Part shown: positions 1 through 64,000 of the stretch, one piece after another
Position numbering within the stretch: position 1 is the first letter of the stretch
How the letters are laid out: each line of letters opens with the position of its first letter
Virus record (IMG/VR): IMGVR_UViG_3300047440_000809
Span: 40,564-104,563 of that record
DNA: 64,000 nucleotides
Strand: one strand, 5' to 3'
Origin: a virus
Made by a program: the position numbers and the translations under genes
The notes under the pieces: generated by a model
What the model was told of the DNA's origin: nothing
What the model saw: only the letters and a program-made list of their open reading frames with translations
The model's database searches: none

Positions 1-4
1 CAAC

Positions 5-1033
5 ATGGGAGTCCAGAAGGACTTCTTCATGCAGATGATCGAGATGAAGGGCAGCGACAACACGCCCTGGTGGGGTAGCATGATCCAGGAAGGGTTGAAC
101 CGGGTTGGCGCGGTCGGGGAGATGATGGCCGCTCGGCAACAGCAGCAACAGCAAGAGCCGCAGTACGTGCCGCCCCCGCCGCGCCAACAGCAACAGCAGT
201 CGCGCGCGCAGACGGTGCCCGGCATCCCGGTCGCGCCCGCGATCCCGTCCGTCGGGCGCCCCGGCTTCATCGACACGGGGCTGCGCCCGCCGGGCGCCGA
301 GCACGACGTCGAGAACGACGAGTGGCTGCTCCCGGGCGGGCACCGCGTGAAGAACTCGCTCGTGCAGCAGCGTGGGTGGAAGTTCGCCCTCGACGACCTG
401 GCGAGGCGCGTGTCGCACGCGGCGCCGGTGATGGTGGTCCCTGCGCCGGCTCCCGCGGCCGACGTGCCGATGAACGGCGCCGGCAATGGCGTGGGTCATG
501 CCCCTCCCGCGGCGGCAGCTCCACCAGCGGCAGCTCCGCGCGGGCGGCGAGCAGCGACAGCGAGTGCCAGGAAGCCCCCCAGGCGGCGAGCGCCCGCAGC
601 TCCCCCGATGGCGCCGCCGGCAGACCCCAAGGGATACACCGGGGCGGAGGTCGCGGCAGCATCCATCCACGACGTGTTCGAGGCGACCAAGGTATCGCCC
701 GACCCGCAGTTCTTCGGCGAGGTCTGGAACTACGTGCAGCAGATGCGCGCGAATCCGCCAACACCGGAGGCAGCAGTCAGCTACATCATGCAGGCGCGGT
801 CGTACGTGCGCTCGCGGGGGAAGAACTCGCCGGCGATGGAACTGCTCGACGCCGAGCACTTCGAGGTGCTCGTGATGCGGCTCTTCCCCGAGCTGCCCGA
901 GGACTACCAGCACGCCGTCGTGGAGGGGCTGCGTGCGCAGTTGTCGGGCGGCGGCGGCGAGGAAGGTGGTGGCGAAGGCGGCGGGGAGGGTGAGGGCGAA
1001 GATGACGACGAAGGCGAGGAGGCACAACAATGA
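5..1033 (+). CDS. Pro/Gln/Ala-rich hypothetical protein with acidic C-terminus, probably 5'-truncated by the window edge
   Basis: Long ORF open from the window start; its stop overlaps the next ATG. Confidence 0.7.
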   Translation: MGVQKDFFMQMIEMKGSDNTPWWGSMIQEGLNRVGAVGEMMAARQQQQQQEPQYVPPPPRQQQQQSRAQTVPGIPVAPAIPSVGRPGFIDTGLRPPGAEHDVENDEWLLPGGHRVKNSLVQQRGWKFALDDLARRVSHAAPVMVVPAPAPAADVPMNGAGNGVGHAPPAAAAPPAAAPRGRRAATASARKPPRRRAPAAPPMAPPADPKGYTGAEVAAASIHDVFEATKVSPDPQFFGEVWNYVQQMRANPPTPEAAVSYIMQARSYVRSRGKNSPAMELLDAEHFEVLVMRLFPELPEDYQHAVVEGLRAQLSGGGGEEGGGEGGGEGEGEDDDEGEEAQQ

Positions 1034-1584
1034 GCTTCGGCACGACGTTCATGGGTGAGGCGATTGCACACGAGAGTACGGATGCGGTCGACGACAGCGA
1101 AGAGTTGTTCAACGAGATGGAGTGGGTGCGCGAGATGTTCGCCGAGCACCCCGACGAGCTGACCACGGGACTGCACGTCAAAGCGCTGCTGGACAAGGTT
1201 CGCGCCGGCGCGGTTACCGTGACGGACGAAGACCGCGCGTGGCTGGAAGCGCTGGCGCCTGCGTACGACGCGCTGACGCAGGCGTGGGCCAGCGGTCAGT
1301 CTTTCCCGAAGCTGCGACTACCGGGAGGGCTGTTCGCCGGTCCTGATATCAGAGACGCCGGCCCGCTCTCGGGGTTTCCGAAGCCACCCTACCGTACGCG
1401 GCGTGATCCTCGGATCGAAGCCCATGCGGTGAACCAGGCGCGTGCAGCCGCGCGCTCCGTGCTACCAGGCATCGACATGCAGGTCGTGCTCAGTGGCATG
1501 GACGCCCTGCGCGTCACGGCCTACCGCGGGCTGCACGCGCTGTCGCAGAAGATCAGCGACCTCGCCAATCGCTTCGGCCCCTGA
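1030..1584 (+). CDS. hypothetical protein
   Basis: ATGA coupling to the upstream ORF; normal composition. Confidence 0.7.
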   Translation: MSFGTTFMGEAIAHESTDAVDDSEELFNEMEWVREMFAEHPDELTTGLHVKALLDKVRAGAVTVTDEDRAWLEALAPAYDALTQAWASGQSFPKLRLPGGLFAGPDIRDAGPLSGFPKPPYRTRRDPRIEAHAVNQARAAARSVLPGIDMQVVLSGMDALRVTAYRGLHALSQKISDLANRFGP

Positions 1585-1757
1585 TGTTCGAGAACCCGAA
1601 AGTCGTAGCGCGCGGGTCGATCATCGGCGGCCTCGTCAACACCGCTCTCGCCGCCCGCTGCTTCTTCGTGCACGAGTACGTCGTCGGAGGCTGGCTTGCG
1701 CTCCTGTCGCTGGCGATGGTCGGGCAGTTCTATCTGGCGGGGAGCCAGGAGAAGTGA
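1584..1757 (+). CDS. small membrane protein (57 aa)
   Basis: TGATG overlap; two hydrophobic segments (translated by hand, below ORF-track cutoff). Confidence 0.5.
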   Translation: MFENPKVVARGSIIGGLVNTALAARCFFVHEYVVGGWLALLSLAMVGQFYLAGSQEK

Positions 1758-2123
1758 GCGACGTCTGCGCGTGCGGCCCCGAGCGCGACACGAAGGACAA
1801 GGAGCTGGTCAGCAGGGGCGTGCCAGCCATGATGCTCTGGTTCTGTTGCGACTGCGGGAAGCCCCGGCCCGGGACGCCCGTCGCGCCCGGCGGCGAGATG
1901 TACAAGCCGGTCGATGGAAGCGCCACTCGAACGCCCTGACGCCGACGACATCCTCGTCGTGTGCGCGAACTGCGGCCACATCGAGGACTTCCACGCGGAG
2001 GAGAAGGAAGGGCAGGACCGCTGGTGCCTCGCGCTGAACTGTCACGGCTGTCCCGGCTGGGCGCCGAAGTCGACGCGCGCCGCGATTTGACGACCAGCGG
2101 CGCCTGGGCGTACGCTCGTCTGC

Positions 2124-2333
2124 ATGGCACGACTCAGGCACCGTGGTCTCCGTAGGTTCATCTTCGGCGCCCCCAAGCGTCGCAAGCGGCGCGCCTCGGG
2201 CGTCGCTTCTCGCGCCAAGAACGCCCCCAAGCACTGCAAGGTGTCACTCGGCTCGTGCATGCGCGGGTCGGGCGGCCGGGCCAAGGCCAGCAAGTGCATG
2301 AAGGGCTACTGGCGCTGCATCAAGGGCGGCTGA
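2124..2333 (+). CDS. small Arg/Lys-rich Cys-containing protein, candidate virion core protein
   Basis: MARLRHR...; very basic; first of a coupled cluster. Confidence 0.6.
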   Translation: MARLRHRGLRRFIFGAPKRRKRRASGVASRAKNAPKHCKVSLGSCMRGSGGRAKASKCMKGYWRCIKGG

Positions 2334-2337
2334 CCGC

Positions 2338-2637
2338 GTGGCACGACGGCGGCGCGGCCTCGGCTCCGCAGGCGGTGACTGCGCCGTCTACGTGGGCACC
2401 AAGAACGACACGAACGGCAACCCGCGCCGCGGGTGGCTCGTCGATGTCGGCAGCACCACCGTGTTTGTGAACGAGGGCTACGTCGGGCGCGCCGCGCTCA
2501 AGAAGGCGTGCCCGAACGCCGTCGAGCGCTTCAGCCGCATCGAGATCACGCCGGGCGAGTACCGTTCGCTGCGGAAGCTGCCGAACGCGTGCTCGGGTGG
2601 GCAGGCACTGGACGGTGCTCGTCGTCGGAGGCGCTGA
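2338..2637 (+). CDS. basic protein with N-terminal RRRRGLG and C-terminal LDGARRRRR
   Basis: ORF track; coupled stop/start. Confidence 0.65.
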   Translation: MARRRRGLGSAGGDCAVYVGTKNDTNGNPRRGWLVDVGSTTVFVNEGYVGRAALKKACPNAVERFSRIEITPGEYRSLRKLPNACSGGQALDGARRRRR

Positions 2638-2942
2638 TGCGCGTCCAGAAGCACGGCAGGATCGTAGACATCCCGGTGCGCGCCGGCACCGTGGTCAAGC
2701 TGCGCGAGAACCGATCCGGCAACGTGACGGGGCAGAAGGCGATCGTCGTCGGCGCGATGAAGCCGAACGACTTTTCGCGGGCCTACGGCAAGCAGATCTA
2801 CGTCTGCACGGTCTACCGAGACGGCCCGAGCATCAGCGAGAAGGGCGCGGGCGACGTGTACCCTGTCGGACGCGCGAAGCGTGTTCCGAAGATGTGCAAG
2901 GAAGCGCTCGTGGACTACAAGAAGTCCTACGGGGATCGCTGA
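2637..2942 (+). CDS. small basic protein
   Basis: TGATG coupling; MRVQKHG... Confidence 0.65.
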   Translation: MRVQKHGRIVDIPVRAGTVVKLRENRSGNVTGQKAIVVGAMKPNDFSRAYGKQIYVCTVYRDGPSISEKGAGDVYPVGRAKRVPKMCKEALVDYKKSYGDR

Positions 2943-3169
2943 TGGCGAAGAAGAGCTACAACGCAATGGCACAAGTCGTGTGCGCCATCCGTGGTGGCTC
3001 GCGAACATCGATCGGCTTGTCGACCATCCTCGACATCAAGGCGAAGACGAAGGCCGGCGCGGAGCGCATCGCGAAGAGGACATGGCGGTCGCGCGGCGAG
3101 CTTCCTGTGCCTGGCATGAAGTACAAGGCGAAGTGCGTGCTGCATCCGTCGGTCGAGGAAGCGTACTGA
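2942..3169 (+). CDS. small basic protein
   Basis: TGATG coupling; MAKKSYN... Confidence 0.6.
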   Translation: MAKKSYNAMAQVVCAIRGGSRTSIGLSTILDIKAKTKAGAERIAKRTWRSRGELPVPGMKYKAKCVLHPSVEEAY

Positions 3170-3390
3170 TGGCCCGCCGCACCTACCGTCCGGGCTCGGG
3201 TATGCGTGAGATCGCCGCGCATCAGGTCCGGCGAGTTCGTCAGGCACTCGCGGCGGGGTTGTGCAAAGAAGCGGAGCTTCGTCTCGACAGCCTCGTGCAC
3301 AGCCGAGCCAACCGCGAGCGTGTGGTCCGCTCGGGGACGATCGCGCGGCTGCACGCGGCGGTTCGTCGTTGCCCTGTGGGGGGACGCTGA
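3169..3390 (+). CDS. small Arg-rich protein
   Basis: TGATG coupling; MARRTYR... Confidence 0.6.
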   Translation: MARRTYRPGSGMREIAAHQVRRVRQALAAGLCKEAELRLDSLVHSRANRERVVRSGTIARLHAAVRRCPVGGR

Positions 3391-3731
3391 TGGCACGCAA
3401 GTGTGACTGGCACTACGCCCCGAAGACGATCCTGACGATGAAGGACGGCACGCGTCCCGTCGTGAGCGCACGCGTCTACCCTCCCGGGCAGCATCCGGCT
3501 GCATCGCCGATCGTGAAGACGGTGACGGCCGTGCAGCTCACTAACGATCGGGGCAATTCGCGCTGGTACGGCTTCGACGATGCGCGCATCGCGGCCAACC
3601 TGCGGCTCGTCGCGTGCGGGGGTTTCATCAACCCCCGGAACGAGATCGCGAAGGACTGGAAGCGCTGTGGGAAGATTTGCAACAACCTGTCTGGATCTCT
3701 CGCGGGGTCTCGACGCCGCCGCCGTCGATGA
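3390..3731 (+). CDS. basic protein ending LSGSLAGSRRRRRR
   Basis: TGATG coupling; MARKCDW... Confidence 0.65.
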   Translation: MARKCDWHYAPKTILTMKDGTRPVVSARVYPPGQHPAASPIVKTVTAVQLTNDRGNSRWYGFDDARIAANLRLVACGGFINPRNEIAKDWKRCGKICNNLSGSLAGSRRRRRR

Positions 3732-3994
3732 GCCGCAAGCGCTACTGCCACGCCGGCTACGACGACGAGGGCCGGGCGCTCTTCACCGAGCACGGCTCTG
3801 ACGGCACCGAGATGCGCACCATCGTCGGGTCCCCCGAATCCGGCAAGCCCATACCACCGGGGCGCGGGCTCGCGCTCGTCACGGCGGAGGCGGATGGCAG
3901 GCACGTGACCATGGAAGACGTCGTCATGCCGGGGCCGGCGCAGGTGGCGACCGAGAGCTACCGGCGCGGCTGGGACGCGACGTTCAAGAACTGA
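3728..3994 (+). CDS. hypothetical protein
   Basis: ATGA coupling; MSRKRYC... Confidence 0.6.
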   Translation: MSRKRYCHAGYDDEGRALFTEHGSDGTEMRTIVGSPESGKPIPPGRGLALVTAEADGRHVTMEDVVMPGPAQVATESYRRGWDATFKN

Positions 3995-4242
3995 TGAGCG
4001 CCGCGTAGGCGAGGAGAGCGTCGACGTCGGGGCCCGACCAGCCGCGTGCCCACACGATGCCCTCTTCGTGGACGAAGTCCCCGCTGGCCTGCCCGGTCGA
4101 GGCACTCCACCAAAACGTTCCGCCTCAAGTCAAGAACTGAGTATCCAGAGCCAGCGGACCAGCACGCAGAAGCAGTACCCGAGCACGAGCACCAAGAAGA
4201 CGATGAGCCCGCCCCACCCGATCTTCTCTTTGTCCGGGTTCA

Positions 4243-4272
4243 TCAGTTGCTCGCCGCGTGAAGTTGTTTGAC
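4243..4272. repeat. 30-bp direct repeat, copy 1 (28/30 identical to 4714-4743)
   Basis: TCAGTTGCTCGCCGCGTGAAGTTGTTTGAC. Confidence 0.85.
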
Positions 4273-4283
4273 GACGAGGCTGC

Positions 4284-4712
4284 CTAGCGCATGTACGGCC
4301 CGTAGTTCCGCGCGAGGCAGAACTCGAACGCCGTCTTGCGTAGCTCGCGGGGGAGCTTCGCGGCCGTGACGATCCGCCCGGCCTCCTGCAAGCGCTTGAT
4401 GGTCTGATAATTGGCCCCGCGTTCGCGCTTCGCCTCGGCGCGCTCGCGCTCGATCTTCTGCTTGCGCTCTTCGGCGGCCTTCGCGCGGACGGCCTTCTTG
4501 ATCGCGTTCACGGCCGCACCGGTCCACCCGCGGCACCACCCGTTGCTGTGGCCCTCGGCCGACAGGTAGTGCGATCCACCCGTACCGGCGGGTTTACCGT
4601 CCGTCCAGTCGAACGTGTGGCTGTCGATGTTCGTGACGGTCGCGCGGATCGTGTTGATGGCGATCAAGACCTTGTCGCCCTTCTTGAGTGCTACCTTCGC
4701 TATCGTCTCCAT
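4284..4712 (-). CDS. DEGxxWxRG-family paralog (divergent) with coiled-coil tail
   Basis: LKKGDKV...SAEGHSNGWCRGW. Confidence 0.65.
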   Translation of the reverse strand: METIAKVALKKGDKVLIAINTIRATVTNIDSHTFDWTDGKPAGTGGSHYLSAEGHSNGWCRGWTGAAVNAIKKAVRAKAAEERKQKIERERAEAKRERGANYQTIKRLQEAGRIVTAAKLPRELRKTAFEFCLARNYGPYMR

Positions 4713-4713
4713 C

Positions 4714-4743
4714 TCAGTTGCTCCCGGCGTGAAGTTGTTTGAC
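4714..4743. repeat. 30-bp direct repeat, copy 2 (3' end of gene 4714-5235)
   Basis: TCAGTTGCTCCCGGCGTGAAGTTGTTTGAC. Confidence 0.85.
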
Positions 4744-5235
4744 AGCGTCGCGTACCAGCAGCTCCTCCGACAGCGTGGGGTCGAGACCCGACACGACCGG
4801 CTCGAACTCGTACTTCTTGTAGCCCAGCTCCTTGAGCGCCCCGCGCACGGCATCGAGCTTCATGCGCTGCGCGGGGGCGACCTTGGGCTCGGCAGCGTCC
4901 TCCTCCAGCTTCTCCATGAAGTGCCGCTGGACAGTGCGCCGGCGCTCGGCCACGTGCATCTCGTCGACTACCCTCCCGACGCGTGCCTCGCGCCCGTGCC
5001 AGACCCACGAGAAGAACCCGCGGACCGCGCCGTGCGGGATCACGAGCATCAGCCCGACCCCGAGCATCACGAGCGCCACGAGCGTGGAGCCGGTCTGCCC
5101 GAGCAGCGTGGCCGAGGCGCGGGAGATGAGCTGCCCGATGAGACCGCACGTGCCGGCGAAGGCGTAGAAGAACGTGGCGGCGAGCAGCAAGAAGCCGATG
5201 AGGAGGCGCTTACGGGCGGGGTGGAGGTTCTTCAT
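4714..5235 (-). CDS. membrane protein with C-terminal RuvA domain III-like helical domain
   Basis: 2-3 TM segments then AVRGALKELGYKKYE...LVRDAVKQL. Confidence 0.6.
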   Translation of the reverse strand: MKNLHPARKRLLIGFLLLAATFFYAFAGTCGLIGQLISRASATLLGQTGSTLVALVMLGVGLMLVIPHGAVRGFFSWVWHGREARVGRVVDEMHVAERRRTVQRHFMEKLEEDAAEPKVAPAQRMKLDAVRGALKELGYKKYEFEPVVSGLDPTLSEELLVRDAVKQLHAGSN

Positions 5236-5240
5236 GGGGG

Positions 5241-5435
5241 TTACTCCTCGCAGTCTTGGTTGCAGTCTTCGCAGTTGGCGCGTTCCTGGTCACGATGGTC
5301 AGGACACACCTCGGCTACGTGGGCGGTAGTGTCATCGGTGCAGTTAGCAGCCATCCACGCTTGTGCCGTCTCGGGCGAGTAGAACTCGTCGGCGACGACC
5401 CCCTCCTCGTCCGTGAAAACACCGTATTCAGTCAC
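5241..5435 (-). CDS. small acidic Cys-rich protein
   Basis: ORF directly after a conserved promoter motif. Confidence 0.6.
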   Translation of the reverse strand: MTEYGVFTDEEGVVADEFYSPETAQAWMAANCTDDTTAHVAEVCPDHRDQERANCEDCNQDCEE

Positions 5436-5480
5436 GTGCCAACACTATATCAACATCCGTGCCAACCCTCTTGATATCAG
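5436..5480 (-). promoter_or_regulatory. TGATATCA box plus sigma54-like promoter (variant -12)
   Basis: Minus strand CTGATATCAAGAGGGT-TGGCACGGATGTTGA-TATAGTGTTGGCAC-GTG. Confidence 0.55.
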
Positions 5481-5701
5481 CAGCCGCAGCTTCCTGGGCC
5501 ACCGTGACGGCAATCGTGCTCCCACAGATGATGCAATCCCGCCACACGAACAAGACTGTGCCCTTTTCGCCCCACTGGGCTCGGGGGTTGGAGGTCAGCG
5601 CGGCCAGCATCTTGGGGTTGCCGGCAATCACCTCGTGGTCTTCGGTCAGGTGCATGGTCGTGATATCGACAGGTCGTGTTATGTCTTTAGCAGCGCCCGC
5701 T

Positions 5702-6046
5702 TCATGGCTTCTTGTCCGTCGTGAGCGCGTGCGCGGCGATAGCAGCTCGGAAGGACTCCACGGCACCATTGACGACGTCGAGGGTAGGAGCGAGCTTGGC
5801 GTGCGGCAAAGACGTAACCGCGAGAGCACACGACGAACAGATGGCCACCAAGGACCCCGCGGCGATGACCGTGCCCTGGGGTTCAACACGCAACTGCTGG
5901 GTAATCGACTGTCTGAAGTGGTCCTTGCACCGGTCCTGTTGGCAGAACGGACACACCGCAAAGAACGCCCGGTCGCACCGTGTTGAAGGCTCGCTGTGCG
6001 ATCCCGGAATCTCCTCGTCACACACGCGCATCGTCCGTGTCGACAT
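5702..6046 (-). CDS. Zn-finger (B-box-like) protein, paralog of 53908-54321
   Basis: CD...CPFCQQDRCKDH...CSSC. Confidence 0.6.
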   Translation of the reverse strand: MSTRTMRVCDEEIPGSHSEPSTRCDRAFFAVCPFCQQDRCKDHFRQSITQQLRVEPQGTVIAAGSLVAICSSCALAVTSLPHAKLAPTLDVVNGAVESFRAAIAAHALTTDKKP

Positions 6047-6387
6047 CACTTCACCCCCAACAGCGCTCGGGCCGCCAAGAACGCCGCGCGAGCTTCGGGT
6101 CCGTGGCCGCGCGTCCAGGTGACCATCTCGTCGTTCTCCCAGACGCCGCCGGTACGTGCACCGCACTTCCAGTAGATGCGGTTACCGCGATCCGTGTGCC
6201 ACTGCGCCTCGTCGTTCGCGGTGACGGTAGCGCGCAACAGCCGCAACGGGCGGTCGAGAACCCATCGACGCGGTTGCTTCTTGCGCGGCTTCGTGAACCC
6301 GTTGCGCCCGCGCTCGAACACCTGCGTCGCATCGGAGCCCGAGTCCACCACCGTGATGCCGAAGCCGATGCAGGGCAGCTCGCTCAT
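6046..6387 (-). CDS. DEGxxWxRG-family paralog
   Basis: ENDEMVTWTRGHGPEARAAFLAARALL. Confidence 0.7.
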   Translation of the reverse strand: MSELPCIGFGITVVDSGSDATQVFERGRNGFTKPRKKQPRRWVLDRPLRLLRATVTANDEAQWHTDRGNRIYWKCGARTGGVWENDEMVTWTRGHGPEARAAFLAARALLGVK

Positions 6388-6809
6388 CGCCTGATGGCCT
6401 CGCGGATCATCAAGCTCACGGCGTTGGCGGGCGTGCCGAGAGCGATTGCAGCTCGGATGGCGGGGAGGTGCTTGCTTAGCCTCGCAGCGAGCTTTTCAAC
6501 GCGCATGCAGCTGTAATCGGGGTACGTGTAGTCGATTGCCCCGATCAGGTATTTGTCTTCGTGACGTACGTACCAGGAGAAGTCGCTGGACCTCTCGTAA
6601 CGCACGAGTGGCATGCCAAGGGCCTCAGCAAGATCCTTGTGCTCGCCACCGATCTCAACAGCGTTGTCCCTGCCGCCGAGCACGTCGAACGCACGTTCTC
6701 GCGCCTCGGTGTACGCCTTACCAGCCGCTTGCTCAGCATTCCACCGCGCGCGTGTCTCCGGCGATGCTGGATGCTTCGGGCGAAACCGCGGGCCTCCTCC
6801 AGTCTTCAC
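6384..6809 (-). CDS. hypothetical protein
   Basis: Coupled GTG start; plausible composition. Confidence 0.55.
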   Translation of the reverse strand: MKTGGGPRFRPKHPASPETRARWNAEQAAGKAYTEARERAFDVLGGRDNAVEIGGEHKDLAEALGMPLVRYERSSDFSWYVRHEDKYLIGAIDYTYPDYSCMRVEKLAARLSKHLPAIRAAIALGTPANAVSLMIREAIRR

Positions 6810-7026
6810 CGCCGCACCACTCTCCAGCCCCCGGCGCCCACGTCGAGCACCACGGCGAGCCGGTGCATCCGGAGCGCGTACTGGAGCATCACCGCGAACT
6901 CCGCGACCAGCTCCTCCACGGCGGGCGTGAAGATGAAGCCGACGTGGCACACCCTCCCCACGAATGCCAGCGCGCGGAACTGCGTGCTCGGGGTGATCTC
7001 GATCGTCGGGTCGGTGGGGTTCGTGC

Positions 7027-7188
7027 TCACGTTCTCCTCCTCGCTGGTGGTTTCCACTGCTCGAACGCCGCGCTGACGTACTCGCGCAGGGTCATCCCCT
7101 GCCAGCTCGCGCGGCGGACCATCGCCATGTACTCCGGACCGGAGAGCCGCACGATGAGGTAGCGCATGAGGCCGTCGAGCGTCTTCAT
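7027..7188 (-). CDS. ribbon-helix-helix-like DNA-binding protein
   Basis: YLIVRLSGPEY...GMTLREYVSAA. Confidence 0.5.
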   Translation of the reverse strand: MKTLDGLMRYLIVRLSGPEYMAMVRRASWQGMTLREYVSAAFEQWKPPARRRT

Positions 7189-7439
7189 GACGACACCAGC
7201 GCCATCGCGACGCGGAGCGCACGAACCGTTGTCGAGTTCTTGTGGTGCCACCCGTGGACCCACGTGACGCCCTCGGCTGCAAGAGCGGCGTACGCACTCG
7301 CACCGTACTTCCAGGTGGCGCCAGACAGACGCGCGGTGTAGTAGCGGAAGTTGGGACCCCCATCGTTGATTGCGTCGACGACACCGTAGAGGACGCGGCC
7401 GTCCGTGCTCAGGCTCGTGATCTTGTCGCCGACCTTCAC
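7185..7439 (-). CDS. DEGxxWxRG-family paralog
   Basis: VKVGDKITSL...AAEGVTWVHGWHH...RALRVAMAL. Confidence 0.7.
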   Translation of the reverse strand: MKVGDKITSLSTDGRVLYGVVDAINDGGPNFRYYTARLSGATWKYGASAYAALAAEGVTWVHGWHHKNSTTVRALRVAMALVSS

Positions 7440-7753
7440 GTCCCCCACCCCTCTACGTGCAGCGGCACCCGCCATGGGATCTCGGCTACCATCCGGTCGC
7501 GCGCTTCGTATCGCACCATCACCGCGTCGTACCCGCGGTCCATCGTGACCCGAGCGGCCCGCGCGCCGCAGCGCCGCCAGTTGCACGTGGGGCAGTGGCA
7601 GGGGTTGGTCAGCGAGGATGCGGCGTCGTGCTCGGGGAGGCGGTTGATGATTCGACGAGACGTGATGACGTCGAGAGCGGCCGTGCGGGCGTTCGCTAAC
7701 CCGTGGGCGAGCTTGAGCGTGGCAGCGCGGTAGTAGAGGTCGTGGATGGTCAT
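7436..7753 (-). CDS. hypothetical protein (CxCxxC)
   Basis: Coupled ORF MTIHDLYY... Confidence 0.55.
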   Translation of the reverse strand: MTIHDLYYRAATLKLAHGLANARTAALDVITSRRIINRLPEHDAASSLTNPCHCPTCNWRRCGARAARVTMDRGYDAVMVRYEARDRMVAEIPWRVPLHVEGWGT

Positions 7754-8412
7754 GTGGCACCTCGGCAGACTGGACAGGGATCCACGGCGTGCCCGCGGAA
7801 CGTCAGGACACGAATCTTGCCGTCCGGCGTGGTGATGCGCTTCGTGACCTCGGGGCCTTTCGGCGGCAGACCGAACGTTGCATTCCACCACAGGCAACCG
7901 CCGAGTAGGCATGCGGCGTTGCGCTTAGCCTCGACCACCGGCAGACGATCGAACGCCCCTCTGACGTGCAACACGTGCCCAACAACGTCTCTCCAGCCGT
8001 CAGGCCACTGCACGGCGACGATGCGCCCACGGGCGAGCGCGACGGCGAGCGCGGGCGACCCGAGGTGGGTGAACATCACGGAGTCTGCTACGCCGACGAT
8101 CACAGCGGCCTCACCGTCACGTAGGCGCTCGGCGGCGAGCGCAGCCCGGTGATGACATGCCAGCGGCCGTCCAGCTCGATGAGGTAACCGAACGGCGTCT
8201 CGGCTGGCAGCACCGTGTCGAGCTGGACGTGGACGTCCGGCCGGCGGCCGTTGTCGATATGGAGGACGACCCGGAGGATCTTCACGATGTGAATCCCGGG
8301 CAGCCGCACACGAACGTGCCAGATGGACCTGCGCTGTAGCGCGCGGTACAGCGCCGCCCACGATGGCGCGTCTTGAGGTGACGACACCGCAGACACTTCT
8401 TCTCGCGCGGCT

Positions 8413-8769
8413 TCACGACTTGGCCTTCAAACGAAATCCCGCCTGTGCAGCCAGCAAGCCGAAGCGCCAGCCGTGGGTCTTCGAACAGAACGTGCCATCG
8501 CCGTTCGGACCGGGCTGTGTGTAGCGGTGCTTGCGGCTCACCACCTGACGGCGCCCGGCGTGCCCCGCGCGGCAGTCGGGGTCAGCACAGCGCCAATCCT
8601 CGGGCTCCCCTTTGAACTTCGTCGACTTGCAGGAGAAGGGCAGGTTGACGCCCTCATCGTAGTTCGACCGGCGAGCACCACAGATGCGCGGAGGCCGAGT
8701 TGCGTCTACGAAGTACGTCGTGTCGCAGACCCAACCGAGCTTCTTCTTGCAGTAGAGACAGTGGGCCAT
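8413..8769 (-). CDS. Cys-rich Zn-finger protein
   Basis: MAHCLYCKK...FCSKTHG. Confidence 0.55.
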   Translation of the reverse strand: MAHCLYCKKKLGWVCDTTYFVDATRPPRICGARRSNYDEGVNLPFSCKSTKFKGEPEDWRCADPDCRAGHAGRRQVVSRKHRYTQPGPNGDGTFCSKTHGWRFGLLAAQAGFRLKAKS

Positions 8770-9092
8770 CAGACGCGCTCCAGTCGGCGGGCCCACCGCC
8801 GTGCGAACCGCCGGCGCTCTTCTGCGTTGACGTGTGTTCCTGGGTCAGTCGAAAGCCGTCGCAGCGACGTCGCGAGACACCCGCGGCGGCGGTAGCTGTA
8901 GCAGAGCGCCAACAGATTGCTAGCGGCCAACTCGGCCGCAGTGTGCCGCACGCCAGCGTGCGCGTTGACGCAAGCGTCGATCGGATCGACCGAGTTCTCG
9001 TACTTGCGTCGTGCACTGACAAGCTTCTGCGCCCAGGCGGGCCTTGGCTGCTTGGACTCCCAGAAGTCCAGATGCACTTGAGAAATCGTCAT
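8769..9092 (-). CDS. hypothetical protein, first gene of the leftward operon
   Basis: ATG 14 nt after a sigma54-like -12 element. Confidence 0.55.
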   Translation of the reverse strand: MTISQVHLDFWESKQPRPAWAQKLVSARRKYENSVDPIDACVNAHAGVRHTAAELAASNLLALCYSYRRRGCLATSLRRLSTDPGTHVNAEERRRFARRWARRLERV

Positions 9093-9280
9093 GCGCCAAC
9101 AATACAGCAACCTCCATGCCACGCAAGCTTATCCTATATCAGCATCGCCACACACCCTCCTGATATCACTTCGCCACACCCTCTCCGCCACACCCGTGCT
9201 GATATCGCCACAGCAATCCCGAGTTCTCACCACACAAAAAGAACTTGGCGATGGCCCGCGCCTTGCTGTACTGTTGGCTC
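9093..9280. promoter_or_regulatory. divergent sigma54-type promoter pair with repeated TGATATC and CGCCACA boxes between them
   Basis: Minus TGGCATGGAGGTTGCT; plus TGGCCCGCGCCTTGCT; both GG-N10-GC. Confidence 0.65.
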
Positions 9281-9316
9281 GTCGGGCGGCAGCAAACTTC
9301 AACCAGGGAGATAGAG

Positions 9317-10471
9317 ATGAACAACAGGATCATTCACGCGGCGCTTTTCACCCCCACCCCCGAAGGCTTCTGGGGCCTCCCCACCCTGGGCTGGGGCAAG
9401 CCGGGCACCGGCAAGACCAAAGGCATCGGCGCCGCCGCCGCTGCGGCCAACCTCCCCTTCTACCGGCTGTCACCGGCCGAGGCAGGCGAGGGACAGTTCG
9501 GCGTGGTCCCGGTCCCGGGCGCGGACGGCTTCCTCCACTACCCGGCGCCCGAGTGGGTGCAGAAGTTCAACACGGGCCGAGGCGGCGTGCTCTTCGTGGA
9601 CGAGATCTCCACCGCCCCGCCGGCGCTCCAGGCGCCGCTTCTCGGGCTCGTGCAGCTCCGCGTGATCGGGGCGTACACCTTCGGGCCGCGGGTGCGCATC
9701 ATCGCCGCCGCCAACGAGACCCAGGACGCCGCGGGCGGCTGGGACCTCGCTCCCGCGCTCGCCAACCGCTTCGGGCACTTCGACTTCGAGGGGCTCTCTT
9801 CCACCGACTGGGTCACGGGGCTCCTGGGGGGCTTCGCCAACACGGACGACACCCAGCACGTTGACGCCGAGGCCGAAGAGGCCCGCGTCATGCGCGAATG
9901 GCCGAGCGCCATCGCGATGGCCCGGGGGCTCGTCGCCGCGTTCATCAAGGTCCGCCCCGAGCTGCTGCACAAGCAGCCGTCGCGCGCCAGCAACAACACG
10001 AGTCGTGCGTGGCCGTCACACCGGTCGGTCGAGTACGCCACCCACGCCCTGGCGAGTGCCCGCGTGCACGGGCTCAACGAGGTCGACGCGGACGAGTTCG
10101 TGGGGGGCTTCGTGGGCCTCGCCTGGGTGACCGAGTTCGCCACCTTCCGCCAGAACCTCGACCTGCCCGACCCCGCCGAGCTGCTGGACGGCAAGGTGAC
10201 GTTCGAGCACAAGTCCCGCCGCCTCGACCGCACGATGGCCGTGCTGTCCTCGATCGCCGCCCTGGTGGTGCCCGAGAACGCCACGAAGCGCAAGGAGCGG
10301 GGCAACGCCGCCTGGCGGATCATCGAGACCGTGGTCAAGGACTCGGCGGACGTGGCGATGCCTGCCGCCACCGCCCTGGCGCGGGCCCGGATGGTCGGCC
10401 CCGACTTCCCCGCCCACAAGGGGCCCCTGTCGAAGCTGTTCCCCACCATGAAAGAGGCGAAGGTCGCGTAG
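9317..10471 (+). CDS. MoxR-like AAA+ ATPase
   Basis: Walker A GKPGTGKT, Walker B LFVDE, AAAN sensor, ALANRF arginine finger; RBS AGGGAG. Confidence 0.9.
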   Translation: MNNRIIHAALFTPTPEGFWGLPTLGWGKPGTGKTKGIGAAAAAANLPFYRLSPAEAGEGQFGVVPVPGADGFLHYPAPEWVQKFNTGRGGVLFVDEISTAPPALQAPLLGLVQLRVIGAYTFGPRVRIIAAANETQDAAGGWDLAPALANRFGHFDFEGLSSTDWVTGLLGGFANTDDTQHVDAEAEEARVMREWPSAIAMARGLVAAFIKVRPELLHKQPSRASNNTSRAWPSHRSVEYATHALASARVHGLNEVDADEFVGGFVGLAWVTEFATFRQNLDLPDPAELLDGKVTFEHKSRRLDRTMAVLSSIAALVVPENATKRKERGNAAWRIIETVVKDSADVAMPAATALARARMVGPDFPAHKGPLSKLFPTMKEAKVA

Positions 10472-10478
10472 GCGGCTC

Positions 10479-10508
10479 CTGATATCAGGACTGGCATCAG
10501 ACCTGCAA
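10479..10508 (+). promoter_or_regulatory. TGATATCAG box plus sigma54-type promoter
   Basis: CTGATATCAGGAC-TGGCATCAGACCTGCA. Confidence 0.6.
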
Positions 10509-10520
10509 AGGATGGGGACC

Positions 10521-11894
10521 ATGGCACTCGACGCACGAAGCAAGCTGGCAGCTGCAATCATCCGGGTGGTGGGCGTGGACCCCTACAACACCGACGCCAA
10601 CAAGCGCGGGCTGGCTCCGTACTTCGGGGCCATCCTGCGCGGGTTGGTACGGCGCGAGGCCCCCGGGCTCGGCACCATCGGCGTGTCCAAGGTCGGGGTG
10701 CTCTACTGGGACCCCGCCTTCGTGGACAAGACCACCACCGAGGAGCTGTCCGCGGGGCTCATCCACGAGGTCATGCACGTGGCGCTCAAGCACTGCCAGC
10801 GCTTCGAGGACATGGGCGTGGTCGCGGAGGCGACCTCGGACCAGGGTGCCAAGGCGTTCATCGCGAACATGGCGGCCGACCTCGCAATCAACCCGGACGT
10901 CGAGAAGATGGCGGCGCTGCCGAAGGGCGGTCTGTTCCCCAAGGACTTCGACCTGCCGGACGGGCTCGTGATGGAGGAGTATTACCGGCTGCTGCTCAAG
11001 CAGGCCGAGGAGCAACAGCAGCAGGATGGCGGCGGGGGACAGGGCGAAGAGGACGGTGAGGGCGAGGACGGTGAGGGACAAGGGCAAGGCAACAAGCAGG
11101 GCAAGCCCGCGGTCGGGAAGGGCTGGTGCGGATCGTGCGCCGGCCACCCGCTGCCCCAGGAGCCCGCGGCGCAGGGCAAGAAGGACGAGGAGGGACGCAG
11201 CGAGGCCGACATGGAGCGCTTCCGCAAGCAGAGCGCGGAGGCCGTGCGGGAGGCGGCGCAGAAGAACCGGGGGTTCGTGCCGGACTCGCTCAAGGTCTGG
11301 GCCGACCAGATCCTCTCGCCCCCGAAGATCCCGTGGCGGGAGAAGCTGGCGCGCATCGTGCGCGGGGCGGTCGCCTACAAGAGCGGCGCGGTGGACCTCA
11401 CCTGGAAGCGCCCGAGCCGGCGGCAGGCAGGCGTGGGCTACGGCATCGGGCGGCCCATCGTGCCGGCGATGCACGCGCCCGTGCCGGACGTGGCGGTGGT
11501 CGTGGACACGAGCGGGAGTATGGGCGACAGCGACCTCGCGGCGGCCGCGTCCGAGCTGGGCGGCGTGCTCGACGCGGTAGGCGCCAAGGTCACGGTGGTC
11601 GCCTGTGACGCCGAGGTACACGGGCTCCGCGAGTGCAAGACCATCCACGAGGCGGTGGAGCTGTTCGTGGGCGGGGGCGGCACCTCGATGGAGCCGGCGA
11701 TGCAGGCGCTCCTGGAGAAGCGGCCTCAGCCGAGCGTCGTCATCATCTGCACGGACGGACACATCGGGGACGGGTACTTGAAGCACGAGCCGCCCTACAA
11801 GGTGATCTGGTGCGTGGTCGGGGCGGGCGGCAACACGGAGCCGTGCCCCTACGGGGACGTGGTGGTCGTGGACGACAGCGCGGTGCAGTCATGA
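10521..11894 (+). CDS. metallopeptidase-like plus vWA domain protein (DUF2201-like MoxR partner)
   Basis: HEVMH zinc motif, acidic linker, MIDAS DTSGS, GGGGT, CTDG. Confidence 0.88.
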   Translation: MALDARSKLAAAIIRVVGVDPYNTDANKRGLAPYFGAILRGLVRREAPGLGTIGVSKVGVLYWDPAFVDKTTTEELSAGLIHEVMHVALKHCQRFEDMGVVAEATSDQGAKAFIANMAADLAINPDVEKMAALPKGGLFPKDFDLPDGLVMEEYYRLLLKQAEEQQQQDGGGGQGEEDGEGEDGEGQGQGNKQGKPAVGKGWCGSCAGHPLPQEPAAQGKKDEEGRSEADMERFRKQSAEAVREAAQKNRGFVPDSLKVWADQILSPPKIPWREKLARIVRGAVAYKSGAVDLTWKRPSRRQAGVGYGIGRPIVPAMHAPVPDVAVVVDTSGSMGDSDLAAAASELGGVLDAVGAKVTVVACDAEVHGLRECKTIHEAVELFVGGGGTSMEPAMQALLEKRPQPSVVIICTDGHIGDGYLKHEPPYKVIWCVVGAGGNTEPCPYGDVVVVDDSAVQS

Positions 11895-12385
11895 TCCGCG
11901 ACGTCAACAACTCCGACCTCGACAAGGCACTCCGCCGCCTGCGGAATCGCCTGACGAAGCTGCCCGCCACCACCGACCGTCCCATTGCTCGCCGCAACGC
12001 CCGGCGCTCGGTGCTCTCGGCCATGAGCCTGCTGAGGGCGGCAGTCGATCGGCTCTACCCGGCCATCGTCGAGCGCAAGGAGGTCGTGCGGCTCAAGACC
12101 ACGAAGGGCCGGCTCGACCGCATCCGGAAGGCGGGCTGGCGGGACGTCCCAGGCGACCCCGAGGATATCGCGCAGTACGCGGCGGCCGGGGTGCGCGTGC
12201 GGCGCATCGTCATCAAGGATCCGGTTGGTCCGCTTCAGCCCCGCGATTACGTAACTCGTACCTTCTGGTTCGTGCCCGGTTGGGCGGCGGCCATTGGGTC
12301 CGACAAGCATCGCGAGCTGGCCGAGGCCAAGCGGTCGCGGACGGCACAGCGTGCCGCCCTTGCGGCGGAGGCGCTCACCACGTAG
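11891..12385 (+). CDS. hypothetical basic protein
   Basis: ATGA coupling. Confidence 0.6.
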   Translation: MIRDVNNSDLDKALRRLRNRLTKLPATTDRPIARRNARRSVLSAMSLLRAAVDRLYPAIVERKEVVRLKTTKGRLDRIRKAGWRDVPGDPEDIAQYAAAGVRVRRIVIKDPVGPLQPRDYVTRTFWFVPGWAAAIGSDKHRELAEAKRSRTAQRAALAAEALTT

Positions 12386-12389
12386 CTCG

Positions 12390-12437
12390 TGATATCAGGA
12401 CTTGTACCTGGCATTCAGTTTGCTAATCTGTTGGCAC
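12390..12437 (+). promoter_or_regulatory. TGATATCAG box plus sigma54-type promoter
   Basis: TGATATCAGGACTTGTACC-TGGCATTCAGTTTGC-TAATCTGTTGGCAC. Confidence 0.65.
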
Positions 12438-12451
12438 GGAGGGAGATAGAG

Positions 12452-13369
12452 ATGAGCACAGCAAGAGTAACCGATTACGTCATCACCCCGGAGGCGGTCG
12501 AGACCGCCGGGTGCGTCACCTACTGGCGCGTGTCGGGCGACGTCAACATCGATGCGTTCACCAAGGCGTGGATCGACGCGGGCCTGGACGCGAAGTTCCT
12601 GCGCAAGGCGCCGGAGCCTGCGACCGCGCTGCGCCGTGCGGTCCTGGGCCTCGCTGATCGGAAGGCGGTCGGCGAGACGAAGGAAATCCGCACGCTCGTG
12701 CGTCCGCAGCAGGAGCCCCACTCCTGGGCGGTCGTCACCGAGGTCGTGGAGAAGGGCGAGGCGCCACGGTACAGCACGCAAGTCATCGTCAGCTTCGTGG
12801 ATGGTCACCCCCAGTTCGAGACGCTCACCCACAGCGAGGAGGACGCGTCGAACATCAGCGCTCGCGTCCTCCTCGCCTACAACAGCCAGCAGGGCTCGTT
12901 CGCCACGGAGGACATCACGGGCTGGCTGGTCAAGCTGGCGCGCCTCCAGGGCGCCATCACCCTGCGCGAGTCGGGCGGCGTCTACTTCATCCCCCGTCCG
13001 TCGATGGACTTCTGGACGAAGGCCGCCGACGTGGTCGAGGCGGTATCGGGCAAGGGCCATCAGGTCTTCCGCATCCCGGCCATGAAGAACTCAGAGGCCG
13101 TGGCCGCCATCGTGGACGCGATCCAGGCCGAGGCCGCCAAGGTCGCCGAGACGATGGAGGAGGAGCTGCTCGCGACCGGCGACGACCAGCTCGGCAAGCG
13201 CGCCGTCAAGACCCGGCAGACGGACGTCGAGGCGCTGCTCGGCAAGCTCGCCGACTACGAGACCCTGCTCGGTCTCCAGCTCGACGTGCGGGCGCGGGTC
13301 GAGGCGCTCCAGGCCAACCTCGCGGCGGCGGCCATGTTGGCGCTGCCGGGAGAGGCGGTGTCGTCGTGA
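12452..13369 (+). CDS. DUF3150/DUF6744-like protein of AAA/vWA loci
   Basis: LRESGGVYFIP motif, coiled-coil C-terminus; same AGGGAGATAGAGATG RBS as the ATPase. Confidence 0.65.
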   Translation: MSTARVTDYVITPEAVETAGCVTYWRVSGDVNIDAFTKAWIDAGLDAKFLRKAPEPATALRRAVLGLADRKAVGETKEIRTLVRPQQEPHSWAVVTEVVEKGEAPRYSTQVIVSFVDGHPQFETLTHSEEDASNISARVLLAYNSQQGSFATEDITGWLVKLARLQGAITLRESGGVYFIPRPSMDFWTKAADVVEAVSGKGHQVFRIPAMKNSEAVAAIVDAIQAEAAKVAETMEEELLATGDDQLGKRAVKTRQTDVEALLGKLADYETLLGLQLDVRARVEALQANLAAAAMLALPGEAVSS

Positions 13370-13830
13370 CCATCACCGCCGATACGACGACAGGCGAGCT
13401 GGAGAGAGTGTTTGCATACCTCCGGTGCCCCTTCCGCGTCATCCCGCGCCGTCTGAGCGGAGGCGGCTTCACCTTCATCATCCAGGTGCAGGTGCCGGGC
13501 GGTAGCGCCACGTTCTCCAACGCCTCGTTCGCGGCGGCGCTCGACAGCTCCATCGCTTTCATGACGTTGCAGAAGCACGAGCGGGTCGCCACAGCCACCG
13601 CTGACCCGGAGGGCGCGCGCGTCGGCCCGGCGCCGATGCCCGATCCCACACGGGTTGGCTACGCGACCGCCCCCGCCCACTGCGCGGCGTGCGGGCACGG
13701 GGAGGACTCGGGCACGAGCTACAACCCGCTCGAACCGTGCATCAACTGCGGCGCCTCCACGCCGTGCACGTTGCCGAACGGCCACGAGGACGGCCAGCAC
13801 AGGGTGCATGAGGAAGAGGCCGTACAGTGA
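13366..13830 (+). CDS. hypothetical protein with C-terminal Zn-finger
   Basis: CAACG...CINCG...CTLPNGH. Confidence 0.55.
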   Translation: MTITADTTTGELERVFAYLRCPFRVIPRRLSGGGFTFIIQVQVPGGSATFSNASFAAALDSSIAFMTLQKHERVATATADPEGARVGPAPMPDPTRVGYATAPAHCAACGHGEDSGTSYNPLEPCINCGASTPCTLPNGHEDGQHRVHEEEAVQ

Positions 13831-14021
13831 CCTTCACCGGCGTCAAGACCTTCACGGGGACGACCTCGGGCGCGCGGGAGACACTCGGGGACAAGTTCAA
13901 CCTCTGGCTGCGTCAGCACCGCGAGGTCGAGGTGGTCGAGACGCGCGTTCTCCAGTCGTCAGATAACGCGTACCATTGCTTGACGATCATATGCTTCTAC
14001 AACACCAAGGAGTCGTCATGA
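13827..14021 (+). CDS. small hypothetical protein
   Basis: Coupled ORF; VKTF...HCLTI. Confidence 0.6.
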   Translation: MTFTGVKTFTGTTSGARETLGDKFNLWLRQHREVEVVETRVLQSSDNAYHCLTIICFYNTKESS

Positions 14022-14683
14022 ACTTCTTCAGGGACACCTCGATCGGGTTCGGCGTCATGTTCACGCTCGTGCTCCTCTGCATGCTCGGCTGCGGGTCCGT
14101 GGATGCGCTGGCAGTGCCAGACGGCGGGGGCGAGGCAGCGGCGGGCAGCGGTGGCGCAGGCGGAGCGGCAGGGACGATGGGCATGGGCGGCTCGACGGGC
14201 GGCAGCATGGCCGGAGCCGGCGGGGGCGCCGCGGGCGCAAGTGGCGGAGCTACCGGTGCGGCAGGATCGGCCGGGCTGCCGCTCGGGGCTGCGTGCACGG
14301 CGAACAGCGCATGCAGCGCGCCGCACATCTGCGCGGCCGACGTCAACGGTGGGATGGCCTGCTGCGACGGGCACCCCGATGCCTGCAACGCGTGCGTGCA
14401 GGGCCACCTCCAGCCGGTAGCGGACGGCACGCTGTGCGGATCGGCGCCGCCGCCGGGGACCATCATCTGCACCGGCACGTACACGATGGCGCCGGGCAAC
14501 ATCGAAGTCTACCCGTCGATCAGCGCCAACGCGTGCACGGGCGGAACGTGCGGCCCCGCGGTCCTGTCGTGCGCCAGCCAGGTCACGTGCCCGTCCGGAC
14601 TGCACCCTGGATGCCGCGTGGACATCCTCTCCAGCGGCCCGGCCAAGATGGAAGGGGCGGGCTGCGGCTGCGCGATGTACTGA
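14018..14683 (+). CDS. Gly-rich, Cys-rich lipoprotein of myxobacterial style
   Basis: Signal peptide plus MLGC lipobox, GAGG linker, multi-Cys domain. Confidence 0.7.
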   Translation: MNFFRDTSIGFGVMFTLVLLCMLGCGSVDALAVPDGGGEAAAGSGGAGGAAGTMGMGGSTGGSMAGAGGGAAGASGGATGAAGSAGLPLGAACTANSACSAPHICAADVNGGMACCDGHPDACNACVQGHLQPVADGTLCGSAPPPGTIICTGTYTMAPGNIEVYPSISANACTGGTCGPAVLSCASQVTCPSGLHPGCRVDILSSGPAKMEGAGCGCAMY

Positions 14684-14892
14684 AATGGGTCTTGGCAAGG
14701 ACGATCAAGGGCGCCGGCGCCCGTGGCGCGAAGTCGTGCACATCGATGACCGTGACACACGCGGTGGTGGATCGTGCTGGTTCTTGACGCTCGCGTGTGG
14801 CCACTACAAGACGGTGTCGGTGCCGCTGGCGAGCAATCCGTTCAGAGGGATACTGTGCCGGCCGCCTCGTGCCCCCTTCCGCGTCCGCTGTA

Positions 14893-15792
14893 TTAGCTGC
14901 CCGTCCGAAGCCGATACGCCAGCTCCACCGCCGGCCGCGCGTCCTCGATCCCATGGCCGCGCCCGGCGAGCGTCTCGCGGTATACGGTCGAGTGGAGATT
15001 CTCGAAGCCAATGAGCTGCGTGCGGTATCCGTCCATGTCGATGTAGCGTTCCGCCTCGCCGTTCGCTGCATCCTGCCCATCGATCGAGAGTAGCCACTCT
15101 ACGTTTGCGCGTTCGAGCCGCAATACTCCCCTAGCGCGCGTTGCGGATCGCTGGACGTTCGCGATGGACTCGCCGGGGCCGAACAGCCACAGCAGAAGGT
15201 CGAGCATATGGATGCCGATGTTCGTGATGAGCCCACCGCTCTTCTCCTCAGCACCCTTCCAGCTTCGCGCGTACCAGCGGCCGCGCGGCGTGACGTAGTG
15301 GAGCTTCACCTGATCCGCACGGCGTGTACCAGGAAGACGAAGGGACTGACGTAGCGCTTTTAGCTTCTCTGCATGTCGGAGCTGCAAGACAGTGAAGACG
15401 CGCCGCTGGTCTTCTGCGCCGAGCCCGAACGCTGTCTCCACGTCGCTGAGCGCATCCAGGTTCTTCGGGTCGAGCACGAGCGGCTTCTCGCAGATCACCC
15501 GAGCACCAGCGCGCAGCCCGAGGCGCACGTGCGTGTCGTGCAGGTGATTCGGTGAGCACACCGAAAGCCAGTCGATGCCGTTGCCCTCGCGCCGCAGCTT
15601 CTCCAGGTGACGCTCGAACCGCTCGGGCTCAGTGAAGAACTCCGTGTCGCGATCGAACCTGTCTAGCACCCCCACCGCATCGTGGAGGTCGAGCGCGGCC
15701 ACGAGCTTGCCGCCGACGTCCTTGATGGCCTGTAGGTGGCGGGGGGCGACGAAGCCGGCGGCGCCGATGAGCGCGAAGCGCGGGGGGGTCAC
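14893..15792 (-). CDS. wbpB: UDP-GlcNAcA 3-dehydrogenase (Gfo/Idh/MocA family)
   Basis: FALIGAAGFVAPRH, CSPNHLH, CEKPLV, WKG..KSGG..TNIGIH match WbpB/WlbA. Confidence 0.88.
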   Translation of the reverse strand: MTPPRFALIGAAGFVAPRHLQAIKDVGGKLVAALDLHDAVGVLDRFDRDTEFFTEPERFERHLEKLRREGNGIDWLSVCSPNHLHDTHVRLGLRAGARVICEKPLVLDPKNLDALSDVETAFGLGAEDQRRVFTVLQLRHAEKLKALRQSLRLPGTRRADQVKLHYVTPRGRWYARSWKGAEEKSGGLITNIGIHMLDLLLWLFGPGESIANVQRSATRARGVLRLERANVEWLLSIDGQDAANGEAERYIDMDGYRTQLIGFENLHSTVYRETLAGRGHGIEDARPAVELAYRLRTGS

Positions 15793-16181
15793 GCCGGCAC
15801 CGGAGGCGCCAGGAGCGCCTGCTCGCCCTTGAGCGCCAACGATGTCTCCTCGATCAGGTCGTCCTTGGCGCGAATGACCTCATCGGCTACCCCGGGGCGC
15901 CTCACGACGATGAACAGCTCGCGCCAGATGATCGTGACCATCTCCGGGTCAGCGCACTTGGCGTACTCCCCGAGCCACCATGCCCCGTTACCGGTCGAGC
16001 GGCTGTACGGCTCGTGCCGCCTCCAGACCTTGCCGATAACGGTGCCTGACGGGACGGTGCAGGAGTAGTCGTCGAGGTCTTCGAGGTGTTCGAGCGGGAT
16101 CGTGGCTGTCTTCTCGTCCAGCTTGAGCCCGAGATCGACGAGCTTCTGCTTCCACTTCTCCTCTTCCTTCGTCCAGTCCAT
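15789..16181 (-). CDS. hypothetical protein
   Basis: DYSCTVPSGTVIGKVWRR phage-type motif; coupled to wbpB. Confidence 0.55.
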   Translation of the reverse strand: MDWTKEEEKWKQKLVDLGLKLDEKTATIPLEHLEDLDDYSCTVPSGTVIGKVWRRHEPYSRSTGNGAWWLGEYAKCADPEMVTIIWRELFIVVRRPGVADEVIRAKDDLIEETSLALKGEQALLAPPVPA

Positions 16182-16239
16182 GGCGCTCAGCCTATCCCAT
16201 TGACGCTGTGCCAACAATACAGCATCATCGGTGACTGGC

Positions 16240-16389
16240 ATGGAGAAAAAGACGACGACGATCACCATTCGCCTCACCGTGGAGCTGAAGACTCAGATCT
16301 ACGAGGCGATGGCACGCGAGCGTCGCAGCCTGACCAACTTCGTCGTGTGTGCGCTAGAAGATCGAATCGCGGCCAAGAAGGACAGCTAG
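16240..16389 (+). CDS. ribbon-helix-helix regulator (49 aa)
   Basis: Hand translation MEKKTTTITIRLTVELK...ERRSLTNFVVCALED; TAGTG overlap with the GT gene. Confidence 0.7.
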   Translation: MEKKTTTITIRLTVELKTQIYEAMARERRSLTNFVVCALEDRIAAKKDS

Positions 16390-17771
16390 TGAAGATCGTC
16401 GTCCTCGACTCCACCTCGATCCCTGGCGTCACACACGGCCCCGGGATGCCCGCCTACTTCAGCCGCCCTGCTATCGACTACCTCACGCAGCAACTCAAAC
16501 ACGAGGTCGTCATCGCCGACAGCTTCGACCCAGCGCTGTGCGCAGCCGCCGACGTGGTCTGGGCCGAGTGGATAACCGAGCCGGCGTACCAGGCGGCGGC
16601 CTCGGGTGTGTGCAAGCGGCTCGTGCTCCGCTGCAAGGGGTTCGACGCGCACGGCCCCCTCGACCAGCTCCGGTGGAACAACGTAGACGCGCTCGTGTAC
16701 GAGAGCCCGCACGTGCGCCGGTTGGCCGAGGTGCGCTTCCCTGCGCTCGCCGACTTCAAGCCGGTGTTTGTCTTCCCGAGCGGCCTCGACCTCACGGCCA
16801 TCCCGTTCAAGGAGCGCCAAGCGGGACCGGTCATCGCGTTCGTCGGACGCGCGGTGGCGGACAAGGGCTACCAGCTCGCGTACGAGTGGGCGCGCGAAAA
16901 GCCGCTGTTTCAGTTCCACATGACGTGCTCACTCGCCGAAGCGAACCCGCGCTTCATGGGCTACCTCGAACACGCGCGCCCACCGAACGTGACCTTGCAC
17001 GGCACCGTGGACGATCCGGTGAAGTGGCTCCAGCAGATTGACGCAAACTACTTCCTGTCGGCGTCCATCCAGGAGGCGCCGGGGTATGCGATTGCCGAGG
17101 CGATGGCGCTCGGGATCAAGCCGCTCATCCACGATGGCCCTGGGATCTCCGACCACTGGCCGCTCTACCTCACATGGCGGAGCTTCGACGATCTGAATCG
17201 GATGATGGCGCTACCCCACGACTCGGCGCTCTATCGGCAGATCGTCGATAACCAGTTCGACGCCTTCCAGCGCTCGAAGGAATTCGCGTCGGTGCTGCTC
17301 GATGCTCCTGCTCGCGACACCACCGCGGCCGTGAAGGTGGCGACGCAGCAGGCAGAGACCGTTACCACAGCGACAATCGAGCACGTGTTCGGCGCGATCC
17401 GCCGTGCGGTCGACAATCCCAACTATCCCATGGACGTGCTCGACGCCGGCGTCACCAGCTTCCGTGCACAGACCGAGTTGCACGGCGAATACGCGGAGCT
17501 GCGCTACGGCGCGGCACTCGGTGCGGCCATCGCGTTCTACAACCACAGCGATCTCGCCCGCGCTGAAGTGTGGGCGTGCCGTGCCCTCCTCGACTTCGCG
17601 CGGCCGGACGTGCTCGTCCTACTCGGGGAGATCGCGCTCGGCCGCGGAGATCGCCAGGGCGCCACCCAGTGGTTCAAGGCTGCGTGCGCAGTGGACGACG
17701 TGCCACATCCACATCGGAACGTGGGGCTGACCGAGCGCCGGCGGGAACGTCTGAAGGAAGCGCTGCGGTGA
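16389..17771 (+). CDS. GT-B (GT4-like) glycosyltransferase with C-terminal TPR-like region
   Basis: FVGR..DKG, SIQEAPGYAIAEAMALG; helical C-terminus. Confidence 0.8.
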   Translation: MKIVVLDSTSIPGVTHGPGMPAYFSRPAIDYLTQQLKHEVVIADSFDPALCAAADVVWAEWITEPAYQAAASGVCKRLVLRCKGFDAHGPLDQLRWNNVDALVYESPHVRRLAEVRFPALADFKPVFVFPSGLDLTAIPFKERQAGPVIAFVGRAVADKGYQLAYEWAREKPLFQFHMTCSLAEANPRFMGYLEHARPPNVTLHGTVDDPVKWLQQIDANYFLSASIQEAPGYAIAEAMALGIKPLIHDGPGISDHWPLYLTWRSFDDLNRMMALPHDSALYRQIVDNQFDAFQRSKEFASVLLDAPARDTTAAVKVATQQAETVTTATIEHVFGAIRRAVDNPNYPMDVLDAGVTSFRAQTELHGEYAELRYGAALGAAIAFYNHSDLARAEVWACRALLDFARPDVLVLLGEIALGRGDRQGATQWFKAACAVDDVPHPHRNVGLTERRRERLKEALR

Positions 17772-18427
17772 ACCCCGCCATCCCCAAGGTCTTCCACCAG
17801 ATCTGGATCGGGCCCAACCCGCTCCCCGACGAGTTCAGGCGCTACGCGCGCACGTGGCTCGAAAGCCATCCAGGCTGGGAGCTGGAGCTGCACACCGAAG
17901 CCACACTCAAGACGCGCTACCGACACATCATCTCGCAGTGTCGCGAGTACCGGCACGCCGCCAACATCTTCCGCTACGAGCTGATGCTCGAAACCGGCGG
18001 TGTCTATATCGACACGGACTTAGAGTGCCTGCGGAACATCGAAGAGCTGCTCGACGCCGACTTCGTGACGGCCGCTCAGCGAGACATCCTGTTCGGCCCT
18101 GATGCCATCAACAATGCCTTCTTCGCGTGCATCCCACGGCATCCCGTCCTGCAACGGCTAGTCGCGGCGATTCCGGTGACCTACGAAGAGAACCTGCACG
18201 CGGGTGCCTTCGGAAAATCCCACTTCGGCCCGGCGCTATTCACGCAGCATGTGATGCTCGGGTACGCGCGCAGCGTGGAAGACGTAATCATCCTCGACCG
18301 CAAGCTCTTCTACCCGTACGGCCCGCACGAGCTTGCTCGGCGCGACGAAGCCTTCCCCTATGCCTATGCCGTGCACCACTGGGCGTCGTCGAAGGGTCTC
18401 ACCGGTAAGGGCATCCTCTCGCTGTGA
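17768..18427 (+). CDS. GT32/Och1-like DxD glycosyltransferase
   Basis: IPKVFHQIW, RYE..GGVYIDTD, GP, YAVHHW. Confidence 0.88.
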   Translation: MNPAIPKVFHQIWIGPNPLPDEFRRYARTWLESHPGWELELHTEATLKTRYRHIISQCREYRHAANIFRYELMLETGGVYIDTDLECLRNIEELLDADFVTAAQRDILFGPDAINNAFFACIPRHPVLQRLVAAIPVTYEENLHAGAFGKSHFGPALFTQHVMLGYARSVEDVIILDRKLFYPYGPHELARRDEAFPYAYAVHHWASSKGLTGKGILSL

Positions 18428-19422
18428 CCCTGCGCGTCCTCTACGTGTCAGCCTATCCCCTCCCCTATTCGGAGTCGTACACGCACACCGAGATTCGTTG
18501 GATGCAGGCGCAAGGAGTCGACGTGCGACTGTGGGCGAAGAGCAGGGCCAACGCCCCCGGGTATCCACTCGCCGCGCACGAGACAATCGGCGGTTCGGTC
18601 AGCACCGTCATCAACGAGTTCAAGCCCCACGTGATCCACAGCCATCGCGTGGACTCGGCGCTTGCTGTCTGGCCCACCGCCGACATGCGCGGCATCCCGC
18701 TGACGATCCGCGGGCACAGCGTGGACTTCGCCGAGCGTGACTACCGAAAGCTCACCGGTGCGGCGCGCATCTGGCTCTTCCCCCACATGGCGGTGCTCTT
18801 CCCCGACCAGCCAAACGTCGAGGCGATGCCCGTGGCCTACGACTCCACCTTGTTCTACCCCGAAGAGCCGGACCCGCGGCGCTACGTGGTGCGCGCTGGG
18901 TTCTGCAACACGAACAAGGACGTCTCGGGGTTCATGGCTGTCGCGCAGCTGTGCCCGACGTTAGCGTTCGAGCTGATCGTGACCGGTCCATACCGCGAGT
19001 TCATCGAGGAGGTCGAGGCAGCGGCACCACCGAACGTGCGCATGCACAAGACCAAGACGAACGAGGAGGCGGCCGCGATCGTGCGCAAGGCGTGGGTCTG
19101 CCTCCGGAGCCACGACACGGGCGCGCACGCCTACGGGATGCCCGTGTCGATCGCCGAGGCGATGGGCGCCGGACTGCCAGTCGTCGTGCGAGCGCGAGAT
19201 CCCTACGGTACGGCGCGCTTCGGTCCGGAGGACTACGTGGGAACCGCGGGATGCCTCTACCAGACCCACGTCGAGGGGGCAAGGTTCGTACACGAGGCGG
19301 TCGGGTGGGCGCGTGCCCGGTGGGAAAAGGTCCGGACGGAGACGGTCATGCAGGCCGCCCGGTACCGCGCAGACGTCGTGCTCCCCCGCATGCTCGATAC
19401 CTGGCTCGACCTCGCAACTTGA
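18424..19422 (+). CDS. GT4-like glycosyltransferase
   Basis: YP..SESY..EI, HSH, GMPVSIAEAMGAGLPVV. Confidence 0.8.
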   Translation: MTLRVLYVSAYPLPYSESYTHTEIRWMQAQGVDVRLWAKSRANAPGYPLAAHETIGGSVSTVINEFKPHVIHSHRVDSALAVWPTADMRGIPLTIRGHSVDFAERDYRKLTGAARIWLFPHMAVLFPDQPNVEAMPVAYDSTLFYPEEPDPRRYVVRAGFCNTNKDVSGFMAVAQLCPTLAFELIVTGPYREFIEEVEAAAPPNVRMHKTKTNEEAAAIVRKAWVCLRSHDTGAHAYGMPVSIAEAMGAGLPVVVRARDPYGTARFGPEDYVGTAGCLYQTHVEGARFVHEAVGWARARWEKVRTETVMQAARYRADVVLPRMLDTWLDLAT

Positions 19423-19454
19423 CGGACGGTCGCCCTTCGGTTTCAATCGATCTC

Positions 19455-19544
19455 ACATAGGGGGGAGCAATCCCCTCGCCGCGACCTGAGTAACAGGCGC
19501 CTATCGCTGGGGATGGTCCCCGGTGACGGGCGCCTTTTTGTTTT
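19455..19544 (+). ncRNA. promoter-proximal structured leader ending in an intrinsic terminator (copy A)
   Basis: TTGACG-N17-TTCAAT promoter; ACATAG start, GCAA-loop hairpin, AGGCGCC...GGGCGCCT-TTTTGTTTT. Confidence 0.55.
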
Positions 19545-19613
19545 GGTCGTGGTCTCTGCTGCGATCGGGTCGCGGCCGAGCACGGGGGGCCCGCTCCCGA
19601 GGAGAACACACCA

Positions 19614-20111
19614 ATGGGAACCGCACAGAATTTCGGTCAGACGCACAAGAAGCTCTACTTCGACGTGACCTGGGGAACGACGGTGGGCGCGCAGGCGTTC
19701 GCCTGTACGGCATTCCGCACCGGCCTGACAGGCGACCGCTTCGGCGCGCTCATGAAGGCGATGCAGGCGTGCACGGGGGGCACACCGCAGTCGGTCATGG
19801 CGGAGAGCGAGTGCTCGGCCTGGTTCCAGTGTCTCCGCACCGCCACGGTCTCGGGCGGTGTCCACATCGGGTTCAACGTCTACTTCGCGGCTCCCACGGT
19901 CGGGAAGATCACCACCGGGCAGCTCCCGGCGACGGGACACTTCGCGGCGCTGCCGGCGGATCTCGTCGGGATGGTCGCGGGCCAGAGCGCCGTGTTCGGG
20001 ACGGTGGGGACCGCGCGGAACTTCTCGGTCGTCGTCGCGAAGCAGCAGGCGACGACCGCGGCCGTCTCGGGCGTGCTCTACGTCCAGCGGCAGCACTCGA
20101 TCGAGGTCTGA
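19614..20111 (+). CDS. putative virion structural protein (beta-rich)
   Basis: Strong RBS GAGGAG; biased codon usage; behind leader A. Confidence 0.55.
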   Translation: MGTAQNFGQTHKKLYFDVTWGTTVGAQAFACTAFRTGLTGDRFGALMKAMQACTGGTPQSVMAESECSAWFQCLRTATVSGGVHIGFNVYFAAPTVGKITTGQLPATGHFAALPADLVGMVAGQSAVFGTVGTARNFSVVVAKQQATTAAVSGVLYVQRQHSIEV

Positions 20112-20142
20112 TCCAGCATAAAGCTGGTAGACTCCGGGGCGG

Positions 20143-21468
20143 ATGACACATCCGATTCTCGAAGTCGTCGACCTCGACAAGCTCCGTCCGTTAGACCTTC
20201 CAGCGCCGATCCGCCTCGTCTTTCTGTCCCCAAAGCGAGGCGGACCGGCGCTGAGTGCTATCCGCGAGGCCCTCTCCAAGAAGGGACAACTGCGGTTCTC
20301 CGCGACGGCAACGCGGACATTCGTCGATGTCACGTCCGAAGAGCCAGAAGCGCCGCTGATCGCCCTGGACACGATCGTGCGCGACGACGCCGCGGGCTTG
20401 GAGCGCATGCTGTTCAGCGTGATCCCGCACGTCGACGAGATCGTGCTTGGCGTGGATGGCCGCAGCGACAAGGAGACGCTGAAGGTCGCCCAGCAGTATG
20501 CGGACTGCGTGTACGTGTTCGAGGCCATCGACATCGGCATGAGGCCCGAAGACTGGGCGCCGACCGCCGCGAACCCCCGGGGGAAGATCGACTTCGCCGC
20601 TGCACGGAACATCGGGCGGAGCCGCGTGCAAGCCCCGTGGGCGCTCGTGCTCGATAGCGACGAGTACCTGATCGCCGAGGACTTCCGGGACGCCGTCAAG
20701 AACGCCAGGCCATCGCAGGGGGCGTTCTTCATCAACGTGGTCATGGCGGACACCGGCGTTCGGCAGTTCGTGAGCCGTGACCACCAGAGGCTCGCGCGGA
20801 CGGGCTACGTGTGGTCGGGCGCGAAGGACAATCAGCTAGACTGCAAGGGCAGCGAATCACCCGCAGCGCTTCCGGTAGAGATCCTGCACGACACACGGCT
20901 CCGCGCCGACCAGGACCAACGAGACGCGCAGCGCGAGGCGGCCACGGAGGACTTGGTTGCGCGGGCCGAGCGTGGCGACCTCAACGCGCTCTTTCACCTT
21001 GCGAAGCACCGCATCGGCGGCTCGACGGCCATCGAAGAGGCCGTGCGTCTGACGGAGGATTTTCGGCTGCGTGTGGAGCCGAACTCGCCAATCGCGTTTC
21101 AGCGCCAGTGGGTCGCGCTCGGCCTCGCCTTCCGGTTCTACAACGAGGACAACCACCACGAGGCGAATCGCTGGGCGTGCCGCGTTCTGCTTGATGGTCC
21201 GTCGATCGCCGCCTTCTGCCTTCTCGGCGACGTGGCCGAATGCGAAGGGGACCTCGAACGAGCGTGCAACTGGTACGAGGCGGCGTGCGCCGTGATCGAC
21301 ACGCGCGGCATCACGTGGCCTGGCTTCTCAGAGCTGCGGTGGGGTCGCCTGGTCGCTCTTCGGTTCGTCCTTGCCGAGGGCAAGAAGCTCGCGCTCAACG
21401 CCGCGGGGCCGGACAGTCCTCACGGCGCTTCAACATCCACAGGCCCGACAGCAGAAACTTCAGGCTGA
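20143..21468 (+). CDS. GT2 plus TPR glycosyltransferase (protein O-glycosylation type)
   Basis: IVRDD, DFAAARN, LVLDSDE, TPR-like C-terminus. Confidence 0.82.
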   Translation: MTHPILEVVDLDKLRPLDLPAPIRLVFLSPKRGGPALSAIREALSKKGQLRFSATATRTFVDVTSEEPEAPLIALDTIVRDDAAGLERMLFSVIPHVDEIVLGVDGRSDKETLKVAQQYADCVYVFEAIDIGMRPEDWAPTAANPRGKIDFAAARNIGRSRVQAPWALVLDSDEYLIAEDFRDAVKNARPSQGAFFINVVMADTGVRQFVSRDHQRLARTGYVWSGAKDNQLDCKGSESPAALPVEILHDTRLRADQDQRDAQREAATEDLVARAERGDLNALFHLAKHRIGGSTAIEEAVRLTEDFRLRVEPNSPIAFQRQWVALGLAFRFYNEDNHHEANRWACRVLLDGPSIAAFCLLGDVAECEGDLERACNWYEAACAVIDTRGITWPGFSELRWGRLVALRFVLAEGKKLALNAAGPDSPHGASTSTGPTAETSG

Positions 21469-21624
21469 GCAGGAAGCCGCCCAGCCAGATCGTGTCGACA
21501 CCGATCACCGCTGCCGCATCGTCGATAGGCGCGTCGTAGATGTCTACGAAGTCGCTTGCGTAGCCCTTTACGCGTTCCCAGTTCGATGGTGCCGGCGCGG
21601 GGGGCGCCACAGGCGTCTGGCCGA

Positions 21625-22383
21625 TCATGCGGCCTTTTTCTTGTCGCCACCCTTGAGCATCACGACGAGCACGAGACCGAGCGCGACGGCGCCACCGATC
21701 ATCAGGTACGACTGCTTCACGCGGCCCACGCCGGGGAGCTTGACGGACTTGCCACCGCCGCGGACCTTGTCAGCCACGTTCTGGACGGCATCGGCGGCCG
21801 CGTCCTGTGCCGGTTGCAGGTCGGTCACACCGGGTGGCGGTCCTTGATCGGCGGCAGCGGCCTGCGCGTCAGCGCCAGGGTCCGCGGGGGCCTCGCCGGA
21901 CTTGCTGAACCGGGAGAGCAGGTTCTGCATCACCGCCATGAAAACGGGGATGGCTGCTGCCACGACCGCCGGGGCGATGCCGAGCTGCACGTTCTCGTAG
22001 TAGCCGAGCATCGCCGCGTCCGAGCCGGCGAAGAGTGCCAAGATCGGCCCGTGCGGGAGCTGATGGTTGAGCGTGTGCTTCGTCCAGGACTTCGCCTCGG
22101 CAAGCTCCTGGGCGTTGGGCGTCTTCGACTTGCGCTTGTCCCACGCGAGCTTCACCGCGCGGCGGTGTTCGAGCCTGAGCACGAGACCTTTAATCGGTCG
22201 TGCTGCCTGGTGCGCTAGCCACTGCGTGGGCTTGATGAGCGTCCACTCGACAGGGAAGTAGGCCGCCTTCCCGACGACCTTCGCGCCCTTCTTGATGCCG
22301 TGGCCGGTGGCCTGTACGCCGCTCTTGATCCCTCGCCCGACAGACCGGATCGAGAACCCGAGCGGCGAGTTCGAGACGATCAC
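21625..22383 (-). CDS. membrane-anchored putative virion protein
   Basis: MIVSNSPLGF...; C-terminal TM plus KKK. Confidence 0.7.
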   Translation of the reverse strand: MIVSNSPLGFSIRSVGRGIKSGVQATGHGIKKGAKVVGKAAYFPVEWTLIKPTQWLAHQAARPIKGLVLRLEHRRAVKLAWDKRKSKTPNAQELAEAKSWTKHTLNHQLPHGPILALFAGSDAAMLGYYENVQLGIAPAVVAAAIPVFMAVMQNLLSRFSKSGEAPADPGADAQAAAADQGPPPGVTDLQPAQDAAADAVQNVADKVRGGGKSVKLPGVGRVKQSYLMIGGAVALGLVLVVMLKGGDKKKAA

Positions 22384-22386
22384 CGG

Positions 22387-22467
22387 TTACCGCAGCTTGA
22401 AGCCGATGAAGATGCTCGCGCCCGCGAGGAGCGCGCCGAACAGAATCTTGCCGTAGTCGCCTTGCAT
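22387..22467 (-). CDS. 26-aa membrane peptide
   Basis: MQGDYGKILFGALLAGASIFIGFKLR, with RBS. Confidence 0.5.
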   Translation of the reverse strand: MQGDYGKILFGALLAGASIFIGFKLR

Positions 22468-22481
22468 GGGTCGGAACCTTT

Positions 22482-23081
22482 CTAGTCGCCCGAGGACGAC
22501 TTCTTCTTTTTCTTGTGCAGGAGGACGTACCCGCCGATCCCGGCCGCCGCGACGATGCCGCCGATCAGCAGCCAGTGCTGCTTCTTCGGGCCCGGGACTT
22601 CCTGCCCCTCGGAGGCCGCCGACGCGTCCTGCGTGGGGCCGAGGTCGGCCGCGGGCGAGCCGGGCGCCACGGACGCCTGGGGGATCTGCGAGGGCATCGG
22701 GTTCAGGATTGCCTGTTGCTGCGTCAGCTGCGCTTGCGCCTGCGCGGCCTGCGCTGCCGCTGCCGCCTGCTGCGACGCCATGAGCTGTTGCTGAAGCATC
22801 TGGAGACGCGCCGCCGCCCGAGCGTCGTGTCCTGCGCGCCGCTGGAGGTCGAAGCGCTCGCGATCGTAGGCGCGCTGTGCGTCCCGCGCGCGGTTGATCG
22901 CGGCGAAGTCGATGACCGGACGGTAGATGGTGCGGACCGGGCCGGGCGTGTAGACCGTCCGCGGCTGCGCGTAGACCGGACGGGGAGGTGCGAAGGCGGG
23001 GCGCATGGGAATTGGTGCGCGATAGGCCGGGGGGCGATACGCCGAGCGCCAGGGTTGTGGTTGCGGGGTGGCTCCAATCAT
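22482..23081 (-). CDS. Pro/Gln-rich membrane-anchored putative virion protein
   Basis: C-terminal TM plus KKKKK; RBS AGGAG. Confidence 0.7.
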   Translation of the reverse strand: MIGATPQPQPWRSAYRPPAYRAPIPMRPAFAPPRPVYAQPRTVYTPGPVRTIYRPVIDFAAINRARDAQRAYDRERFDLQRRAGHDARAAARLQMLQQQLMASQQAAAAAQAAQAQAQLTQQQAILNPMPSQIPQASVAPGSPAADLGPTQDASAASEGQEVPGPKKQHWLLIGGIVAAAGIGGYVLLHKKKKKSSSGD

Positions 23082-23092
23082 CGGAAGGTCTC

Positions 23093-23440
23093 CTACTTTT
23101 TGAGCATGAAGAGGACGACGAGCGCCGCGCCGCCGATCAGCGCGAGGGGAAGCAGGTTGCCCTTCTTGACGGGGGCCATCGTCGCGGTGCCGTCGTCGTT
23201 CGCGACCTCATCACCCGTGGCGGGCGGTCCGGGCGGCATCTGGCCCGGCTGAGGCTGCGTGAACTGCTGGGCGTAATTGGCGTACGAGCCTGCACGGCCG
23301 CCGTATGCCTGACCAGCGGCAATCGCAGCCTGCTGCACCCTCGGATTCTGGATCGCCTTCGCGATGGCCCGGGTGCCGACGACGTGGGCGTGCACGATCG
23401 CGCGGAACGGGTTGAAGCCGAGCGACGAATTGACGATCAC
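23093..23440 (-). CDS. membrane-anchored putative virion protein
   Basis: Leaderless start MIVNSSLGF; C-terminal TM plus KK. Confidence 0.7.
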   Translation of the reverse strand: MIVNSSLGFNPFRAIVHAHVVGTRAIAKAIQNPRVQQAAIAAGQAYGGRAGSYANYAQQFTQPQPGQMPPGPPATGDEVANDDGTATMAPVKKGNLLPLALIGGAALVVLFMLKK

Positions 23441-23524
23441 GAAGACTATCCTACGGGCGACACGGCACACCCGTCAAATCGCCCGATTTGCCTCGGTCGC
23501 ACTCGCCGTGGCATTCTGTACTTC
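23441..23524. promoter_or_regulatory. divergent leaderless sigma70-type promoters
   Basis: Minus TTGACG-N18-TAGGAT-N7-GTG; plus TTGCCT-N18-CATTCT-N7-GTG. Confidence 0.65.
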
Positions 23525-24106
23525 GTGCTCCGCGACGCAACGGCACCGATGCTTCGTGCTCACCGCGTCGGCACGCTCGATGACCGCGTGAAGCTGCTCA
23601 CGCGGATGGTGTGGCTAGGCGCGCAGGCGGTAGACCCCCGGGAACCTCCCGTCGGGGGGCTACGTGATCCGAAGATGCGCGAGATCGGCCTGCGCGCCAC
23701 GCAGAGCTGTCCCGAGCGGAACGACATGTGCGAACTGGAAGCGATCTACACGTTCGTGACGATGACCGCGCCGGACGGTCACCCAAACGTGCGCTACACC
23801 GGCGACATCGCGCTCAAGGACACGTACCAGACGGCGTACCGGACCTTGCAGTATCGCGGCGGCGACTGTGACGACCACGCCGTGCTCAGCGCCGTGCTCG
23901 CGATGGAGAACGGCTTCCAGACGCGCTTCCGGATCACGTCGAACACCGGCGCGAGCTGGGACCACATCTACTGCATGGCGGGCTACCCGAAGAACGGCCC
24001 CACGCGCTGGATCGCGCTCGACACCACGCTCGGCCCGCGGCGCTTCGCAAAGCAGCCGCCCGAGGCCAAGCATCGCGATTTCAACGTCAGCGAAGTCACA
24101 CGATGA
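23525..24106 (+). CDS. transglutaminase-like cysteine protease, candidate maturation protease
   Basis: VRYTGD, GDCDD (Cys), HIY (His), WIALD (Asp). Confidence 0.8.
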   Translation: MLRDATAPMLRAHRVGTLDDRVKLLTRMVWLGAQAVDPREPPVGGLRDPKMREIGLRATQSCPERNDMCELEAIYTFVTMTAPDGHPNVRYTGDIALKDTYQTAYRTLQYRGGDCDDHAVLSAVLAMENGFQTRFRITSNTGASWDHIYCMAGYPKNGPTRWIALDTTLGPRRFAKQPPEAKHRDFNVSEVTR

Positions 24107-24315
24107 GTCGTGCCGGTGACACGACAGCGCTTTCGCTCCCGGACGGTGGCGTCATGGAGATCCCGTTGCCCGGGAGCAAGGGGCGCTTCGCCGTGCGTGC
24201 ACCTTCGCTGCTCGGGCAAGACGGCAGCTCGCGCCTTCCGATCGTCATTGGCATCGTGGTCGGCGTCGCTGTCGGTGTCGCGGCAACCGCCTGGTACATG
24301 AGCCGGCGGCGCTGA
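24103..24315 (+). CDS. small membrane protein
   Basis: LLGQ then TM plus RRR. Confidence 0.65.
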   Translation: MSRAGDTTALSLPDGGVMEIPLPGSKGRFAVRAPSLLGQDGSSRLPIVIGIVVGVAVGVAATAWYMSRRR

Positions 24316-24512
24316 TGCTCGGCGGACGGCCAGCACCTCCCGCGCGGCCACGGGAAGGGTTCGAGGTGTTCTGGATGCGGTTAGGACGTATCGTCATGAA
24401 GCAGTGCCAGCAGAAGGCCCACTGCGACGTCGTCATCACGCTCAAGGACGGATCGGTGCAGCTCGTGCGCGTGAACGAGTCGTTCCTACCGACCACGCTG
24501 CCCGACGTCTGA
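24315..24512 (+). CDS. hypothetical protein
   Basis: Coupled ORF. Confidence 0.5.
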   Translation: MLGGRPAPPARPREGFEVFWMRLGRIVMKQCQQKAHCDVVITLKDGSVQLVRVNESFLPTTLPDV

Positions 24513-24552
24513 GATTTGCCGGGTCGGCGGGCCCGGTGTTAGCCTGGTATCC

Positions 24553-25413
24553 GTGCTCGCGCAGGACGCACCGACGCAGTCGCTCTTTCCTCATCGCAAG
24601 CAGTGCGAGTGGATCGACCAGGGTCATGGGCTGTCCGCGCGCGTCTGTGACGATGGCGAAGTGCTCATGTGGCACGACGCCGAGACGCGCGAGACCTGGA
24701 TTCACGGCGAAACCCCGCCGAATAAGTGGCAGGTCTTTTTCCGCCGTCACCACAACTTCAACGGCTTCGGAGCGACGGAAGCGGCGGTCGGCGTGTGCCC
24801 TCCCCGACCGCATATCGCGCCGCGCCCGTCCTCGACCATTCAGCGCCTGCAAGCGGCAATCGTCGGGCTCGGGAAACGCGTCGGCGACACCATGCTGCGC
24901 ATCGCCTCGGACGGGCTCGTCGGTCCCCACACCGTCAAGGCGACCAATCGCGCGCTCTACATGTACGCCGGGGGCGGCGCAGCGCCGGCGCAGTTCACGA
25001 CGGGCGCGCTCACGCACGCCCAAGTCGTGGCATTCGCGCCGCAGCTCACTTCGATCGTGCAGCGTGCGCCCTACCCCGAGTCGCTGCACTCGACCAACGC
25101 CGCGACCTATTCTCCACCACCGCCAACCGCGCCGGCCTTGCCGTCGCAAGGAGCCTCGACGATGCCGTACTACCAGCCGGGACCCGCGTACTACCCGCCT
25201 CCGCCACCGCCGGGCTACGGGCCTGCCTACTACGGACCCCAGCGAGTCGGGCGTGGTGGGCTCCCCACGGACCAGGCGTCGGTCGACGTGCGTGCCTTCA
25301 TCCCGGCGCAGTACGAACACGTGCGGATCAATCCGGGCACGGTCGCGACGGTGATCGGCCTCGTCGTGATCGTGGCGCTGGTGTTGGACCGGAAGAAAAA
25401 GAAGGGAGACTGA
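24553..25413 (+). CDS. membrane-anchored protein with peptidoglycan-binding-like motif
   Basis: RLQAAI...DGLVGPHTVKA; C-terminal TM plus KKKK; leaderless promoter. Confidence 0.7.
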   Translation: MLAQDAPTQSLFPHRKQCEWIDQGHGLSARVCDDGEVLMWHDAETRETWIHGETPPNKWQVFFRRHHNFNGFGATEAAVGVCPPRPHIAPRPSSTIQRLQAAIVGLGKRVGDTMLRIASDGLVGPHTVKATNRALYMYAGGGAAPAQFTTGALTHAQVVAFAPQLTSIVQRAPYPESLHSTNAATYSPPPPTAPALPSQGASTMPYYQPGPAYYPPPPPPGYGPAYYGPQRVGRGGLPTDQASVDVRAFIPAQYEHVRINPGTVATVIGLVVIVALVLDRKKKKGD

Positions 25414-25415
25414 CC

Positions 25416-25892
25416 ATGAGCCTCGTTGTCGTTCCGACCAGCACGGGGTATCCGACGGGGGGCTACAGCCTTCCCGAGCGTGTGTCGTTCGCGATCTCGG
25501 ATACGGACGGGACTGGCGGGACCATCTACATCAACGGTCAGGGGGTCAAGAACGGTGACGTCGCGGGCGCGTATGACCTCAAAGACATCTTCGTGTCGGC
25601 CGGTCTGCTATTCAGCTCCACCCCGCTGCTCGGACCGTTTCGTCTTCTGAAGCCCGGATCGAGCCTCCTGGACGTGCAGAACCAGCTGCTCAAGGGGCTC
25701 AGCTTCAGCTTCTACGGTGTCACCGCCAACGCGCCCGCGCCGCTGAACCTGCGCTTCGGAACACTGAACGCGATCGGCGGCCAGCCGGACAGCATCCCCT
25801 TCCTGGAGATCATCGCGCCGAACGGCGGCGAGGGATACACCGGCGACACCTGGCGCATCGACATCAACCTCCGCCACTCGATCACGAACTAG
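25416..25892 (+). CDS. beta-rich putative virion protein
   Basis: RBS; alternating hydrophobic strands. Confidence 0.55.
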   Translation: MSLVVVPTSTGYPTGGYSLPERVSFAISDTDGTGGTIYINGQGVKNGDVAGAYDLKDIFVSAGLLFSSTPLLGPFRLLKPGSSLLDVQNQLLKGLSFSFYGVTANAPAPLNLRFGTLNAIGGQPDSIPFLEIIAPNGGEGYTGDTWRIDINLRHSITN

Positions 25893-25898
25893 GCGGCC

Positions 25899-26129
25899 AT
25901 GGCCCGGCGGATCAAGGGCAGCTTCTGCGAGCGCGTGATGCTCCCCAAGAGCGCATTCGACCGTAAGAGCTTTCGGTGGAAGCGGAGCGGCCGTTCGTGG
26001 GTGCTGACGGGCTGTCGACGCAGGCACTTCAAGGGCGGCCGCTGCGACAACGGGCTGCGTGCACACGTGGTACTCGTGAAGTCGAACGGGTCGTGCCCGA
26101 TGGGCGGTCGTGCGGTCCGGAAGGGTTGA
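25899..26129 (+). CDS. small basic Cys-rich protein
   Basis: MARRIKG... Confidence 0.6.
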   Translation: MARRIKGSFCERVMLPKSAFDRKSFRWKRSGRSWVLTGCRRRHFKGGRCDNGLRAHVVLVKSNGSCPMGGRAVRKG

Positions 26130-26315
26130 CGTGGATAAGCCGGATCGCGAAATCACGTGCCGCTGCGGCGGGAGCATCTGCTTCTGGGATCGCGATAGGC
26201 GCGTCGCCCATACGGTTCCGCTTTGCGCCTGGTACGAGGCCGCAGTGGAAACTGCGGGAGGACAGCGCGATCCAGGGGTGATCATCGAGACCGATGCAGG
26301 GCGGTACGTGCGAGG

Positions 26316-26567
26316 ATGATCGTCCAGCCGTGCGGGCTGCCCCGCGAGACCGTCGCGCGCATGCAGTGGGAGGCCGGGCTACCGCCCCACGTGATTCAGG
26401 AGACGCTCACCCAGCGCCCCCTCGGTAGCTTCTCCACCGACGCCCGCCAGGCGATCACCGTGTCGCCCGACTACTTCGTGCGTTGGTACACCCTCAAGTC
26501 AATCGGGCTTGGAGTCGCGGTCGGGATCATCGGGTACCTGCTTGGGCGTGCGACGGCGAAGCGCTGA
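26316..26567 (+). CDS. small membrane protein
   Basis: RPLGS...C-terminal TM. Confidence 0.55.
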   Translation: MIVQPCGLPRETVARMQWEAGLPPHVIQETLTQRPLGSFSTDARQAITVSPDYFVRWYTLKSIGLGVAVGIIGYLLGRATAKR

Positions 26568-27004
26568 CCGCAGCCACTTCAGCATGTCGATGAGGCCGTT
26601 GATCCGGATGATTACCGCCGCCTCGACGAGGCGCACGTCGGCCAGCTCCTTCTTCAGCGCTTCGACTTCGACCAGCAGCGCTGCGTAGCGCGGGTCTTCC
26701 TTCGCGTCGGGCACACGGTCAGTGTACTCGGCGCTGTCGCAACACGAACATGAGCCCACCGACGAGCATGAACACGCCGGCGTTCACGACGGCTGCCGCG
26801 GTGTCCTTCGTCGCATCGTGCTCACCGTCCATCGCCTTGCGCGCGAGTACGCCGGCGATGAAACCCGCGACGCTGCCGATGCTCACGGGAATCATGAAGT
26901 CGGAGAGACGCACGGGCTGTGCGTCGGCGAGGAGGTAGCGACTCACGCGTTCCACTCTAACGCCAATTTGACAGCACCCCAAACTCGCCCGCATACTGGC
27001 CTCC

Positions 27005-27098
27005 ACATAGCGGTTCTCTCACCGGAACCGCCACTCTGAGCGAACCAGAGCAACTGGGCGCTTTCCGTCGGACCTCCCGACAGGAAGCGCCCTTTTTC
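27005..27098 (+). ncRNA. promoter-proximal structured leader ending in an intrinsic terminator (copy B)
   Basis: TTGACA-N18-CATACT promoter; ACATAG start, two hairpins, GGGCGCTTTCC...GGAAGCGCCC-TTTTT. Confidence 0.6.
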
Positions 27099-27122
27099 TA
27101 TTTCAACCACAGGAGCCAAAAG

Positions 27123-27773
27123 ATGCTGACCCCATCAGGACCAGGCGGACGCGGCTCCATCCCTGCGCTCGTGATGCGCACGGGTCTCATCCAGCCGGTG
27201 TCGCCCGATAACGCCCGGCGTGATATCAGCGCGCGGCACGTCGACAACGTGACGACCTACGTGACGGGGCAGCTGCCCTACACGCCGCCCGGTCTCCCCG
27301 CCTCGATGCCGCCGATCGTGCCCGTGCCGGCACCGCCGTCCAACGCCACGAGCGCCGTCGCGGCCACCGTCGTGGCGACGCCGCCGCGCCCGCTGCCGAA
27401 CGCACCCGCCGCGCTCCCGGGCCCCGGACACTCGGGGCTGCACCACTGGCATCACGCCCAACGGCGCATGCACCCGATGGTCGCCGAGATCCAGCGGCTC
27501 CACCCGCACGCGAACATCCACGGCTCCTCGGAGCCCGAGCTGGGTGAGTTCGGCGGCTTCCCGCTCGCGAAGTTCGAGATCGCCGCGAGCGTCCCGGCCA
27601 TCACCGCCCAGAGCGCGGCGATCAACCTCCGCCTCGCCGCCCGCGCGCTCTACGAGCGCGGTCTCGGCGCCCTGCCCGCCCAGCTGGTGGGCGGTCCGCT
27701 CGCGGCGCTCATGCAGGGCGGCGCCGTCGAGCTGCATTTTCAGAATGGGGTCGTCGTGAGGGCGACGCCCTGA
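27123..27773 (+). CDS. Pro-rich putative virion protein
   Basis: RBS AGGAG; ELGEFGG motif. Confidence 0.65.
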   Translation: MLTPSGPGGRGSIPALVMRTGLIQPVSPDNARRDISARHVDNVTTYVTGQLPYTPPGLPASMPPIVPVPAPPSNATSAVAATVVATPPRPLPNAPAALPGPGHSGLHHWHHAQRRMHPMVAEIQRLHPHANIHGSSEPELGEFGGFPLAKFEIAASVPAITAQSAAINLRLAARALYERGLGALPAQLVGGPLAALMQGGAVELHFQNGVVVRATP

Positions 27774-27817
27774 AGCAGTAGCACCCAACCCTCGATGACC
27801 CCACCAAGGAGAGACAC

Positions 27818-27925
27818 ATGAAGAGACACTGCCGGTACGGCGTGAACAAGCGCACCCACCGCTGCCTGAAGTCGAAGCGGTCCCACCCGCTCTCCGGGCA
27901 CCGCCGGCGTCGGCGGCGGCGGTAA
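27818..27925 (+). CDS. 35-aa protamine-like peptide
   Basis: RBS AAGGAG; MKRHCRYGVNKRTHRCLKSKRSHPLSGHRRRRRRR. Confidence 0.65.
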   Translation: MKRHCRYGVNKRTHRCLKSKRSHPLSGHRRRRRRR

Positions 27926-27982
27926 CGAGGGGGAAGCGAAACAAAACCGTCAACCCTCACGCAGCAAGAAAGAAGACTTCCA

Positions 27983-28498
27983 ATGGCTCGTCACAGATTT
28001 CGTGGCTTCGGAGAAGGCGACAGCCACGCTGCCATCGCAGGACCGCTGATCGGCGGTGGTGCGACGCAGATCGGCATCATGCTGGCGCACCTTCACGCCA
28101 GAAAGAACCCCGCAGCGCTCCGGCACGCTGGTGTGCACGGCGCGGTGGTGGGGTTGCTCGTGGGCGGTGGCTTGGCCATGACGAAGTCCTATCGTCAGAC
28201 CGGCTACTCGGCTCTCGCGACGGTCGCCATCATGACCATCCCTCGCATCCTGGAGGGATTCATGGGCCTCGGCCACCGCGAAGAGACGGCCGCGATGCAC
28301 GGCCTCGGCATCATCACGCCGCAGGCGCTCCAGGGCGCGGGTGAAGAGCCCGTCGTGCAGCTCCTCGACTCCAACGAGATGAACGGCGCCCTCGGCGTTC
28401 ACGTCGCTGAGGAGTTGCACGGAGCGGGCGGCAACGCGAGCGAGTACGTGGAGATGATGGGTTCTGGCTTCGGCCACAACTTCCTCCAGGCCGCCTGA
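27983..28498 (+). CDS. membrane protein with multiple hydrophobic-x-G-x-G motifs
   Basis: 3 TM-like segments; FRGFG, FMGLG, MHGLG, LQGAG, LHGAG, MMGSG. Confidence 0.7.
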   Translation: MARHRFRGFGEGDSHAAIAGPLIGGGATQIGIMLAHLHARKNPAALRHAGVHGAVVGLLVGGGLAMTKSYRQTGYSALATVAIMTIPRILEGFMGLGHREETAAMHGLGIITPQALQGAGEEPVVQLLDSNEMNGALGVHVAEELHGAGGNASEYVEMMGSGFGHNFLQAA

Positions 28499-28501
28499 TC
28501 G

Positions 28502-28537
28502 AAGCGGCGCTCGGGGGCTACCTCGGGCGCCGCTTTT
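28502..28537 (+). terminator. hairpin plus T-tract upstream of the capsid gene
   Basis: AAGCGGCGCTCGGGG-gcta-CCTCGGGCGCCGCTTTT. Confidence 0.55.
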
Positions 28538-28658
28538 CAACCCTCTGCACGTCGGCATTCTCCCGCACCGACGTGGGTGACAACGCGGGGAACACACCAT
28601 TCAGCTTCGAGACCACACCGGCCCAGCCGACCCTCGGGGCAGAAACGAGACAGCTACC

Positions 28659-29447
28659 ATGTCGAATCCCGGCACCCTGACCGTTCGCGTCCGCGGCGTT
28701 CCGTTCCCGATCGAGTTCGCGGACTGGACCCACGACCGCCTCTACCACACCGTCGAGTTCGAAGGGACCGACGCCCAGATCATCCAGACGTTCATCGGAG
28801 CGGCTGGCTCTCCGATCCCGGGCGGGCAGCGCGTCCTGACGATCGTCGACACCAACATCCCGCGCTCGGGTGACACCGGGTTGCAGGAGGGTTGGGAGAT
28901 GCTGATCTACAGCATCCAGATCCAGGTCACGCGCGAGATGGCGCGGAACGCGGCTCAGCAGAGCTTCGCTCTCCAGGACCAGACCAACGTCGGGGGGATG
29001 ACCCAGTTCTCCCGGAACGTGCACCTCGGCGGGTACGACCCGACCAACACGGCCGGCGGCGTGCTGTTCGACTTCATGCGGAAGACCTACCACCGCTTCC
29101 AGGTGAACCAGAAGGTTCAGTCCGAGGGGCCGGTGGAGAAGTACCCGCAGGGGTCGGGCATCTCGGTGTTCGGCACCACCACCAACCTGGAGAACGCCAA
29201 CAACGGTCTCCCGTCGCCCCGCGACCAGTCGGCGTTCGTCCTGCCGATCTGGCTGCGGCCGAACATCGCCTACGTGGGCATCCTCGCCCCCCAGGCGGCG
29301 CTCGGCATCGGCGGCGCCTCGGCGGCGGTGGGCCCGCCCTTCGCGACGGTCGAGGGGTACTTCGACTGGTCGGGCATCCCGGCGACGAACCTCGGGTTCG
29401 ACGTGCGGGAGACCCTGGAGGGTCTGCTGAAGCGCCCGGTCGTCTGA
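28659..29447 (+). CDS. putative major capsid protein, jelly-roll type
   Basis: Beta-rich 262 aa; LYHTV...DTN..G..GL..GWEMLIYSIQI pattern; strong C-ending codon bias; followed by a strong terminator. Confidence 0.5.
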   Translation: MSNPGTLTVRVRGVPFPIEFADWTHDRLYHTVEFEGTDAQIIQTFIGAAGSPIPGGQRVLTIVDTNIPRSGDTGLQEGWEMLIYSIQIQVTREMARNAAQQSFALQDQTNVGGMTQFSRNVHLGGYDPTNTAGGVLFDFMRKTYHRFQVNQKVQSEGPVEKYPQGSGISVFGTTTNLENANNGLPSPRDQSAFVLPIWLRPNIAYVGILAPQAALGIGGASAAVGPPFATVEGYFDWSGIPATNLGFDVRETLEGLLKRPVV

Positions 29448-29472
29448 TCGACGCAGCAACCAACTAGCAAGA

Positions 29473-29509
29473 GGGCGCGGTGGCTTCGGCTGCCGCGCCC
29501 TTTTTCTTT
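29473..29509 (+). terminator. intrinsic terminator
   Basis: GGGCGCGGTGGC-TTCG-GCTGCCGCGCCC-TTTTTCTTT. Confidence 0.85.
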
Positions 29510-29569
29510 GCTCCGACGGCGCACGCCGCGGATTTGCCTTCCACCCCCACCCCGTCCTATCATCTCCTC

Positions 29570-30061
29570 ATGAGTCTTTCTCCCGGCCTCGAAGCGATGC
29601 TCAGTCAGCTCGGCCCGTATCTCAAGGGCTTCATGGACAAGATCGAGCCGCTGCTGAACCAGCCGGTCGTTCGCGTGCCGTACTCGCTGACGCTCGCGGA
29701 GAGCACCGTGATCCCGCCGGGTCAGCAGGGCTTCGTTCTCTCGAACAACGACTTCAACAACAACCTGGAGTGGCCGATCGAGATCCACAACGTGAAGTTC
29801 TCGCAGGACGTCGCGCACAGCTTCCGCGACTGGCGCGTGAACTTCCAGGACCAGATCGTCAACCAGCCGATGCAGAAGGCGAACAGCGGCTCGATGGTCG
29901 CCGAGCTGGTCGAGGACAACACAGGCATGTGGCAGTGGCAGTACCCGTGGGTCGTGCGCCCGAAAGGCGGTGCGATTCTCATCGTCGCCACCAACCTCGA
30001 CACCGTCAACCCCATCACGGTCGACCTGAGCCTCAACGGCTACCTGATGATCCCGCGCTGA
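29570..30061 (+). CDS. putative second or minor jelly-roll capsid protein
   Basis: Beta-rich 163 aa; leaderless start after TTGCCT-N18-TATCAT-N6. Confidence 0.5.
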   Translation: MSLSPGLEAMLSQLGPYLKGFMDKIEPLLNQPVVRVPYSLTLAESTVIPPGQQGFVLSNNDFNNNLEWPIEIHNVKFSQDVAHSFRDWRVNFQDQIVNQPMQKANSGSMVAELVEDNTGMWQWQYPWVVRPKGGAILIVATNLDTVNPITVDLSLNGYLMIPR

Positions 30062-30074
30062 GCCTACGCTGACC

Positions 30075-30554
30075 ATGCGCAGCTTCGGCCAGATGCTCGG
30101 TCGCGGCCACGGTGGTGGCGGCGCAGACCTGGGCAACCCGAGCCCCGGGATCATCCCCGGCGTTCGCACGACGCCCAACGTCTACGAGCCGGCGCCGAAT
30201 GCGGAGCCCGTCGGTGCCGACACCGGTGCGCCGCCGCGCACGCAGTTCTTCAGCAGGCTCGTGGTACCGGCCTCGACCACCAAGGACAACGCCACGCTGC
30301 TCGTCCTGGGAACCCCCGAAAACCGCGTCGCGCTCATCACGGCGCCGGCGGTGGGCTTCACGGTCTACATTGGCGACTCGGGTGTCTCGCCCGACAACGG
30401 CGCGCCGCTCACCCCCGGTGTCCCCTACGAGGCCATCCTGCCGGGGCTCCAGCCGCTCTACGCTGTGACGGACGCGCCTGTGTACCTTCGTGTGGGCGTG
30501 CAGGTCGCGATCGTGCTGGCGGCAGAGCGACAGCGGAAAACGGACGGCCTGTGA
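30075..30554 (+). CDS. putative beta-rich virion protein
   Basis: Adjacent to capsid genes; VYIG...G.PL.PG. Confidence 0.5.
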   Translation: MRSFGQMLGRGHGGGGADLGNPSPGIIPGVRTTPNVYEPAPNAEPVGADTGAPPRTQFFSRLVVPASTTKDNATLLVLGTPENRVALITAPAVGFTVYIGDSGVSPDNGAPLTPGVPYEAILPGLQPLYAVTDAPVYLRVGVQVAIVLAAERQRKTDGL

Positions 30555-30555
30555 A

Positions 30556-31125
30556 GTGCTGCCCCTTGCGGTGGTCGCGCTCACCGGGCTCGTCATCGCC
30601 GCAGTCGGCCTGACGCACGGCCCGAACCTCAGTCACGTCGCCGCCGGTCTCGGGCTGCCGCTCCTGTACGTGCAGCAGGCGGCCAAGTGGGCGCGCCGGC
30701 GCGGGCTGCCGCTCGAATGGGTGCTGTCGACCATCCTCGTGGAGAGCGGCGGCAAGCCGAACGTGCGTGGTGACGCTGACGGCCGCTCGGTGGGGCTCAT
30801 GCAGGTGAACGTCATGACGCCAGCGCACGTGCGAGACGGCGTAACAGTCGCCTTGATGCTCGACCCGGCCAAGAACATCGAGTGGGGCACCAAGTACCTG
30901 AAGCAGTTCCGCGACGACGTACTGACGGCGCTCGGGGGGCGCAACCCGCCTATCCCCCTCGACCAGATCGTGCGTCTCGCCTACAAGGGCCCCACGACGG
31001 TGGAGGACGCGCTTAGACGTGGGCAGAACCCAGCAAACATCTCGTGGGCACCGGAGGCGCTAGCGCGGTGGAGGAACGCTCTGGCACGCGTCAGCGCTTT
31101 GACCCGCGGCCGATTGACGGCGTAG
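30556..31125 (+). CDS. lytic transglycosylase (SLT) with N-terminal membrane anchor
   Basis: ILVESGG, GLMQV, DPAKNIEWGTKYL, LAY. Confidence 0.88.
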   Translation: MLPLAVVALTGLVIAAVGLTHGPNLSHVAAGLGLPLLYVQQAAKWARRRGLPLEWVLSTILVESGGKPNVRGDADGRSVGLMQVNVMTPAHVRDGVTVALMLDPAKNIEWGTKYLKQFRDDVLTALGGRNPPIPLDQIVRLAYKGPTTVEDALRRGQNPANISWAPEALARWRNALARVSALTRGRLTA

Positions 31126-31134
31126 GATGAAGGC

Positions 31135-31620
31135 ATGAAGGGCATCCTCGGCTTCCTGCTCGCGGTCGGCGCGGTCGGTGGAGGCGTGTTCTTGATGCGT
31201 GGCGGGAAGCTGCCGGGGTTGTCGGGCGCACGTGGGCGCCGGCGCCGCACGCAGCTGCGGGGCGAACACGAGATAGGTGAGCTGAAGCTCTATATCGACA
31301 ACGAAGGTGATCTGTACCGGCAGCAGACGACGCCGATCATGAAGAACCTCGCCACGAAGCTGGCGAAGGGCATCTACGACCGCGCGAAGGCGGAGAAGCT
31401 GTGGATGTACCTCGTCGAGAGCGGCGCCAAGAAGTACGAGCAAGAGTTCGGCAGCCAGTTCACCTCCGAGCGCTCCGGCGTGCCGTGGCACAAGATGTTC
31501 TCGATGGCTGACCGCAAGACCGTCGCCAAAGAGTTGAACGACGATTTTCTCGCCGCCTGGAAGGATGGTCAGTACGACCACCTCCTCCCCAAGAAGTACG
31601 CGCGCGCGCCCGGCCGCTGA
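31135..31620 (+). CDS. N-terminal TM plus LSG/RRRR/LRG linker plus globular phage domain
   Basis: ELKLYIDNEGDLY; leaderless promoter TTGACC-N18-TAGGAT-N6. Confidence 0.7.
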   Translation: MKGILGFLLAVGAVGGGVFLMRGGKLPGLSGARGRRRRTQLRGEHEIGELKLYIDNEGDLYRQQTTPIMKNLATKLAKGIYDRAKAEKLWMYLVESGAKKYEQEFGSQFTSERSGVPWHKMFSMADRKTVAKELNDDFLAAWKDGQYDHLLPKKYARAPGR

Positions 31621-31659
31621 GTTTTGACCCCCAGGCACCCTCGGGTGTAGCCTAATCCC

Positions 31660-32121
31660 ATGCTCAGCCGCCTGTACGTGGTGCAGATGCCCGAGGAGAC
31701 CCCGACGACTCCCCTCGACATCTTGGTGCAGTCGGCTCCCGGATCGGTCGACGCGCCCGCGCTCCCCGGCGAGGGGAAGTATTACGAGTGGCGCGGGCGG
31801 CCACTGCGCCTCGAATCGCTAGCGGCAGACGGCGTCGCGGGCGGCTTCGTGCCGCGCCTGCGCCTCGGGTTCGAGGTGTCGATCACGGCGTACGTGGGGG
31901 CGGTATCGGCGAACCTCCCCGGCGTGCAGCTCTCGGAGTCGCTCGCGGGAGACCTCTCGTCCACGGACAGCGGCCCGTCGATCTCGATCCCGCTGCTCTC
32001 CGACCCGGGCGGCGAGCCCGCGATCCGGTTGGTGGGAAGCGCCGACACCGCGGGGCTCTTCTACCTCGTGTCGCTCCAGTGCCCCGAGGCGAAGGAAGAC
32101 AACGCGCCGCGGGGGAGCTGA
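31660..32121 (+). CDS. hypothetical virion-region protein
   Basis: Leaderless promoter TTGACC-N18-TAGCCT-N6-ATG. Confidence 0.6.
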   Translation: MLSRLYVVQMPEETPTTPLDILVQSAPGSVDAPALPGEGKYYEWRGRPLRLESLAADGVAGGFVPRLRLGFEVSITAYVGAVSANLPGVQLSESLAGDLSSTDSGPSISIPLLSDPGGEPAIRLVGSADTAGLFYLVSLQCPEAKEDNAPRGS

Positions 32122-32273
32122 CGCATGAAGCTCTGCTGGGCGGTCGAGCAAGTGCGTGGAGGAAGGTGGAAGCGCACCGTGCGCATGCCGACGAAGGCGT
32201 TGGCCGATACCACGGCACGGAGCCTCGAACGCAAGTGGGGTTCAACCACGCGCGTGAAGAACGTGTGCAAGCG

Positions 32274-32732
32274 ATGATCTCCCGCTCCAACCTCGGCGCC
32301 GGCCACGCGCTCGTTTACGTCGCGCCGGACGACAACCCGAACTCCGGGGGTGGGCCCATCCGCCGCGCCCCCGGCTCGAACGTCGTCTACGCACACGCCG
32401 GCAGCCGCGTGGAGCGCTCGCCGCTCCTGGTCGTGAACGAGGCGGAGCCCGGCGCGGGCTGGCCCGAAGACCTCTCCGCCACGCGCATGTTCCTGCCCGA
32501 CGGGCGCCTCGTGCCGCAGACCTCCGCCGTCGTGGACATGTTCCGCGGCGCCGGCGAGCCCGCCACCGTGGTCTACGCGCGGCCGCCCGTTACCGGGCTG
32601 CGAGCGCTCGTGCCGGCAATCGGCATGTTCGCGGGCGCGGCCGCCGGCTACAAGTTCTCGACGCGCCGCCCGGGGTGGGGCACGCTCGGCGGTGCAGTCG
32701 TGGGGGGCATCCTCGGGCTGATCTTCAGGTAG
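32274..32732 (+). CDS. membrane protein (2 C-terminal TMs)
   Basis: SNLGAG, FRGAG motifs. Confidence 0.6.
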   Translation: MISRSNLGAGHALVYVAPDDNPNSGGGPIRRAPGSNVVYAHAGSRVERSPLLVVNEAEPGAGWPEDLSATRMFLPDGRLVPQTSAVVDMFRGAGEPATVVYARPPVTGLRALVPAIGMFAGAAAGYKFSTRRPGWGTLGGAVVGGILGLIFR

Positions 32733-32745
32733 GAGCCACGCGCCC

Positions 32746-33405
32746 GTGATCGACAAGGACGGCCGGCGCCTCATCGCGATTCGCAACGGCCTCGGCCGCA
32801 CGACGACGGCGCCCGAGGACGCGCAGCTCCTAGCGCGGATGCAGACGAACCGGCAGGCGCGCGCCGTGCTCGGCGTCGTAGCGCAGTACCTGCGCCGGGG
32901 CTACGAGGTCGCGCAGACCGTGCCGTCCTTCATCTCGCCGATCGACGGGACCAAGCTGGCGGCAGAGGCGATGCGAGGCAATCTCGACTCCGATAACCGC
33001 TGGTCACAGAAGGTCTACGCCGCCATTCCGGACGACGACGCCCCGATCAGCGACTTGAACCGCAAGAAGGTCACGATCGCCCTGACGCAGGCGCGTGGCA
33101 CGCTTGCGCTCGTGAGCAGCAGCGCTGAGGACTTGAATCGCGGCCTGTTCGGCTCGCTCTCGGATCTGCTCGCGGAGCACTTGTTGCCCTCATGGGCCCA
33201 GCCGAACCCGAAGGCCCGCGACCTCGCGCTCAAGATCGGCATCGGTGTGGCCGTGCTCGTGGGGCTTATCGTCGCCGGCAAGCTCGTACACACCATCGTC
33301 CTCGGCCGATCGACGGCGCTCGGTGAGGCCGAGGCCGCTGTGATGGCGCTCGCGAACGCACAGCGGCGAAAACACCATGCCCGGTCCGTGATCTCCGTGT
33401 CGTAG
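32746..33405 (+). CDS. membrane protein
   Basis: RBS AGGAG; NGLG; C-terminal TM. Confidence 0.65.
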   Translation: MIDKDGRRLIAIRNGLGRTTTAPEDAQLLARMQTNRQARAVLGVVAQYLRRGYEVAQTVPSFISPIDGTKLAAEAMRGNLDSDNRWSQKVYAAIPDDDAPISDLNRKKVTIALTQARGTLALVSSSAEDLNRGLFGSLSDLLAEHLLPSWAQPNPKARDLALKIGIGVAVLVGLIVAGKLVHTIVLGRSTALGEAEAAVMALANAQRRKHHARSVISVS

Positions 33406-33447
33406 GCGGTTTTGGGCCTCACACGTCCCTCGGTGTAAGATGCTGGG

Positions 33448-33624
33448 ATGCAGTCTGGCCAGCCGAAGTCGAACGTAGGAACCTGGGCCGCCGTGCTTGG
33501 TGGTGTGGCCGTGCTCGGCGGTGTCGCGGCGGCTGCGCTCGGTGCCGGCGGCAGGAAGCCCGCACCGAAGTTCGGCGGAGCGCGCCGCCCCATCGCGAAG
33601 AAGCCGTGCGGCTGTGGCCGGTGA
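33448..33624 (+). CDS. 58-aa membrane peptide ending KKPCGCGR
   Basis: Leaderless promoter; hand translation. Confidence 0.55.
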   Translation: MQSGQPKSNVGTWAAVLGGVAVLGGVAAAALGAGGRKPAPKFGGARRPIAKKPCGCGR

Positions 33625-33629
33625 CGTGA

Positions 33630-35714
33630 ATGGGCGACGGACCACTGCCGGGCTCCGAGGGTGGCTACGCGGGCCCTACCGTACCGGGTGGCGGTAGCGG
33701 GTCACAGGGGGCTCAGGGCACGCAAGGTGCCCAAGGCGCTCAGGGAAGCGGCGGACAAGGCGCTCAGGGCCCGCAAGGAGCTACCGGCGTCCAAGGGTCG
33801 CAGGGCGCGCAAGGATTCCAGGGCGGTGGGTTTCAAGGGGCGCAGGGCGCCACCGGCGTGCAGGGGTTCCAAGGTGCCCAGGGCTTCCAGGGCGGGGGCT
33901 TCCAAGGCGCGCAGGGCTCCACGGGCACGCAAGGTCCCGGTGGTGGCGCACAGGGCGCGCAGGGTGCGACCGGCACGCAAGGGTTCCAAGGCGCGCAGGG
34001 GTTCCAGGGTGGTGGTTTTCAGGGGGCGCAGGGCTTCCAGGGCGCTGACGGCACGCAGGGGTTCCAAGGCGCGACTGGTGCGGGTGCTCAGGGAGCGCAA
34101 GGCGCACAGGGAGCGGACGGCACTGCGGGTGCTCAGGGAGCACAAGGTGCAGCGGGTGTCGACGGTGCTCAAGGTGCCCAGGGCGCGACGGGAAACACCG
34201 GCGCCACCGGCGCGACGGGCGCGCAAGGATTCCAGGGTGCCACCGGAACGACCGGGACGCAGGGGTTCCAAGGCGCAACTGGGGTAACAGGCGCACAGGG
34301 TTCGCAGGGCGCGTCGGGCGCCGACGGTGCACAAGGAGCACAAGGTGCAACCGGTGTGACGGGAGCCCAGGGTGCACAAGGCTCGACGGGCGTGACCGGT
34401 GCGCAAGGAGCCCAAGGGGCTTCCGGTGTCGACGGAGCGCAGGGTGCACAAGGAGCCACCGGTGTGACCGGCGCTCAAGGAGCCACCGGCACCACTGGCG
34501 CTCAAGGAGCGCAAGGCGCTCAAGGCGCAACGGGAGTGACTGGAGCGCAGGGCGCACAGGGCGCGACCGGCACCGGCACGCAAGGCGCACAAGGTGGAAC
34601 TGGAGCGCAAGGTGGCACGGGCGCTCAGGGCTTCCAGGGTGGTTCGGGTGGAGGTGGTGCGAGCACGCTGGGATTCTTCGCGCTCGGCAACACCACGCAG
34701 AACACCTCCACGACGCTCGCCGGCAGCGCCATTTCGTTCAACGTCGCCGGCGGCGTGTCGATGGGCTTCTCGAACTCGTCCATCCAGGTCTCGTCGCCAC
34801 CTGTGTCGTCGCTGTCGGGCGTGAGCGGGATCGGCTTCACCACCAACGGCAGCACGATCTCCGTCGGCGGTCCACAGGTTACTGACTTCGAGCCGGAGCC
34901 ACTGCTCGCCACGACGTCATGGGCGCCGGGCGCGGGGTCCTGGTACGTCGAGCCCTTCGCGGTACCGAACGCCTTCAGCGGACAGCTCATAAACGCTGTC
35001 GCGAGCTTCGCCAACGTGGGCTCTGCCGGGATCTTCGCACCGGTCGCGTCGTCTCGAATCAACTCGGGAAGCCGATCCGCGAGCTGCATCTTCAACATGT
35101 CCGCTGCGGTGTACTCGCGTGGTGCTGGAGGCAATAGCACCCGGATCGAATCGGTGTGGTCGAACTCATTCTCGTTCGGTGGGGCGTGCTCGCTGTCTGC
35201 GGCAACGGCCGGCGCCACCACCATCACGGTCACCTACGCCGGCACGCTGTCCTACATCACCCAGATGAACTCGGGGGGCTACACGACCACGTCGTTCTCC
35301 GAGTCGGGGTCACGTACAAGCGCCGCCTCCACGATGTCCACATCGGCCGTCACCAGCGCGCTCACCGACATCTACAACCTGCTCTCGGGCCCGACGCTCG
35401 TGCCGATCCCGTTCAACACCACGCTCAACCCCGGCAACTACTACTTCGCCTTTGCGTTCAACACCAGCTCGACGTCAGCAGGGACCGACGGGCAGGTTCT
35501 CGCCATGTCGGCATTCGTGGGCATCAGCGCCCCGAATCAGTTTGCGACGAGAAACCTCGGAAAGTCTGTGAGCACATCGAACCAACCGATCTTCGCGGGA
35601 GCGGGCGTGTTCTCTGTGTCATCGGCGTCCCCACCCGTGTCCATGGCCTTTGTCGATTTGCGCTCGTACGCCGCCGCGAAGGTCTACTTCAACGTGCAGG
35701 CTTCTACGATTTGA
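33630..35714 (+). CDS. collagen-like fibre/spike protein (long G-X-Q/T repeat plus Ser/Thr-rich beta head)
   Basis: About 100 GAQ/GAT/GFQ triplets. Confidence 0.85.
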
Positions 35715-35725
35715 CGGACTGATCG

Positions 35726-36673
35726 GTGTCCTTCGTCGTAGTTCAGATCGTCCAGGCGAAGGTCGGTGCAACGGCATCGTCGGTGGCGGTGTCGGCTTTC
35801 GTGACGAAGGGCAACGTCCTGGTCGCCTACGCGAATGGCGACAGCGTCGTATCTATCGCCTTCTCCGATTCACTGAACGGCTCCTGGGGAGCCAACTTAG
35901 ATTCGTTCTCGAATCCACACGAAGGATCGTCCAACTACATCCACGCGACTGGCAGACTTGCCGGTACGACGCTCGGAGGAGCGCTTCGACTGACGGCCAC
36001 GTACGGCGCCTCCACGGGAGCCGGCTCTGTCACGCTCATGGAGTTCGCGAACGTCGGAGCGACAGACGGGCACACGGGGCAGGCCCAGCTCAGCTTCGAC
36101 GGTACTCCGACAGATGCAGTCACGTCTGGCACCGTATCGCCCACGAAGTTTCCGTCAGTCGTCATCGCCCCCGCTGCATGCAACCAGGCAACCGAGGGCG
36201 GTGGGACCGTATCAAGAGTTGCCGGAACAGGATTCACGCAGCAGTTCGACGGCACGGACAACCTGGGTACGCGTGTCGAGACGAAGCGGACGCTCGCCGC
36301 GGGCGCTGTGGGGGGCACGTGGACTGCATCGGGCACTGGGGCGAACAACAACGACTACGACTCATTCGTCATCGTCCTGAACGAGATTCCGACGATCACG
36401 GTGCAGCCGGCCACACAGCGCGTCCGTGAAGGACTGACTGCGACGTTCAACATCACAGCGACGGCTGCGGCGGGCTCGCTCCACTACCAGTGGAAGCAGA
36501 ACGGTTCAAACGTCGGCACGGATAGCAGCTCCTACACGACGCCTGCCAACACGATCGCCAACAACCTCGACGCGTACACCTGCGTGGTCACCGACGACAA
36601 CGGTAGCGCAACAAGCCAGACCGCATATCTGTTAGTCTACGAGGTACCCGGGATTGCCTGGGTGCGTGCATGA
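35726..36673 (+). CDS. virion surface protein with C-terminal Ig-like domain
   Basis: PTITVQP...YQWKQNG...YTCVVT. Confidence 0.75.
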   Translation: MSFVVVQIVQAKVGATASSVAVSAFVTKGNVLVAYANGDSVVSIAFSDSLNGSWGANLDSFSNPHEGSSNYIHATGRLAGTTLGGALRLTATYGASTGAGSVTLMEFANVGATDGHTGQAQLSFDGTPTDAVTSGTVSPTKFPSVVIAPAACNQATEGGGTVSRVAGTGFTQQFDGTDNLGTRVETKRTLAAGAVGGTWTASGTGANNNDYDSFVIVLNEIPTITVQPATQRVREGLTATFNITATAAAGSLHYQWKQNGSNVGTDSSSYTTPANTIANNLDAYTCVVTDDNGSATSQTAYLLVYEVPGIAWVRA

Positions 36674-37401
36674 AACCCGAACTCGTCGTACAGGACTTAG
36701 GCGGTGCGCACAACGCCGACCTCGACGCCACGAGAGCGCGGCTCATTCGTGGAGGGTCGTGGAAGAACCAGCGCATCGTCGTGATCCTACCGTCGGCCGA
36801 CCTCATACCGGCGCGCGTCGCGCTCTCGCACTGGAATCTCGCGTTCCCGCCGAACAATGGCGTCGTCAGGATTCTCGCGCAGGGGATGGAGGTCGGCGAC
36901 GCCTACACGCGCGCGGTCGAGGGCGTTCTGGGCGATCCGAACTTGTCCCAGTGGGAGTACATCCTCACGATCGAGCATGACAACTGCCCGCCACCCGACG
37001 GCGTCATCAAGCTCGTCGAGCGCATGGAGGAGCACCCCGAGCTGTCGTGTGTCGGCGGGCTCTACTTCACGAAGGGGCCGGGCGGCATCGCACAGATTTG
37101 GGGCGACGCGTCCGACCCGATGGTCAACTTCAGGCCACAGCTACCGGACACGAGCGGTGGGCTGGTCGAGTGCCACGGCACGGGCATGGGCTTCAACCTG
37201 TGGCGCCTGTCGATGTTCAAGGACTCGAAGCTGCGAAGGCCGTGGTTCAAGACGCAGACGAAGGATGGCGTCGCGACGCAAGACCTGTACGCATGGAGCG
37301 ACTTTAGGAAGAACGGGTACCGCTGCGCCGTCGACTGCTCCGTCAAGGTCGGCCACTTCGACTTCAAGGGGGACTTCGGGATCCCCGAGTTCATGTGGTA
37401 G
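36670..37401 (+). CDS. GT-A fold glycosyltransferase-like protein
   Basis: ILTIEHD, GGLYFTK, GMGFNL, QDLY, VDCSVKVGH. Confidence 0.7.
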   Translation: MKPELVVQDLGGAHNADLDATRARLIRGGSWKNQRIVVILPSADLIPARVALSHWNLAFPPNNGVVRILAQGMEVGDAYTRAVEGVLGDPNLSQWEYILTIEHDNCPPPDGVIKLVERMEEHPELSCVGGLYFTKGPGGIAQIWGDASDPMVNFRPQLPDTSGGLVECHGTGMGFNLWRLSMFKDSKLRRPWFKTQTKDGVATQDLYAWSDFRKNGYRCAVDCSVKVGHFDFKGDFGIPEFMW

Positions 37402-37417
37402 GAGAGAGGAGAAGCGC

Positions 37418-37975
37418 ATGACCGCCGCGAACGTCGCACCCCCGGCCGCTGCACTCGCCAAGCCGCTGAAGCTCGACCTCGGCTGTGGCATCAGGAAGGT
37501 GTCGCCCGACTTCACCGGCGTGGACATTCACAAGTTCGACGGCGTCGACGTGGAGTGTGATCTCGCCAAGCAGTGGCCGTGGGAGGACAACAGCGTCGAG
37601 GAGGTGCACTGCTCGCATCTGATCGAGCACCTTGGACCCGAGGATCGCATCCACTTCGTCAACGAGCTGTATCGCGTGTTGAAGCCTGGTGGAAAGGCCA
37701 ACATCGCCTGCCCGGACTACTCCTCGGGGCGTGCCTACGGCGACCTCACGCACAAGTGGCCGCCGATCTCGTCCTTCTGGTTCTACTACCTGTCGGCCGA
37801 CTGGCGTTCGACAAACGCGCCGCACAACGACAAGTACACCTGCAACTTCTCGGTGACCGGCGGCTACATCCTCCGCCAGGATGTCATCGTCCGGAACCAG
37901 CAGTACCAGGAGTTCGCGATCAACAACTTCAAGGACGTCTGCCAGGACATCACGGCCATCTTCACGAAGCTGTAG
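37418..37975 (+). CDS. class I SAM-dependent methyltransferase (Methyltransf_11-like)
   Basis: LDLGCG, SHLIEH, ELYRVLKPGG. Confidence 0.85.
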   Translation: MTAANVAPPAAALAKPLKLDLGCGIRKVSPDFTGVDIHKFDGVDVECDLAKQWPWEDNSVEEVHCSHLIEHLGPEDRIHFVNELYRVLKPGGKANIACPDYSSGRAYGDLTHKWPPISSFWFYYLSADWRSTNAPHNDKYTCNFSVTGGYILRQDVIVRNQQYQEFAINNFKDVCQDITAIFTKL

Positions 37976-38032
37976 GGGGACGATCTCGGCGGATTTGGGG
38001 GCGTCACTCCCCCCGGTGTAAGATGGCACGAC

Positions 38033-39355
38033 ATGGGTGATGGACCTCTGCCCGGCGCCGAAGGCGGTGGCTTCCTAGGACCCACCGCGGTGCCGAGCGG
38101 CGGCGCGCAGGGCACGCAGGGCCCACAGGGCGCGCAAGGTTCGAGCGGAGGCCCACAGGGGGCTCAGGGCAGGCAAGGCGCACAAGGGTCGCAGGGGGCG
38201 CAGGGCGCGCGTGGCGTCCAGGGGTCACAGGGGTCGACGGGGGCCGGGACGCAAGGGGCTCAGGGCGACACCGGCGCGCAGGGGGCCCAGGGTGCCTCTG
38301 CCGGTAGCACGCTCGCGGCGCTCTACACGTTCGGGCTCGGCGACGTCCCCACCGTCGACAACCGGCTCGTGGGGGCCATCTCGAACATCTACTTCGACAC
38401 CGACGGCCGCGTGGTCATCGAGACCAACACCGGCCACGAGGGGAACACCGATCCATTCGTGCGGCTCATTCACGACGTCCTCGCCCAGGGCGAGCAGACC
38501 TTCAACAACCAGGAGATCCACTACCTCCCTGCCGCGGGGTTGAACGGGCTCGCGGCCACGACGCCGACGGGGTTCCGCACCGACTACGACCTCGTGGACT
38601 CGGGCGGCTCGACGTTCCACTTCGCGCACGAGCGCTACGAGAGTGGCAACGTGGTCATGGGCAACCCGTTCACACCTGACCCGTTCCCCGTGCCATCAGG
38701 CGCGCCGTACATCGCGCACGAGGTCTACCTGCTTCAGCCCGACGGCTCGACGGAGACGCTGCACCAGTGGAATGCTCTCGGCACGTACACGCAGAACGCC
38801 TACGTGCCGAACGGCGGCGTGCCAGAGACGCTCGCTACCATCATGACGCTCATGCACGCGAACGCGGGAGGCGGCGTGCTCCAGGTCGGCAGCGGCGTCG
38901 GATGGACCGTCAACTGGACGTCGGGGACGCTGCCCGTGCTCGGACGGCTGAACGTAATCCTCGACAACAACGGCTTCCTGACGGAGGAGGCCCATTGGCT
39001 CTTCCAGGCGCAGCGGTCCGGCGCTGGCGTCGTCGACATCGCACGGATGGACCCCAACCTGGGCATCGACAGCCTCCTCGGGTTGTTCACGTTCAGCAGT
39101 GACGGAACCGCCGCGAGCGCTGCCGCAGCCGGAGCCGCCAAGATGATCTACAACGACACGCGGAAGACGGCACAGCTCAGCGTCGACACCGGTGGCTATG
39201 TTGATCTCTTGACCGGATCTGCTGTCGCCAACGGCGGTGTGACAGTGACTTTCGGCGCCGCCACAGCGCCGGCAGGCAGCAGCGCAACGCCTACTCGGTG
39301 GCTCAGCGTGCCGGACGGCGCCGGTGGTACCTTCACAATGGCCAGCTTCAGTTGA
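38033..39355 (+). CDS. second collagen-like fibre protein (short repeat)
   Basis: Same [12 protein letters not shown] N-terminus; GAQ repeats. Confidence 0.8.
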   Translation: MGDGPLPGAEGGGFLGPTAVPSGGAQGTQGPQGAQGSSGGPQGAQGRQGAQGSQGAQGARGVQGSQGSTGAGTQGAQGDTGAQGAQGASAGSTLAALYTFGLGDVPTVDNRLVGAISNIYFDTDGRVVIETNTGHEGNTDPFVRLIHDVLAQGEQTFNNQEIHYLPAAGLNGLAATTPTGFRTDYDLVDSGGSTFHFAHERYESGNVVMGNPFTPDPFPVPSGAPYIAHEVYLLQPDGSTETLHQWNALGTYTQNAYVPNGGVPETLATIMTLMHANAGGGVLQVGSGVGWTVNWTSGTLPVLGRLNVILDNNGFLTEEAHWLFQAQRSGAGVVDIARMDPNLGIDSLLGLFTFSSDGTAASAAAAGAAKMIYNDTRKTAQLSVDTGGYVDLLTGSAVANGGVTVTFGAATAPAGSSATPTRWLSVPDGAGGTFTMASFS

Positions 39356-39369
39356 AAGGACTTGCCTCC

Positions 39370-39696
39370 ATGCTTCCAGGACCGACGAGCGGAATGACCG
39401 AACAGCAAGCCGAGGCGACGCTCCGCACGACTGCCGAGATGACCGAAGACGAGATCGAGTTTCGTGCCACGCACGAGAGTGACGTCGCCGTCATGAGCAT
39501 GCGCCAGACGCGTGAGGTGCTGTTGCTCAAGGCCAGAGGCGCCAACAAGGACATCCCTGCGGATACGCCCGGTATGCTGACGGACGAAGAGATCGAGCTG
39601 AAGAGAGGGCACACCAAGGACTTCATCGCCCTCCGCCTGCGGGCCAATCGTGACCTCGCGAAGCTGAAGTTGAGACAGGCAGGTAAGGGCGGCTAG
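39370..39696 (+). CDS. hypothetical protein with internal MT(D/E)xEIE repeat
   Basis: RBS AAAGGA. Confidence 0.55.
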   Translation: MLPGPTSGMTEQQAEATLRTTAEMTEDEIEFRATHESDVAVMSMRQTREVLLLKARGANKDIPADTPGMLTDEEIELKRGHTKDFIALRLRANRDLAKLKLRQAGKGG

Positions 39697-39977
39697 ACGC
39701 CTTCGAGCAGCTCGCGGATCGCCGCCTCGGCCAGCGCACCCACGTGCCTGCGGATGTGACCGCGGCTCATCACCACCGTGGTGGGCGTGGCCTTGATGTT
39801 GAGGGTCGTGGCCAGCTCTTGGACGCGTTGGCCGCCCCGCGCGAGGTCGTAGACGCCGATGGGAAAGCGCCGGCGGAAGGCGGCGGCTATGCGCTGGAAT
39901 CGCGGGATGTACTCCGAACAGGCGGGGCATCCCGCCTGACCGAAGACGAAGACGCCGACGGGAGCCGGGCGGGACAT
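39693..39977 (-). CDS. thioredoxin-like protein
   Basis: GCPAC, ATPT cis-Pro motif. Confidence 0.8.
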   Translation of the reverse strand: MSRPAPVGVFVFGQAGCPACSEYIPRFQRIAAAFRRRFPIGVYDLARGGQRVQELATTLNIKATPTTVVMSRGHIRRHVGALAEAAIRELLEGV

Positions 39978-39982
39978 GGGGA

Positions 39983-40282
39983 TCAGCGGCGGGGGAAGCA
40001 ACGATTGCGGAATGTGTCGTCGGCGTGCTGAAGTGCCTGATCGAACTGCGTCAACGTAGCGCCGCCAGCGCGGCCGGCGCCGCCAGCGTCACGATGCGCC
40101 CAGGCGGCGCCGTTGTCCCAGCGTGCTTGCTTCAGGGCCTCGTACGCAACGGCACAGCGCCCTTCCTGCGCCGCGAGCAGCCCACTCTGTGCGCGCGCGA
40201 TGCCGCTCTCGACATGACGATCTCTGCGCTGCGAGTGCGCCGCTGCGCTCGACCCGAGCCCACCGCGCCGGCGCCGCTTCAC
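39983..40282 (-). CDS. basic protein starting KRRRRGGLGS
   Basis: Coupled GTG start. Confidence 0.6.
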   Translation of the reverse strand: MKRRRRGGLGSSAAAHSQRRDRHVESGIARAQSGLLAAQEGRCAVAYEALKQARWDNGAAWAHRDAGGAGRAGGATLTQFDQALQHADDTFRNRCFPRR

Positions 40283-40578
40283 CGCGACATCCCCTTGCAC
40301 ATCTGGAAGTTGCGCAGCGCCGAGTTCACCAGGCGGCCGCCGAAGTACCAGAGACCTACCGCAGCGGCCGCACCCAGGAAGCCCGTGCCGACGCGCTTCT
40401 GCCCGAACTTGTAGATCGAGAAGACGCCTGCCCCGAGGCCCCCGAGCGCGGCCATGCCTCCCGTGATGACCAGTGGCTTGACCTGCATGGCGCAGAGCAG
40501 GTCACCTGTGGACGGGGGCGGGATCGCCGGTCCAACGTCGCCCGGGTCTGCACCGCTGATCGTGAACACGGTCTCCAT
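40279..40578 (-). CDS. membrane protein
   Basis: 2 TMs; leaderless promoter TCGACA-N18-TACTAT-N6. Confidence 0.6.
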   Translation of the reverse strand: METVFTISGADPGDVGPAIPPPSTGDLLCAMQVKPLVITGGMAALGGLGAGVFSIYKFGQKRVGTGFLGAAAAVGLWYFGGRLVNSALRNFQMCKGMSR

Positions 40579-40615
40579 GCACAGATAGTACCGCGGGGGC
40601 GCGGCCCCTGTCGAA

Positions 40616-40774
40616 TCAGCGCCCGCCGTCGGGGAGGTGCTCGTCGGTCAGCGGAGGCGGCGTCGTGGGGTCGTTGCAGTTCTCGATGTTCGCGCACGGC
40701 TTGACCGGTGTGTTGTGGCTGTAACAGCCCGTGGCGACAGTGGCGAGGAGAAACAGCAGCGTGAACTGGCGCAT
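40616..40774 (-). CDS. 52-aa lipoprotein
   Basis: MRQFTLLFLLATVATGC lipobox (hand translation). Confidence 0.6.
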   Translation of the reverse strand: MRQFTLLFLLATVATGCYSHNTPVKPCANIENCNDPTTPPPLTDEHLPDGGR

Positions 40775-40827
40775 GCCAACAGCCTACCACTTTTGACTTC
40801 GCCCCGTGCAGCGGTACCATCGAAGGC

Positions 40828-41412
40828 ATGAAGAACCTCTGGAACAGCAAGGCCGCGCACGTGCTCATCCTGGTCGCTTCGGTCGCTGTCGGTGCGCTGC
40901 TGTCGCTCCAGCACGATCACCCGGCGTTCCATGCACACCTCATCGCGAACGCGCTCGTCGCGGTCTACGCGCTGGAGAAGATCCTCACGGACAAGCCCAC
41001 CACGGTGGCCGGCGCAGTCAAGGACGTGCTCGACAAGGCGCCTCCAGCGGCCGTGCTCCTGCTTGCCATGCTGCTGCCGCTCTCGGGTTGCCCGAAGCCG
41101 GTCCCGGGCCCGAACACGCCTGACGCGGCTGACGCGGCCGCAGGGCCCACGGCCGGTGGAGCCTTCAGCGCGTGCACCACGGACGCCATCAAGACTACCG
41201 CCCAGGGACTGCTCGGGAAGGTCGCCAACGCGCTCGCCACGGGCGACTACGTGACACAGCTCGCCCAGCTCGGAATCGACTTCGGCACGGCCGAGGTCAA
41301 GTGCGCCGTGCAGCTCGCCGTCGATTCGCTGCACCGGAAGGCGTCGGCCGACCCACTCGCCGGAACGCAGCTGTCGCACGGGAACGCCTGGCTCAAGATG
41401 CAGGGCCTGTGA
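40828..41412 (+). CDS. membrane protein, holin-like N-terminus with internal lipobox-like LSGC
   Basis: 2 TMs, third hydrophobic segment ending LSGC. Confidence 0.6.
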   Translation: MKNLWNSKAAHVLILVASVAVGALLSLQHDHPAFHAHLIANALVAVYALEKILTDKPTTVAGAVKDVLDKAPPAAVLLLAMLLPLSGCPKPVPGPNTPDAADAAAGPTAGGAFSACTTDAIKTTAQGLLGKVANALATGDYVTQLAQLGIDFGTAEVKCAVQLAVDSLHRKASADPLAGTQLSHGNAWLKMQGL

Positions 41413-42107
41413 TGCAGATCGGGGTCGTCAACAAGTCGTCGACGCTCAGCGCGACCGCCCTGGCGTTCATCGTTGACGCCTGGGATCGCCAGGCCAAGGA
41501 GTTCGCCGACGACTGGGGCGTGCCCTACACCCCAGTCGTCCTCTACGACACCGAGAACGGCCTGCCGACCGACACGGGCGAGGTGCGCCTCCTGACCATC
41601 CAGGACGTGCTCGACGCGCCAGACGCACTGGGGTACCACGACGACGTACTGGGCGTCATCTTCGCGCGCATCCTCGCCGATAACAACGCCGAGGCGGGGC
41701 CGCACGAGGTCTGCGAGGAGGAAGGCGACCCCACGTGCGACCTCTGGATGCCGATGGGTGACGGCCGCGAGGTGGCGAAAGAGAGCTGTGATCCGGTAGA
41801 GGGCGACAGCTACGACCAGGAGGCCACGGTCGGCGACGAGACCCGCCAGGTGCCCGTCTCGAACTACGTGCTGCCGTCCTGGTTCGACCCGAACGGCAAG
41901 GCGCCGTACGACAAGAAGGGGCTGCTCAAAGCGCCGCTGACCATGACCCCCGGCGGGTACATGATCGTGCGCGACGCGGCGGGCGATGTGGAGGACGTGT
42001 TCGCACAGAACCGCCGTGTGGAGCCCGGGGGCGAGGAAGGCCGACTGATGGCGGAGCGGAAGAAGGCGCGGCCGGACTCGCGCCTGGCACGCCGGCTACG
42101 TGGTTAG
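41412..42107 (+). CDS. putative metallopeptidase-like protein
   Basis: ALGYH, HEVCE, ESCDPV, SNYVLPSWF. Confidence 0.6.
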   Translation: MQIGVVNKSSTLSATALAFIVDAWDRQAKEFADDWGVPYTPVVLYDTENGLPTDTGEVRLLTIQDVLDAPDALGYHDDVLGVIFARILADNNAEAGPHEVCEEEGDPTCDLWMPMGDGREVAKESCDPVEGDSYDQEATVGDETRQVPVSNYVLPSWFDPNGKAPYDKKGLLKAPLTMTPGGYMIVRDAAGDVEDVFAQNRRVEPGGEEGRLMAERKKARPDSRLARRLRG

Positions 42108-42517
42108 GGCGACCTTCAGTTCGCCTGCATCCGCCCCACCGCCAGCAGGTACTCCTCGATCGACAGCTTCTTGAACGTCTCGCACGGAGGGTGCGTGTGA
42201 AAGAGCTGTGGCGGGGTCTCCGTCGCGATCACGCTCTGCTTGCAGAAGGGGCATTCGAACTGGACGCCTTCGCCGGTCTTTACCCGTTCCACACCGACGA
42301 TTGTACCGCCGTCACGCCGAGCCCCGAAGTGCGCGGGTGAACACCCCGGGGATGTTCACGTGTTCGTAGATCCAGTCGAGGCACGCGTCCTCCAGCTCCT
42401 TGGCTGACCACGTGCCCATCCCGATCGTGGCGAGCACCTCGGCGATCCCCGTCCACTCGCCACCAGAGCCTCGCAGGCCCGCGGCGTAGGCGACGACGTG
42501 CTCGGGGATCGGCGCGC

Positions 42518-42691
42518 TCATGGGGTCTTGCGCCTGTTCTTTCCCGAGGCCGCACCGCCCTTGCGTCCGGCCGCGCGGGCTTCTTCCGCGTCGAACTCGT
42601 GTGCGGTGCCCTTCACGTGCGCCGCCTTGCCACCCTTCGAGCTGATCTCGCGGCGGCGCTCGGGCGTCAGCGCACCGAACCCACGCGGCAT
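42518..42691 (-). CDS. KGG-repeat general stress protein (YciG/GsiB-like)
   Basis: RGFGAL..ERRREISSKGGKAAH..G.AHEF..EEARAAGRKGG (hand translation). Confidence 0.85.
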   Translation of the reverse strand: MPRGFGALTPERRREISSKGGKAAHVKGTAHEFDAEEARAAGRKGGAASGKNRRKTP

Positions 42692-42981
42692 CAGAGGGCC
42701 ACCATCATCACTTCGACGACGGCCACGTCGCCATCGAGCGCCTTGTACTCGACGGCCACGTAGTCCTTCTCGGCGCCGTCCTCGTCGTTGTCCTCGACCT
42801 TGAGGTGTTCGAGCGCGCGCTTGCGCAGGCGGGCGATGACAGCGAACGCCTGGCGAACCTCCTCGGGGTTGTCGATGGGGATGCGCATCTCGGCGTGCTG
42901 CACGAAGTTCTCGTTGCTGATCTCGCGCACGGTGATTTCAGGCATGACGAGAAGCTTGCCAGCTTGTTGGCAGGTGGTCAA
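42691..42981 (-). CDS. hypothetical acidic protein
   Basis: Coupled ORF. Confidence 0.55.
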   Translation of the reverse strand: MTTCQQAGKLLVMPEITVREISNENFVQHAEMRIPIDNPEEVRQAFAVIARLRKRALEHLKVEDNDEDGAEKDYVAVEYKALDGDVAVVEVMMVAL

Positions 42982-43433
42982 CGGCGGAAGCGCCGGCTGC
43001 CGGTGTACGTCGTCACTGTCGTCGTCCGCGTTGTGCCGGGGAGATTGCCGAGGGTCTTCTCGAAGTCCTGGATGATCTTTTCGGCATTGCCCATGAGGGC
43101 GTCGAACGACTTCTTGAACTCCGCCGACTCATTCTGCTCGGCGGTTTTGTGCATGCTGATCCCGTGACCCGGCGCGAGCGCCTCGGCGGCGTGCATGGCA
43201 CGGAGAGCGCGACGATGCGGCGGCCACCATCGGTGCAGGATCCCGCAGGACCACACGACGCCTTCATCCTCTGCGTGCAACACGAACGTGGGGCCACCGA
43301 CACGACCGTAGCCGAGCACGTAGCCTGCGAAGGCGAACCGGCCAGCGTCGAGGTGTTTGACGACGACTCCGAACCACGTGCGCGCGTCGGTGAACAAGGC
43401 AGTGATGCGCGTGCCGATCGGCGGGAGAGCCAT
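42978..43433 (-). CDS. DEGxxWxRG-family paralog
   Basis: PPIGTRITAL...EDEGVVWSCG...RALRAMHAAEAL. Confidence 0.65.
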   Translation of the reverse strand: MALPPIGTRITALFTDARTWFGVVVKHLDAGRFAFAGYVLGYGRVGGPTFVLHAEDEGVVWSCGILHRWWPPHRRALRAMHAAEALAPGHGISMHKTAEQNESAEFKKSFDALMGNAEKIIQDFEKTLGNLPGTTRTTTVTTYTGSRRFRR

Positions 43434-43798
43434 CAGCGCTTCGTGCCTGTAGAGAAGCCGCCGATAAAGGGGACGCCGCCGCTGACCATGGAGCCGACGT
43501 AAGACGTCATCGGGTTCGGATACATGCTTGCAGTCACGGCAGAACCAGGGCTCTGTGTGGCAGGAGCCGACACGATCAGCGCATACGCGGCCTGCGCCGC
43601 CTTCGCCTCGTCAGAGCCGAGCAGGTGATGCCCACGCAGCCACATGGCGCCCTCGTCTTCGTGCTTCAGCAGCGAGCCACCGAAGTCGATCGTGGAGAAG
43701 CCTTGCCGGTTCACCGTCTCGACGACTTCGAGAACCACGCTGTTCGGCAAGATCCGTGTGATCGGATCGTCGACGGTTACGCGCTTGGGCGCGCTCAC
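43433..43798 (-). CDS. DEGxxWxRG-family paralog
   Basis: EDEGAMWLRGHH...AKAAQAAYAL. Confidence 0.65.
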   Translation of the reverse strand: MSAPKRVTVDDPITRILPNSVVLEVVETVNRQGFSTIDFGGSLLKHEDEGAMWLRGHHLLGSDEAKAAQAAYALIVSAPATQSPGSAVTASMYPNPMTSYVGSMVSGGVPFIGGFSTGTKR

Positions 43799-45030
43799 AG
43801 CGTCACCGTCCGGGGCCCGCGGGCTACGTCCTGGCAGTCGACGATCGCCTGGGCGTGCTCGGCCAAGTACGCATAGTCGACATCGGTGTGGGCCGTCACG
43901 ATGACCACGCAGTCGTACTCGGCCACGGCGTCGAACTCCACGCTTGTCATCCCCGCGAACTGGAACACGCGATGGTCGTAGTAGCGCACGTGTGCATGCT
44001 GCTTCCGTAGCAACTCCAGAATCGTCAGTGCCGGCGACTCGCGCACGTCGTCGACGTCGGGCTTGTAGGCGACACCCATAAGCAGCACCTTGGAACCGTT
44101 CAGGGGCTTGCGTCGTGCATTCAAGACCTCCGCCACGCGCGACACCACGAACGCGGGCATCTCCCGATTGACCTCGTCGGCGAGCGCGATGAAGCGCGAC
44201 GTGTAGTGGAGCGTCTTGAGCTTCCACGCCAGGTAGAGCGGGTCGACCGGGATGCAGTGGCCCCCGAGCCCTGGGCCCGGGTAGAAGGGCATGAACCCGT
44301 AGGGCTTGGTGGCGGCCGCACGGATGACCTCCCAGACGTTGAGCCCGAGGCGATGGCACATGAGAGCCGTCTCGTTGACGAGCCCGATGTTCACGGCGCG
44401 GAACGTGTTCTCCAGGAGCTTGACCATCTCGGCCGCGTCGGTGGACGACATCGGCACCACGTAGTCGACGAATGTCGCGTAGAGCTTGATGGCCATCGTC
44501 ATACTTGCCGGCGACGCTCCCCCGAGCACCTTGGGCGTGTTCCGCACGCCGTAGGTCTTGTTGCCTGGGTCGGTGCGCTCGGGCGAGAAGGCCACGAAGA
44601 CGTCGCGGTCGAGAACGAACCCAGCGGCTTCGAGCTTGGGCACGAGCACCTCGCGCGTGAAGCCGGGGAAGGTGGTGCTCTCCAGGACAACGAGGCAGGG
44701 CGCGCGCATGTGGGCGACGACCGTGTCGAGCGCGGCGATGATGTAGGAGTTGTCCGGGTCGCGCGTCTTGGACAGCGGCGTAGGCACGCAGATGATGATG
44801 GCGTCCGCGTCGGCGAGGATGGCCGGATCGGTGCTCGCTTGAACCATGCCGCTGCCGGCGCTCAAGTCGACGCCCGGGATGTACGAGCGTCCGTAGTTGA
44901 TCTCGTCGACCTTATCCCGGTCCGTGTCGAGCACGAGCGTGGTGTGCCCTGCGTTTGCAATCTCGACGGCCAGCGGGAGCCCCACGTAGCCCGCACCGAT
45001 GACCACGACCGTGGCGACGTCGTTGGTCAT
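43795..45030 (-). CDS. wbpA: UDP-N-acetylglucosamine 6-dehydrogenase
   Basis: GAGYVGLPLA, CVPTP, ESTTFPG, FSPER, KLLENTFR, GGHCIPVDP, YKPDVDDVRESP. Confidence 0.9.
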   Translation of the reverse strand: MTNDVATVVVIGAGYVGLPLAVEIANAGHTTLVLDTDRDKVDEINYGRSYIPGVDLSAGSGMVQASTDPAILADADAIIICVPTPLSKTRDPDNSYIIAALDTVVAHMRAPCLVVLESTTFPGFTREVLVPKLEAAGFVLDRDVFVAFSPERTDPGNKTYGVRNTPKVLGGASPASMTMAIKLYATFVDYVVPMSSTDAAEMVKLLENTFRAVNIGLVNETALMCHRLGLNVWEVIRAAATKPYGFMPFYPGPGLGGHCIPVDPLYLAWKLKTLHYTSRFIALADEVNREMPAFVVSRVAEVLNARRKPLNGSKVLLMGVAYKPDVDDVRESPALTILELLRKQHAHVRYYDHRVFQFAGMTSVEFDAVAEYDCVVIVTAHTDVDYAYLAEHAQAIVDCQDVARGPRTVTL

Positions 45031-45299
45031 CTGGTCACGAGCGCTCGCGCGACCAGTAACGCCTGGACGGCTTCGGAGGCATCGTCGTGCCAGCCGCGCG
45101 TCCACGTGATGCCCTCGTCATCGACAAGGACGGTCTCGCTGTAGACGGCGCCGTTGTACCACCGGAAGATCGTGCCGGATCGAATCGGATTTCTCGTGGC
45201 CCACCCGTCTACGGTAGCCCGATGCACGTGCCCCGCGGCGCTCACGACGGTGACGTACGGCCAGTCCGTGCGCTCGTACGTCACCGCCGCGGTTGACAT
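45027..45299 (-). CDS. DEGxxWxRG-family paralog
   Basis: DDEGITWTRGWH...VQALLVARAL. Confidence 0.7.
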   Translation of the reverse strand: MSTAAVTYERTDWPYVTVVSAAGHVHRATVDGWATRNPIRSGTIFRWYNGAVYSETVLVDDEGITWTRGWHDDASEAVQALLVARALVTR

Positions 45300-45446
45300 C
45301 AGCTCAGCGCCCCAGCAGCCGCCGGTTGTGGTTGGGGCAGTAGCTCCCGCACAGCCCGCCGGCCTTGACGTGGGTTCGAACGCGGAAGCGGCCGGGGGGA
45401 ATCGTGTCCCAGGTCTCTCGTGCCTTTCGGATCGTGGTGCTGACTC

Positions 45447-45701
45447 TCATGTCGGTTCTCCTTGTTGGGTGTTGGTTTCGAGTAAGGTGTTCGCGATGAT
45501 CAGCGCACGCAGCTCCTCACTATCCTTGCCGTGGAAGCCCCGAATCCAGTACATGCCTTCGTCGTCGGGGCTCAGGCGCCAGCCGCCGGGGAACGCCTCT
45601 ATCACACCGTCCTTGTCGATCGCGCGTACGCGCCCGCGCGCTATGAACATACCGTCCAGCAGCACCGTGATGTCATCGCCGACGATGAGGGGCGTGCTCA
45701 C
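45447..45701 (-). CDS. DEGxxWxRG-family paralog
   Basis: LIVGDDITV...DDEGMYWIRGFH...LRALIIANTL. Confidence 0.7.
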   Translation of the reverse strand: MSTPLIVGDDITVLLDGMFIARGRVRAIDKDGVIEAFPGGWRLSPDDEGMYWIRGFHGKDSEELRALIIANTLLETNTQQGEPT

Positions 45702-45946
45702 GCAGCCCCTCCTACCAGCGCGTGCGCGGCGAGCAATGCTCTGGCCTCGGGTGCGTCAGGCTCGTGGTGATCGCGAATCCAGTGCGTGCCTTCGTCGCGC
45801 AGCACGAGTTCGCCGTACGTGCCGGTGCCGCCCCGCCAACGGAAGCATCCAGGTTCGTGCCACTGGTACACGTTCGCTCGACGCAAGTGCCCACCTACAA
45901 CAATCGTGATGGCGTTGCCGAGCCGGAGTTGTCGCCGGCTCCTCAC
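45698..45946 (-). CDS. DEGxxWxRG-family paralog
   Basis: LRLGNAITI...RDEGTHWIRDHH...ARALLAAHAL. Confidence 0.7.
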   Translation of the reverse strand: MRSRRQLRLGNAITIVVGGHLRRANVYQWHEPGCFRWRGGTGTYGELVLRDEGTHWIRDHHEPDAPEARALLAAHALVGGAA

Positions 45947-46377
45947 TTCCCTGCTCCGTGGAACGTGTCGCTGCGCCCCTGGTAGACATCGGCCAGCGCG
46001 GTGAACCCCGCTTCGCGCTTCACCGACTCCGCCTCGGACATGCCCAGCCCACGTCGAATGAAGTGACGGGCGAGCCCGGCCTTCGACATCTCGCGACGGG
46101 CAGCGCCAATCACCAGCAGCGCGATTGTGGCGGCGTCGAGGCTGAGCCCGGCGAGCCCGCTGGAGATGACGTTCTCGGTCTCTTCGAGGTGATTCGCCTG
46201 CGCCGCGGTGGCGCCGAGCCCCCGGCGGATGTGGAAGCGCGCCAGCTCGGCGACGTTGCCCTGGGCGTTCGTGGTGGCCTGGTCGCACAGCGCCTGGGCG
46301 ACGTCGCGTTCGAGACGCAGCCCCGTAAGGACGGAACCACCCTTGATGCCCTTGTCGCGGCGCCGGGCGGCGGTCAC
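45943..46377 (-). CDS. tandem ribbon-helix-helix-like regulator
   Basis: Duplicated GLxL...(AEL/AGL)AR(FH/HF)IRRGLG. Confidence 0.6.
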   Translation of the reverse strand: MTAARRRDKGIKGGSVLTGLRLERDVAQALCDQATTNAQGNVAELARFHIRRGLGATAAQANHLEETENVISSGLAGLSLDAATIALLVIGAARREMSKAGLARHFIRRGLGMSEAESVKREAGFTALADVYQGRSDTFHGAGK

Positions 46378-46700
46378 GGCAAGAGCACACGCGCCAGGAA
46401 GATGAGCACCAGCCCGAGGACGTTCTTGGTGATGCGGTAGCTCACGAACAGCGCCGGGGGGAACCAGAGCGGCGCCAGGACGATCCGCCAGGGCGTGGCA
46501 ACGAGATGTGCAGCACGGAGGAGGATCAAGACGGCCAAGACGAGCAACCAGACACCGGCGTAGCGGTCGCAGCGATGTCCGGCGGCGAGAACGCGGGCTC
46601 TGCCAGCGTCGATGGAGGACGGGCTCGCTGAGGGCTGTTTTTCCACCGTGAGAATCGTGCCCCAATCCCGTAGTGGCCGCCATCCTGAACATTCGCTCAG

Positions 46701-46755
46701 TCTTAGCAATTGCTAAGATTTATCTTGCGCAAAACATATATTCTGCGCTAGGGTG
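46701..46755. promoter_or_regulatory. perfect 18-bp palindrome plus sigma70-like promoter at a divergent-operon junction
   Basis: TCTTAGCAATTGCTAAGA; TTGCGC-N18-TAGGGT. Confidence 0.7.
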
Positions 46756-46763
46756 TCCCCAAG

Positions 46764-47099
46764 ATGAGCCAGAAAACGAAGCCGGTCAAGAGGGGCGGAA
46801 ACGATACGGCCTCGGGCGGCCCACCCAGCGCCGACCACGTCTACGGTATCAAGCGCGATCGGGGCCGCACAGGCTTCGGCAGCGGTCTTGTCCCGCCCGC
46901 TGCCGTCAAGCTCACCAAGGCCCAGCTCGACGAGCTGAAGCGCCTGGCGAACGGACCGCAGCACTCGTACGGGAAGGGACGCGTGCGCGTCCACAACAAC
47001 CTGCGCCGCCACGGGCTCGCGATGATCGGGCACTCCGACGGCTTCATGTGTTGGATCACGCAGGCGGGGCGGGACTTCCTCGCGAAGGCGGCGCGATGA
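46764..47099 (+). CDS. hypothetical protein, winged-helix-like C-terminus
   Basis: LTKAQLDEL...LRRHGL...ITQAGR. Confidence 0.55.
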   Translation: MSQKTKPVKRGGNDTASGGPPSADHVYGIKRDRGRTGFGSGLVPPAAVKLTKAQLDELKRLANGPQHSYGKGRVRVHNNLRRHGLAMIGHSDGFMCWITQAGRDFLAKAAR

Positions 47100-47547
47100 G
47101 CTGCCCCGCGACGTTCATGACTCGGAAGGGCACGGCGCTTCGTTGTCAGTCCTCAGCGACTGGAGGTGCCGAGCACGCTCCCGCGCCTTACTTTCCACAC
47201 GCCAGGCACTACGCCCACTCCGCCGAACACGCCGGCACGGTCGCGTGGGACGGGCTGTGGGGCTATGAGGACCCCCAGCTCCACACGCACGTCGCGACGC
47301 TCTGCACGGCCGCGTGCACGCCAGAGAAGCACATCGGCGGTGCAACGGCACCGGGGCTAGACCCTCCGGCTGATCGTGCCCGCCAGCTCCTACGCGACAC
47401 CATCGACGTCGAGGACAAGGCCGTGGTCGAGGGCGCCGCCATGCTCGCCGCCGGGCACGGCGTACGGTTCGTCTTCACGGTGCGGAACGGTGTGCACGTG
47501 GACGTGCGGGCGGAGCGCGTCGACTACGACGCGAAGGGAAGGATTCG

Positions 47548-47814
47548 ATGAAGACCATCTACAAGTACGCAGCACCGATCGACGACGATCTGACCATCAT
47601 GATGCCCGCAGCCGCCGAGGTGCTCTGCGTGCAGCTACAAGGTGCCGGTCCGCAAATCTGGGCGCTGGTCGACCCGAGCGCGCCTCACGAGTTGCGGCGC
47701 TTTCACTGGCGTGGCACCGGGCATCCCGCCGATGGGCTCGGCCGCTACGTCGGCACGGTGCAGGGGGCAGGCGGCGCGCTCATCTTCCATCTGTTCGAGA
47801 GGAGAATCGGATGA
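47548..47814 (+). CDS. conserved phage hypothetical protein
   Basis: KTIYKY...IWALVDP...GTGH...YVGT...FHLFE. Confidence 0.7.
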   Translation: MKTIYKYAAPIDDDLTIMMPAAAEVLCVQLQGAGPQIWALVDPSAPHELRRFHWRGTGHPADGLGRYVGTVQGAGGALIFHLFERRIG

Positions 47815-48368
47815 CCTCGCCCTCCAAATACTTTGCGCCGCAGGCGCCGGTGTCCGAAGACGAAGACGTCACCATCGAAGCACTCCAGCGCGCTGGCATC
47901 GTCAGCAGCGCCCCGACGCTTGCCAAGCCCGCTGGCAGCTCCCCCGCCCTGCGCATCGCCTGCCCGGTGTGCGCCGCGCCGCCCGGCGCCTACTGCATGA
48001 AGGGGCACGGCAAGATCCAGGTGATCGCCCACAAGCGTCGACGCGAGATGGAGGAGGCAACCCGTGGCACGTAAGGCCCCGAAGCTCCCCGTCTTCGGCG
48101 CAACAGCCAAGCCGGGGCTCGTCGTCATCGTCGGTGGCGCCGGCTACAACTTCGGCTGCGGGACCTGCGGACGGCGCTGGGATATGCCCTATGGTGGCTA
48201 CGCCGTGGGCTTCGTGAAGGCGGCTGCGAATACGCACACCTGGCGATGCGCTCGGCTGACCCCGCAGGAGCGCCGCAAGCAGAACGCTCGGGATGAGCGT
48301 CGGTGGGCAAAGACGCCGCCCAAGAACGCAACGGTCTACAACATGCCTGACCACCCGGGGCTACGCGA

Positions 48369-48872
48369 ATGACGAAGCATCTCGACGTCGCCGGCACCAC
48401 GTACAACGACATCGTCACCTGGCGCTGGGAGCGCTCGCGCATGCGCTGGGTGTCGACCCTGAGCGACGGCACTGAGCTGGTGGTTGCGCTCCAGCGCTTC
48501 GGCCGACGGTCGTTCTGGAACCCGTCGGTCAACGGCAAGGCGCTACCGAACAACGGGTTCCACGATCCCGAGGCGGCACAGCACGCCGCATTCGTAGCGT
48601 GGCAGACCCGCGTTCCGGTGAAGCTTGCCGACATCGCTTCCAAGATCCGCGCGCACCTCAAACGGTTCGAGGCCGACCCCAAGATCAACACCAAGCGCCG
48701 TGGCCTATCTCGCTACTACGGTGCAGGCGCACACGCCAGCGGCGCTCGTGTCGGCATGCGGTACATCGCGTTCCAGGGCGTTACCTACGTGTCCAAGGCC
48801 GACGCACTTCGATACCTGGCGTGGCTCGACGCAGGCAACGTGGGTCGGCACTTCGAGGCGCTGCGCGAATGA
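48369..48872 (+). CDS. hypothetical protein
   Basis: Coupled ORF; YLAWLDAGNVGRH. Confidence 0.6.
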   Translation: MTKHLDVAGTTYNDIVTWRWERSRMRWVSTLSDGTELVVALQRFGRRSFWNPSVNGKALPNNGFHDPEAAQHAAFVAWQTRVPVKLADIASKIRAHLKRFEADPKINTKRRGLSRYYGAGAHASGARVGMRYIAFQGVTYVSKADALRYLAWLDAGNVGRHFEALRE

Positions 48873-49113
48873 CCTCTCGCAGGCGTCCGAAGCTTCCCCA
48901 CGGCTACTGCCCGCGCTGCTTTCGGTGGATCGCGCTCGTCGTTCCCGCAGGCGGTGACGGGTCAATCCTGGTCTTCCGCACGCACGTGGGGAAGGTCGCA
49001 CCGCCGGTAACGCTTCCGAGGAGGTGTGACGGGTCGCGCATGGAAGGGACACCGACGCGATGAGCTGGTTCAACTACAGCAAGCCCCAGAGGACGCAATG
49101 ATGAAAGGACCAC

Positions 49114-50052
49114 ATGAAAGCTAAGAAGACCGATCGTACTGCTGCACGCACACTGGACACGGCTGTCGAAGCTCTTGGGAACCAACCCTCGAAAGCGACT
49201 GTGCGCCGTGCGCTTGGAAAGCCCATAGACGGTCCGCCCACAGCGGGCCGTCCCGGTGCGGGGGGAAAGACACGTGAGCGCACCACGATCCAGATCGCGC
49301 TACCACGTTTTGGCGTCGTGCCGCTGTACGTAACAGGTCAGCTCGGCTCACCGTTGATCATGCATCGGTGGGGCAAGAAGGCGATCCGCGAGATGTTGGG
49401 AAAGCACATGGGGCACGACATCCCGCAGGCTGACAAGCAGCCGTTCGAGGACTTCGTGGACACGCTCTATCGTGAGCCGAAGACGGGCGAGATGGCTGTG
49501 CGCTCGGTCATGTTCAAGGCTGCGATGCTCGCCGCGCTTCGTGAAACGCCGGGCGTGACACGCGCTGATGCTATCACCGGCATTTCGATTCTCGGCGAGC
49601 TTTCTCCCATCTATGGGCAACCGACCAACCGATTGGACCCAGTGAAGATCGGTCCGTGGGATGCACGGGTATCCGATCTCCGCTTCCGTGGCGAATACGC
49701 CGACTGGCTGGCCGTGCTCACGTTCCGTTACAACACGGCGGCGATTTCACTGACCGCGATTCACAACCTGCTGGCGACCGCAGGTGCACTCTATGGCGTC
49801 GGCGAGTGGCGCCCGACGCGCAACGGTGTGAACGGGCTTTTCTCTGTTGTTGAGAAGACCGAAGCCGAGAAGCTGATGAAGCGGCTCGGGCGCTGGAAGG
49901 TGGCTAATTTAACACCGGAAAATACCGGTACGATGGCGATTCTGGAAGAGTACGGTCTCGATGCCGCCACACTGGCCAAGCTCAAGACTGCCCCTCGATC
50001 CACAGTCGACCCCGCGAACGGGGGCGCAAACGGCACGAGCATTCACCCGTGA
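49114..50052 (+). CDS. RAMP/Cas7-like protein (candidate guide-RNA-binding effector)
   Basis: LYVTG..GSPLIMH, VRSVMFKAAM, RFRGEY.DW, C-terminal G-rich loop GALYGVGEWRP..NG..GLFSV; RBS AAAGGA. Confidence 0.7.
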   Translation: MKAKKTDRTAARTLDTAVEALGNQPSKATVRRALGKPIDGPPTAGRPGAGGKTRERTTIQIALPRFGVVPLYVTGQLGSPLIMHRWGKKAIREMLGKHMGHDIPQADKQPFEDFVDTLYREPKTGEMAVRSVMFKAAMLAALRETPGVTRADAITGISILGELSPIYGQPTNRLDPVKIGPWDARVSDLRFRGEYADWLAVLTFRYNTAAISLTAIHNLLATAGALYGVGEWRPTRNGVNGLFSVVEKTEAEKLMKRLGRWKVANLTPENTGTMAILEEYGLDAATLAKLKTAPRSTVDPANGGANGTSIHP

Positions 50053-50549
50053 GGGGCACCGAGCTGCTGGTGGCAAAGAAGTACCGCTGGAAATCTGGGT
50101 TCCGGCTGCGCGGCAACCCTGCACTTGTCGGACAACGCATCGAGCAGATCACGCAGCGAAGAGGCCGCTGCACCCGGGAGGACATCTACACAGACGCGCG
50201 GCAACGCGCGTCGCCCTTCCGTGCAGATCTGTATTCGAAGACGACCGATGCCATGATTCGCGAATGGCGATTGGAAAAAGCGAGTGAGATCCTCCGCGCA
50301 ATTCAAGTGGTGGAGATCGAAATGGTCGGAGGTGCCGAGACAGAAGTTGCAGCCCCACTTGTGTCGTTCATCCCTGAACGCGAGTACATGTTGACGACGC
50401 GCGTACTACACGACGTCGACCTGAGAAAGGAGCGGTTGGCGCAGATTGTTCGCGAGCTGGAGACATTTCGCTACAAGTTGCACGGCTTCAAGCTGCTCGT
50501 GGCGATGATCGATCGTGTGATTGCACGGGCGAAGAAGCTGAAGAAGTAG
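50049..50549 (+). CDS. helical partner protein of the RAMP-like gene
   Basis: GTGA coupling; YRWKSG...VG..IE...T.E.I..DAR..SP...WRL.KA..I. Confidence 0.7.
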   Translation: MRGTELLVAKKYRWKSGFRLRGNPALVGQRIEQITQRRGRCTREDIYTDARQRASPFRADLYSKTTDAMIREWRLEKASEILRAIQVVEIEMVGGAETEVAAPLVSFIPEREYMLTTRVLHDVDLRKERLAQIVRELETFRYKLHGFKLLVAMIDRVIARAKKLKK

Positions 50550-50555
50550 TTCTGT

Positions 50556-50840
50556 GGCAGGCAGGGATCGGCGTCCAAGGAACGGCATTGTGCTGTGCAG
50601 GTATAAAGCGGACCGGTTCGATTCGGCAGGCACGGCAGAATCCGGATCGATCGCATCGGGTGCAATCGGGAATGGAAGAGGTAGTTCACATGGAGCGGCA
50701 GGCAGGTTCCGGCACGGTCGTCACCTGTGTGCGTTCGTAGTAGGGAAGAGTGCGGGATGGAGCGGCAGGCTTGGCAGTGCAGTGTTCGTACATGGCGCGG
50801 ATCGGTGGCTGATCAGGTACGGTCCGGTTTTGGCCGGATA
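50556..50840 (+). ncRNA. degenerate pentamer (GGN-NN) array in ~68-nt units, candidate guide-RNA array
   Basis: GGCAGGC at 50556, 50625, 50697, 50764 and GGCCGG at 50832; 5-nt GG periodicity between them. Confidence 0.65.
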
Positions 50841-50851
50841 AATCACGCGGG

Positions 50852-50882
50852 GCGTCCAGCGCGACATCTGGGCGCAACTTTC
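50852..50882 (+). terminator. hairpin closing the array
   Basis: GCGTCCAG-cgcgacat-CTGGGCGC-aacttt. Confidence 0.4.
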
Positions 50883-50913
50883 ATCGAAGAGAACCGCAAA
50901 TGAGACCCAACAG

Positions 50914-51633
50914 ATGACCGCCCTCCAACGCAAGCGCAAGAAGCGTGCGGTCCTCCAGACCGACGACCTGAAGCGCATCAGGCAAGCCGCCAAGGAGATC
51001 GGCCCGCGCGAGCACGCCCTCATCGAGTGGCTCTACACGAACGGTGCCCGCGCCTCCGAGCCCGGTCTCGCCCGCCTCGATGACCTCGACCTCCACAACG
51101 GCACCGTGATGCTCACGCACCTCAAGGGCGGGCTCGCCGCGGAGCCGGTGCCGCTGTCGAAGACGTGCCTCGCGGCGCTCAAGAAGTGGCTGCCCCTCCA
51201 CGCGAACGGCAAGTCGGCGGCCGCCATCCACTACGTGTTCCCCGGCGAGCGCCCCATCGCCTGCTACCCCTGCGGCGGCACGAAGGTCGTCGTCGAGAAG
51301 CGGCGCAAGGGCCCCGGCGGGCTGCCGCTCACCACGTCCGTCCCCTGTCCCCACTGCCACGCGACCGGGACCCGCTGGGGCATCACGCGGCACGAGGTTA
51401 GACGGATCATCTCGACCGTGTTCACGCACGCCGGCATCCCCAAGGAGTTTCACTTCGCCCACGTGCTCCGGCACTCGGCCGTCACGCACATGCTCGACGA
51501 CGGCGCGTCCCCCGCTGCCATCCAGGAGCGCGTGGGGCACAAGGCACTAGCCACGACGTTCGGGTACGTGCACACGACCAAGAAGGCGCGCGCGATGGTG
51601 TCCAAGACGTTCGACGAGGAGGACGAGACGTGA
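50914..51633 (+). CDS. tyrosine recombinase catalytic domain with inserted Zn-ribbon
   Basis: GARASE, KGG, HVLRH, VGH, TFGY; CYPCGGT...CPHCHATG insert. Confidence 0.88.
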   Translation: MTALQRKRKKRAVLQTDDLKRIRQAAKEIGPREHALIEWLYTNGARASEPGLARLDDLDLHNGTVMLTHLKGGLAAEPVPLSKTCLAALKKWLPLHANGKSAAAIHYVFPGERPIACYPCGGTKVVVEKRRKGPGGLPLTTSVPCPHCHATGTRWGITRHEVRRIISTVFTHAGIPKEFHFAHVLRHSAVTHMLDDGASPAAIQERVGHKALATTFGYVHTTKKARAMVSKTFDEEDET

Positions 51634-51850
51634 CGACCGAGACTGCGACTGTTCCCTGCGAGACCTGCGGCACGCCGACACCGATGCTCGGCACCAAGCG
51701 CTGCACCAACTGCTGGGAGGTCGAGAAGCGCCTGCTCGAATACCTACGCAGCATCAATGGACGCAAGTTCGTACGCAAGTGCTACGCGCGGCGCCGGGTA
51801 GCACCGGGCGTGCGGGCAAACATCGACAACCCGGAAGAGGGAGACTGAAC

Positions 51851-52141
51851 ATGGACGACGGTGAGTTTGGATACGTGGTTCTCTGGGTGCTGCTCTCGGT
51901 GCTCGTCGGCGTATGGGCAGGGAGGCGAGGGCGCAGCGGTGGACGGTGGGTGCTTCTCAGCCTGCTGATCTCGCCGGCGGTGACGGCCGTATGCATCTTG
52001 TGCTTCGGGAACCTCGCCGCGAGAACCTGCCCGGCGTGTGCCGAGGATGTCAGAAAAGAGGCGACCGTCTGCAAGCACTGTCACAGACCGCTGCCGGTCG
52101 AGGCGCTCAACGACGCCGCCCAGAGGTTCTTAGGGCGATGA
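51851..52141 (+). CDS. membrane protein with C-terminal zinc ribbon
   Basis: TMs plus CPACAE...CKHC. Confidence 0.65.
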   Translation: MDDGEFGYVVLWVLLSVLVGVWAGRRGRSGGRWVLLSLLISPAVTAVCILCFGNLAARTCPACAEDVRKEATVCKHCHRPLPVEALNDAAQRFLGR

Positions 52142-52726
52142 GCAAACGCATCGCGTATACAGCCGTCAACCGTGTACCTGACGATGCCTCGGAATGGGTC
52201 GTGGCTGTTGCCACCGAGGGCACGCGTGGCATGGTCCCGTCGCCCGAGTACGGCTGCTTCGACAACATCGGTAGCGCCTCTACGGTAGCGCGGCGGCTCA
52301 ATGAACAACTCGGGCTAACACCGCTAACGGCCATGAAGATCCTCATGGATTGCATGCGTGACACAGGCGAGGAGTCCTGATGGGCGTCACCGGGCACAAG
52401 CCGCTGGCTGAGATCAAGTATCAGCCGCTCAAATTCTCTACGGAGCGGTTCAAGGTGGAGTGCCCGGTTTGCGGCGCGTCCATTCACTACGTGCAGTTCG
52501 CGCCAGTGCATCCGTCGGGGCACTGGGAAGAATTCGTGGTGTACAAGTGCCGCGCCAACTACGCCTACACAGAGCGCGAGGGGCTTCACATCGTAGGCGA
52601 GTGCCCGACGGTCCGACCGTTCTGCTTGCACTGCAAGGAACGGCGTACGACCGAAGAGTCGCGCTTCTGTAGTGATCGATGCGGCCGCGCGTGGGCCGAT
52701 GAAGAAATGTCTAAGGGTGCCGCTCG

Positions 52727-53059
52727 ATGAGCCGTCGGCAGTGCGCGAAGTGCCCGTGGCGCAAGGACGTCGATCCGAACGACATCCCGAACGGCTACTG
52801 CGCGACCAAGCACGCCAACCTGAAGAACACCATCGCGCACCCGGACGTCATCAACGTCGGCATGCTCAGGATGATGGCCTGCCACGAGAGCAAGCCCGGA
52901 AAGGAGGTCGCCTGCGTGGGCTGGCTCGCGAACCAGCTCGGGCCCGGCAACAACATCGGCCTGCGCATCAAGGCGATGCGCGACCGCACGTTGACTGACT
53001 TCGAGCTGGTGGGCGAGCAGCACGAGACGTTCGAGGACACACTGCCGGAGGGACGCTGA
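52727..53059 (+). CDS. DUF6283-like Cys-rich phage protein
   Basis: CAKCPWRKD, MACHES, CVGWL. Confidence 0.6.
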   Translation: MSRRQCAKCPWRKDVDPNDIPNGYCATKHANLKNTIAHPDVINVGMLRMMACHESKPGKEVACVGWLANQLGPGNNIGLRIKAMRDRTLTDFELVGEQHETFEDTLPEGR

Positions 53060-53907
53060 TGTTGAGCGCCAACCAGCGCCGCAACCTGGAGCGCATCCTG
53101 ACCGACCTCAAGGAGGTGCAGGCGGACATGCACATCACGGACGCGTACACCCGCACGGTTGTACCGCAGCTAGAAGACGCCGAAGGCTACGTGGGCGAGG
53201 CCATCGGTGCTGTCGGGATGGCGCTCGGGAGGCTCGTACCGTAATGCCACGCTTCCTTCGTCGCCTCTGGCTGCGGCTCACCTACCTGCCCGTGCCCTGC
53301 GAGAGCTGCAACGGCACGGGCATCTGCGCCACGCTCCAGGCCGGTAGGCCCCCGAGCCGCCCCCACTCCTGCTGTGGTGACTGCGGGCGCAAGTACGTCA
53401 CGCAGGCGGACGTGCCGCCGGGATTCTGTGACAGCCCGGACGAGCGCCCGATCATCGGCGACGGCATCATGTGGCGGAGGCCGTGGTCGAAGCAGCAGGT
53501 GTTGAGGCCGGACCGATGAAGACCATCATCATCACTGTCGCGGGGTTTGCCGCCACCGCGAACATCGTCGTCCTCATCGACTACTTCCGACTTCGCCTCA
53601 AGCGCAACGCCAGCTGCGATACGTGCGCGCAGCTGGCGGCGGAGGCGCTGGCGGGAGACGTCGTAGACGGTATACGCATGCCAGAGCCGAACGATCCGAG
53701 GTGGGCACCGGTAGACATCATAGTCATGCTCCAATCGGGAAAAGAATCAAAGATGAAAGCCATTGCCTTAGGCGATGTGCGCGTGTGCCTGGGCAACGAT
53801 CCGACCGTGTTCTTCGGCAACGGTCCTGGAGTAAACGGTGGTGGCTACGCAGCACGCGTGGTCCGCGCCTATCGACAGCGCCTCGCCGACAATGCCCGAG
53901 GTACCTC

Positions 53908-54321
53908 ATGAGCAAGCGCGAGGCGGTTCTGTGTGACAAGGCGACGGCGGGGTCTGAGCGGTTCGTCGGGGACGGCAAGCCGAACGTCAAAACACCGGGG
54001 AAGAAGTGCCCGAACATGGCCATCGGGCAGTGCCCGATCTGTGACGACGACATCTGTGTGGCGCACGCGCTGCACCCGAAGGGCGGACTGGCGATCACGC
54101 TGAAGCTCACCGGGGTCAACACGAGCACGAACCCACCGCTGGACAAGACCATGGCGGATAATCACTGCGCGCTGCCCGTCTGCTTCGAATGTGGTGTGAA
54201 GATCAGCGGCTATACCTACTTCGAAGATGCCGCCCGCGACGTCATCGAGATGACTGCGACGAACCTTCGAGCCGCACTGGCGGCTCGGGCGCTCAAGCTG
54301 GCAGAGTCGGAGAAGCCGTAA
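53908..54321 (+). CDS. Zn-finger (B-box-like) protein, paralog of 5702-6046
   Basis: CD...CPICDDDICVAH...CFEC. Confidence 0.6.
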   Translation: MSKREAVLCDKATAGSERFVGDGKPNVKTPGKKCPNMAIGQCPICDDDICVAHALHPKGGLAITLKLTGVNTSTNPPLDKTMADNHCALPVCFECGVKISGYTYFEDAARDVIEMTATNLRAALAARALKLAESEKP

Positions 54322-54949
54322 TCCGCGCGTACGCCTGAAGCGCCGCGAGGTCACCCTGGAAGTAGTCCGCGTCGCACTCGCCCACGCCGGGGCACGCGTA
54401 CTCGGGGCCCGTCTCGCCGCCGTCGGTCCACTGCCAGATCGACCACGTGTCCCACGGTGCCGGCACCACGGGCTCGGCGCCCGAGGCGTTGTACCGCGGC
54501 AGCCACAGGTCGGGCTTCACCACGTCGGCTGGCCACGCCGGAGACCCGATCTGCTTCCACACTCGGTTTGACCAGTATAGGATCGGCTTCCGGTCCTTGT
54601 ACGTCTGGGCGATCTCGTGCATCCACATCGCGATCCAGTCGATGTTGGGCGGCGTCTTCCCCTCGACGTCGAGCGCGAGCCGCTCGTTGTTGCGCAGAGG
54701 CCCCACGGCGTCGAGGAGGCGTTCTGCCTGGTGGGTGGGATCGCCCTCGGTCGCGTAGTGGAAGTAGATGCCCAGCTCGAATGGCTGCTGCCGGAAGCCG
54801 TCCCGGTGGGAGCGCAGCGTGGGGTCAACGCTCAGGTTGCCCTGCGTGGCCTTGATCCCCATGAAGGTGACGCCGGCGTCTTGGATGAGCCCCCAGTCCC
54901 TGACCGGGTGGAAGTGGTTGACGTCTATGCCGCGAGCACGATCAGCCAT
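54293..54949 (-). CDS. GH25 muramidase (endolysin)
   Basis: GIDV, IKATQG, GIYF, ALDVE, LWLPRY, WQWT, DAD. Confidence 0.9.
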   Translation of the reverse strand: MADRARGIDVNHFHPVRDWGLIQDAGVTFMGIKATQGNLSVDPTLRSHRDGFRQQPFELGIYFHYATEGDPTHQAERLLDAVGPLRNNERLALDVEGKTPPNIDWIAMWMHEIAQTYKDRKPILYWSNRVWKQIGSPAWPADVVKPDLWLPRYNASGAEPVVPAPWDTWSIWQWTDGGETGPEYACPGVGECDADYFQGDLAALQAYARITASPTLPA

Positions 54950-55001
54950 GACGAAAGTCTCCGGCCGGACGGGGTGTGGCGTCAAATCCACAGGTGGGGT
55001 G

Positions 55002-55081
55002 TGATAACTTGTTGGCACCTGGGGGTGGCGTGGTGATATAGCCACATGGTGTCCTGATATCAGCATGGCATGGGGGGTGCA
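55002..55081 (+). promoter_or_regulatory. TGATATCAG box plus sigma54-type promoter
   Basis: CTGATATCAGCA-TGGCATGGGGGGTGCA; upstream TGATAACTTGTTGGCAC. Confidence 0.6.
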
Positions 55082-55107
55082 TTCTCTAGAGAGCAAGGAG
55101 ACGCGCC

Positions 55108-56055
55108 ATGACAAAGACCACCAAGCGAACCGACATTCACCGCCCCGGGGCCATCATCCCCGCCGACTACTCGTGCTGGGGGTTCTTCGACTTCGGCGGC
55201 GCCAACGAGCCGCCGTGGGGCACCGAGATCCTGTCCTCGCCTGCCGTCCACGCGGCCGGCTACGCGCGCAGCGGTGACGACATCAAGGGCAACTGCCACG
55301 TCTGCGGCGCGCGCTTCCGCTTCGGTGCGCTCTTCCAGCACACCCCGACCGGCAAGTTCATCATCTTCGGCCACGACTGCGCGAGCAAGTACGAGATGCT
55401 CGCCGACTTCGCGGCCGCCGAGGAGACTCGGGAGATGCACCGCCGCGCGAACGCCCCGGCCATCCAGGCGGCGAAGCGCGCCCGCGACTACGAGCGCTAT
55501 CTCGACCGCAACCCGGGCCTCCGCGAGGCGCTCGCTTGCGGCCATCGCATCACGAACGACCTCGCCGAGAAGCTCCGGCAGTACCGCTCGCTCTCGCCCG
55601 CGCAGATCGCGCTCGCGCACAAGCTCCACAGCGAGCTGTTCTGCCCTGCCCGCCCGACCGAGGCCAACGTCCCCGCCCCCGTCGGCCGTCAGACGGTCCG
55701 TGGCATCGTGGTGAGCTGCAAGACCTACGATAGCGACTTCGGCGTCACGCTCAAGATGACGGTCAAGGTCACCACGGCCGCCGGCACCTGGCTCTGCTGG
55801 GGCACCGTCCCCGAGTCGCTCCGGGATGCCTGCCACGCTGCCGCGCATGGCCCCGGCCACATCAAGGGCGCCGAGGTCGAGTTCACGGCCACGCTCAAGA
55901 AGGGCCGCGAGGCGCACTTCGCCATCTTCTCGCGCCCGACTAACGGCAGTCTCATCACCCCGTCGCCGGCGGCCGAGGAGTCGGCGAGGCTGTCAGTTCG
56001 GCCGGGCCTGGCGGTCACGCTGTGCGAGAAGATGAACGCGGAGATGGCGTCGTGA
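55108..56055 (+). CDS. hypothetical protein (Zn-finger N-terminus, possible OB-fold C-terminus)
   Basis: CHVCG...GHDC; RBS AAGGAG. Confidence 0.7.
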   Translation: MTKTTKRTDIHRPGAIIPADYSCWGFFDFGGANEPPWGTEILSSPAVHAAGYARSGDDIKGNCHVCGARFRFGALFQHTPTGKFIIFGHDCASKYEMLADFAAAEETREMHRRANAPAIQAAKRARDYERYLDRNPGLREALACGHRITNDLAEKLRQYRSLSPAQIALAHKLHSELFCPARPTEANVPAPVGRQTVRGIVVSCKTYDSDFGVTLKMTVKVTTAAGTWLCWGTVPESLRDACHAAAHGPGHIKGAEVEFTATLKKGREAHFAIFSRPTNGSLITPSPAAEESARLSVRPGLAVTLCEKMNAEMAS

Positions 56056-56887
56056 AGAGCTGCCCCATCTGCACGTCTGCTGTTACTCGCATCGGGTTCA
56101 CCACGTGCGGTCGTTCGCGCTGCCAGGAAGCGGCCTACCGTGCAAACCTGGCGCGGAACGCACGCAAGGGTGCGCGCAAGACGCAGCTCGAACGTGAGGC
56201 ACACGATGCGGCCTTGCGTGCATGCGCCGACGTTCACGGCATCGCGGGCGCGGCCACCTTCGTCTGAAAGGAGCAATCTGACCACCATGAAAATCGAGCG
56301 CACATGTCCTGGGTGTCGGCGCCGTCTGTACGTCAGGGTGCGGATCATGGACCGCGATGTGCCGCTGGCGACGTGCGACAACTGCGGTAAGGAGTGGAAA
56401 ACAAGGCTGACACGCGAAGAATGGCAAGACCTGCACTCGATCCCTCTGGAGGCCACGCGCGTGCCCGCGCGGCACGCCTGGCGAGCGTCGGACATCGGAG
56501 ACGTCTGTCTCAAGTGTCATCGCATGCTCGGCGAGGTCGCCGAGGATTCTGCGTGCCCCCACGCGGGGTGATTGCTGGCACGACGAGTGCAACAGCGAGA
56601 ATGACCATGGCCAACCACATGACCCTTCCAGTGCTTCCATACGAGAAGTTCCGACGGCTCAGCCCTGCCCAGCAGGTCTTCTTGAACGTGCTCAGCCTCT
56701 ACGGAGACTCGCGACCTCCGTACGGGCAGCACGATTCAGGGCGGCATGCTTCCGCGTGGCACCGAACAGCGCGGTCCTTGGCCCGGCTTGGCTACGCCAA
56801 CGTGGCCCGCGAAGGGCGCGGCTACGTGGTGTGCCCTCTCGTGCGCACGACCTCGTACTCGTCTGAGATGTAACGGAAAGGACCCCA

Positions 56888-57118
56888 ATGACCCTCATCA
56901 TCTTCGCCCTCCTCATCGGCATGGCGCTCGGCGCGATCCTCAAGGGCGCGCTCAAGATCGCCATCGTGGTCACGCTCGCGGTAGCGGCCGTCGTCTTCAC
57001 CTGCCGCGAGCTGAAGATCGACTGGCACAACCTGCTGAACGTAGCGGCCGATCAGGCGGTCGAGCAGTATCACCACGTGGAGCCCCCACGGCAACACCGA
57101 ACCGGAGGTTACCTATGA
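56888..57118 (+). CDS. small membrane protein
   Basis: Hydrophobic N-terminal half; RBS. Confidence 0.6.
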   Translation: MTLIIFALLIGMALGAILKGALKIAIVVTLAVAAVVFTCRELKIDWHNLLNVAADQAVEQYHHVEPPRQHRTGGYL

Positions 57119-57464
57119 CACACATCGCGGCCGCGGGACTTCTCGTCATCAGCTTCGTACGGTATGGGCAGGGCAAGACTCTCGACGCGATCTACGCTGC
57201 GTGCTGTGCAGCCGTTCTGCTCCTCGGCCAGATCGCGATCAACACGAACAAGAAGTAGTATCGGCAGCGTGAGCTGCTGGTTCTTGTCCTTCTTCTGGAA
57301 GCGCGGCGATGACCCTGTCTGGCGTCCCGAGAACGCCACGACCAAGGGCGAGCACCCCCTCGCCTACATGAACCGAGCGCGCGACGCCTACCCCGATCGC
57401 GAGTACAAGCTGTTGTTCTTCTACGAAATCCCCCCGGAGGTCTTCGCCTTCGCGCGCGGCGCCG

Positions 57465-58787
57465 CTACCACGGACGATCAGTGAGCCGCTGGTACGGCGG
57501 CATCGCTCTGAACCGGTTGTCCTCGGCGCGCTCCGCGACTCGTTCGACCTCATTGCGGTTCGCCCACCAGGAGGCGTCGAAGTTGTAGGTGCAGACGATC
57601 TTGTCGATGCAGGCGTAGCGCTCGCCGGCCATCTCCAAGAGCGGATACATCACGGCGTGATCGATGGCGAGGTCGCACCACGAGCCGTCCGGCTTGTGCA
57701 GATCCTTCGGGTCGATCTTCTTCACGAGCCCCGCGCGGAACGTCTTGAGGTGCGTGGCCCGCCAGTCCATCTTGCGCACGAGTGATCCCGCCGGGTAGCG
57801 TGAGGCGAAGCCCACGGTGCCGTCTGGCTGCATGAACTGCCCGTATGTGAGCCAGGCGCCCGCCTGGTACGCCGCAGCCACGACTTCGAGTGCGCGGTCG
57901 TGCGCCAGCCAGTCGTCGCCGTCGAGCCACACGATGACCTCGTCGTCGGGGAGTTCGACCCAGATGTCCCACGCGTTTTGGAGCGCCGCCTCCCGCACGG
58001 GGTTCTTCATCAGCCGCGTTCGCGTGTCCTGCGGGGCCATCTGCGCGTGCACGTACGTCCTGTCGTCGCTCGCGGCATCAACGTAGTAGTGCGTCCAATC
58101 CATGAAGGTCTGCCGGTACACACTCTCGATGCAACGCCTCGCCCACTTCTCTGCGTTCAGCGCCGTCGATGTGACTGTCATATGGAGAGGGCGCGGGGGC
58201 TCGCCCGGCACGAGCACGAAGAAGTTGTCGGCCGCTCCCACGTGCTGGGCGTCCGTCGCGCGCATCAGCTCGCGCAGCAGCTCGGTCTTCCGGTCGTCGG
58301 GGATCCAACCGCGCGTGCCGAACTTCGACAGCCAGTAGGAGGGTGGCTGGAGGTTCACGTGGCCCGGCCACTCCTGCCCTGGTACCGCGGCGGACCAGAC
58401 GATGTAACGACGGGCTAGCGCCGTCACGTTCGACACGATGGTGTCAGCGTACTCAGCAGGGATGTGCTCGGCGGTCTCGGTGCAGATCACCGTTGCGTAC
58501 CCGGGGTGATTGAAAGCGGCCGTGTCCAGGATGGCCCGCACCGTCAGGTCGAATGGCACGATCTCGATGTTTGGTTCGCACAGCTCTTGCGCTGCCGGCG
58601 CGTAGTCGGCTCCCAAGACATTCCACCCCAGCTCTAGCAGCCGCTTTGTCTGGAGTCCGATCCCACAACCGATGTCGAGCGCCGTCTGCACTCCCAGCAC
58701 GTTGTGGATGCAGTTCGCCAGCCGCCTATACGGCTCCCGGCGGGTTCTCATCTGCTCAAAGAAGGCCGAATCGTGCGCCTCAGCCAT
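57465..58787 (-). CDS. SAM methyltransferase plus GT2 glycosyltransferase fusion
   Basis: LDIGCGIG, ETAEH, GHVN; SVYRQT, VDAASDD, LDGDDWL, HLKTFR. Confidence 0.85.
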   Translation of the reverse strand: MAEAHDSAFFEQMRTRREPYRRLANCIHNVLGVQTALDIGCGIGLQTKRLLELGWNVLGADYAPAAQELCEPNIEIVPFDLTVRAILDTAAFNHPGYATVICTETAEHIPAEYADTIVSNVTALARRYIVWSAAVPGQEWPGHVNLQPPSYWLSKFGTRGWIPDDRKTELLRELMRATDAQHVGAADNFFVLVPGEPPRPLHMTVTSTALNAEKWARRCIESVYRQTFMDWTHYYVDAASDDRTYVHAQMAPQDTRTRLMKNPVREAALQNAWDIWVELPDDEVIVWLDGDDWLAHDRALEVVAAAYQAGAWLTYGQFMQPDGTVGFASRYPAGSLVRKMDWRATHLKTFRAGLVKKIDPKDLHKPDGSWCDLAIDHAVMYPLLEMAGERYACIDKIVCTYNFDASWWANRNEVERVAERAEDNRFRAMPPYQRLTDRPW

Positions 58788-58806
58788 GTGCGGTAGACTC
58801 TCCGTT

Positions 58807-59154
58807 GTGGACCCAGTGACGCCAGGCGCTGATTTCGGCCGGCTGATGCAGTACGGAGCCGTGGGTACCATCGCAGCGGGGCTGCTGGCGCTGGTCGTGG
58901 TCTTGGTCCGGCAGTTCGTGAACCACGCGCTCGAACAGAACAAGAAGCTCCTGGAGCGCCACGACGAGATGATGGAGCGCCACGACAAGATGCAGGAGAA
59001 GCACGTGGAGGCGATCCACGCTCTTACGAGGGCAATTCACGAGCTGAGCCGCGACGTCGGTCTCCTCTTCAACGAGGTCTCGGCTATGTCGGAAGGCTCG
59101 CGCGTGGAGGTGACGGGGCGCCATCGGATCAAGCCCCCGCGCGGCAGCGGGTAG
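58807..59154 (+). CDS. single-TM coiled-coil protein, holin-like
   Basis: QYGAVG plus TM plus coiled coil. Confidence 0.55.
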   Translation: MDPVTPGADFGRLMQYGAVGTIAAGLLALVVVLVRQFVNHALEQNKKLLERHDEMMERHDKMQEKHVEAIHALTRAIHELSRDVGLLFNEVSAMSEGSRVEVTGRHRIKPPRGSG

Positions 59155-59156
59155 CA

Positions 59157-59624
59157 TCACACCGCCTTGAGCTTGGGCGCCTCGGTCAGCTCCTTGAGCG
59201 CCTGCTTGACGTCCTTGTTCCCGTGCGCCAGCTCCGCGGCGACCCACCCTGCGATGGCCGCCTGGCGCTGCCCCGAGAGCTTCTCCCACAGCACGCAGTT
59301 CGTCAGGCGCGTGGTGCGCGTCTCGGCCGTGTAGTCGGCGATCCGCCGCAGCACGATGGCCATGAGCTGCTTGAACTCCTCGACGCGCGAGGGGTCGAGC
59401 AGCGTGCCGTACGGTGTCCGCAGGATGACGATCCCGCGAAGCTTTCGCATGTAGTCGGTCACGATCACGTTCGCCGCCCGTCGGTCCTTCGAGACCGTGC
59501 GATCCGTGATGACCTTCATGGTGTTGCCCGCGCGCGTCGAGTCCTCGTTCCGCACGCGGTTCTTCTCGCCACCCTCGACGCGGATGGTCCCTGTGATGAG
59601 AATCAGCGGCCGCAGATCGACCAT
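59157..59624 (-). CDS. hypothetical protein
   Basis: ORF track; typical codon usage. Confidence 0.65.
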   Translation of the reverse strand: MVDLRPLILITGTIRVEGGEKNRVRNEDSTRAGNTMKVITDRTVSKDRRAANVIVTDYMRKLRGIVILRTPYGTLLDPSRVEEFKQLMAIVLRRIADYTAETRTTRLTNCVLWEKLSGQRQAAIAGWVAAELAHGNKDVKQALKELTEAPKLKAV

Positions 59625-59681
59625 CCGGGAGAAGGTATCTTATTGCTGTACTGCTGGCAAATCTGCTAGCCTGTTGGCACC

Positions 59682-59933
59682 ATGAACAAGGGCGATGCTG
59701 TCACGGTCAACACGCAGCACGGAATCGGCAAGGGCACGGTCCACACGGTGGCGACAGCGAAGGGCGGAAAGCACTTCGCACAGATCAAGGCGCCGACGGG
59801 CTACGGCCACACCCTCGTCAACATCTACCTCGACCCCGAGGACGAAGGGAAGACGTGGGCAGCCGGTGACGACGAGGCCGCGCTCGACAGCGTTCAGGCG
59901 CACCTCGCGGGCAAGGCGCTGAGCGGCCGGTAG
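59682..59933 (+). CDS. DEGxxWxRG-family paralog
   Basis: NKGDAVTV...EDEGKTWAAG...LAGKAL. Confidence 0.7.
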   Translation: MNKGDAVTVNTQHGIGKGTVHTVATAKGGKHFAQIKAPTGYGHTLVNIYLDPEDEGKTWAAGDDEAALDSVQAHLAGKALSGR

Positions 59934-59938
59934 TCGCC

Positions 59939-61051
59939 GTGGACGTCCCGTTCATCGATCTGCGGCCGTACGGCGAGCTGGTGCGTAGCGGTCACTGGCA
60001 CCCCACCCGTGCGCCGTTCGACGAGGATGCCGCATACCTCCTCAACACCCGCGAGTTCATCGGCGGCGGCCCGACCACCCAGCGCTTCGAGACCGCGCTC
60101 GCCACCAAGCTCGGCGCCCAGCACGCCATCGCGGTCGCAAACGGCACCGACGCCCTGATGCTCGCGCTGCGCGCCGCCGGCATCGAGCGGGGCCACCGGG
60201 TCGCGATGCCCAACCTCACCTTCTGGGCCACCTTCGAGGCGATCGTGAACGTGGGCGCCACGCCCGTGCTGCTCGACGTCGACCCCGTCGATCTCCAGAT
60301 GGACTTCGACGAGTTCGTGCGGGCGCGCAACAACAAGCGGTTCGACGCTGCCATCCTCGTGCACCTCTACGGGTGGTGCTCGACGAAGCTCGACCAGTTC
60401 CGATCCTTCTGCCGAGACAAGCGCGTCACGCTGATCGAGGACGGCGCCCAGGCGTTCGGTGTGAAGTTCGCCGGCAAGAGCATCTTCGAGGACGCCGATG
60501 CCATCACGCTGTCCTTCCACCCGGCGAAGGTCATCGGCGGGATCGGCGACGGCGGCGCGGTCTTGACCCGGAGCGCGCGGACCGCAGGGCGGGTGCGGCT
60601 CCTAGCAAATCACGGGCGCATCGCCCACCAGGAGCACGCCGTGGTGGGGTGGAATTCGCGCATGGACGCGATCCAGGCCGCGTGGCTGCTGCGGGCGCTG
60701 GAGGTTTCTGACAAGGTGATCGATGCGCGGCGGGACATCACGCACCTCTACGGGGCGCACAGGCACGAGACGGTCCGTGGCAACGGCTACCTGGACGTGC
60801 GCCACCCCGATCACGTCGAGGCCAAAGAGGTGTTGAAGCGCCTCGCAGCCGCTGGCGTCGAGGCTCGTCAGGTCTACCCACTCACGATCGCGGACCAGCC
60901 GGGTGCGCGGCAGTATGCACTCACGATCGGGGAGCTGTCAGTGAGCCGCCACTTCGTCGAGCGCGTCGTCAACCTGCCAGTCTGGTACGGGATGACCGCC
61001 GAGGACGTGGACCGGTGCGTGGTTGCTTGGGAGAAGGCGGCGCGGGGGTGA
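59939..61051 (+). CDS. wbpE: DegT/DnrJ/EryC1/StrS PLP aminotransferase (WbpE-like)
   Basis: VPFIDL, NGTDAL, IEDGAQAFG, SFHPAKVIGGIGDGG, NSRMD. Confidence 0.82.
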   Translation: MDVPFIDLRPYGELVRSGHWHPTRAPFDEDAAYLLNTREFIGGGPTTQRFETALATKLGAQHAIAVANGTDALMLALRAAGIERGHRVAMPNLTFWATFEAIVNVGATPVLLDVDPVDLQMDFDEFVRARNNKRFDAAILVHLYGWCSTKLDQFRSFCRDKRVTLIEDGAQAFGVKFAGKSIFEDADAITLSFHPAKVIGGIGDGGAVLTRSARTAGRVRLLANHGRIAHQEHAVVGWNSRMDAIQAAWLLRALEVSDKVIDARRDITHLYGAHRHETVRGNGYLDVRHPDHVEAKEVLKRLAAAGVEARQVYPLTIADQPGARQYALTIGELSVSRHFVERVVNLPVWYGMTAEDVDRCVVAWEKAARG

Positions 61052-61671
61052 CCGTGAATGATCTCGGACGCGGTATCCAAGCGCACGCGACGGCCGTCAT
61101 CGAGTGTCGGTGGAACGACATCGGCGACGACACCAAAATCTGGCACTTCACCCACGTGATGGCCGGCGCCGATATCGGCAAGAACTGCATGCTCGGGCAG
61201 GGCGTGCACGTCGGACCGGGCGTTCACATCGGTGACGGCTGCCGCATACAGAATGGCGCACAGCTGTTCGACGGCGTGGTGCTCGAAGACAACGTCTTCG
61301 TCGGCCCGTGCGTGGTGTTCACGAACGTCAAGACACCCCGGGCCTTCGTCAAGCGCGCAAGCGCCTTCGACCGCATCGTCGTCAAGCGCGGCGCCTCCAT
61401 CGGTGCGAACGCCACCATCCTGCCCGGCGTCACGATCGGCGAGTACGCGATGGTCGGCGCCGGTGCGGTGGTGGCAGATCACGTGTCGGCACACGGCATC
61501 GTGCTGGGGAACCCCGCGCGCTGGCGCGGGTGGGTGTGCGAATGCGGCGAGGTGCTCAGCTATCCCCCCGATGTGGCCGCCGCGTGCCCGAGCTGCCACG
61601 CTCGGTACACGACCGCCGGTGATACACTCAAGCGCCTGGAGGAATCACCCAGTGGCCAAAGCTCCACCTGA
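61048..61671 (+). CDS. wbpD: left-handed beta-helix N-acetyltransferase
   Basis: IWHF.H...GQ, RIQN, VFTNV..PR, GANATI, GNPAR..GWVCECG. Confidence 0.88.
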   Translation: MTVNDLGRGIQAHATAVIECRWNDIGDDTKIWHFTHVMAGADIGKNCMLGQGVHVGPGVHIGDGCRIQNGAQLFDGVVLEDNVFVGPCVVFTNVKTPRAFVKRASAFDRIVVKRGASIGANATILPGVTIGEYAMVGAGAVVADHVSAHGIVLGNPARWRGWVCECGEVLSYPPDVAAACPSCHARYTTAGDTLKRLEESPSGQSST

Positions 61672-62023
61672 CCCGCGCCATGTCGTCCTGCGCGCCGTCA
61701 AGCGTGGAGAGGTCATCGAGCGCCCGGCGCGGACAGGTGAAGGGTATGTGAAGGAGAAAATCCACGACGAGGGGCTCTACTTTTTGCCGACCGGCGCCAC
61801 GCACGGGTTCTTCGTCGAGGCGCCAAAACTGTGGGAAGAGCTGGACAAACTGCTCGACTAGGAGGTTCGCCATGGGATTACTGCTCGCGCTGCTGCTCCT
61901 CGGTCTCATCCTCTACGCGCTGCCGCTCCACCCGAAGGTGTGCGAGATCGGCAAGCTCACGTTCTTCGCCGCGCTCCTCGGCTTCTGCATTCGCTATCAC
62001 GGCGAGTTCATGCACGCGCTCCG

Positions 62024-62887
62024 ATGACGCTCGCACTCGTGCCCGACGTCCGTGCAGTACCGAACGCGCCGAAGCGTGTGCAGCCGTTCCTTCGCTGGAC
62101 GGGAGGAAAGCGGCAGCTCGTCGATGAGATTCGCACGTGGCTGCCGCCGCAGTGGAAGGCGTACCACGAGCCCTTCCTCGGATCGGGCGCGCTGTTCTTC
62201 GCGGTCAAGCCTGTCCTCGCCTATCTGTCGGACGCGAACAACCGCCTGACTTGCACGTTCGGCGCGGTTCAGCGCGAGCTGCCCAAGGTCGTCGAGTCGC
62301 TGAAGGTCTACGCCTCGATGTACGAACAGCACGGGCCCTCGTTCTACACGTACGTGCGTGACATCGACCCTGACACCATGGAGGCACACGAGCTGGCCGC
62401 CTGGTTCATCTTCATGAACAAGACAGGCTTCAACGGGATCTGGCGCGTGAACGCCTCGGGCAAGTACAACGTGCCGGCGGGAAAGTTCACGACCCCGCCG
62501 AAGGTCTGCGACGAGGAGACGCTCGGGGCGTGCTCGAAGGCGCTCGGGGGCGCCACCGTCATCAACGCCGACTTCCGCTCGGTCGAGCAGCGCGCGATGG
62601 CGGGGGACTTCGTCTACTTCGATCCGCCGTACGTGCCGCTCTCCACCACGGCCGACTTCACCGCGTACACTGCCGAAGGCTTCAAGCATGGCGATCAGGT
62701 GGCTCTGCGCGACGTCGCCCGGCGGCTCAAGAAGAAGGGCGTCTACGTGATCCTCTCGAACTCCGCAGCGCCACTCGTGCGCGAGCTGTACGCAGACGGC
62801 TTCGAGATTCGCGAGGTGAGTCGGAAGGGCTCGATCAGCGCCAAGACCGAAGACCGCGGGCGCGTCACTGAGCTGCTGATCCGCTAG
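62024..62887 (+). CDS. Dam-family (D12) DNA adenine methyltransferase
   Basis: WTGGK, EPFLGSGA, GFNG.WRVN, YFDPPY, LSNS. Confidence 0.92.
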   Translation: MTLALVPDVRAVPNAPKRVQPFLRWTGGKRQLVDEIRTWLPPQWKAYHEPFLGSGALFFAVKPVLAYLSDANNRLTCTFGAVQRELPKVVESLKVYASMYEQHGPSFYTYVRDIDPDTMEAHELAAWFIFMNKTGFNGIWRVNASGKYNVPAGKFTTPPKVCDEETLGACSKALGGATVINADFRSVEQRAMAGDFVYFDPPYVPLSTTADFTAYTAEGFKHGDQVALRDVARRLKKKGVYVILSNSAAPLVRELYADGFEIREVSRKGSISAKTEDRGRVTELLIR

Positions 62888-63162
62888 AGGTGCCCGCGGT
62901 CCGTGGTGATGGCCACCTTCGCGCGCGCCCAGCCGTCCATCATGTTTTTGAGGATGTAGTCGATGTCAGCGATGAAAGTCTGCTGATCACCTTGTCCGTA
63001 CGTCGGATACAGTTGCGAAAGGCGGAGCAGGCGCTCTCCCACATCGATAACGCATCGACCTGCTGTTGCAATCGCCGAGCTGATCCGCGAGTCGCGGTAC
63101 TCCCGCGTGCGCTTGTGTGGAGGGATGGGTTTCTCGCCATTGCCGTTTTCACCGTTTGCCAT
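62884..63162 (-). CDS. hypothetical protein
   Basis: ORF track; RBS. Confidence 0.5.
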   Translation of the reverse strand: MANGENGNGEKPIPPHKRTREYRDSRISSAIATAGRCVIDVGERLLRLSQLYPTYGQGDQQTFIADIDYILKNMMDGWARAKVAITTDRGHL

Positions 63163-63195
63163 CCTTTAACGCTCATCTGAGTTTCTGCAAGCCCC

Positions 63196-63744
63196 TCACG
63201 CCGCCGCCGTCTGCTTTCGCTTGCGCACTGCGCTAGCGGCCATCGCCAGGATGAGCAGAACGGACCCACCACCCACTACCCACCAGATCCAGCGGTTCTC
63301 GTCGCCGAGCGCCCCCGAGGATGCATCCGCGCCGGGTGTGGGCGCGAATGACACAGCGGTTCTAAGAGCACGCAGCGCCTTCTGCGCGGACGCAGGCGTC
63401 GGGATCACACCCCCGTGAGACTCGACGTACTGGGTGACTTGCGTCGCGAGGTAGTTGACGTGCTGACGGACGTACGTGAGTGACATCGGCGCGGGGGCGC
63501 CGAGGTAGGTCGCGAAGGCATAGTTCGTGGCCTTGACAGTGGCCGGACCTATGGCGCCGTCGACCTTGAGCCTAGACAGCGTCGAGTCACCGTTCGCAGT
63601 ACCGAGCGCCTTCAAGGCGTTTTGGAGCAGCGTGGCGGGCGATATGCGTGAGCGGATCTGCTGCCGCGCGATCACCTGTGCATTCTTATGCTGAAGCAGA
63701 TCGAGCTGCTCGGCAGTCGGCTGGCCAAATCCGCCGGTGATCAT
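63196..63744 (-). CDS. membrane-anchored protein with peptidoglycan-binding-like motif (paralog of 24553-25413)
   Basis: LLQNAL...VDGAIGPATVKATN; C-terminal TM plus RKRK. Confidence 0.7.
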   Translation of the reverse strand: MITGGFGQPTAEQLDLLQHKNAQVIARQQIRSRISPATLLQNALKALGTANGDSTLSRLKVDGAIGPATVKATNYAFATYLGAPAPMSLTYVRQHVNYLATQVTQYVESHGGVIPTPASAQKALRALRTAVSFAPTPGADASSGALGDENRWIWWVVGGGSVLLILAMAASAVRKRKQTAAA

Positions 63745-64000
63745 GACGCAGGTGCGGGCGGAGTCGATCCGGAGGGCGTGGTGATGGTGGCGGTCGCGGC
63801 GCCGGCGGTCACACGTGCCTGCACGCGCCCGAACGGCGCCTTGCGCACGAGCTGCGTCGATAGCAGATGAGTGCCGTCCTGGAGGCCCGTGCTGGCGTTG
63901 TTCTCGTTGAACGTGCGGACAGCCTTGGACATCTTGACGACGCCGAGGCCCGTGTCCTGCTCGTCGACCTCGCGGAACCACGTGGCGTTCTTGACGACCG

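Follow-up and report, generated by a model that had tools for sequence, protein, structure and literature searches.

A transglutaminase-fold enzyme and two glycine-motif features in a putative capsid and membrane-protein module of a soil virus

Does a cysteine enzyme encoded among glycine-rich, putative virion proteins process these proteins at a shared glycine motif? Adenain, a cysteine enzyme of the clan CE fold encoded in a morphogenetic module, acts on short glycine-containing sites, (M/I/L)XGX-G and (M/I/L)XGG-X, in several virion proteins, one of them membrane-active. For the viral DNA studied here, the initial annotation proposed an analogous proteome-wide hydrophobic-x-Gly(-x-Gly) processing or cross-linking code, served by a Cys-His-Asp enzyme of the transglutaminase fold.

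The cluster resembles a capsid and membrane-protein module

The window, i.e. the whole stretch of DNA analysed, is the final 64 kb of a 104.5-kb viral contig (66% G+C), and the virus is a member of a widespread group of soil viruses with genomes of ~90-140 kb. Of the 21 proteins in its cluster (main features in Table 1), 10 contain a 19-residue segment of strong hydrophobicity (mean Kyte-Doolittle score ≥2.0). The cluster resembles a capsid and membrane-protein module from a virus of ~100 kb, and from this gene content we read the virus as tailless and with an internal membrane. The candidate major capsid protein displays 65-90% identity across 42 related loci, and its ESM-Atlas leads, to PM2 P2 and PRD1 P3, are weak. 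Residues 76-170 of the 286-aa protein match ORF31 of the Salisaeta phage SSIP-1 (E=8e-4), which we take to be a putative lysozyme of the GH108/PG_binding_3 type. The gene order from the enzyme through proteins of 53 and 48 aa to the 286-aa protein is the same in three related loci (L002, L004 and L006). Collagen-like proteins are encoded shortly downstream (33630-35714 and 38090-39355).

Table 1. Coordinates of the main features in the window
Feature	Coordinates	Strand	Remarks
Family A paralogue, 252-aa tail-anchored membrane protein, start MIVSNSPLGF	21625..22383	-	GTG start is the first codon after a stop
Family A, 115-aa tail-anchored membrane protein, start MIVNSSLGF	23093..23440	-	Head-to-head with enzyme gene; C-terminal hydrophobic segment
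Transglutaminase-like Cys-His-Asp enzyme, 185 aa, soluble	23549..24106	+	PF01841; triad; fold
Tail-anchored protein, 286 aa, peptidoglycan-binding-like middle part	24553..25413	+	Syntenic with enzyme gene
Family B, 58-aa tail-anchored protein, start MIQ...PLGSF	26391..26567	+	Start revised from 26316
199-aa protein, invariant LGE-F/W joining variable Pro-rich half to conserved C-terminal domain	27174..27773	+
Gly-rich membrane protein, 171 aa, basic start MARHRFRGFG, Phi-x-G-x-G / LG units recurring there and in the acidic tail	27983..28498	+
Candidate major capsid protein	28659..29447	+	Strongest conservation in cluster
159-aa protein, start MRSFGQMLG, LG at residues 8-9	30075..30554	+
Membrane-anchored SLT lytic transglycosylase (cell-wall enzyme within cluster)	30556..31125	+	Pfam SLT E=9e-11; PHROG transglycosylase
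Family C, 152-aa protein, start MISRSNLGAG, Gly-zipper-like C-terminal anchor	32274..32732	+	Weak Gly-zipper_YMGG match
182-aa tail-anchored protein outside cluster, same kind of start (MITGGFGQ)	63196..63744	-	Among the 5 tag-pattern ORFs; weak PG_binding_3 match

A conserved transglutaminase-fold enzyme

The presence of a Cys-His-Asp transglutaminase-fold gene inside the cluster, as first annotated, is borne out: the gene matches Pfam Transglut_core (PF01841) at 29.9 bits, above the cut-off of 23 (E=7e-7), and C107, H139 and D158 are invariant in an alignment of 31 sequences. Its length is that of the public gene call, which we placed as in Table 1 (initially 23525-24106). Homologues form 183 clusters at E≤0.001, with 52-99% identity among the 120 matches listed; the median identity is ~67%, versus medians of ~40-55% for most neighbours, and in several relatives an intein-like insert sits precisely at the catalytic Cys. 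The protein is intact, highly conserved and active-looking, and its AF2 model is confident (pLDDT 91.8). We found in it no wall-binding domain, signal peptide or membrane anchor, and no strongly hydrophobic segment.

The best structural matches of the model include the putative proteases 3kd4 (Z 12.6) and 3isr (9.8) and the bacterial transglutaminase-like cysteine proteinase LapG (9.0), all at only 12-18% identity, together with TglA (9.4) and the methanogen-phage enzymes PeiP (9.0) and PeiW (8.9). Likeness to the NlpC/P60 wall peptidases is weak (Z 3.4), and weak profile matches were obtained to PeiW and 4u65. True transglutaminases score similarly (4xz7, Z 9.3; factor XIII, 9.1; TG2, 8.6), the fold being common to proteases, isopeptidases and transglutaminases alike. 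Tgl cross-links Bacillus spore coats, and the enzyme could likewise be a true transglutaminase whose Gln-Lys isopeptide bonds would lend stability to proteins of the capsid, of the membrane or of collagen-like fibres. The equivalent fold, the collagen-like genes just downstream and the frequency of Gln in many of the N-terminal leaders described below are consistent with such a cross-linker; however, most small prokaryotic members of the superfamily are hydrolases, the Gln in the leaders is not invariant and a conserved Gln/Lys pair was not identified, and we consider this explanation improbable.

The sole phage relative of the enzyme detected in GenBank by tblastn is gp34 (E=3e-4; 28% identity, 64% of the query covered) of SSIP-1, a tailless, membrane-containing phage (PMC6356626). 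Gp34 likewise has a transglutaminase-like core, in which Cys, His and Asp follow one another as in the enzyme here, but it is a 304-aa protein with a hydrophobic C-terminal stretch read as a membrane anchor, and the SSIP-1 genome measures 44 kb. The annotation of gp34 as a 'structural protein' argues for a virion location of the enzyme.

The broad glycine motif reflects composition

A six-frame scan recovered all the motif strings initially listed, each at its stated position and in a plausible coding frame, with the exception of PLSGH (27887), which is in frame with the 171-aa ORF but lies upstream of its first start codon and is thus probably untranslated. Against a composition-matched background, in which residues were shuffled within each protein, the 20 cluster proteins other than the 171-aa protein hold 9 [FMLIV].G.G motifs for 9.11 expected (p=0.58), 6 [MIL].G.G for 5.3 expected (p=0.45) and 46 [LFM]G for 46.4 expected; in the remaining genome, Phi-x-G-x-G occurs 67 times for 66.8 expected. 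The marginal excess of [MIL].G.G over the whole cluster (11 versus 6.0, p=0.04) therefore rests on the 171-aa protein. In orthologue alignments, the mean conservation of Gly after L/F/M is 0.67, versus 0.61-0.70 for the other three classes of Gly (Mann-Whitney p=0.32). Orthologues do not conserve the cited sites LLGQ, FNGFG and NGLG, nor the FGG of ELGEFGG, which is kept in 0 of 15 orthologues of the 199-aa protein whereas the preceding LG is kept in 15/15. No ΦxGxG motif is found in the candidate capsid protein or in its downstream neighbour (29597-30061).

Outside the 171-aa protein there is thus no enrichment over background, the outcome that the initial annotation itself took as refuting, and Gly after L/F/M is not specially conserved. 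Apart from that protein and the positional pattern described below, the broad hydrophobic-x-Gly list is a chance product of a Gly/Ala-rich proteome, and no code for cleavage at Gly extends across the virus. A full adenain-like code across the virion proteins is extremely unlikely, even though nearly all of its strings are present and the whole-cluster count is marginally high. The enzyme half of the proposal holds, and what is shared with adenain is the idea of a morphogenetic-module cysteine enzyme and of several virion proteins bearing short sites that contain Gly. The analogy is one of mechanism only. The order of catalytic residues is unlike that of adenain, the fold is transglutaminase-like and the adenain-type consensus is enriched in one protein only.

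The 171-aa protein family is enriched in the motif

This one protein contains 8 [FMLIV].G.G motifs for 1.48 expected, a count reached by 0 of 5000 shuffles, and across 90 homologue clusters the family averages 5.07 motifs per protein versus 1.67 expected. The enrichment of the family is real. A 26-sequence alignment shows G10, G109, G138 and F163-G164 to be invariant. Conservation does not extend to LQGAG and LHGAG in this alignment, although many of the 90 homologues retain a Phi-x-G-x-G form at the LQGAG site. [LFM]G occurs within the first 16 residues of 89/90 homologues, and the tail of the 171-aa protein carries two LG-I/V-I/H-T/V-P/A-E units.

An N-terminal [LF]-G tag marks tail-anchored membrane proteins

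[LF]G falls at residues 6-12 in 7 of the 21 cluster proteins, where shuffling predicts 1.66 (p=0.0004), versus 16 of 142 proteins elsewhere in the genome (Fisher p=0.014). This positional tag is real. In the form M-I/L-x-(polar)2-8-[LF]-G it is common to three families of tail-anchored membrane proteins (A, B and C; four genes here) and is kept in their relatives, and two further families have [LF]G equally far from the start. Across the full 104.5 kb of the record, no more than 5 coding-like ORFs match the pattern, and the most hydrophobic 19-residue window lies near the C-terminus in 5/5 of them, strongly so in 3.

The leaders vary in both length and sequence, but the tag is retained in orthologues whose identity elsewhere is 35-55%. 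The N-terminal [LF]G of the 252-aa protein is kept in 5/5 orthologues, as is its internal QLGI. Orthologues of the 115-aa protein, whose start here lies 7 nt after a promoter-like GTAGGAT, keep N-terminal x-[LF]-G-F-S/N and lie divergently beside the enzyme gene (L002, L003, L013 and L046), this adjacency being found in 5 distinct genomes. Family B orthologues (55-56 aa) start with M/V-L/I-L/I-Q-x-LG-D/S-F, family C keeps its [LF]G in 8/8 orthologues, and about half of the alignment rows for the 159-aa protein start with MRS/T-x-x-x-I/M-LG.

It is very improbable that the tagged proteins are simply diverged paralogues of one tail-anchored ancestor, their N-terminal likeness being a functionless relic. 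In N-terminus and anchor the 252-aa protein is clearly a paralogue of the 115-aa one, and all tagged proteins have one architecture; between families, however, the remainder has diverged beyond recognition and yet the tag persists across ~40 related loci, which argues for selection on the tag itself. The positional pattern formed no part of the initial annotation.

Roles of the enzyme and of the tag

None of the results obtained links the enzyme to the Gly motifs or to the tag, and for these three real features, the enzyme, the 171-aa family and the tag, we tentatively prefer separate roles. We infer that the enzyme, carried in the virion, would attack the host wall during entry or exit by cutting its peptide or isopeptide bonds, alongside the SLT transglycosylase and the 286-aa protein encoded three genes downstream. 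It would resemble in this PeiW and PeiP, virus-encoded Cys-His-Asp endoisopeptidases of the same fold (120-126 residues aligned) that act on archaeal pseudomurein; these differ in having wall-binding repeats and are only 12-17% identical to it. The tag, like the repeats in the tail of the 171-aa protein, may be an assembly contact, with the N-termini of the tail-anchored proteins facing the capsid shell and docking there.

Separate roles are favoured because motif enrichment is confined to one protein and the LG glycines are not specially conserved, because SSIP-1 has an enzyme homologue while no N-terminal LG tag was found in its proteins, and because orthologues on a related 98.5-kb contig (G001) keep N-terminal LG/FG although no Transglut_core match was found there, weak evidence as that contig is 88% complete. 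The two wall-related proteins in the same module favour a wall enzyme. This preferred reading is weakened by the lack of wall-binding domain, signal peptide and anchor, by the weak NlpC/P60 likeness and by a conservation higher than that of most neighbouring proteins. Inteins occur mostly in essential replication or morphogenesis proteins, so that, given an intein-like insert at the catalytic Cys, a core role in morphogenesis would be a better fit than a lysin. The preferred reading is weakened, too, by the placing of the [LF]-G: several proteins have [LF] (P2) and Gly (P1) at a constant distance of 6-11 residues from the start, as a leader-cleavage site for a papain-like enzyme could have.

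The enzyme would then be a narrow maturation protease that trims tail-anchored membrane proteins after [LF]-G, taking off N-terminal leaders of 6-11 residues, and that perhaps also cuts the 171-aa tail and the 199-aa protein at its LGE-F/W junction. New N-termini, e.g. an amphipathic helix, could be exposed in this way, by analogy with adenain acting on protein VI. Short shared motifs marking several phage virion proteins for trimming have precedents, with other folds and motifs and in tailed phages: in staphylococcal phage 80alpha, the capsid and scaffold proteins lose their N-terminal leaders to the host cysteine protease Prp, and T4 gp21 cuts at L/I-x-E. LapG, which is periplasmic and calcium-dependent, cleaves its substrate close to the N-terminus, at a single short and defined di-alanine site. 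The positional enrichment of the tag, its restriction to five ORFs and its retention in divergent orthologues point to such a protease, as do the proximity of enzyme and family A genes, the invariant triad, the inserts at the catalytic Cys and a hydrophobic P2 that suits the usual S2 preference of papain-like enzymes. We nevertheless regard it as rather unlikely: SSIP-1 has a homologous virion protein but no tag, G001 keeps N-terminal LG/FG without detectable enzyme, and adjacency proves little because the entire module is syntenic. Within family A, moreover, the residues after Gly are conserved as well as those before, running on as G-F-S-I/V-T, which fits a structural element.

A gene cluster largely outside known protein families

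The window covers bases 40564-104563 of a 104,563-bp IMG/VR viral record with ~66% G+C, a composition at which spurious ORFs are plentiful. Gene calling therefore relied on codon usage, with a model learned from long ORFs of the record itself; 21 genes (hereafter the cluster) were called from 21.6 to 33.7 kb. Pfam and PHROGs recognised two of their products, a Transglut_core protein (the enzyme) and a membrane-anchored SLT transglycosylase; PHROGs returned no match for nine of the ten cluster proteins scanned, and 13 of the 16 scanned with Pfam had no match or one below the curated cut-off only. A strongly hydrophobic 19-residue segment, mostly C-terminal, is found in 10 of the 21 proteins. 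Among the proteins encoded outside the cluster are a family A DNA polymerase that is fused to a uracil-DNA glycosylase, helicases (SNF2 and SF1), many glycosyltransferases and a HerA/DUF87-type ATPase, and a Pfam scan of the whole record found no match to the HK97 capsid or Terminase_6N families.

The most conserved protein of the cluster is the candidate major capsid protein. Soil and sediment metagenomes contain relatives of it, 65-90% identical, at 42 loci whose contigs reach ~150 kb; two related records, of 89 and 94.5 kb, carry direct terminal repeats. The AF2 model of this protein, built from an alignment of 6 sequences only, gives no usable fold (pLDDT 29.7), and in ESM-Atlas it and the protein encoded at 29597-30061 have weak leads only, towards jelly-roll capsid proteins (PM2, PRD1 and P23-77). 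A tailless, membrane-containing virus is a reasonable but unproven frame for these data, and ~100 kb would be unusually large for a virus of such kind; our literature search found nothing relevant on large tailless soil phages. Two genes for collagen triple-helix repeat proteins adjoin those for an Ig-domain protein, methyltransferases and glycosyltransferases, and their products may be glycosylated surface fibres.

Features of the record and of related loci (window positions unless a locus is named; for starts, the position of the start codon)
Feature	Position	Strand	Remark
Family A, 252 aa	21625-22383	-	
Family A, 115 aa	23093-23440	-	
Enzyme	23549-24106	+	185 aa, public gene call
Peptidoglycan-binding-like protein, 286 aa	24553-25413	+	
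Family B, 58 aa	26391-26567	+	
Gly-rich membrane protein, 171 aa	27983-28498	+	
Candidate major capsid protein	28659-29447	+	
Membrane-anchored SLT transglycosylase	30556-31125	+	Pfam/PHROGs
Family C, 152 aa	32274-32732	+	
Collagen triple-helix repeat protein	33630-35714	+	Pfam E=1e-29
Collagen triple-helix repeat protein	38090-39355	+	Pfam E=8e-6
Tail-anchored protein, 182 aa	63196-63744	-	PG_binding_3, E=0.009
HerA/DUF87-type ATPase, 603 aa	L008:7664-9475	-	whole record (G000)
Enzyme gene with insert	L002:3300-4250		same contig as L024
Tagged coding-like starts, in cluster	22383(-), 23440(-), 26391(+), 32274(+)		
Tagged coding-like start, outside cluster	63744(-)		
Starts with GT(T)AGNNT	23440(-), 24553(+), 26946(-), 31135(+), 31660(+), 33448(+), 38033(+), 40774(-), 20143(+)		

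Glycine motifs follow composition outside one protein

The initial annotation had proposed a proteome-wide Gly cleavage code, which should appear as an enrichment over background. The motif strings on which it was based are present in the proteins at the places described, with the exception of PLSGH, which lies upstream of its ORF's first start codon. When residues were shuffled within each protein as a control for composition, the whole cluster displayed a marginal excess that was gone once the 171-aa Gly-rich membrane protein was removed, and that is thus due to this protein alone; for [FMLIV].G.G the remaining cluster proteins, like the rest of the genome, stand at the shuffle expectation. 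The proposed proteome-wide code thus fails the test that the initial annotation had set for it, and the broad Gly-motif claim is a composition artefact.

Gly-motif counts against composition-matched shuffles (in the whole-cluster counts the 171-aa protein was given a start that makes it shorter than in its own count)
Set	Motif	Observed	Expected	p
Whole cluster	[MIL].G.G	11	6.0	0.04
Whole cluster	[FMLIV].G.G	15	9.9	0.07
Rest of genome	[FMLIV].G.G	67	66.8	0.51
171-aa protein alone	[FMLIV].G.G	8	1.48	reached in 0/5000 shuffles
Cluster without 171-aa protein	[FMLIV].G.G	9	9.11	0.58
Cluster without 171-aa protein	[MIL].G.G	6	5.3	0.45
Cluster without 171-aa protein	[MIL].GG	9	5.4	0.09
Cluster without 171-aa protein	[LFM]G	46	46.4	0.54

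Orthologue alignments drawn from up to 42 related loci revealed no special conservation of Gly after L, F or M (0.67, compared to 0.61-0.70 for other Gly; p=0.32). Several of the cited sites are lost in orthologues (LLGQ kept in 0/5, FG of FNGFG in 1/7, FG of ELGEFGG in 0/15, NGLG in 1/5), and LQGAG and LHGAG are not conserved in a 26-sequence alignment. Others are retained (SPLGF 5/5, QLGI 5/5, PLGS 6/7, LG of ELGEF 15/15, NLGAG 8/8); as about one-third of all aligned Gly are conserved at ≥90%, some such sites are expected by chance. In the adenain system, sites are distributed across several virion proteins, whereas [MIL].G.G and [MIL].GG give no such enrichment here outside the 171-aa protein (p=0.45 and 0.09). 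We consider a proteome-wide code very improbable, and loose Gly motifs in high-G+C viral proteomes need composition-matched controls before any cleavage-code reading.

The 171-aa protein belongs to a family of 90 homologue clusters, with a mean of 5.07 Phi-x-G-x-G motifs per protein compared to 1.67 expected from composition; LQGAG-like forms return at the LQGAG site in many of the 90. In the 171-aa protein, an acidic tail comes after hydrophobic segments rich in Gly. The N-terminal F-G (MARHRFRGFG) occupies an invariant position and is present in nearly all homologues, and invariant as well are the C-terminal G-F-G and two L-G, each at the head of one copy of a duplicated unit, LG-I/V-I/H-T/V-P/A-E. 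Within the acidic tail, an LG-V-I-T-P-E-E-like unit is present twice, and in the distant homologue P0084 the two copies are nearly identical. A complex prediction for the enzyme and this tail (residues 85-171), performed without controls, scored 0.00 and counts neither way on binding.

The enzyme belongs to the transglutaminase-like superfamily

That the cluster holds a Cys-His-Asp transglutaminase-fold gene, as first annotated, was borne out. The protein matches Pfam PF01841 with 29.9 bits (cut-off 23, E=7e-7), the triad C107 (GDCDD), H139 (WDHI) and D158 (LDTT) is invariant in 31 aligned sequences, and the AF2 model is confident (pLDDT 91.8). Homologues form 183 clusters at E≤0.001, 52-99% identical among the 120 listed and most of them already annotated as PF01841. 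Profile, ordered conserved triad and core fold together place the enzyme in the transglutaminase-like superfamily of the papain-like clan. NlpC/P60 membership was discarded with a Z of 3.4 only, and a C39 peptidase with the match to Transglut_core and to no other Pfam family at E≤0.1. Adenain (Peptidase C5, clan CE) differs in the order of Cys, His and Asp and in Pfam family; no adenain or Ulp1-type structure is among the fold matches listed for the model, which is positively placed in the transglutaminase-like superfamily.

The putative proteases 3kd4 (Z 12.6) and 3isr (9.8) are matched by the model together with LapG (9.0), CPR-C4 (8.4), PeiP (9.0) and PeiW (8.9; rmsd 3.5 Å, 120-126 residues aligned for these last two), while TglA, true transglutaminases and PNGase are within Z 8.4-9.8. 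These matches of the model span the whole superfamily and single out no one activity. A cross-linking transglutaminase, one of the activities within this range, seems improbable to us. With PeiW and PeiP, the enzyme has a transglutaminase-fold catalytic domain in common, but unrelated activities score alike and the match therefore does not give function. Pfam sees only a catalytic core in the enzyme, and the peptidoglycan-binding-like protein is encoded three genes downstream.

An N-terminal [LF]-G tag marks putative membrane proteins

[LF]-G at residues 6-12 occurs in 7 of the 21 cluster proteins, compared to 1.66 expected (p=0.0004), and in 16 of 142 proteins outside the cluster (Fisher p=0.014 for the difference). 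A strict form of this tag (Met, I/L, V/S/Q/A/T/I, 1-8 residues, [LF]-G-[FASDQ]) is found in only 8 ORFs over all frames of the 104.5-kb record; five are coding-like, and in all five the most hydrophobic stretch is near the C-terminus, strongly hydrophobic in three. The tagged protein outside the cluster is tail-anchored, starts with MITGGFGQ and has a weak PG_binding_3 match. The same three families recur in related loci with the tag intact and with leaders that vary in length and sequence, the tag reading x-[LF]-G-F-S-I/V-T in family A, Q-x-LG-D/S-F in family B and x-LG-A/S-G-Y in family C. A relic of paralogy, as another origin for a tag common to several proteins, appears quite improbable.

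Two known leader types were considered and rejected. Type IV prepilin-like leaders (G|F-T-L-I-E) are followed, after the Gly, by a Glu at +5 and by a hydrophobic helix of ~20 residues, both absent here, where G-F-S-I/V-T is followed by polar or basic residues; double-glycine bacteriocin leaders have 15-30 residues ending in GG, GA or GS, compared to 6-11 residues ending in [LF]-G.

Several start codons, among them the one of the 115-aa family A protein, are preceded at 6-7 nt by a GT(T)AGNNT element, which supports the called starts. This promoter-like element, often with a G+C-rich 5' side, lies 6-9 nt before the start, leaves no room for a Shine-Dalgarno sequence and probably acts as a late promoter from which leaderless mRNAs are made. 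In the 286-aa peptidoglycan-binding-like protein, ~68 N-terminal residues precede FNGFG here and in the related loci L002, L013 and L023; comparison with L004 and L046 suggests that these residues are missing from their orthologues, which would start close to LG.

Roles of the enzyme and of the tag

We tentatively favour separate functions, in which the enzyme would be a virion-borne peptidase acting on the wall and the tags would be assembly contacts. The SLT enzyme and the 286-aa protein belong to the same module as the enzyme, and for wall cutting PeiW/PeiP are an equally good precedent.

A narrower link between enzyme and motif, a protease that removes the leaders, is possible, though we hold it to be rather unlikely. 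It is suggested by the nature of the tag, in which Gly follows a hydrophobic residue and the distance to the start is fixed, by the divergent adjacency of the family A and enzyme genes in five distinct genomes, and by a conservation of the enzyme that is unusually high for the module. However, the whole module is syntenic, so that adjacency says little, and conservation in family A is as high after the Gly as before it. Comparison with other genomes also argues against this link. The related record G001, to which L005 belongs (98.5 kb and 88% complete), gave no match to the transglutaminase core at E≤1, yet retains the N-terminal LG/FG in three orthologues; G002, a relative as divergent as G001, has such a match. 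Conversely, the Salisaeta phage SSIP-1, the only GenBank phage with a homologue of the enzyme, lacks the N-terminal tag.

SSIP-1 is a tailless, membrane-containing phage, and reviews class it with those PRD1-like viruses that have two capsid proteins (PMC6356626, PMC4958249). Its enzyme homologue, gp34, is annotated as a structural protein and has a C-terminal hydrophobic stretch that may be a membrane anchor. When all predicted proteins were compared by tblastn with the SSIP-1 locus, the enzyme and the 286-aa protein were the only ones with relatives there. The enzyme is the one conserved catalytic protein common to the two viruses.

In its full form, the protease reading would make the enzyme responsible for maturation in a bacterial virus that is large, tailless and membrane-containing. 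Virion-membrane proteins with a tail anchor would lose their 6-11-residue leaders, clipped after [LF]-G, and the Gly-motif tail of the 171-aa protein would be cut as well. The enzyme would be a functional analogue, on a different fold, of adenain acting on protein VI; we regard this reading as unlikely. If it is true, we know of no earlier maturation protease from a prokaryotic virus with such a capsid. PRD1 and other bacterial phages with a membrane are considered to assemble with no such enzyme, and the maturation proteases that we know in the jelly-roll-capsid lineage all belong to viruses of eukaryotes (adenoviruses, virophages, giant viruses and polinton-like elements); a literature search found nothing relevant on a transglutaminase-like capsid maturation protease. 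Were the narrow leader-protease reading true, site-specific virion maturation would have arisen independently on another fold in widespread ~100-kb soil viruses. Tag, 171-aa family and enzyme are concrete and cheap to test by experiment, and even if the leader-protease reading fails, the N-terminal LG tag offers a new marker, open to test, by which a set of membrane proteins in these viruses can be recognised.

An insert at the catalytic Cys in relatives

The enzyme gene of L002 contains an insert of ~150 aa between GGD and CDDH, with Cys first and His-Asn last, and with the catalytic Cys of the enzyme as its +1 Cys. From these residues the insert appears intein-like; it scores 23 bits with the intein splicing-domain profile PF14890, below the cut-off of 35.8. 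In L004 and L006/L042, where only the C-terminal junction was read, His-Asn or Arg-Gln is followed by Cys-Asp-Asp-His, and in L013 the gap between the two halves of the enzyme gene appears sufficient for such an insert. No insert interrupts the enzyme gene of the window or of L003. An insert at the catalytic Cys marks this site as highly constrained.

Follow-up and report, generated by a model that had tools for sequence, protein, structure and literature searches.

The VIPR (Viral Interference Programmable Repeat) family was described in 2026 in three bioRxiv preprints (10.64898/2026.04.26.720920, 10.64898/2026.04.26.720927 and 10.64898/2026.10.15.759431), and VIPR has been proposed as the ancestor of the RAMP proteins of CRISPR systems. 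The first two of these are the discovery and cryo-EM preprints; among the VIPR types I–VII, the SUSP1 system (PDB 36pp) is of type II. The vrRNA of a VIPR system consists of tandem YNNGG/GGYNN repeats, typically 9–16 of them, and the search in the discovery paper required a minimum of 4 consecutive repeats and also accepted NNNGG, YNNNG and NNNNG variants by Evo2 scoring (10.64898/2026.04.26.720920). Figure S18 of that paper shows staggered arrays in which vrRNAs overlap by 1 nt. In the SUSP1 Vipr protein, residues H17, R138, D177, W178 and R179 read G1, G2 and Y3 of the repeat (10.64898/2026.04.26.720927, section 5). “Solo vrRNAs” that are uncoupled from vipr have also been documented (10.64898/2026.10.15.759431).

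Here we analyse a 64-kb stretch (the window, to which all coordinates refer) of a viral record whose whole genome is 104.6 kb. An earlier note on the window had proposed an RNA-guided system of a RAMP gene, a partner gene and a degenerate array, and had likened it to viral systems of the VIPR type, which the preprints confirm to be real. In our reading the locus is very probably a VIPR system of an uncultured soil virus of ~105 kb, consisting of a Vipr RAMP, a Vap-type accessory protein and a vrRNA array of the staggered type.

Gene organisation

The vipr gene (49114–50052, + strand) starts with ATG and encodes a Vipr-family RAMP of 312 amino acids, while the vap-like accessory gene (50049–50549, + strand) starts with GTG and encodes 166 amino acids. 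The GTG start overlaps the end of vipr by 4 nt (GTGA), so the two form a coupled unit as the earlier note had described, and all of the coordinates in that note were correct on recheck. Its observation of a shift in codon usage also holds, with third-position GC of 0.69 for vipr and 0.71 for the vap-like gene, lower than the 0.83 and 0.94 of the flanking genes. Because the array begins 7 nt past the stop codon of vap, it is probably transcribed together with the two genes.

Searches with PADLOC, NCBIfam and Pfam gave no cas or defence families and TRF found no tandem array, in agreement with the statement of the earlier note that cas1/cas2 and a repeat-spacer array are absent. The record is viral and carries the minimal operon of vipr and vap, free of cas genes and CRISPR arrays, that is typical of VIPR systems, most of which are found in viruses. 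As in the described VIPR systems, this two-gene viral operon is adjoined on the same strand by a G-rich, pentamer-periodic non-coding region.

The Vipr protein

A profile built from the 312-residue protein and 12 relatives matches the SUSP1 Vipr protein (PDB 36pp, chain 36pp_D) with an E value of 2.5e-8 over the region from the thumb to the G-loop; the sequence alone, without a profile, reaches only E 0.18. The protein also matches phrog_4652 (E 5.6e-12), and 477 relatives are found in viral contigs. Vipr proteins of this branch abound in environmental viruses and occur in cultivable actinophages as well.

The RAMP/Cas7 fold that had been suggested from sequence hallmarks is borne out by the AF2 model (pLDDT 73). 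Foldseek gives 50 PDB matches at E ≤ 0.001, of which the best are subunits of the Csm3/Cas7 type, with E values down to 1.4e-5 and a probability of 1.0. The core of the protein lies at approximately residues 60–247, with the G-loop GVGEWRP at 228–234 and a beta-hairpin at about 171–195 that occupies the position of the thumb. Compared with the 202 residues of SUSP1 Vipr the protein has additional extensions at both ends, an N-terminal one (1–60) and a helical C-terminal one (248–292), which are shared only by its close clade. At the tip of the thumb the protein has 3 residues more than the viral relatives with clean arrays.

Residues H84, R190, R192, G228, G230, E231, W232 and R233 are invariant, as is the G-loop GVGEWRP. 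The residues that read GGY are retained, with R138, D177, W178 and R179 of SUSP1 corresponding to R192, E231, W232 and R233, so that the protein resembles known Vipr proteins in having a RAMP fold with G-loop and thumb and the R/E(D)/W/R set of GGY-reading residues. The counterpart of SUSP1 H17 would be H84, which is invariant and located in beta-1, outside the aligned stretch.

The best structural matches to the model are backbone subunits of class 1 CRISPR systems (Cas7/Csm3; 9g9e chain D and 8yhe chain F), which likewise place one subunit per fixed step of RNA and flip bases by means of the thumb. Sequence identity to these is however only 11–15%, and the step is 5 nt here as opposed to 6 nt. 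Unlike class 1 systems, the locus has no crRNA repeat-spacer array and no Cas5, Cas6, Cas10 or Cas11 partners. We therefore rejected a class 1 CRISPR-Cas system or a CRISPR remnant as an explanation of the locus, since only the Cas7-like fold is held in common.

The Vap-like protein

Of 81 related loci, 21 encode a Vap homolog immediately 3′ of vipr, at 19–34% identity. For closer homologs (70–85% identical), the longest contig has in five cases the same length as that of a close Vipr homolog. The protein matches phrog_15946 (E 4e-7). It has no match in Pfam or NCBIfam. The AF2 model (pLDDT 77) contains a long C-terminal helix (123–165); VIA-align matches are limited to coiled coils against this helix, and Foldseek gives no PDB match at E ≤ 0.001, the HTH-like rows with E > 1 being too weak to count as evidence.

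Arrays of related loci

To survey arrays we used 80 fetched IMG/VR loci (L001–L080) of the 477 relatives, a sample outside of which lies the close clade with 47–85% identical proteins. Most of the 80 have clean GGYNN arrays 3′ of the genes on the same strand, in line with the expectation that homologs would have adjacent pentamer arrays. These arrays contain 7–17 units (mostly 10–12), end in GGCAG, lie roughly 0.1–1.5 kb downstream and terminate in clear hairpins with T-run terminators. The heptamer GGCAGGC recurs 3′ of vipr/vap, mostly at spacings of 44, 49, 54, 59, 64 or 69 nt (5n-1), and joins consecutive vrRNAs with a 1-nt overlap, which agrees with the staggered arrays of figure S18 in the discovery paper. 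In a sample of 154 vrRNAs from the relatives, built so that all are in frame, the GG fraction has a median of 0.83 and is 0.5 or less in only 2% of them; 80% of the units start with GG and 13% with GT.

The array in the window

Four exact copies of GGCAGGC lie on the + strand between 50556 and 50770, starting at 50556, 50625, 50697 and 50764, and are followed by GGCCGG at 50832, giving the periods of 69, 72, 67 and 68 nt that had been reported. On its + strand the 104.6-kb genome has 20 copies of the heptamer in total, 4 of which fall within 210 nt at the array. The 5-nt periodicity proposed from inspection is significant, with 15 pairs of GG at a lag of 5 between 50550 and 50840, where dinucleotide shuffles give 6.0 (z 4.0, 0/1000), and 12 against 6.0 at a lag of 10 (z 2.7). 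The value at lag 5 is the maximum among all 290-nt windows on both strands of the 64 kb, for which the mean is ~2. A second peak near 68 had been predicted for GG as such and is not significant (z at most 1.6); it is the heptamer that recurs at ~68 nt. Three further sequencing runs from soil or rhizosphere yielded contigs with the identical array sequence, which is thus not an artefact of assembly; all four of the DNA runs compared agree, each with low-depth contigs. No RNA run was listed among those that contain the stretch.

Candidate vrRNA 1 (50560–50629, + strand) comprises 14 pentamers, is in frame from junction to junction and ends in GGCAG. Seven of its pentamers start with GG, two with GT and five with neither, the ends of the unit being well preserved and the middle degenerate. 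Unit 2 (50629–50701, + strand) has 9 pentamers, 5 of them starting with GG, and then a tail of ~27 nt ending in ATGGAGCGGCAG; this unit does not meet the next junction in frame. Unit 3 (50701–50768, + strand), also out of frame, opens with four good pentamers (GG, GT, GG, GG), followed by a degenerate stretch and a tail of the same type as in unit 2, ATGGAGCGGCAGGC, which is an exact repeat, positions 50690–50703 recurring at 50757–50770. Unit 4 (50768–50839, + strand) is made up of pentamer blocks at 50768–50787, 50794–50808 and 50816–50830, offset by slips of 1–2 nt, and lacks a closing junction. When interiors are compared between units, only those of units 2 and 3 are more alike than shuffles (z 3.9). 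The unit interiors are not recent duplicates, while all four junctions are intact.

The array region ends in two hairpins, as the closing hairpin of the earlier note had suggested: one of 7 bp at the end of unit 4 (50822–50839, + strand), and one of 8 bp with an 8-nt loop and a weak T tract behind it (50852–50875, + strand), which may mark the end of the array transcript. Neither qualifies as a canonical T-tract terminator, and the second was not called by a terminator scan. The stability of the fold of the whole array is no greater than that of shuffles (z -0.64), Rfam contains no family for the array, and TRF run on it found nothing.

Like the staggered arrays of the relatives and of Mycobacterium phage Donkeykong, the array in the window has the GGCAG|GC junction motif, at which its units may overlap by 1 nt, lies on the vipr strand right after vap, and has unit ends that are more conserved than the interiors. 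It differs from them in that a repeated tail of ~25 nt precedes two of the junctions, and in that the relatives' arrays all keep the frame, as the sample was constructed to ensure, whereas three of the four ~68-nt units here (67–72 nt) are broken by indels. Only the first spacing (69) fits the 5n-1 rule, and 72, 67 and 68 (to the closing GGCCGG) do not. Of the ~68-nt units, each of which the earlier note had taken for a processed guide, only unit 1 runs in frame between junctions. In contrast to described VIPR systems, the array also has no 3′ tail of the pseudoknot type and falls below the at least 4 consecutive repeats of the discovery paper: under strict in-phase scoring it has no run of four or more GGYNN/YNNGG units, and the longest run of GGNNN in phase is three units.

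The array had already been called unusually degenerate, and the comparison with relatives puts numbers to this. The GG fraction of unit 1 (0.50) lies in the 2% tail of the 154 vrRNAs, and its fraction of pentamers starting with neither GG nor GT (0.36) in the 1% tail. A pentamer log-odds model trained on the same vrRNAs did not rank the array region top in the genome, and nhmmer profiles of the vrRNAs gave only nonsignificant E values of 2.9–5.3 on the array. No clean array was found elsewhere in the 104.6-kb genome.

Searches for targets

A search of the virus' own genome with the NN dinucleotides gave best matches no better than nulls of shuffled order at skips of 0–2, and at a skip of 3 found again only the array itself. 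Exact 1-nt-skip patterns of the two halves of unit 1 had 0 matches in IMG/VR, as did two clean control vrRNAs from relatives, so that the power of this search is low. A mismatch-tolerant scan of the window's units against the fetched loci and the genome found nothing.

Discussion

Two explanations of the region other than a vrRNA array were considered. Phage att sites often adjoin int, and a small tyrosine recombinase (50914–51633, 239 amino acids; Pfam PF00589, E 1e-24) begins 75 nt past the array region, so the GGCAGGC copies could be arm-type sites or an att region for this enzyme. However, the heptamer follows vipr/vap at 5n-1 spacing in dozens of related loci, while a homolog of the recombinase is near only one of them and on the opposite strand; the 239 residues amount to little more than a catalytic domain and leave no space for one that binds arm sites, and no flanking inverted repeats stand out. 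We consider this explanation very improbable and rejected it. Still less probable is that the region is coding and G-rich through codon usage. An open frame of 95 codons with a GTG start (50554–50841) does cover the array, but its GC is flat over the codon positions (0.61/0.62/0.57), against third-position values of 0.69–0.94 in the flanking genes, and it has no Pfam or PHROG match. A search of 1.84 billion representative proteins yielded a single weak match (E 2.6e-5) to seven short stretches of a 544-residue protein, and a period of 5 nt is not a signal of coding. We therefore rejected this reading as well, and the region is non-coding as first proposed.

A more serious alternative is nested within the assignment to VIPR and competes only with the view that the array still works. 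In this view the Vipr/Vap pair is genuine and the cis array would be vestigial, a clean staggered array that has eroded until it yields no loadable guides; the proteins would then either be on the way out or depend on vrRNAs that other elements provide in trans. The loss of frame in units 2–4 with at most three units in phase, a GG content lower than in nearly all vrRNAs of the relatives, the failure of clade-trained models to recognise the array and the lack of another clean array in the genome all favour this, as does the uncoupling of vrRNA and vipr documented for “solo vrRNAs” (10.64898/2026.10.15.759431). So does the protein itself, which would be expected to need GGY because its GGY-reading residues are those of relatives with clean arrays. 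Against erosion, all four junctions are perfect although the interiors have diverged, for which a rough estimate gives a chance of ~1e-3 under uniform neutral decay that halves the GG content; unit length is still 67–72 nt; and vipr and vap are both intact, with 70–85% identity conserved in several relatives. A vestigial array is thus a substantial possibility, if somewhat short of an even one. Whether the array still yields working guides is about evenly balanced, since the four perfect heptamers speak for continued selection, and the missing GG motifs and broken frame for decay. We regard the array as either decaying or a relaxed variant.

If the VIPR system of the window works as that of SUSP1 does, the array would be transcribed, processed at GGCAG, loaded and used in targeting. 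By analogy, each pentamer would be bound by one Vipr protomer, with GGY sequestered by the conserved H/R/E-W-R residues and the NN dinucleotides presented, and the filament would bind the double-stranded DNA of a competing mobile element through the 1-nt-skip code and silence it. It is also conceivable, though rather unlikely, that the extended Vipr clade, with its ~60 extra N-terminal residues, C-terminal helical domain of ~45 residues and thumb tip longer by 3, uses a distinct vrRNA architecture. Units of ~68 nt would then need GGY only at the GGCAGGC junction and in a few terminal pentamers, and the interior would tolerate non-G units or form a tail. Such a relaxed form of the noncontiguous code would reveal the extent to which a Vipr filament copes with degenerate repeats.

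The locus adds a new member with an unusually degenerate array to a family known since 2026, so recent that each divergent member helps to define what the system requires. In it, a Vipr protein that has lost none of the GGY-reading residues stands next to an array whose junctions are all preserved but whose GG motifs are down by half and whose frame is largely gone. It is therefore a natural test of the repeat degeneracy that a Vipr filament tolerates, and of the GGCAG junction as a signal for processing or nucleation. Should the array prove vestigial, the locus would instead show array decay in a VIPR-positive virus, complementing the “solo vrRNA” phages that have lost the proteins.

Locus and protein components

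The window makes up positions 40564-104563 of a 104,563-bp IMG/VR virus record, and the virus was recovered from metagenomes of soil or rhizosphere. A 312-aa open reading frame (49114-50052), with an AAAGGA ribosome-binding-like motif ahead of its start, is followed by a 166-aa frame (50049-50549) whose GTG start overlaps the TGA stop of the first (GTGA). A gap of 364 nt separates the second frame from a gene for a 239-aa tyrosine recombinase (50914-51633, + strand; PF00589, E 1e-24). The third-position GC of the two frames (0.69 and 0.71) is lower than that of the flanking genes (0.83 and 0.94), which bears out an earlier note in which they were described as richer in A/T-ending codons than their neighbours; the pair is a compositionally distinct cassette.

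The recombinase comprises little beyond the catalytic domain, has a CxxC-type zinc-ribbon-like insertion at residues ~111-160 and matches tyrosine-type DNA invertases in its N-terminal part; no obvious inverted repeats flank its gene. Elsewhere in the window, PHROGs matches indicate a UDP-glucose dehydrogenase-like gene (43795-45105, - strand; E 6e-64) and an aminotransferase-like gene (59939-61051, + strand; E 5e-37). PHROGs matches of frames 33630-35714 and 38033-39355 to tail-fibre or collagen-like minor tail families (both + strand; E 2e-57 and 2e-14) are not decisive evidence of a tail and may stem from collagen-like repeats.

The 312-aa protein has no match in Pfam, NCBIfam or PADLOC and is assigned by PHROGs to phrog_4652, a family of unknown function. 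An AlphaFold2 model built from a 13-sequence alignment has a pLDDT of 73 overall and ~90 across much of the core. At E <= 0.001 Foldseek matches this model to Cas7-type backbone subunits, namely type III-A Csm3, type VII Cas7, type I-C Cascade and gRAMP (best E 1.4e-5; probability 1.0; identity 11-15%), and the RAMP/Cas7-like character proposed earlier is thus supported by the predicted fold. A PDB search with a profile built from the protein plus relatives gave one significant sequence, the "SUSP1 Vipr protein" (36pp chain D; E 2.5e-8). In this alignment R192 pairs with the thumb residue R138 of SUSP1 Vipr, while E231, W232 and R233 pair with its G-loop residues D177, W178 and R179; in SUSP1 Vipr these four residues, together with a beta-sheet histidine, grip repeat positions G1, G2 and Y3 (10.64898/2026.04.26.720927, section 5). 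Between the window's protein and relatives as distant as 37-41% identity, H84, R192 and GVGEWR do not vary. The 312-aa protein is a Vipr, the RAMP protein of the VIPR family of viral RNA-guided systems.

Homologues of the 166-aa protein lie directly 3' of vipr in 21 of 81 related loci, at 19-34% identity. Others are found at 70-85% identity, and in five cases their longest contigs are the same size as those of close Vipr homologues. Because of this synteny and the five size-matched contigs, the frame is, judged by sequence, a conserved accessory gene of the vap type. Its product is modelled with a 43-residue helix at the C terminus behind a small alpha/beta part, and fold searches with it against the PDB gave no significant match.

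Arrays in related loci

Close Vipr relatives in metagenome collections have 298-332 aa and 47-85% identity, and IMG/VR holds 477 more distant ones, of which the best 80 (L001-L080; 33-43% identity over residues ~55-255) were taken for comparison. A simple in-phase scan found arrays of 10-20 GGYNN units with a GGCAG end in most of these 80, on the same strand as the gene and mostly 0.1-1.5 kb downstream, so the expectation that homologues would carry adjacent pentamer arrays was confirmed. In most of the 80 loci GGCAGGC recurs there at spacings of mostly 44, 49, 54, 59, 64 or 69 nt, which is 5n-1, so that each following vrRNA begins with the G that closes the preceding GGCAG. This arrangement is the "1-nt overlapping" staggered array of the discovery preprint (fig. 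S18; 10.64898/2026.04.26.720920).

Among 154 distinct junction-to-junction vrRNAs from the relatives' loci, lengths range from 7 to 17 units, mostly 10-12. Units start with GG in 80% of cases, GT in 13% and another dinucleotide in 7%; position 3 is mainly C or T, and positions 4-5 are free among the four bases. GG is near-invariant in the first two and the last units and falls to 0.6-0.8 in the middle of the vrRNA.

A sub-clade carries a conserved leader of ~45 nt ahead of the first junction (L016:6179-6223, L033:6306-6350, L040:6342-6385, L050:6273, L055:6144, L073:6171 and others), whose consensus starts GTTAYGGCGAGAGTTCC, includes a hairpin-like CCTCGCGCCC...GGG part and ends TTCAYGGCAG. 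It might serve as a promoter, a handle or a processing element. It occurs a second time within the array of L040, and is absent from the window.

Vipr homologues are also present in phage records (27 Mycobacterium, 5 Gordonia). Mycobacterium phage Donkeykong (NC_051648.1) has four clean staggered units upstream of its homologue gp49 (L083:2075-2320, record ~36965-37210), each of 11-12 GGCNN pentamers with a GGCAG end. All four lie within gp48, annotated as a "hypothetical protein", and this coding sequence is therefore probably a mis-called RNA array. Repressor/antirepressor genes lie on one side of the locus and an excisionase on the other.

The array in the window

GGCAGGC lies at 50556, 50625, 50697 and 50764 and GGCCGG at 50832, exactly as first reported. 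Across the whole genome the + strand carries 20 copies of the heptamer, close to the number expected from composition, so four within 210 nt form a strong cluster; by our own estimate (Poisson with scan correction) its chance is roughly 1e-4 to 1e-3. Peaks in GG autocorrelation had been expected at 5 and ~68 nt across 50550-50840. The first is present, with 15 pairs at lag 5 vs 6.0 in dinucleotide-preserving shuffles (z 4.0, 0/1000; z 2.7 at lag 10), and no other 290-nt segment on either strand of the 64-kb window scores higher at lag 5. The ~68-nt period comes from the heptamer and is without significance when GG alone is counted. Contigs from three other soil/rhizosphere runs match parts of the array with zero differences, and no RNA run was found to contain this stretch.

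Parsed from its junctions, unit 1 (50560-50629) is in frame throughout and has 14 pentamers, of which seven start with GG, two with GT and five otherwise. Its ends are well kept and its middle is degenerate, which is the relatives' pattern at its extreme: a GG fraction <= 0.5 is found in only 2% of the 154 vrRNAs, and as many other starts in one. Units 2-4 (72, 67 and 68 nt) are out of frame, with 2-4 good pentamers per block and slips between. The array is thus unusually degenerate, as the earlier note held; its ~68-nt units, proposed there as processed guides, are candidates for such RNAs. Units 2 and 3 have a common 3' tail of ~25 nt, including an exact 14-nt repeat (50690-50703 and 50757-50770), and a similar sequence lies ahead of the first junction, within the end of vap.

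When the genome was scored with a log-odds model of pentamers, trained on vrRNAs of the relatives, the array did not come out top, and nhmmer profiles of 10-, 11-, 12- and 14-unit vrRNAs reached it only at E 2.9-5.3, with four of the seven matches at E < 10 across the 104.6-kb genome inside it. No clean array was found elsewhere in the genome.

Alternative readings, function and targets

The GGCAGGC repeats could instead be binding sites of the neighbouring recombinase. We consider this unlikely, as dozens of loci have this heptamer architecture after vipr/vap and a recombinase homologue is near only one of them, and the recombinase is a bare catalytic domain. Protein coding by a 95-aa frame spanning the array is excluded by composition, codon-position GC being flat; the frame has no family match and no real homologue.

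Whether the array still functions or is a remnant we regard as about evenly balanced. In favour of function, none of the four junction heptamers has a mismatch, which under uniform neutral decay (GG from ~0.8 to ~0.5) we infer to have a chance of ~1e-3. The units keep to 67-72 nt, and relatives conserve both proteins, which are intact here. The interiors of the units did not arise by recent duplication of one another: only units 2 and 3 are more alike than shuffled sequence, through their common tail. The discovery preprint describes "frequently observed internal degeneracy" and NNNGG, YNNNG and NNNNG variant repeats (10.64898/2026.04.26.720920). Against function, frame is lost in three units and the array falls short of the four consecutive repeats that the preprint sets as its minimum. 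The window's Vipr should need GGY, because its GGY-reading constellation is the same as in clean-array relatives. Unlike these relatives, its clade is extended at both the N and the C terminus and carries three extra residues at the tip of the thumb, differences that, we speculate, could accompany altered RNA requirements.

The NN code of the units has no match above null in the virus's own genome, in agreement with the lack of self-targeting reported for VIPR (10.64898/2026.04.26.720920). An exact 1-nt-skip pattern scan of IMG/VR with unit 1 gave no matches, and two clean control vrRNAs also gave none, so the scan had no power. A 21-nt stretch of unit 3 (50714-50734) is 76% complementary to vipr codons ~11-18 (49146-49166); vrRNAs described from rival phages are directed at early codons of vipr. 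This pairing is probably chance, since 4 kb holds 28 such pairs. Between two related loci, L049:6230 and L078:9736 may represent a natural inter-virus target, a single match in a small database.

The proposal of a VIPR-type system is borne out by the 36pp profile match, the GGY-reading residues and the relatives' adjacent arrays. With its unusually degenerate array, the locus adds a new member to the VIPR family, within which the staggered-array form resembles it most.
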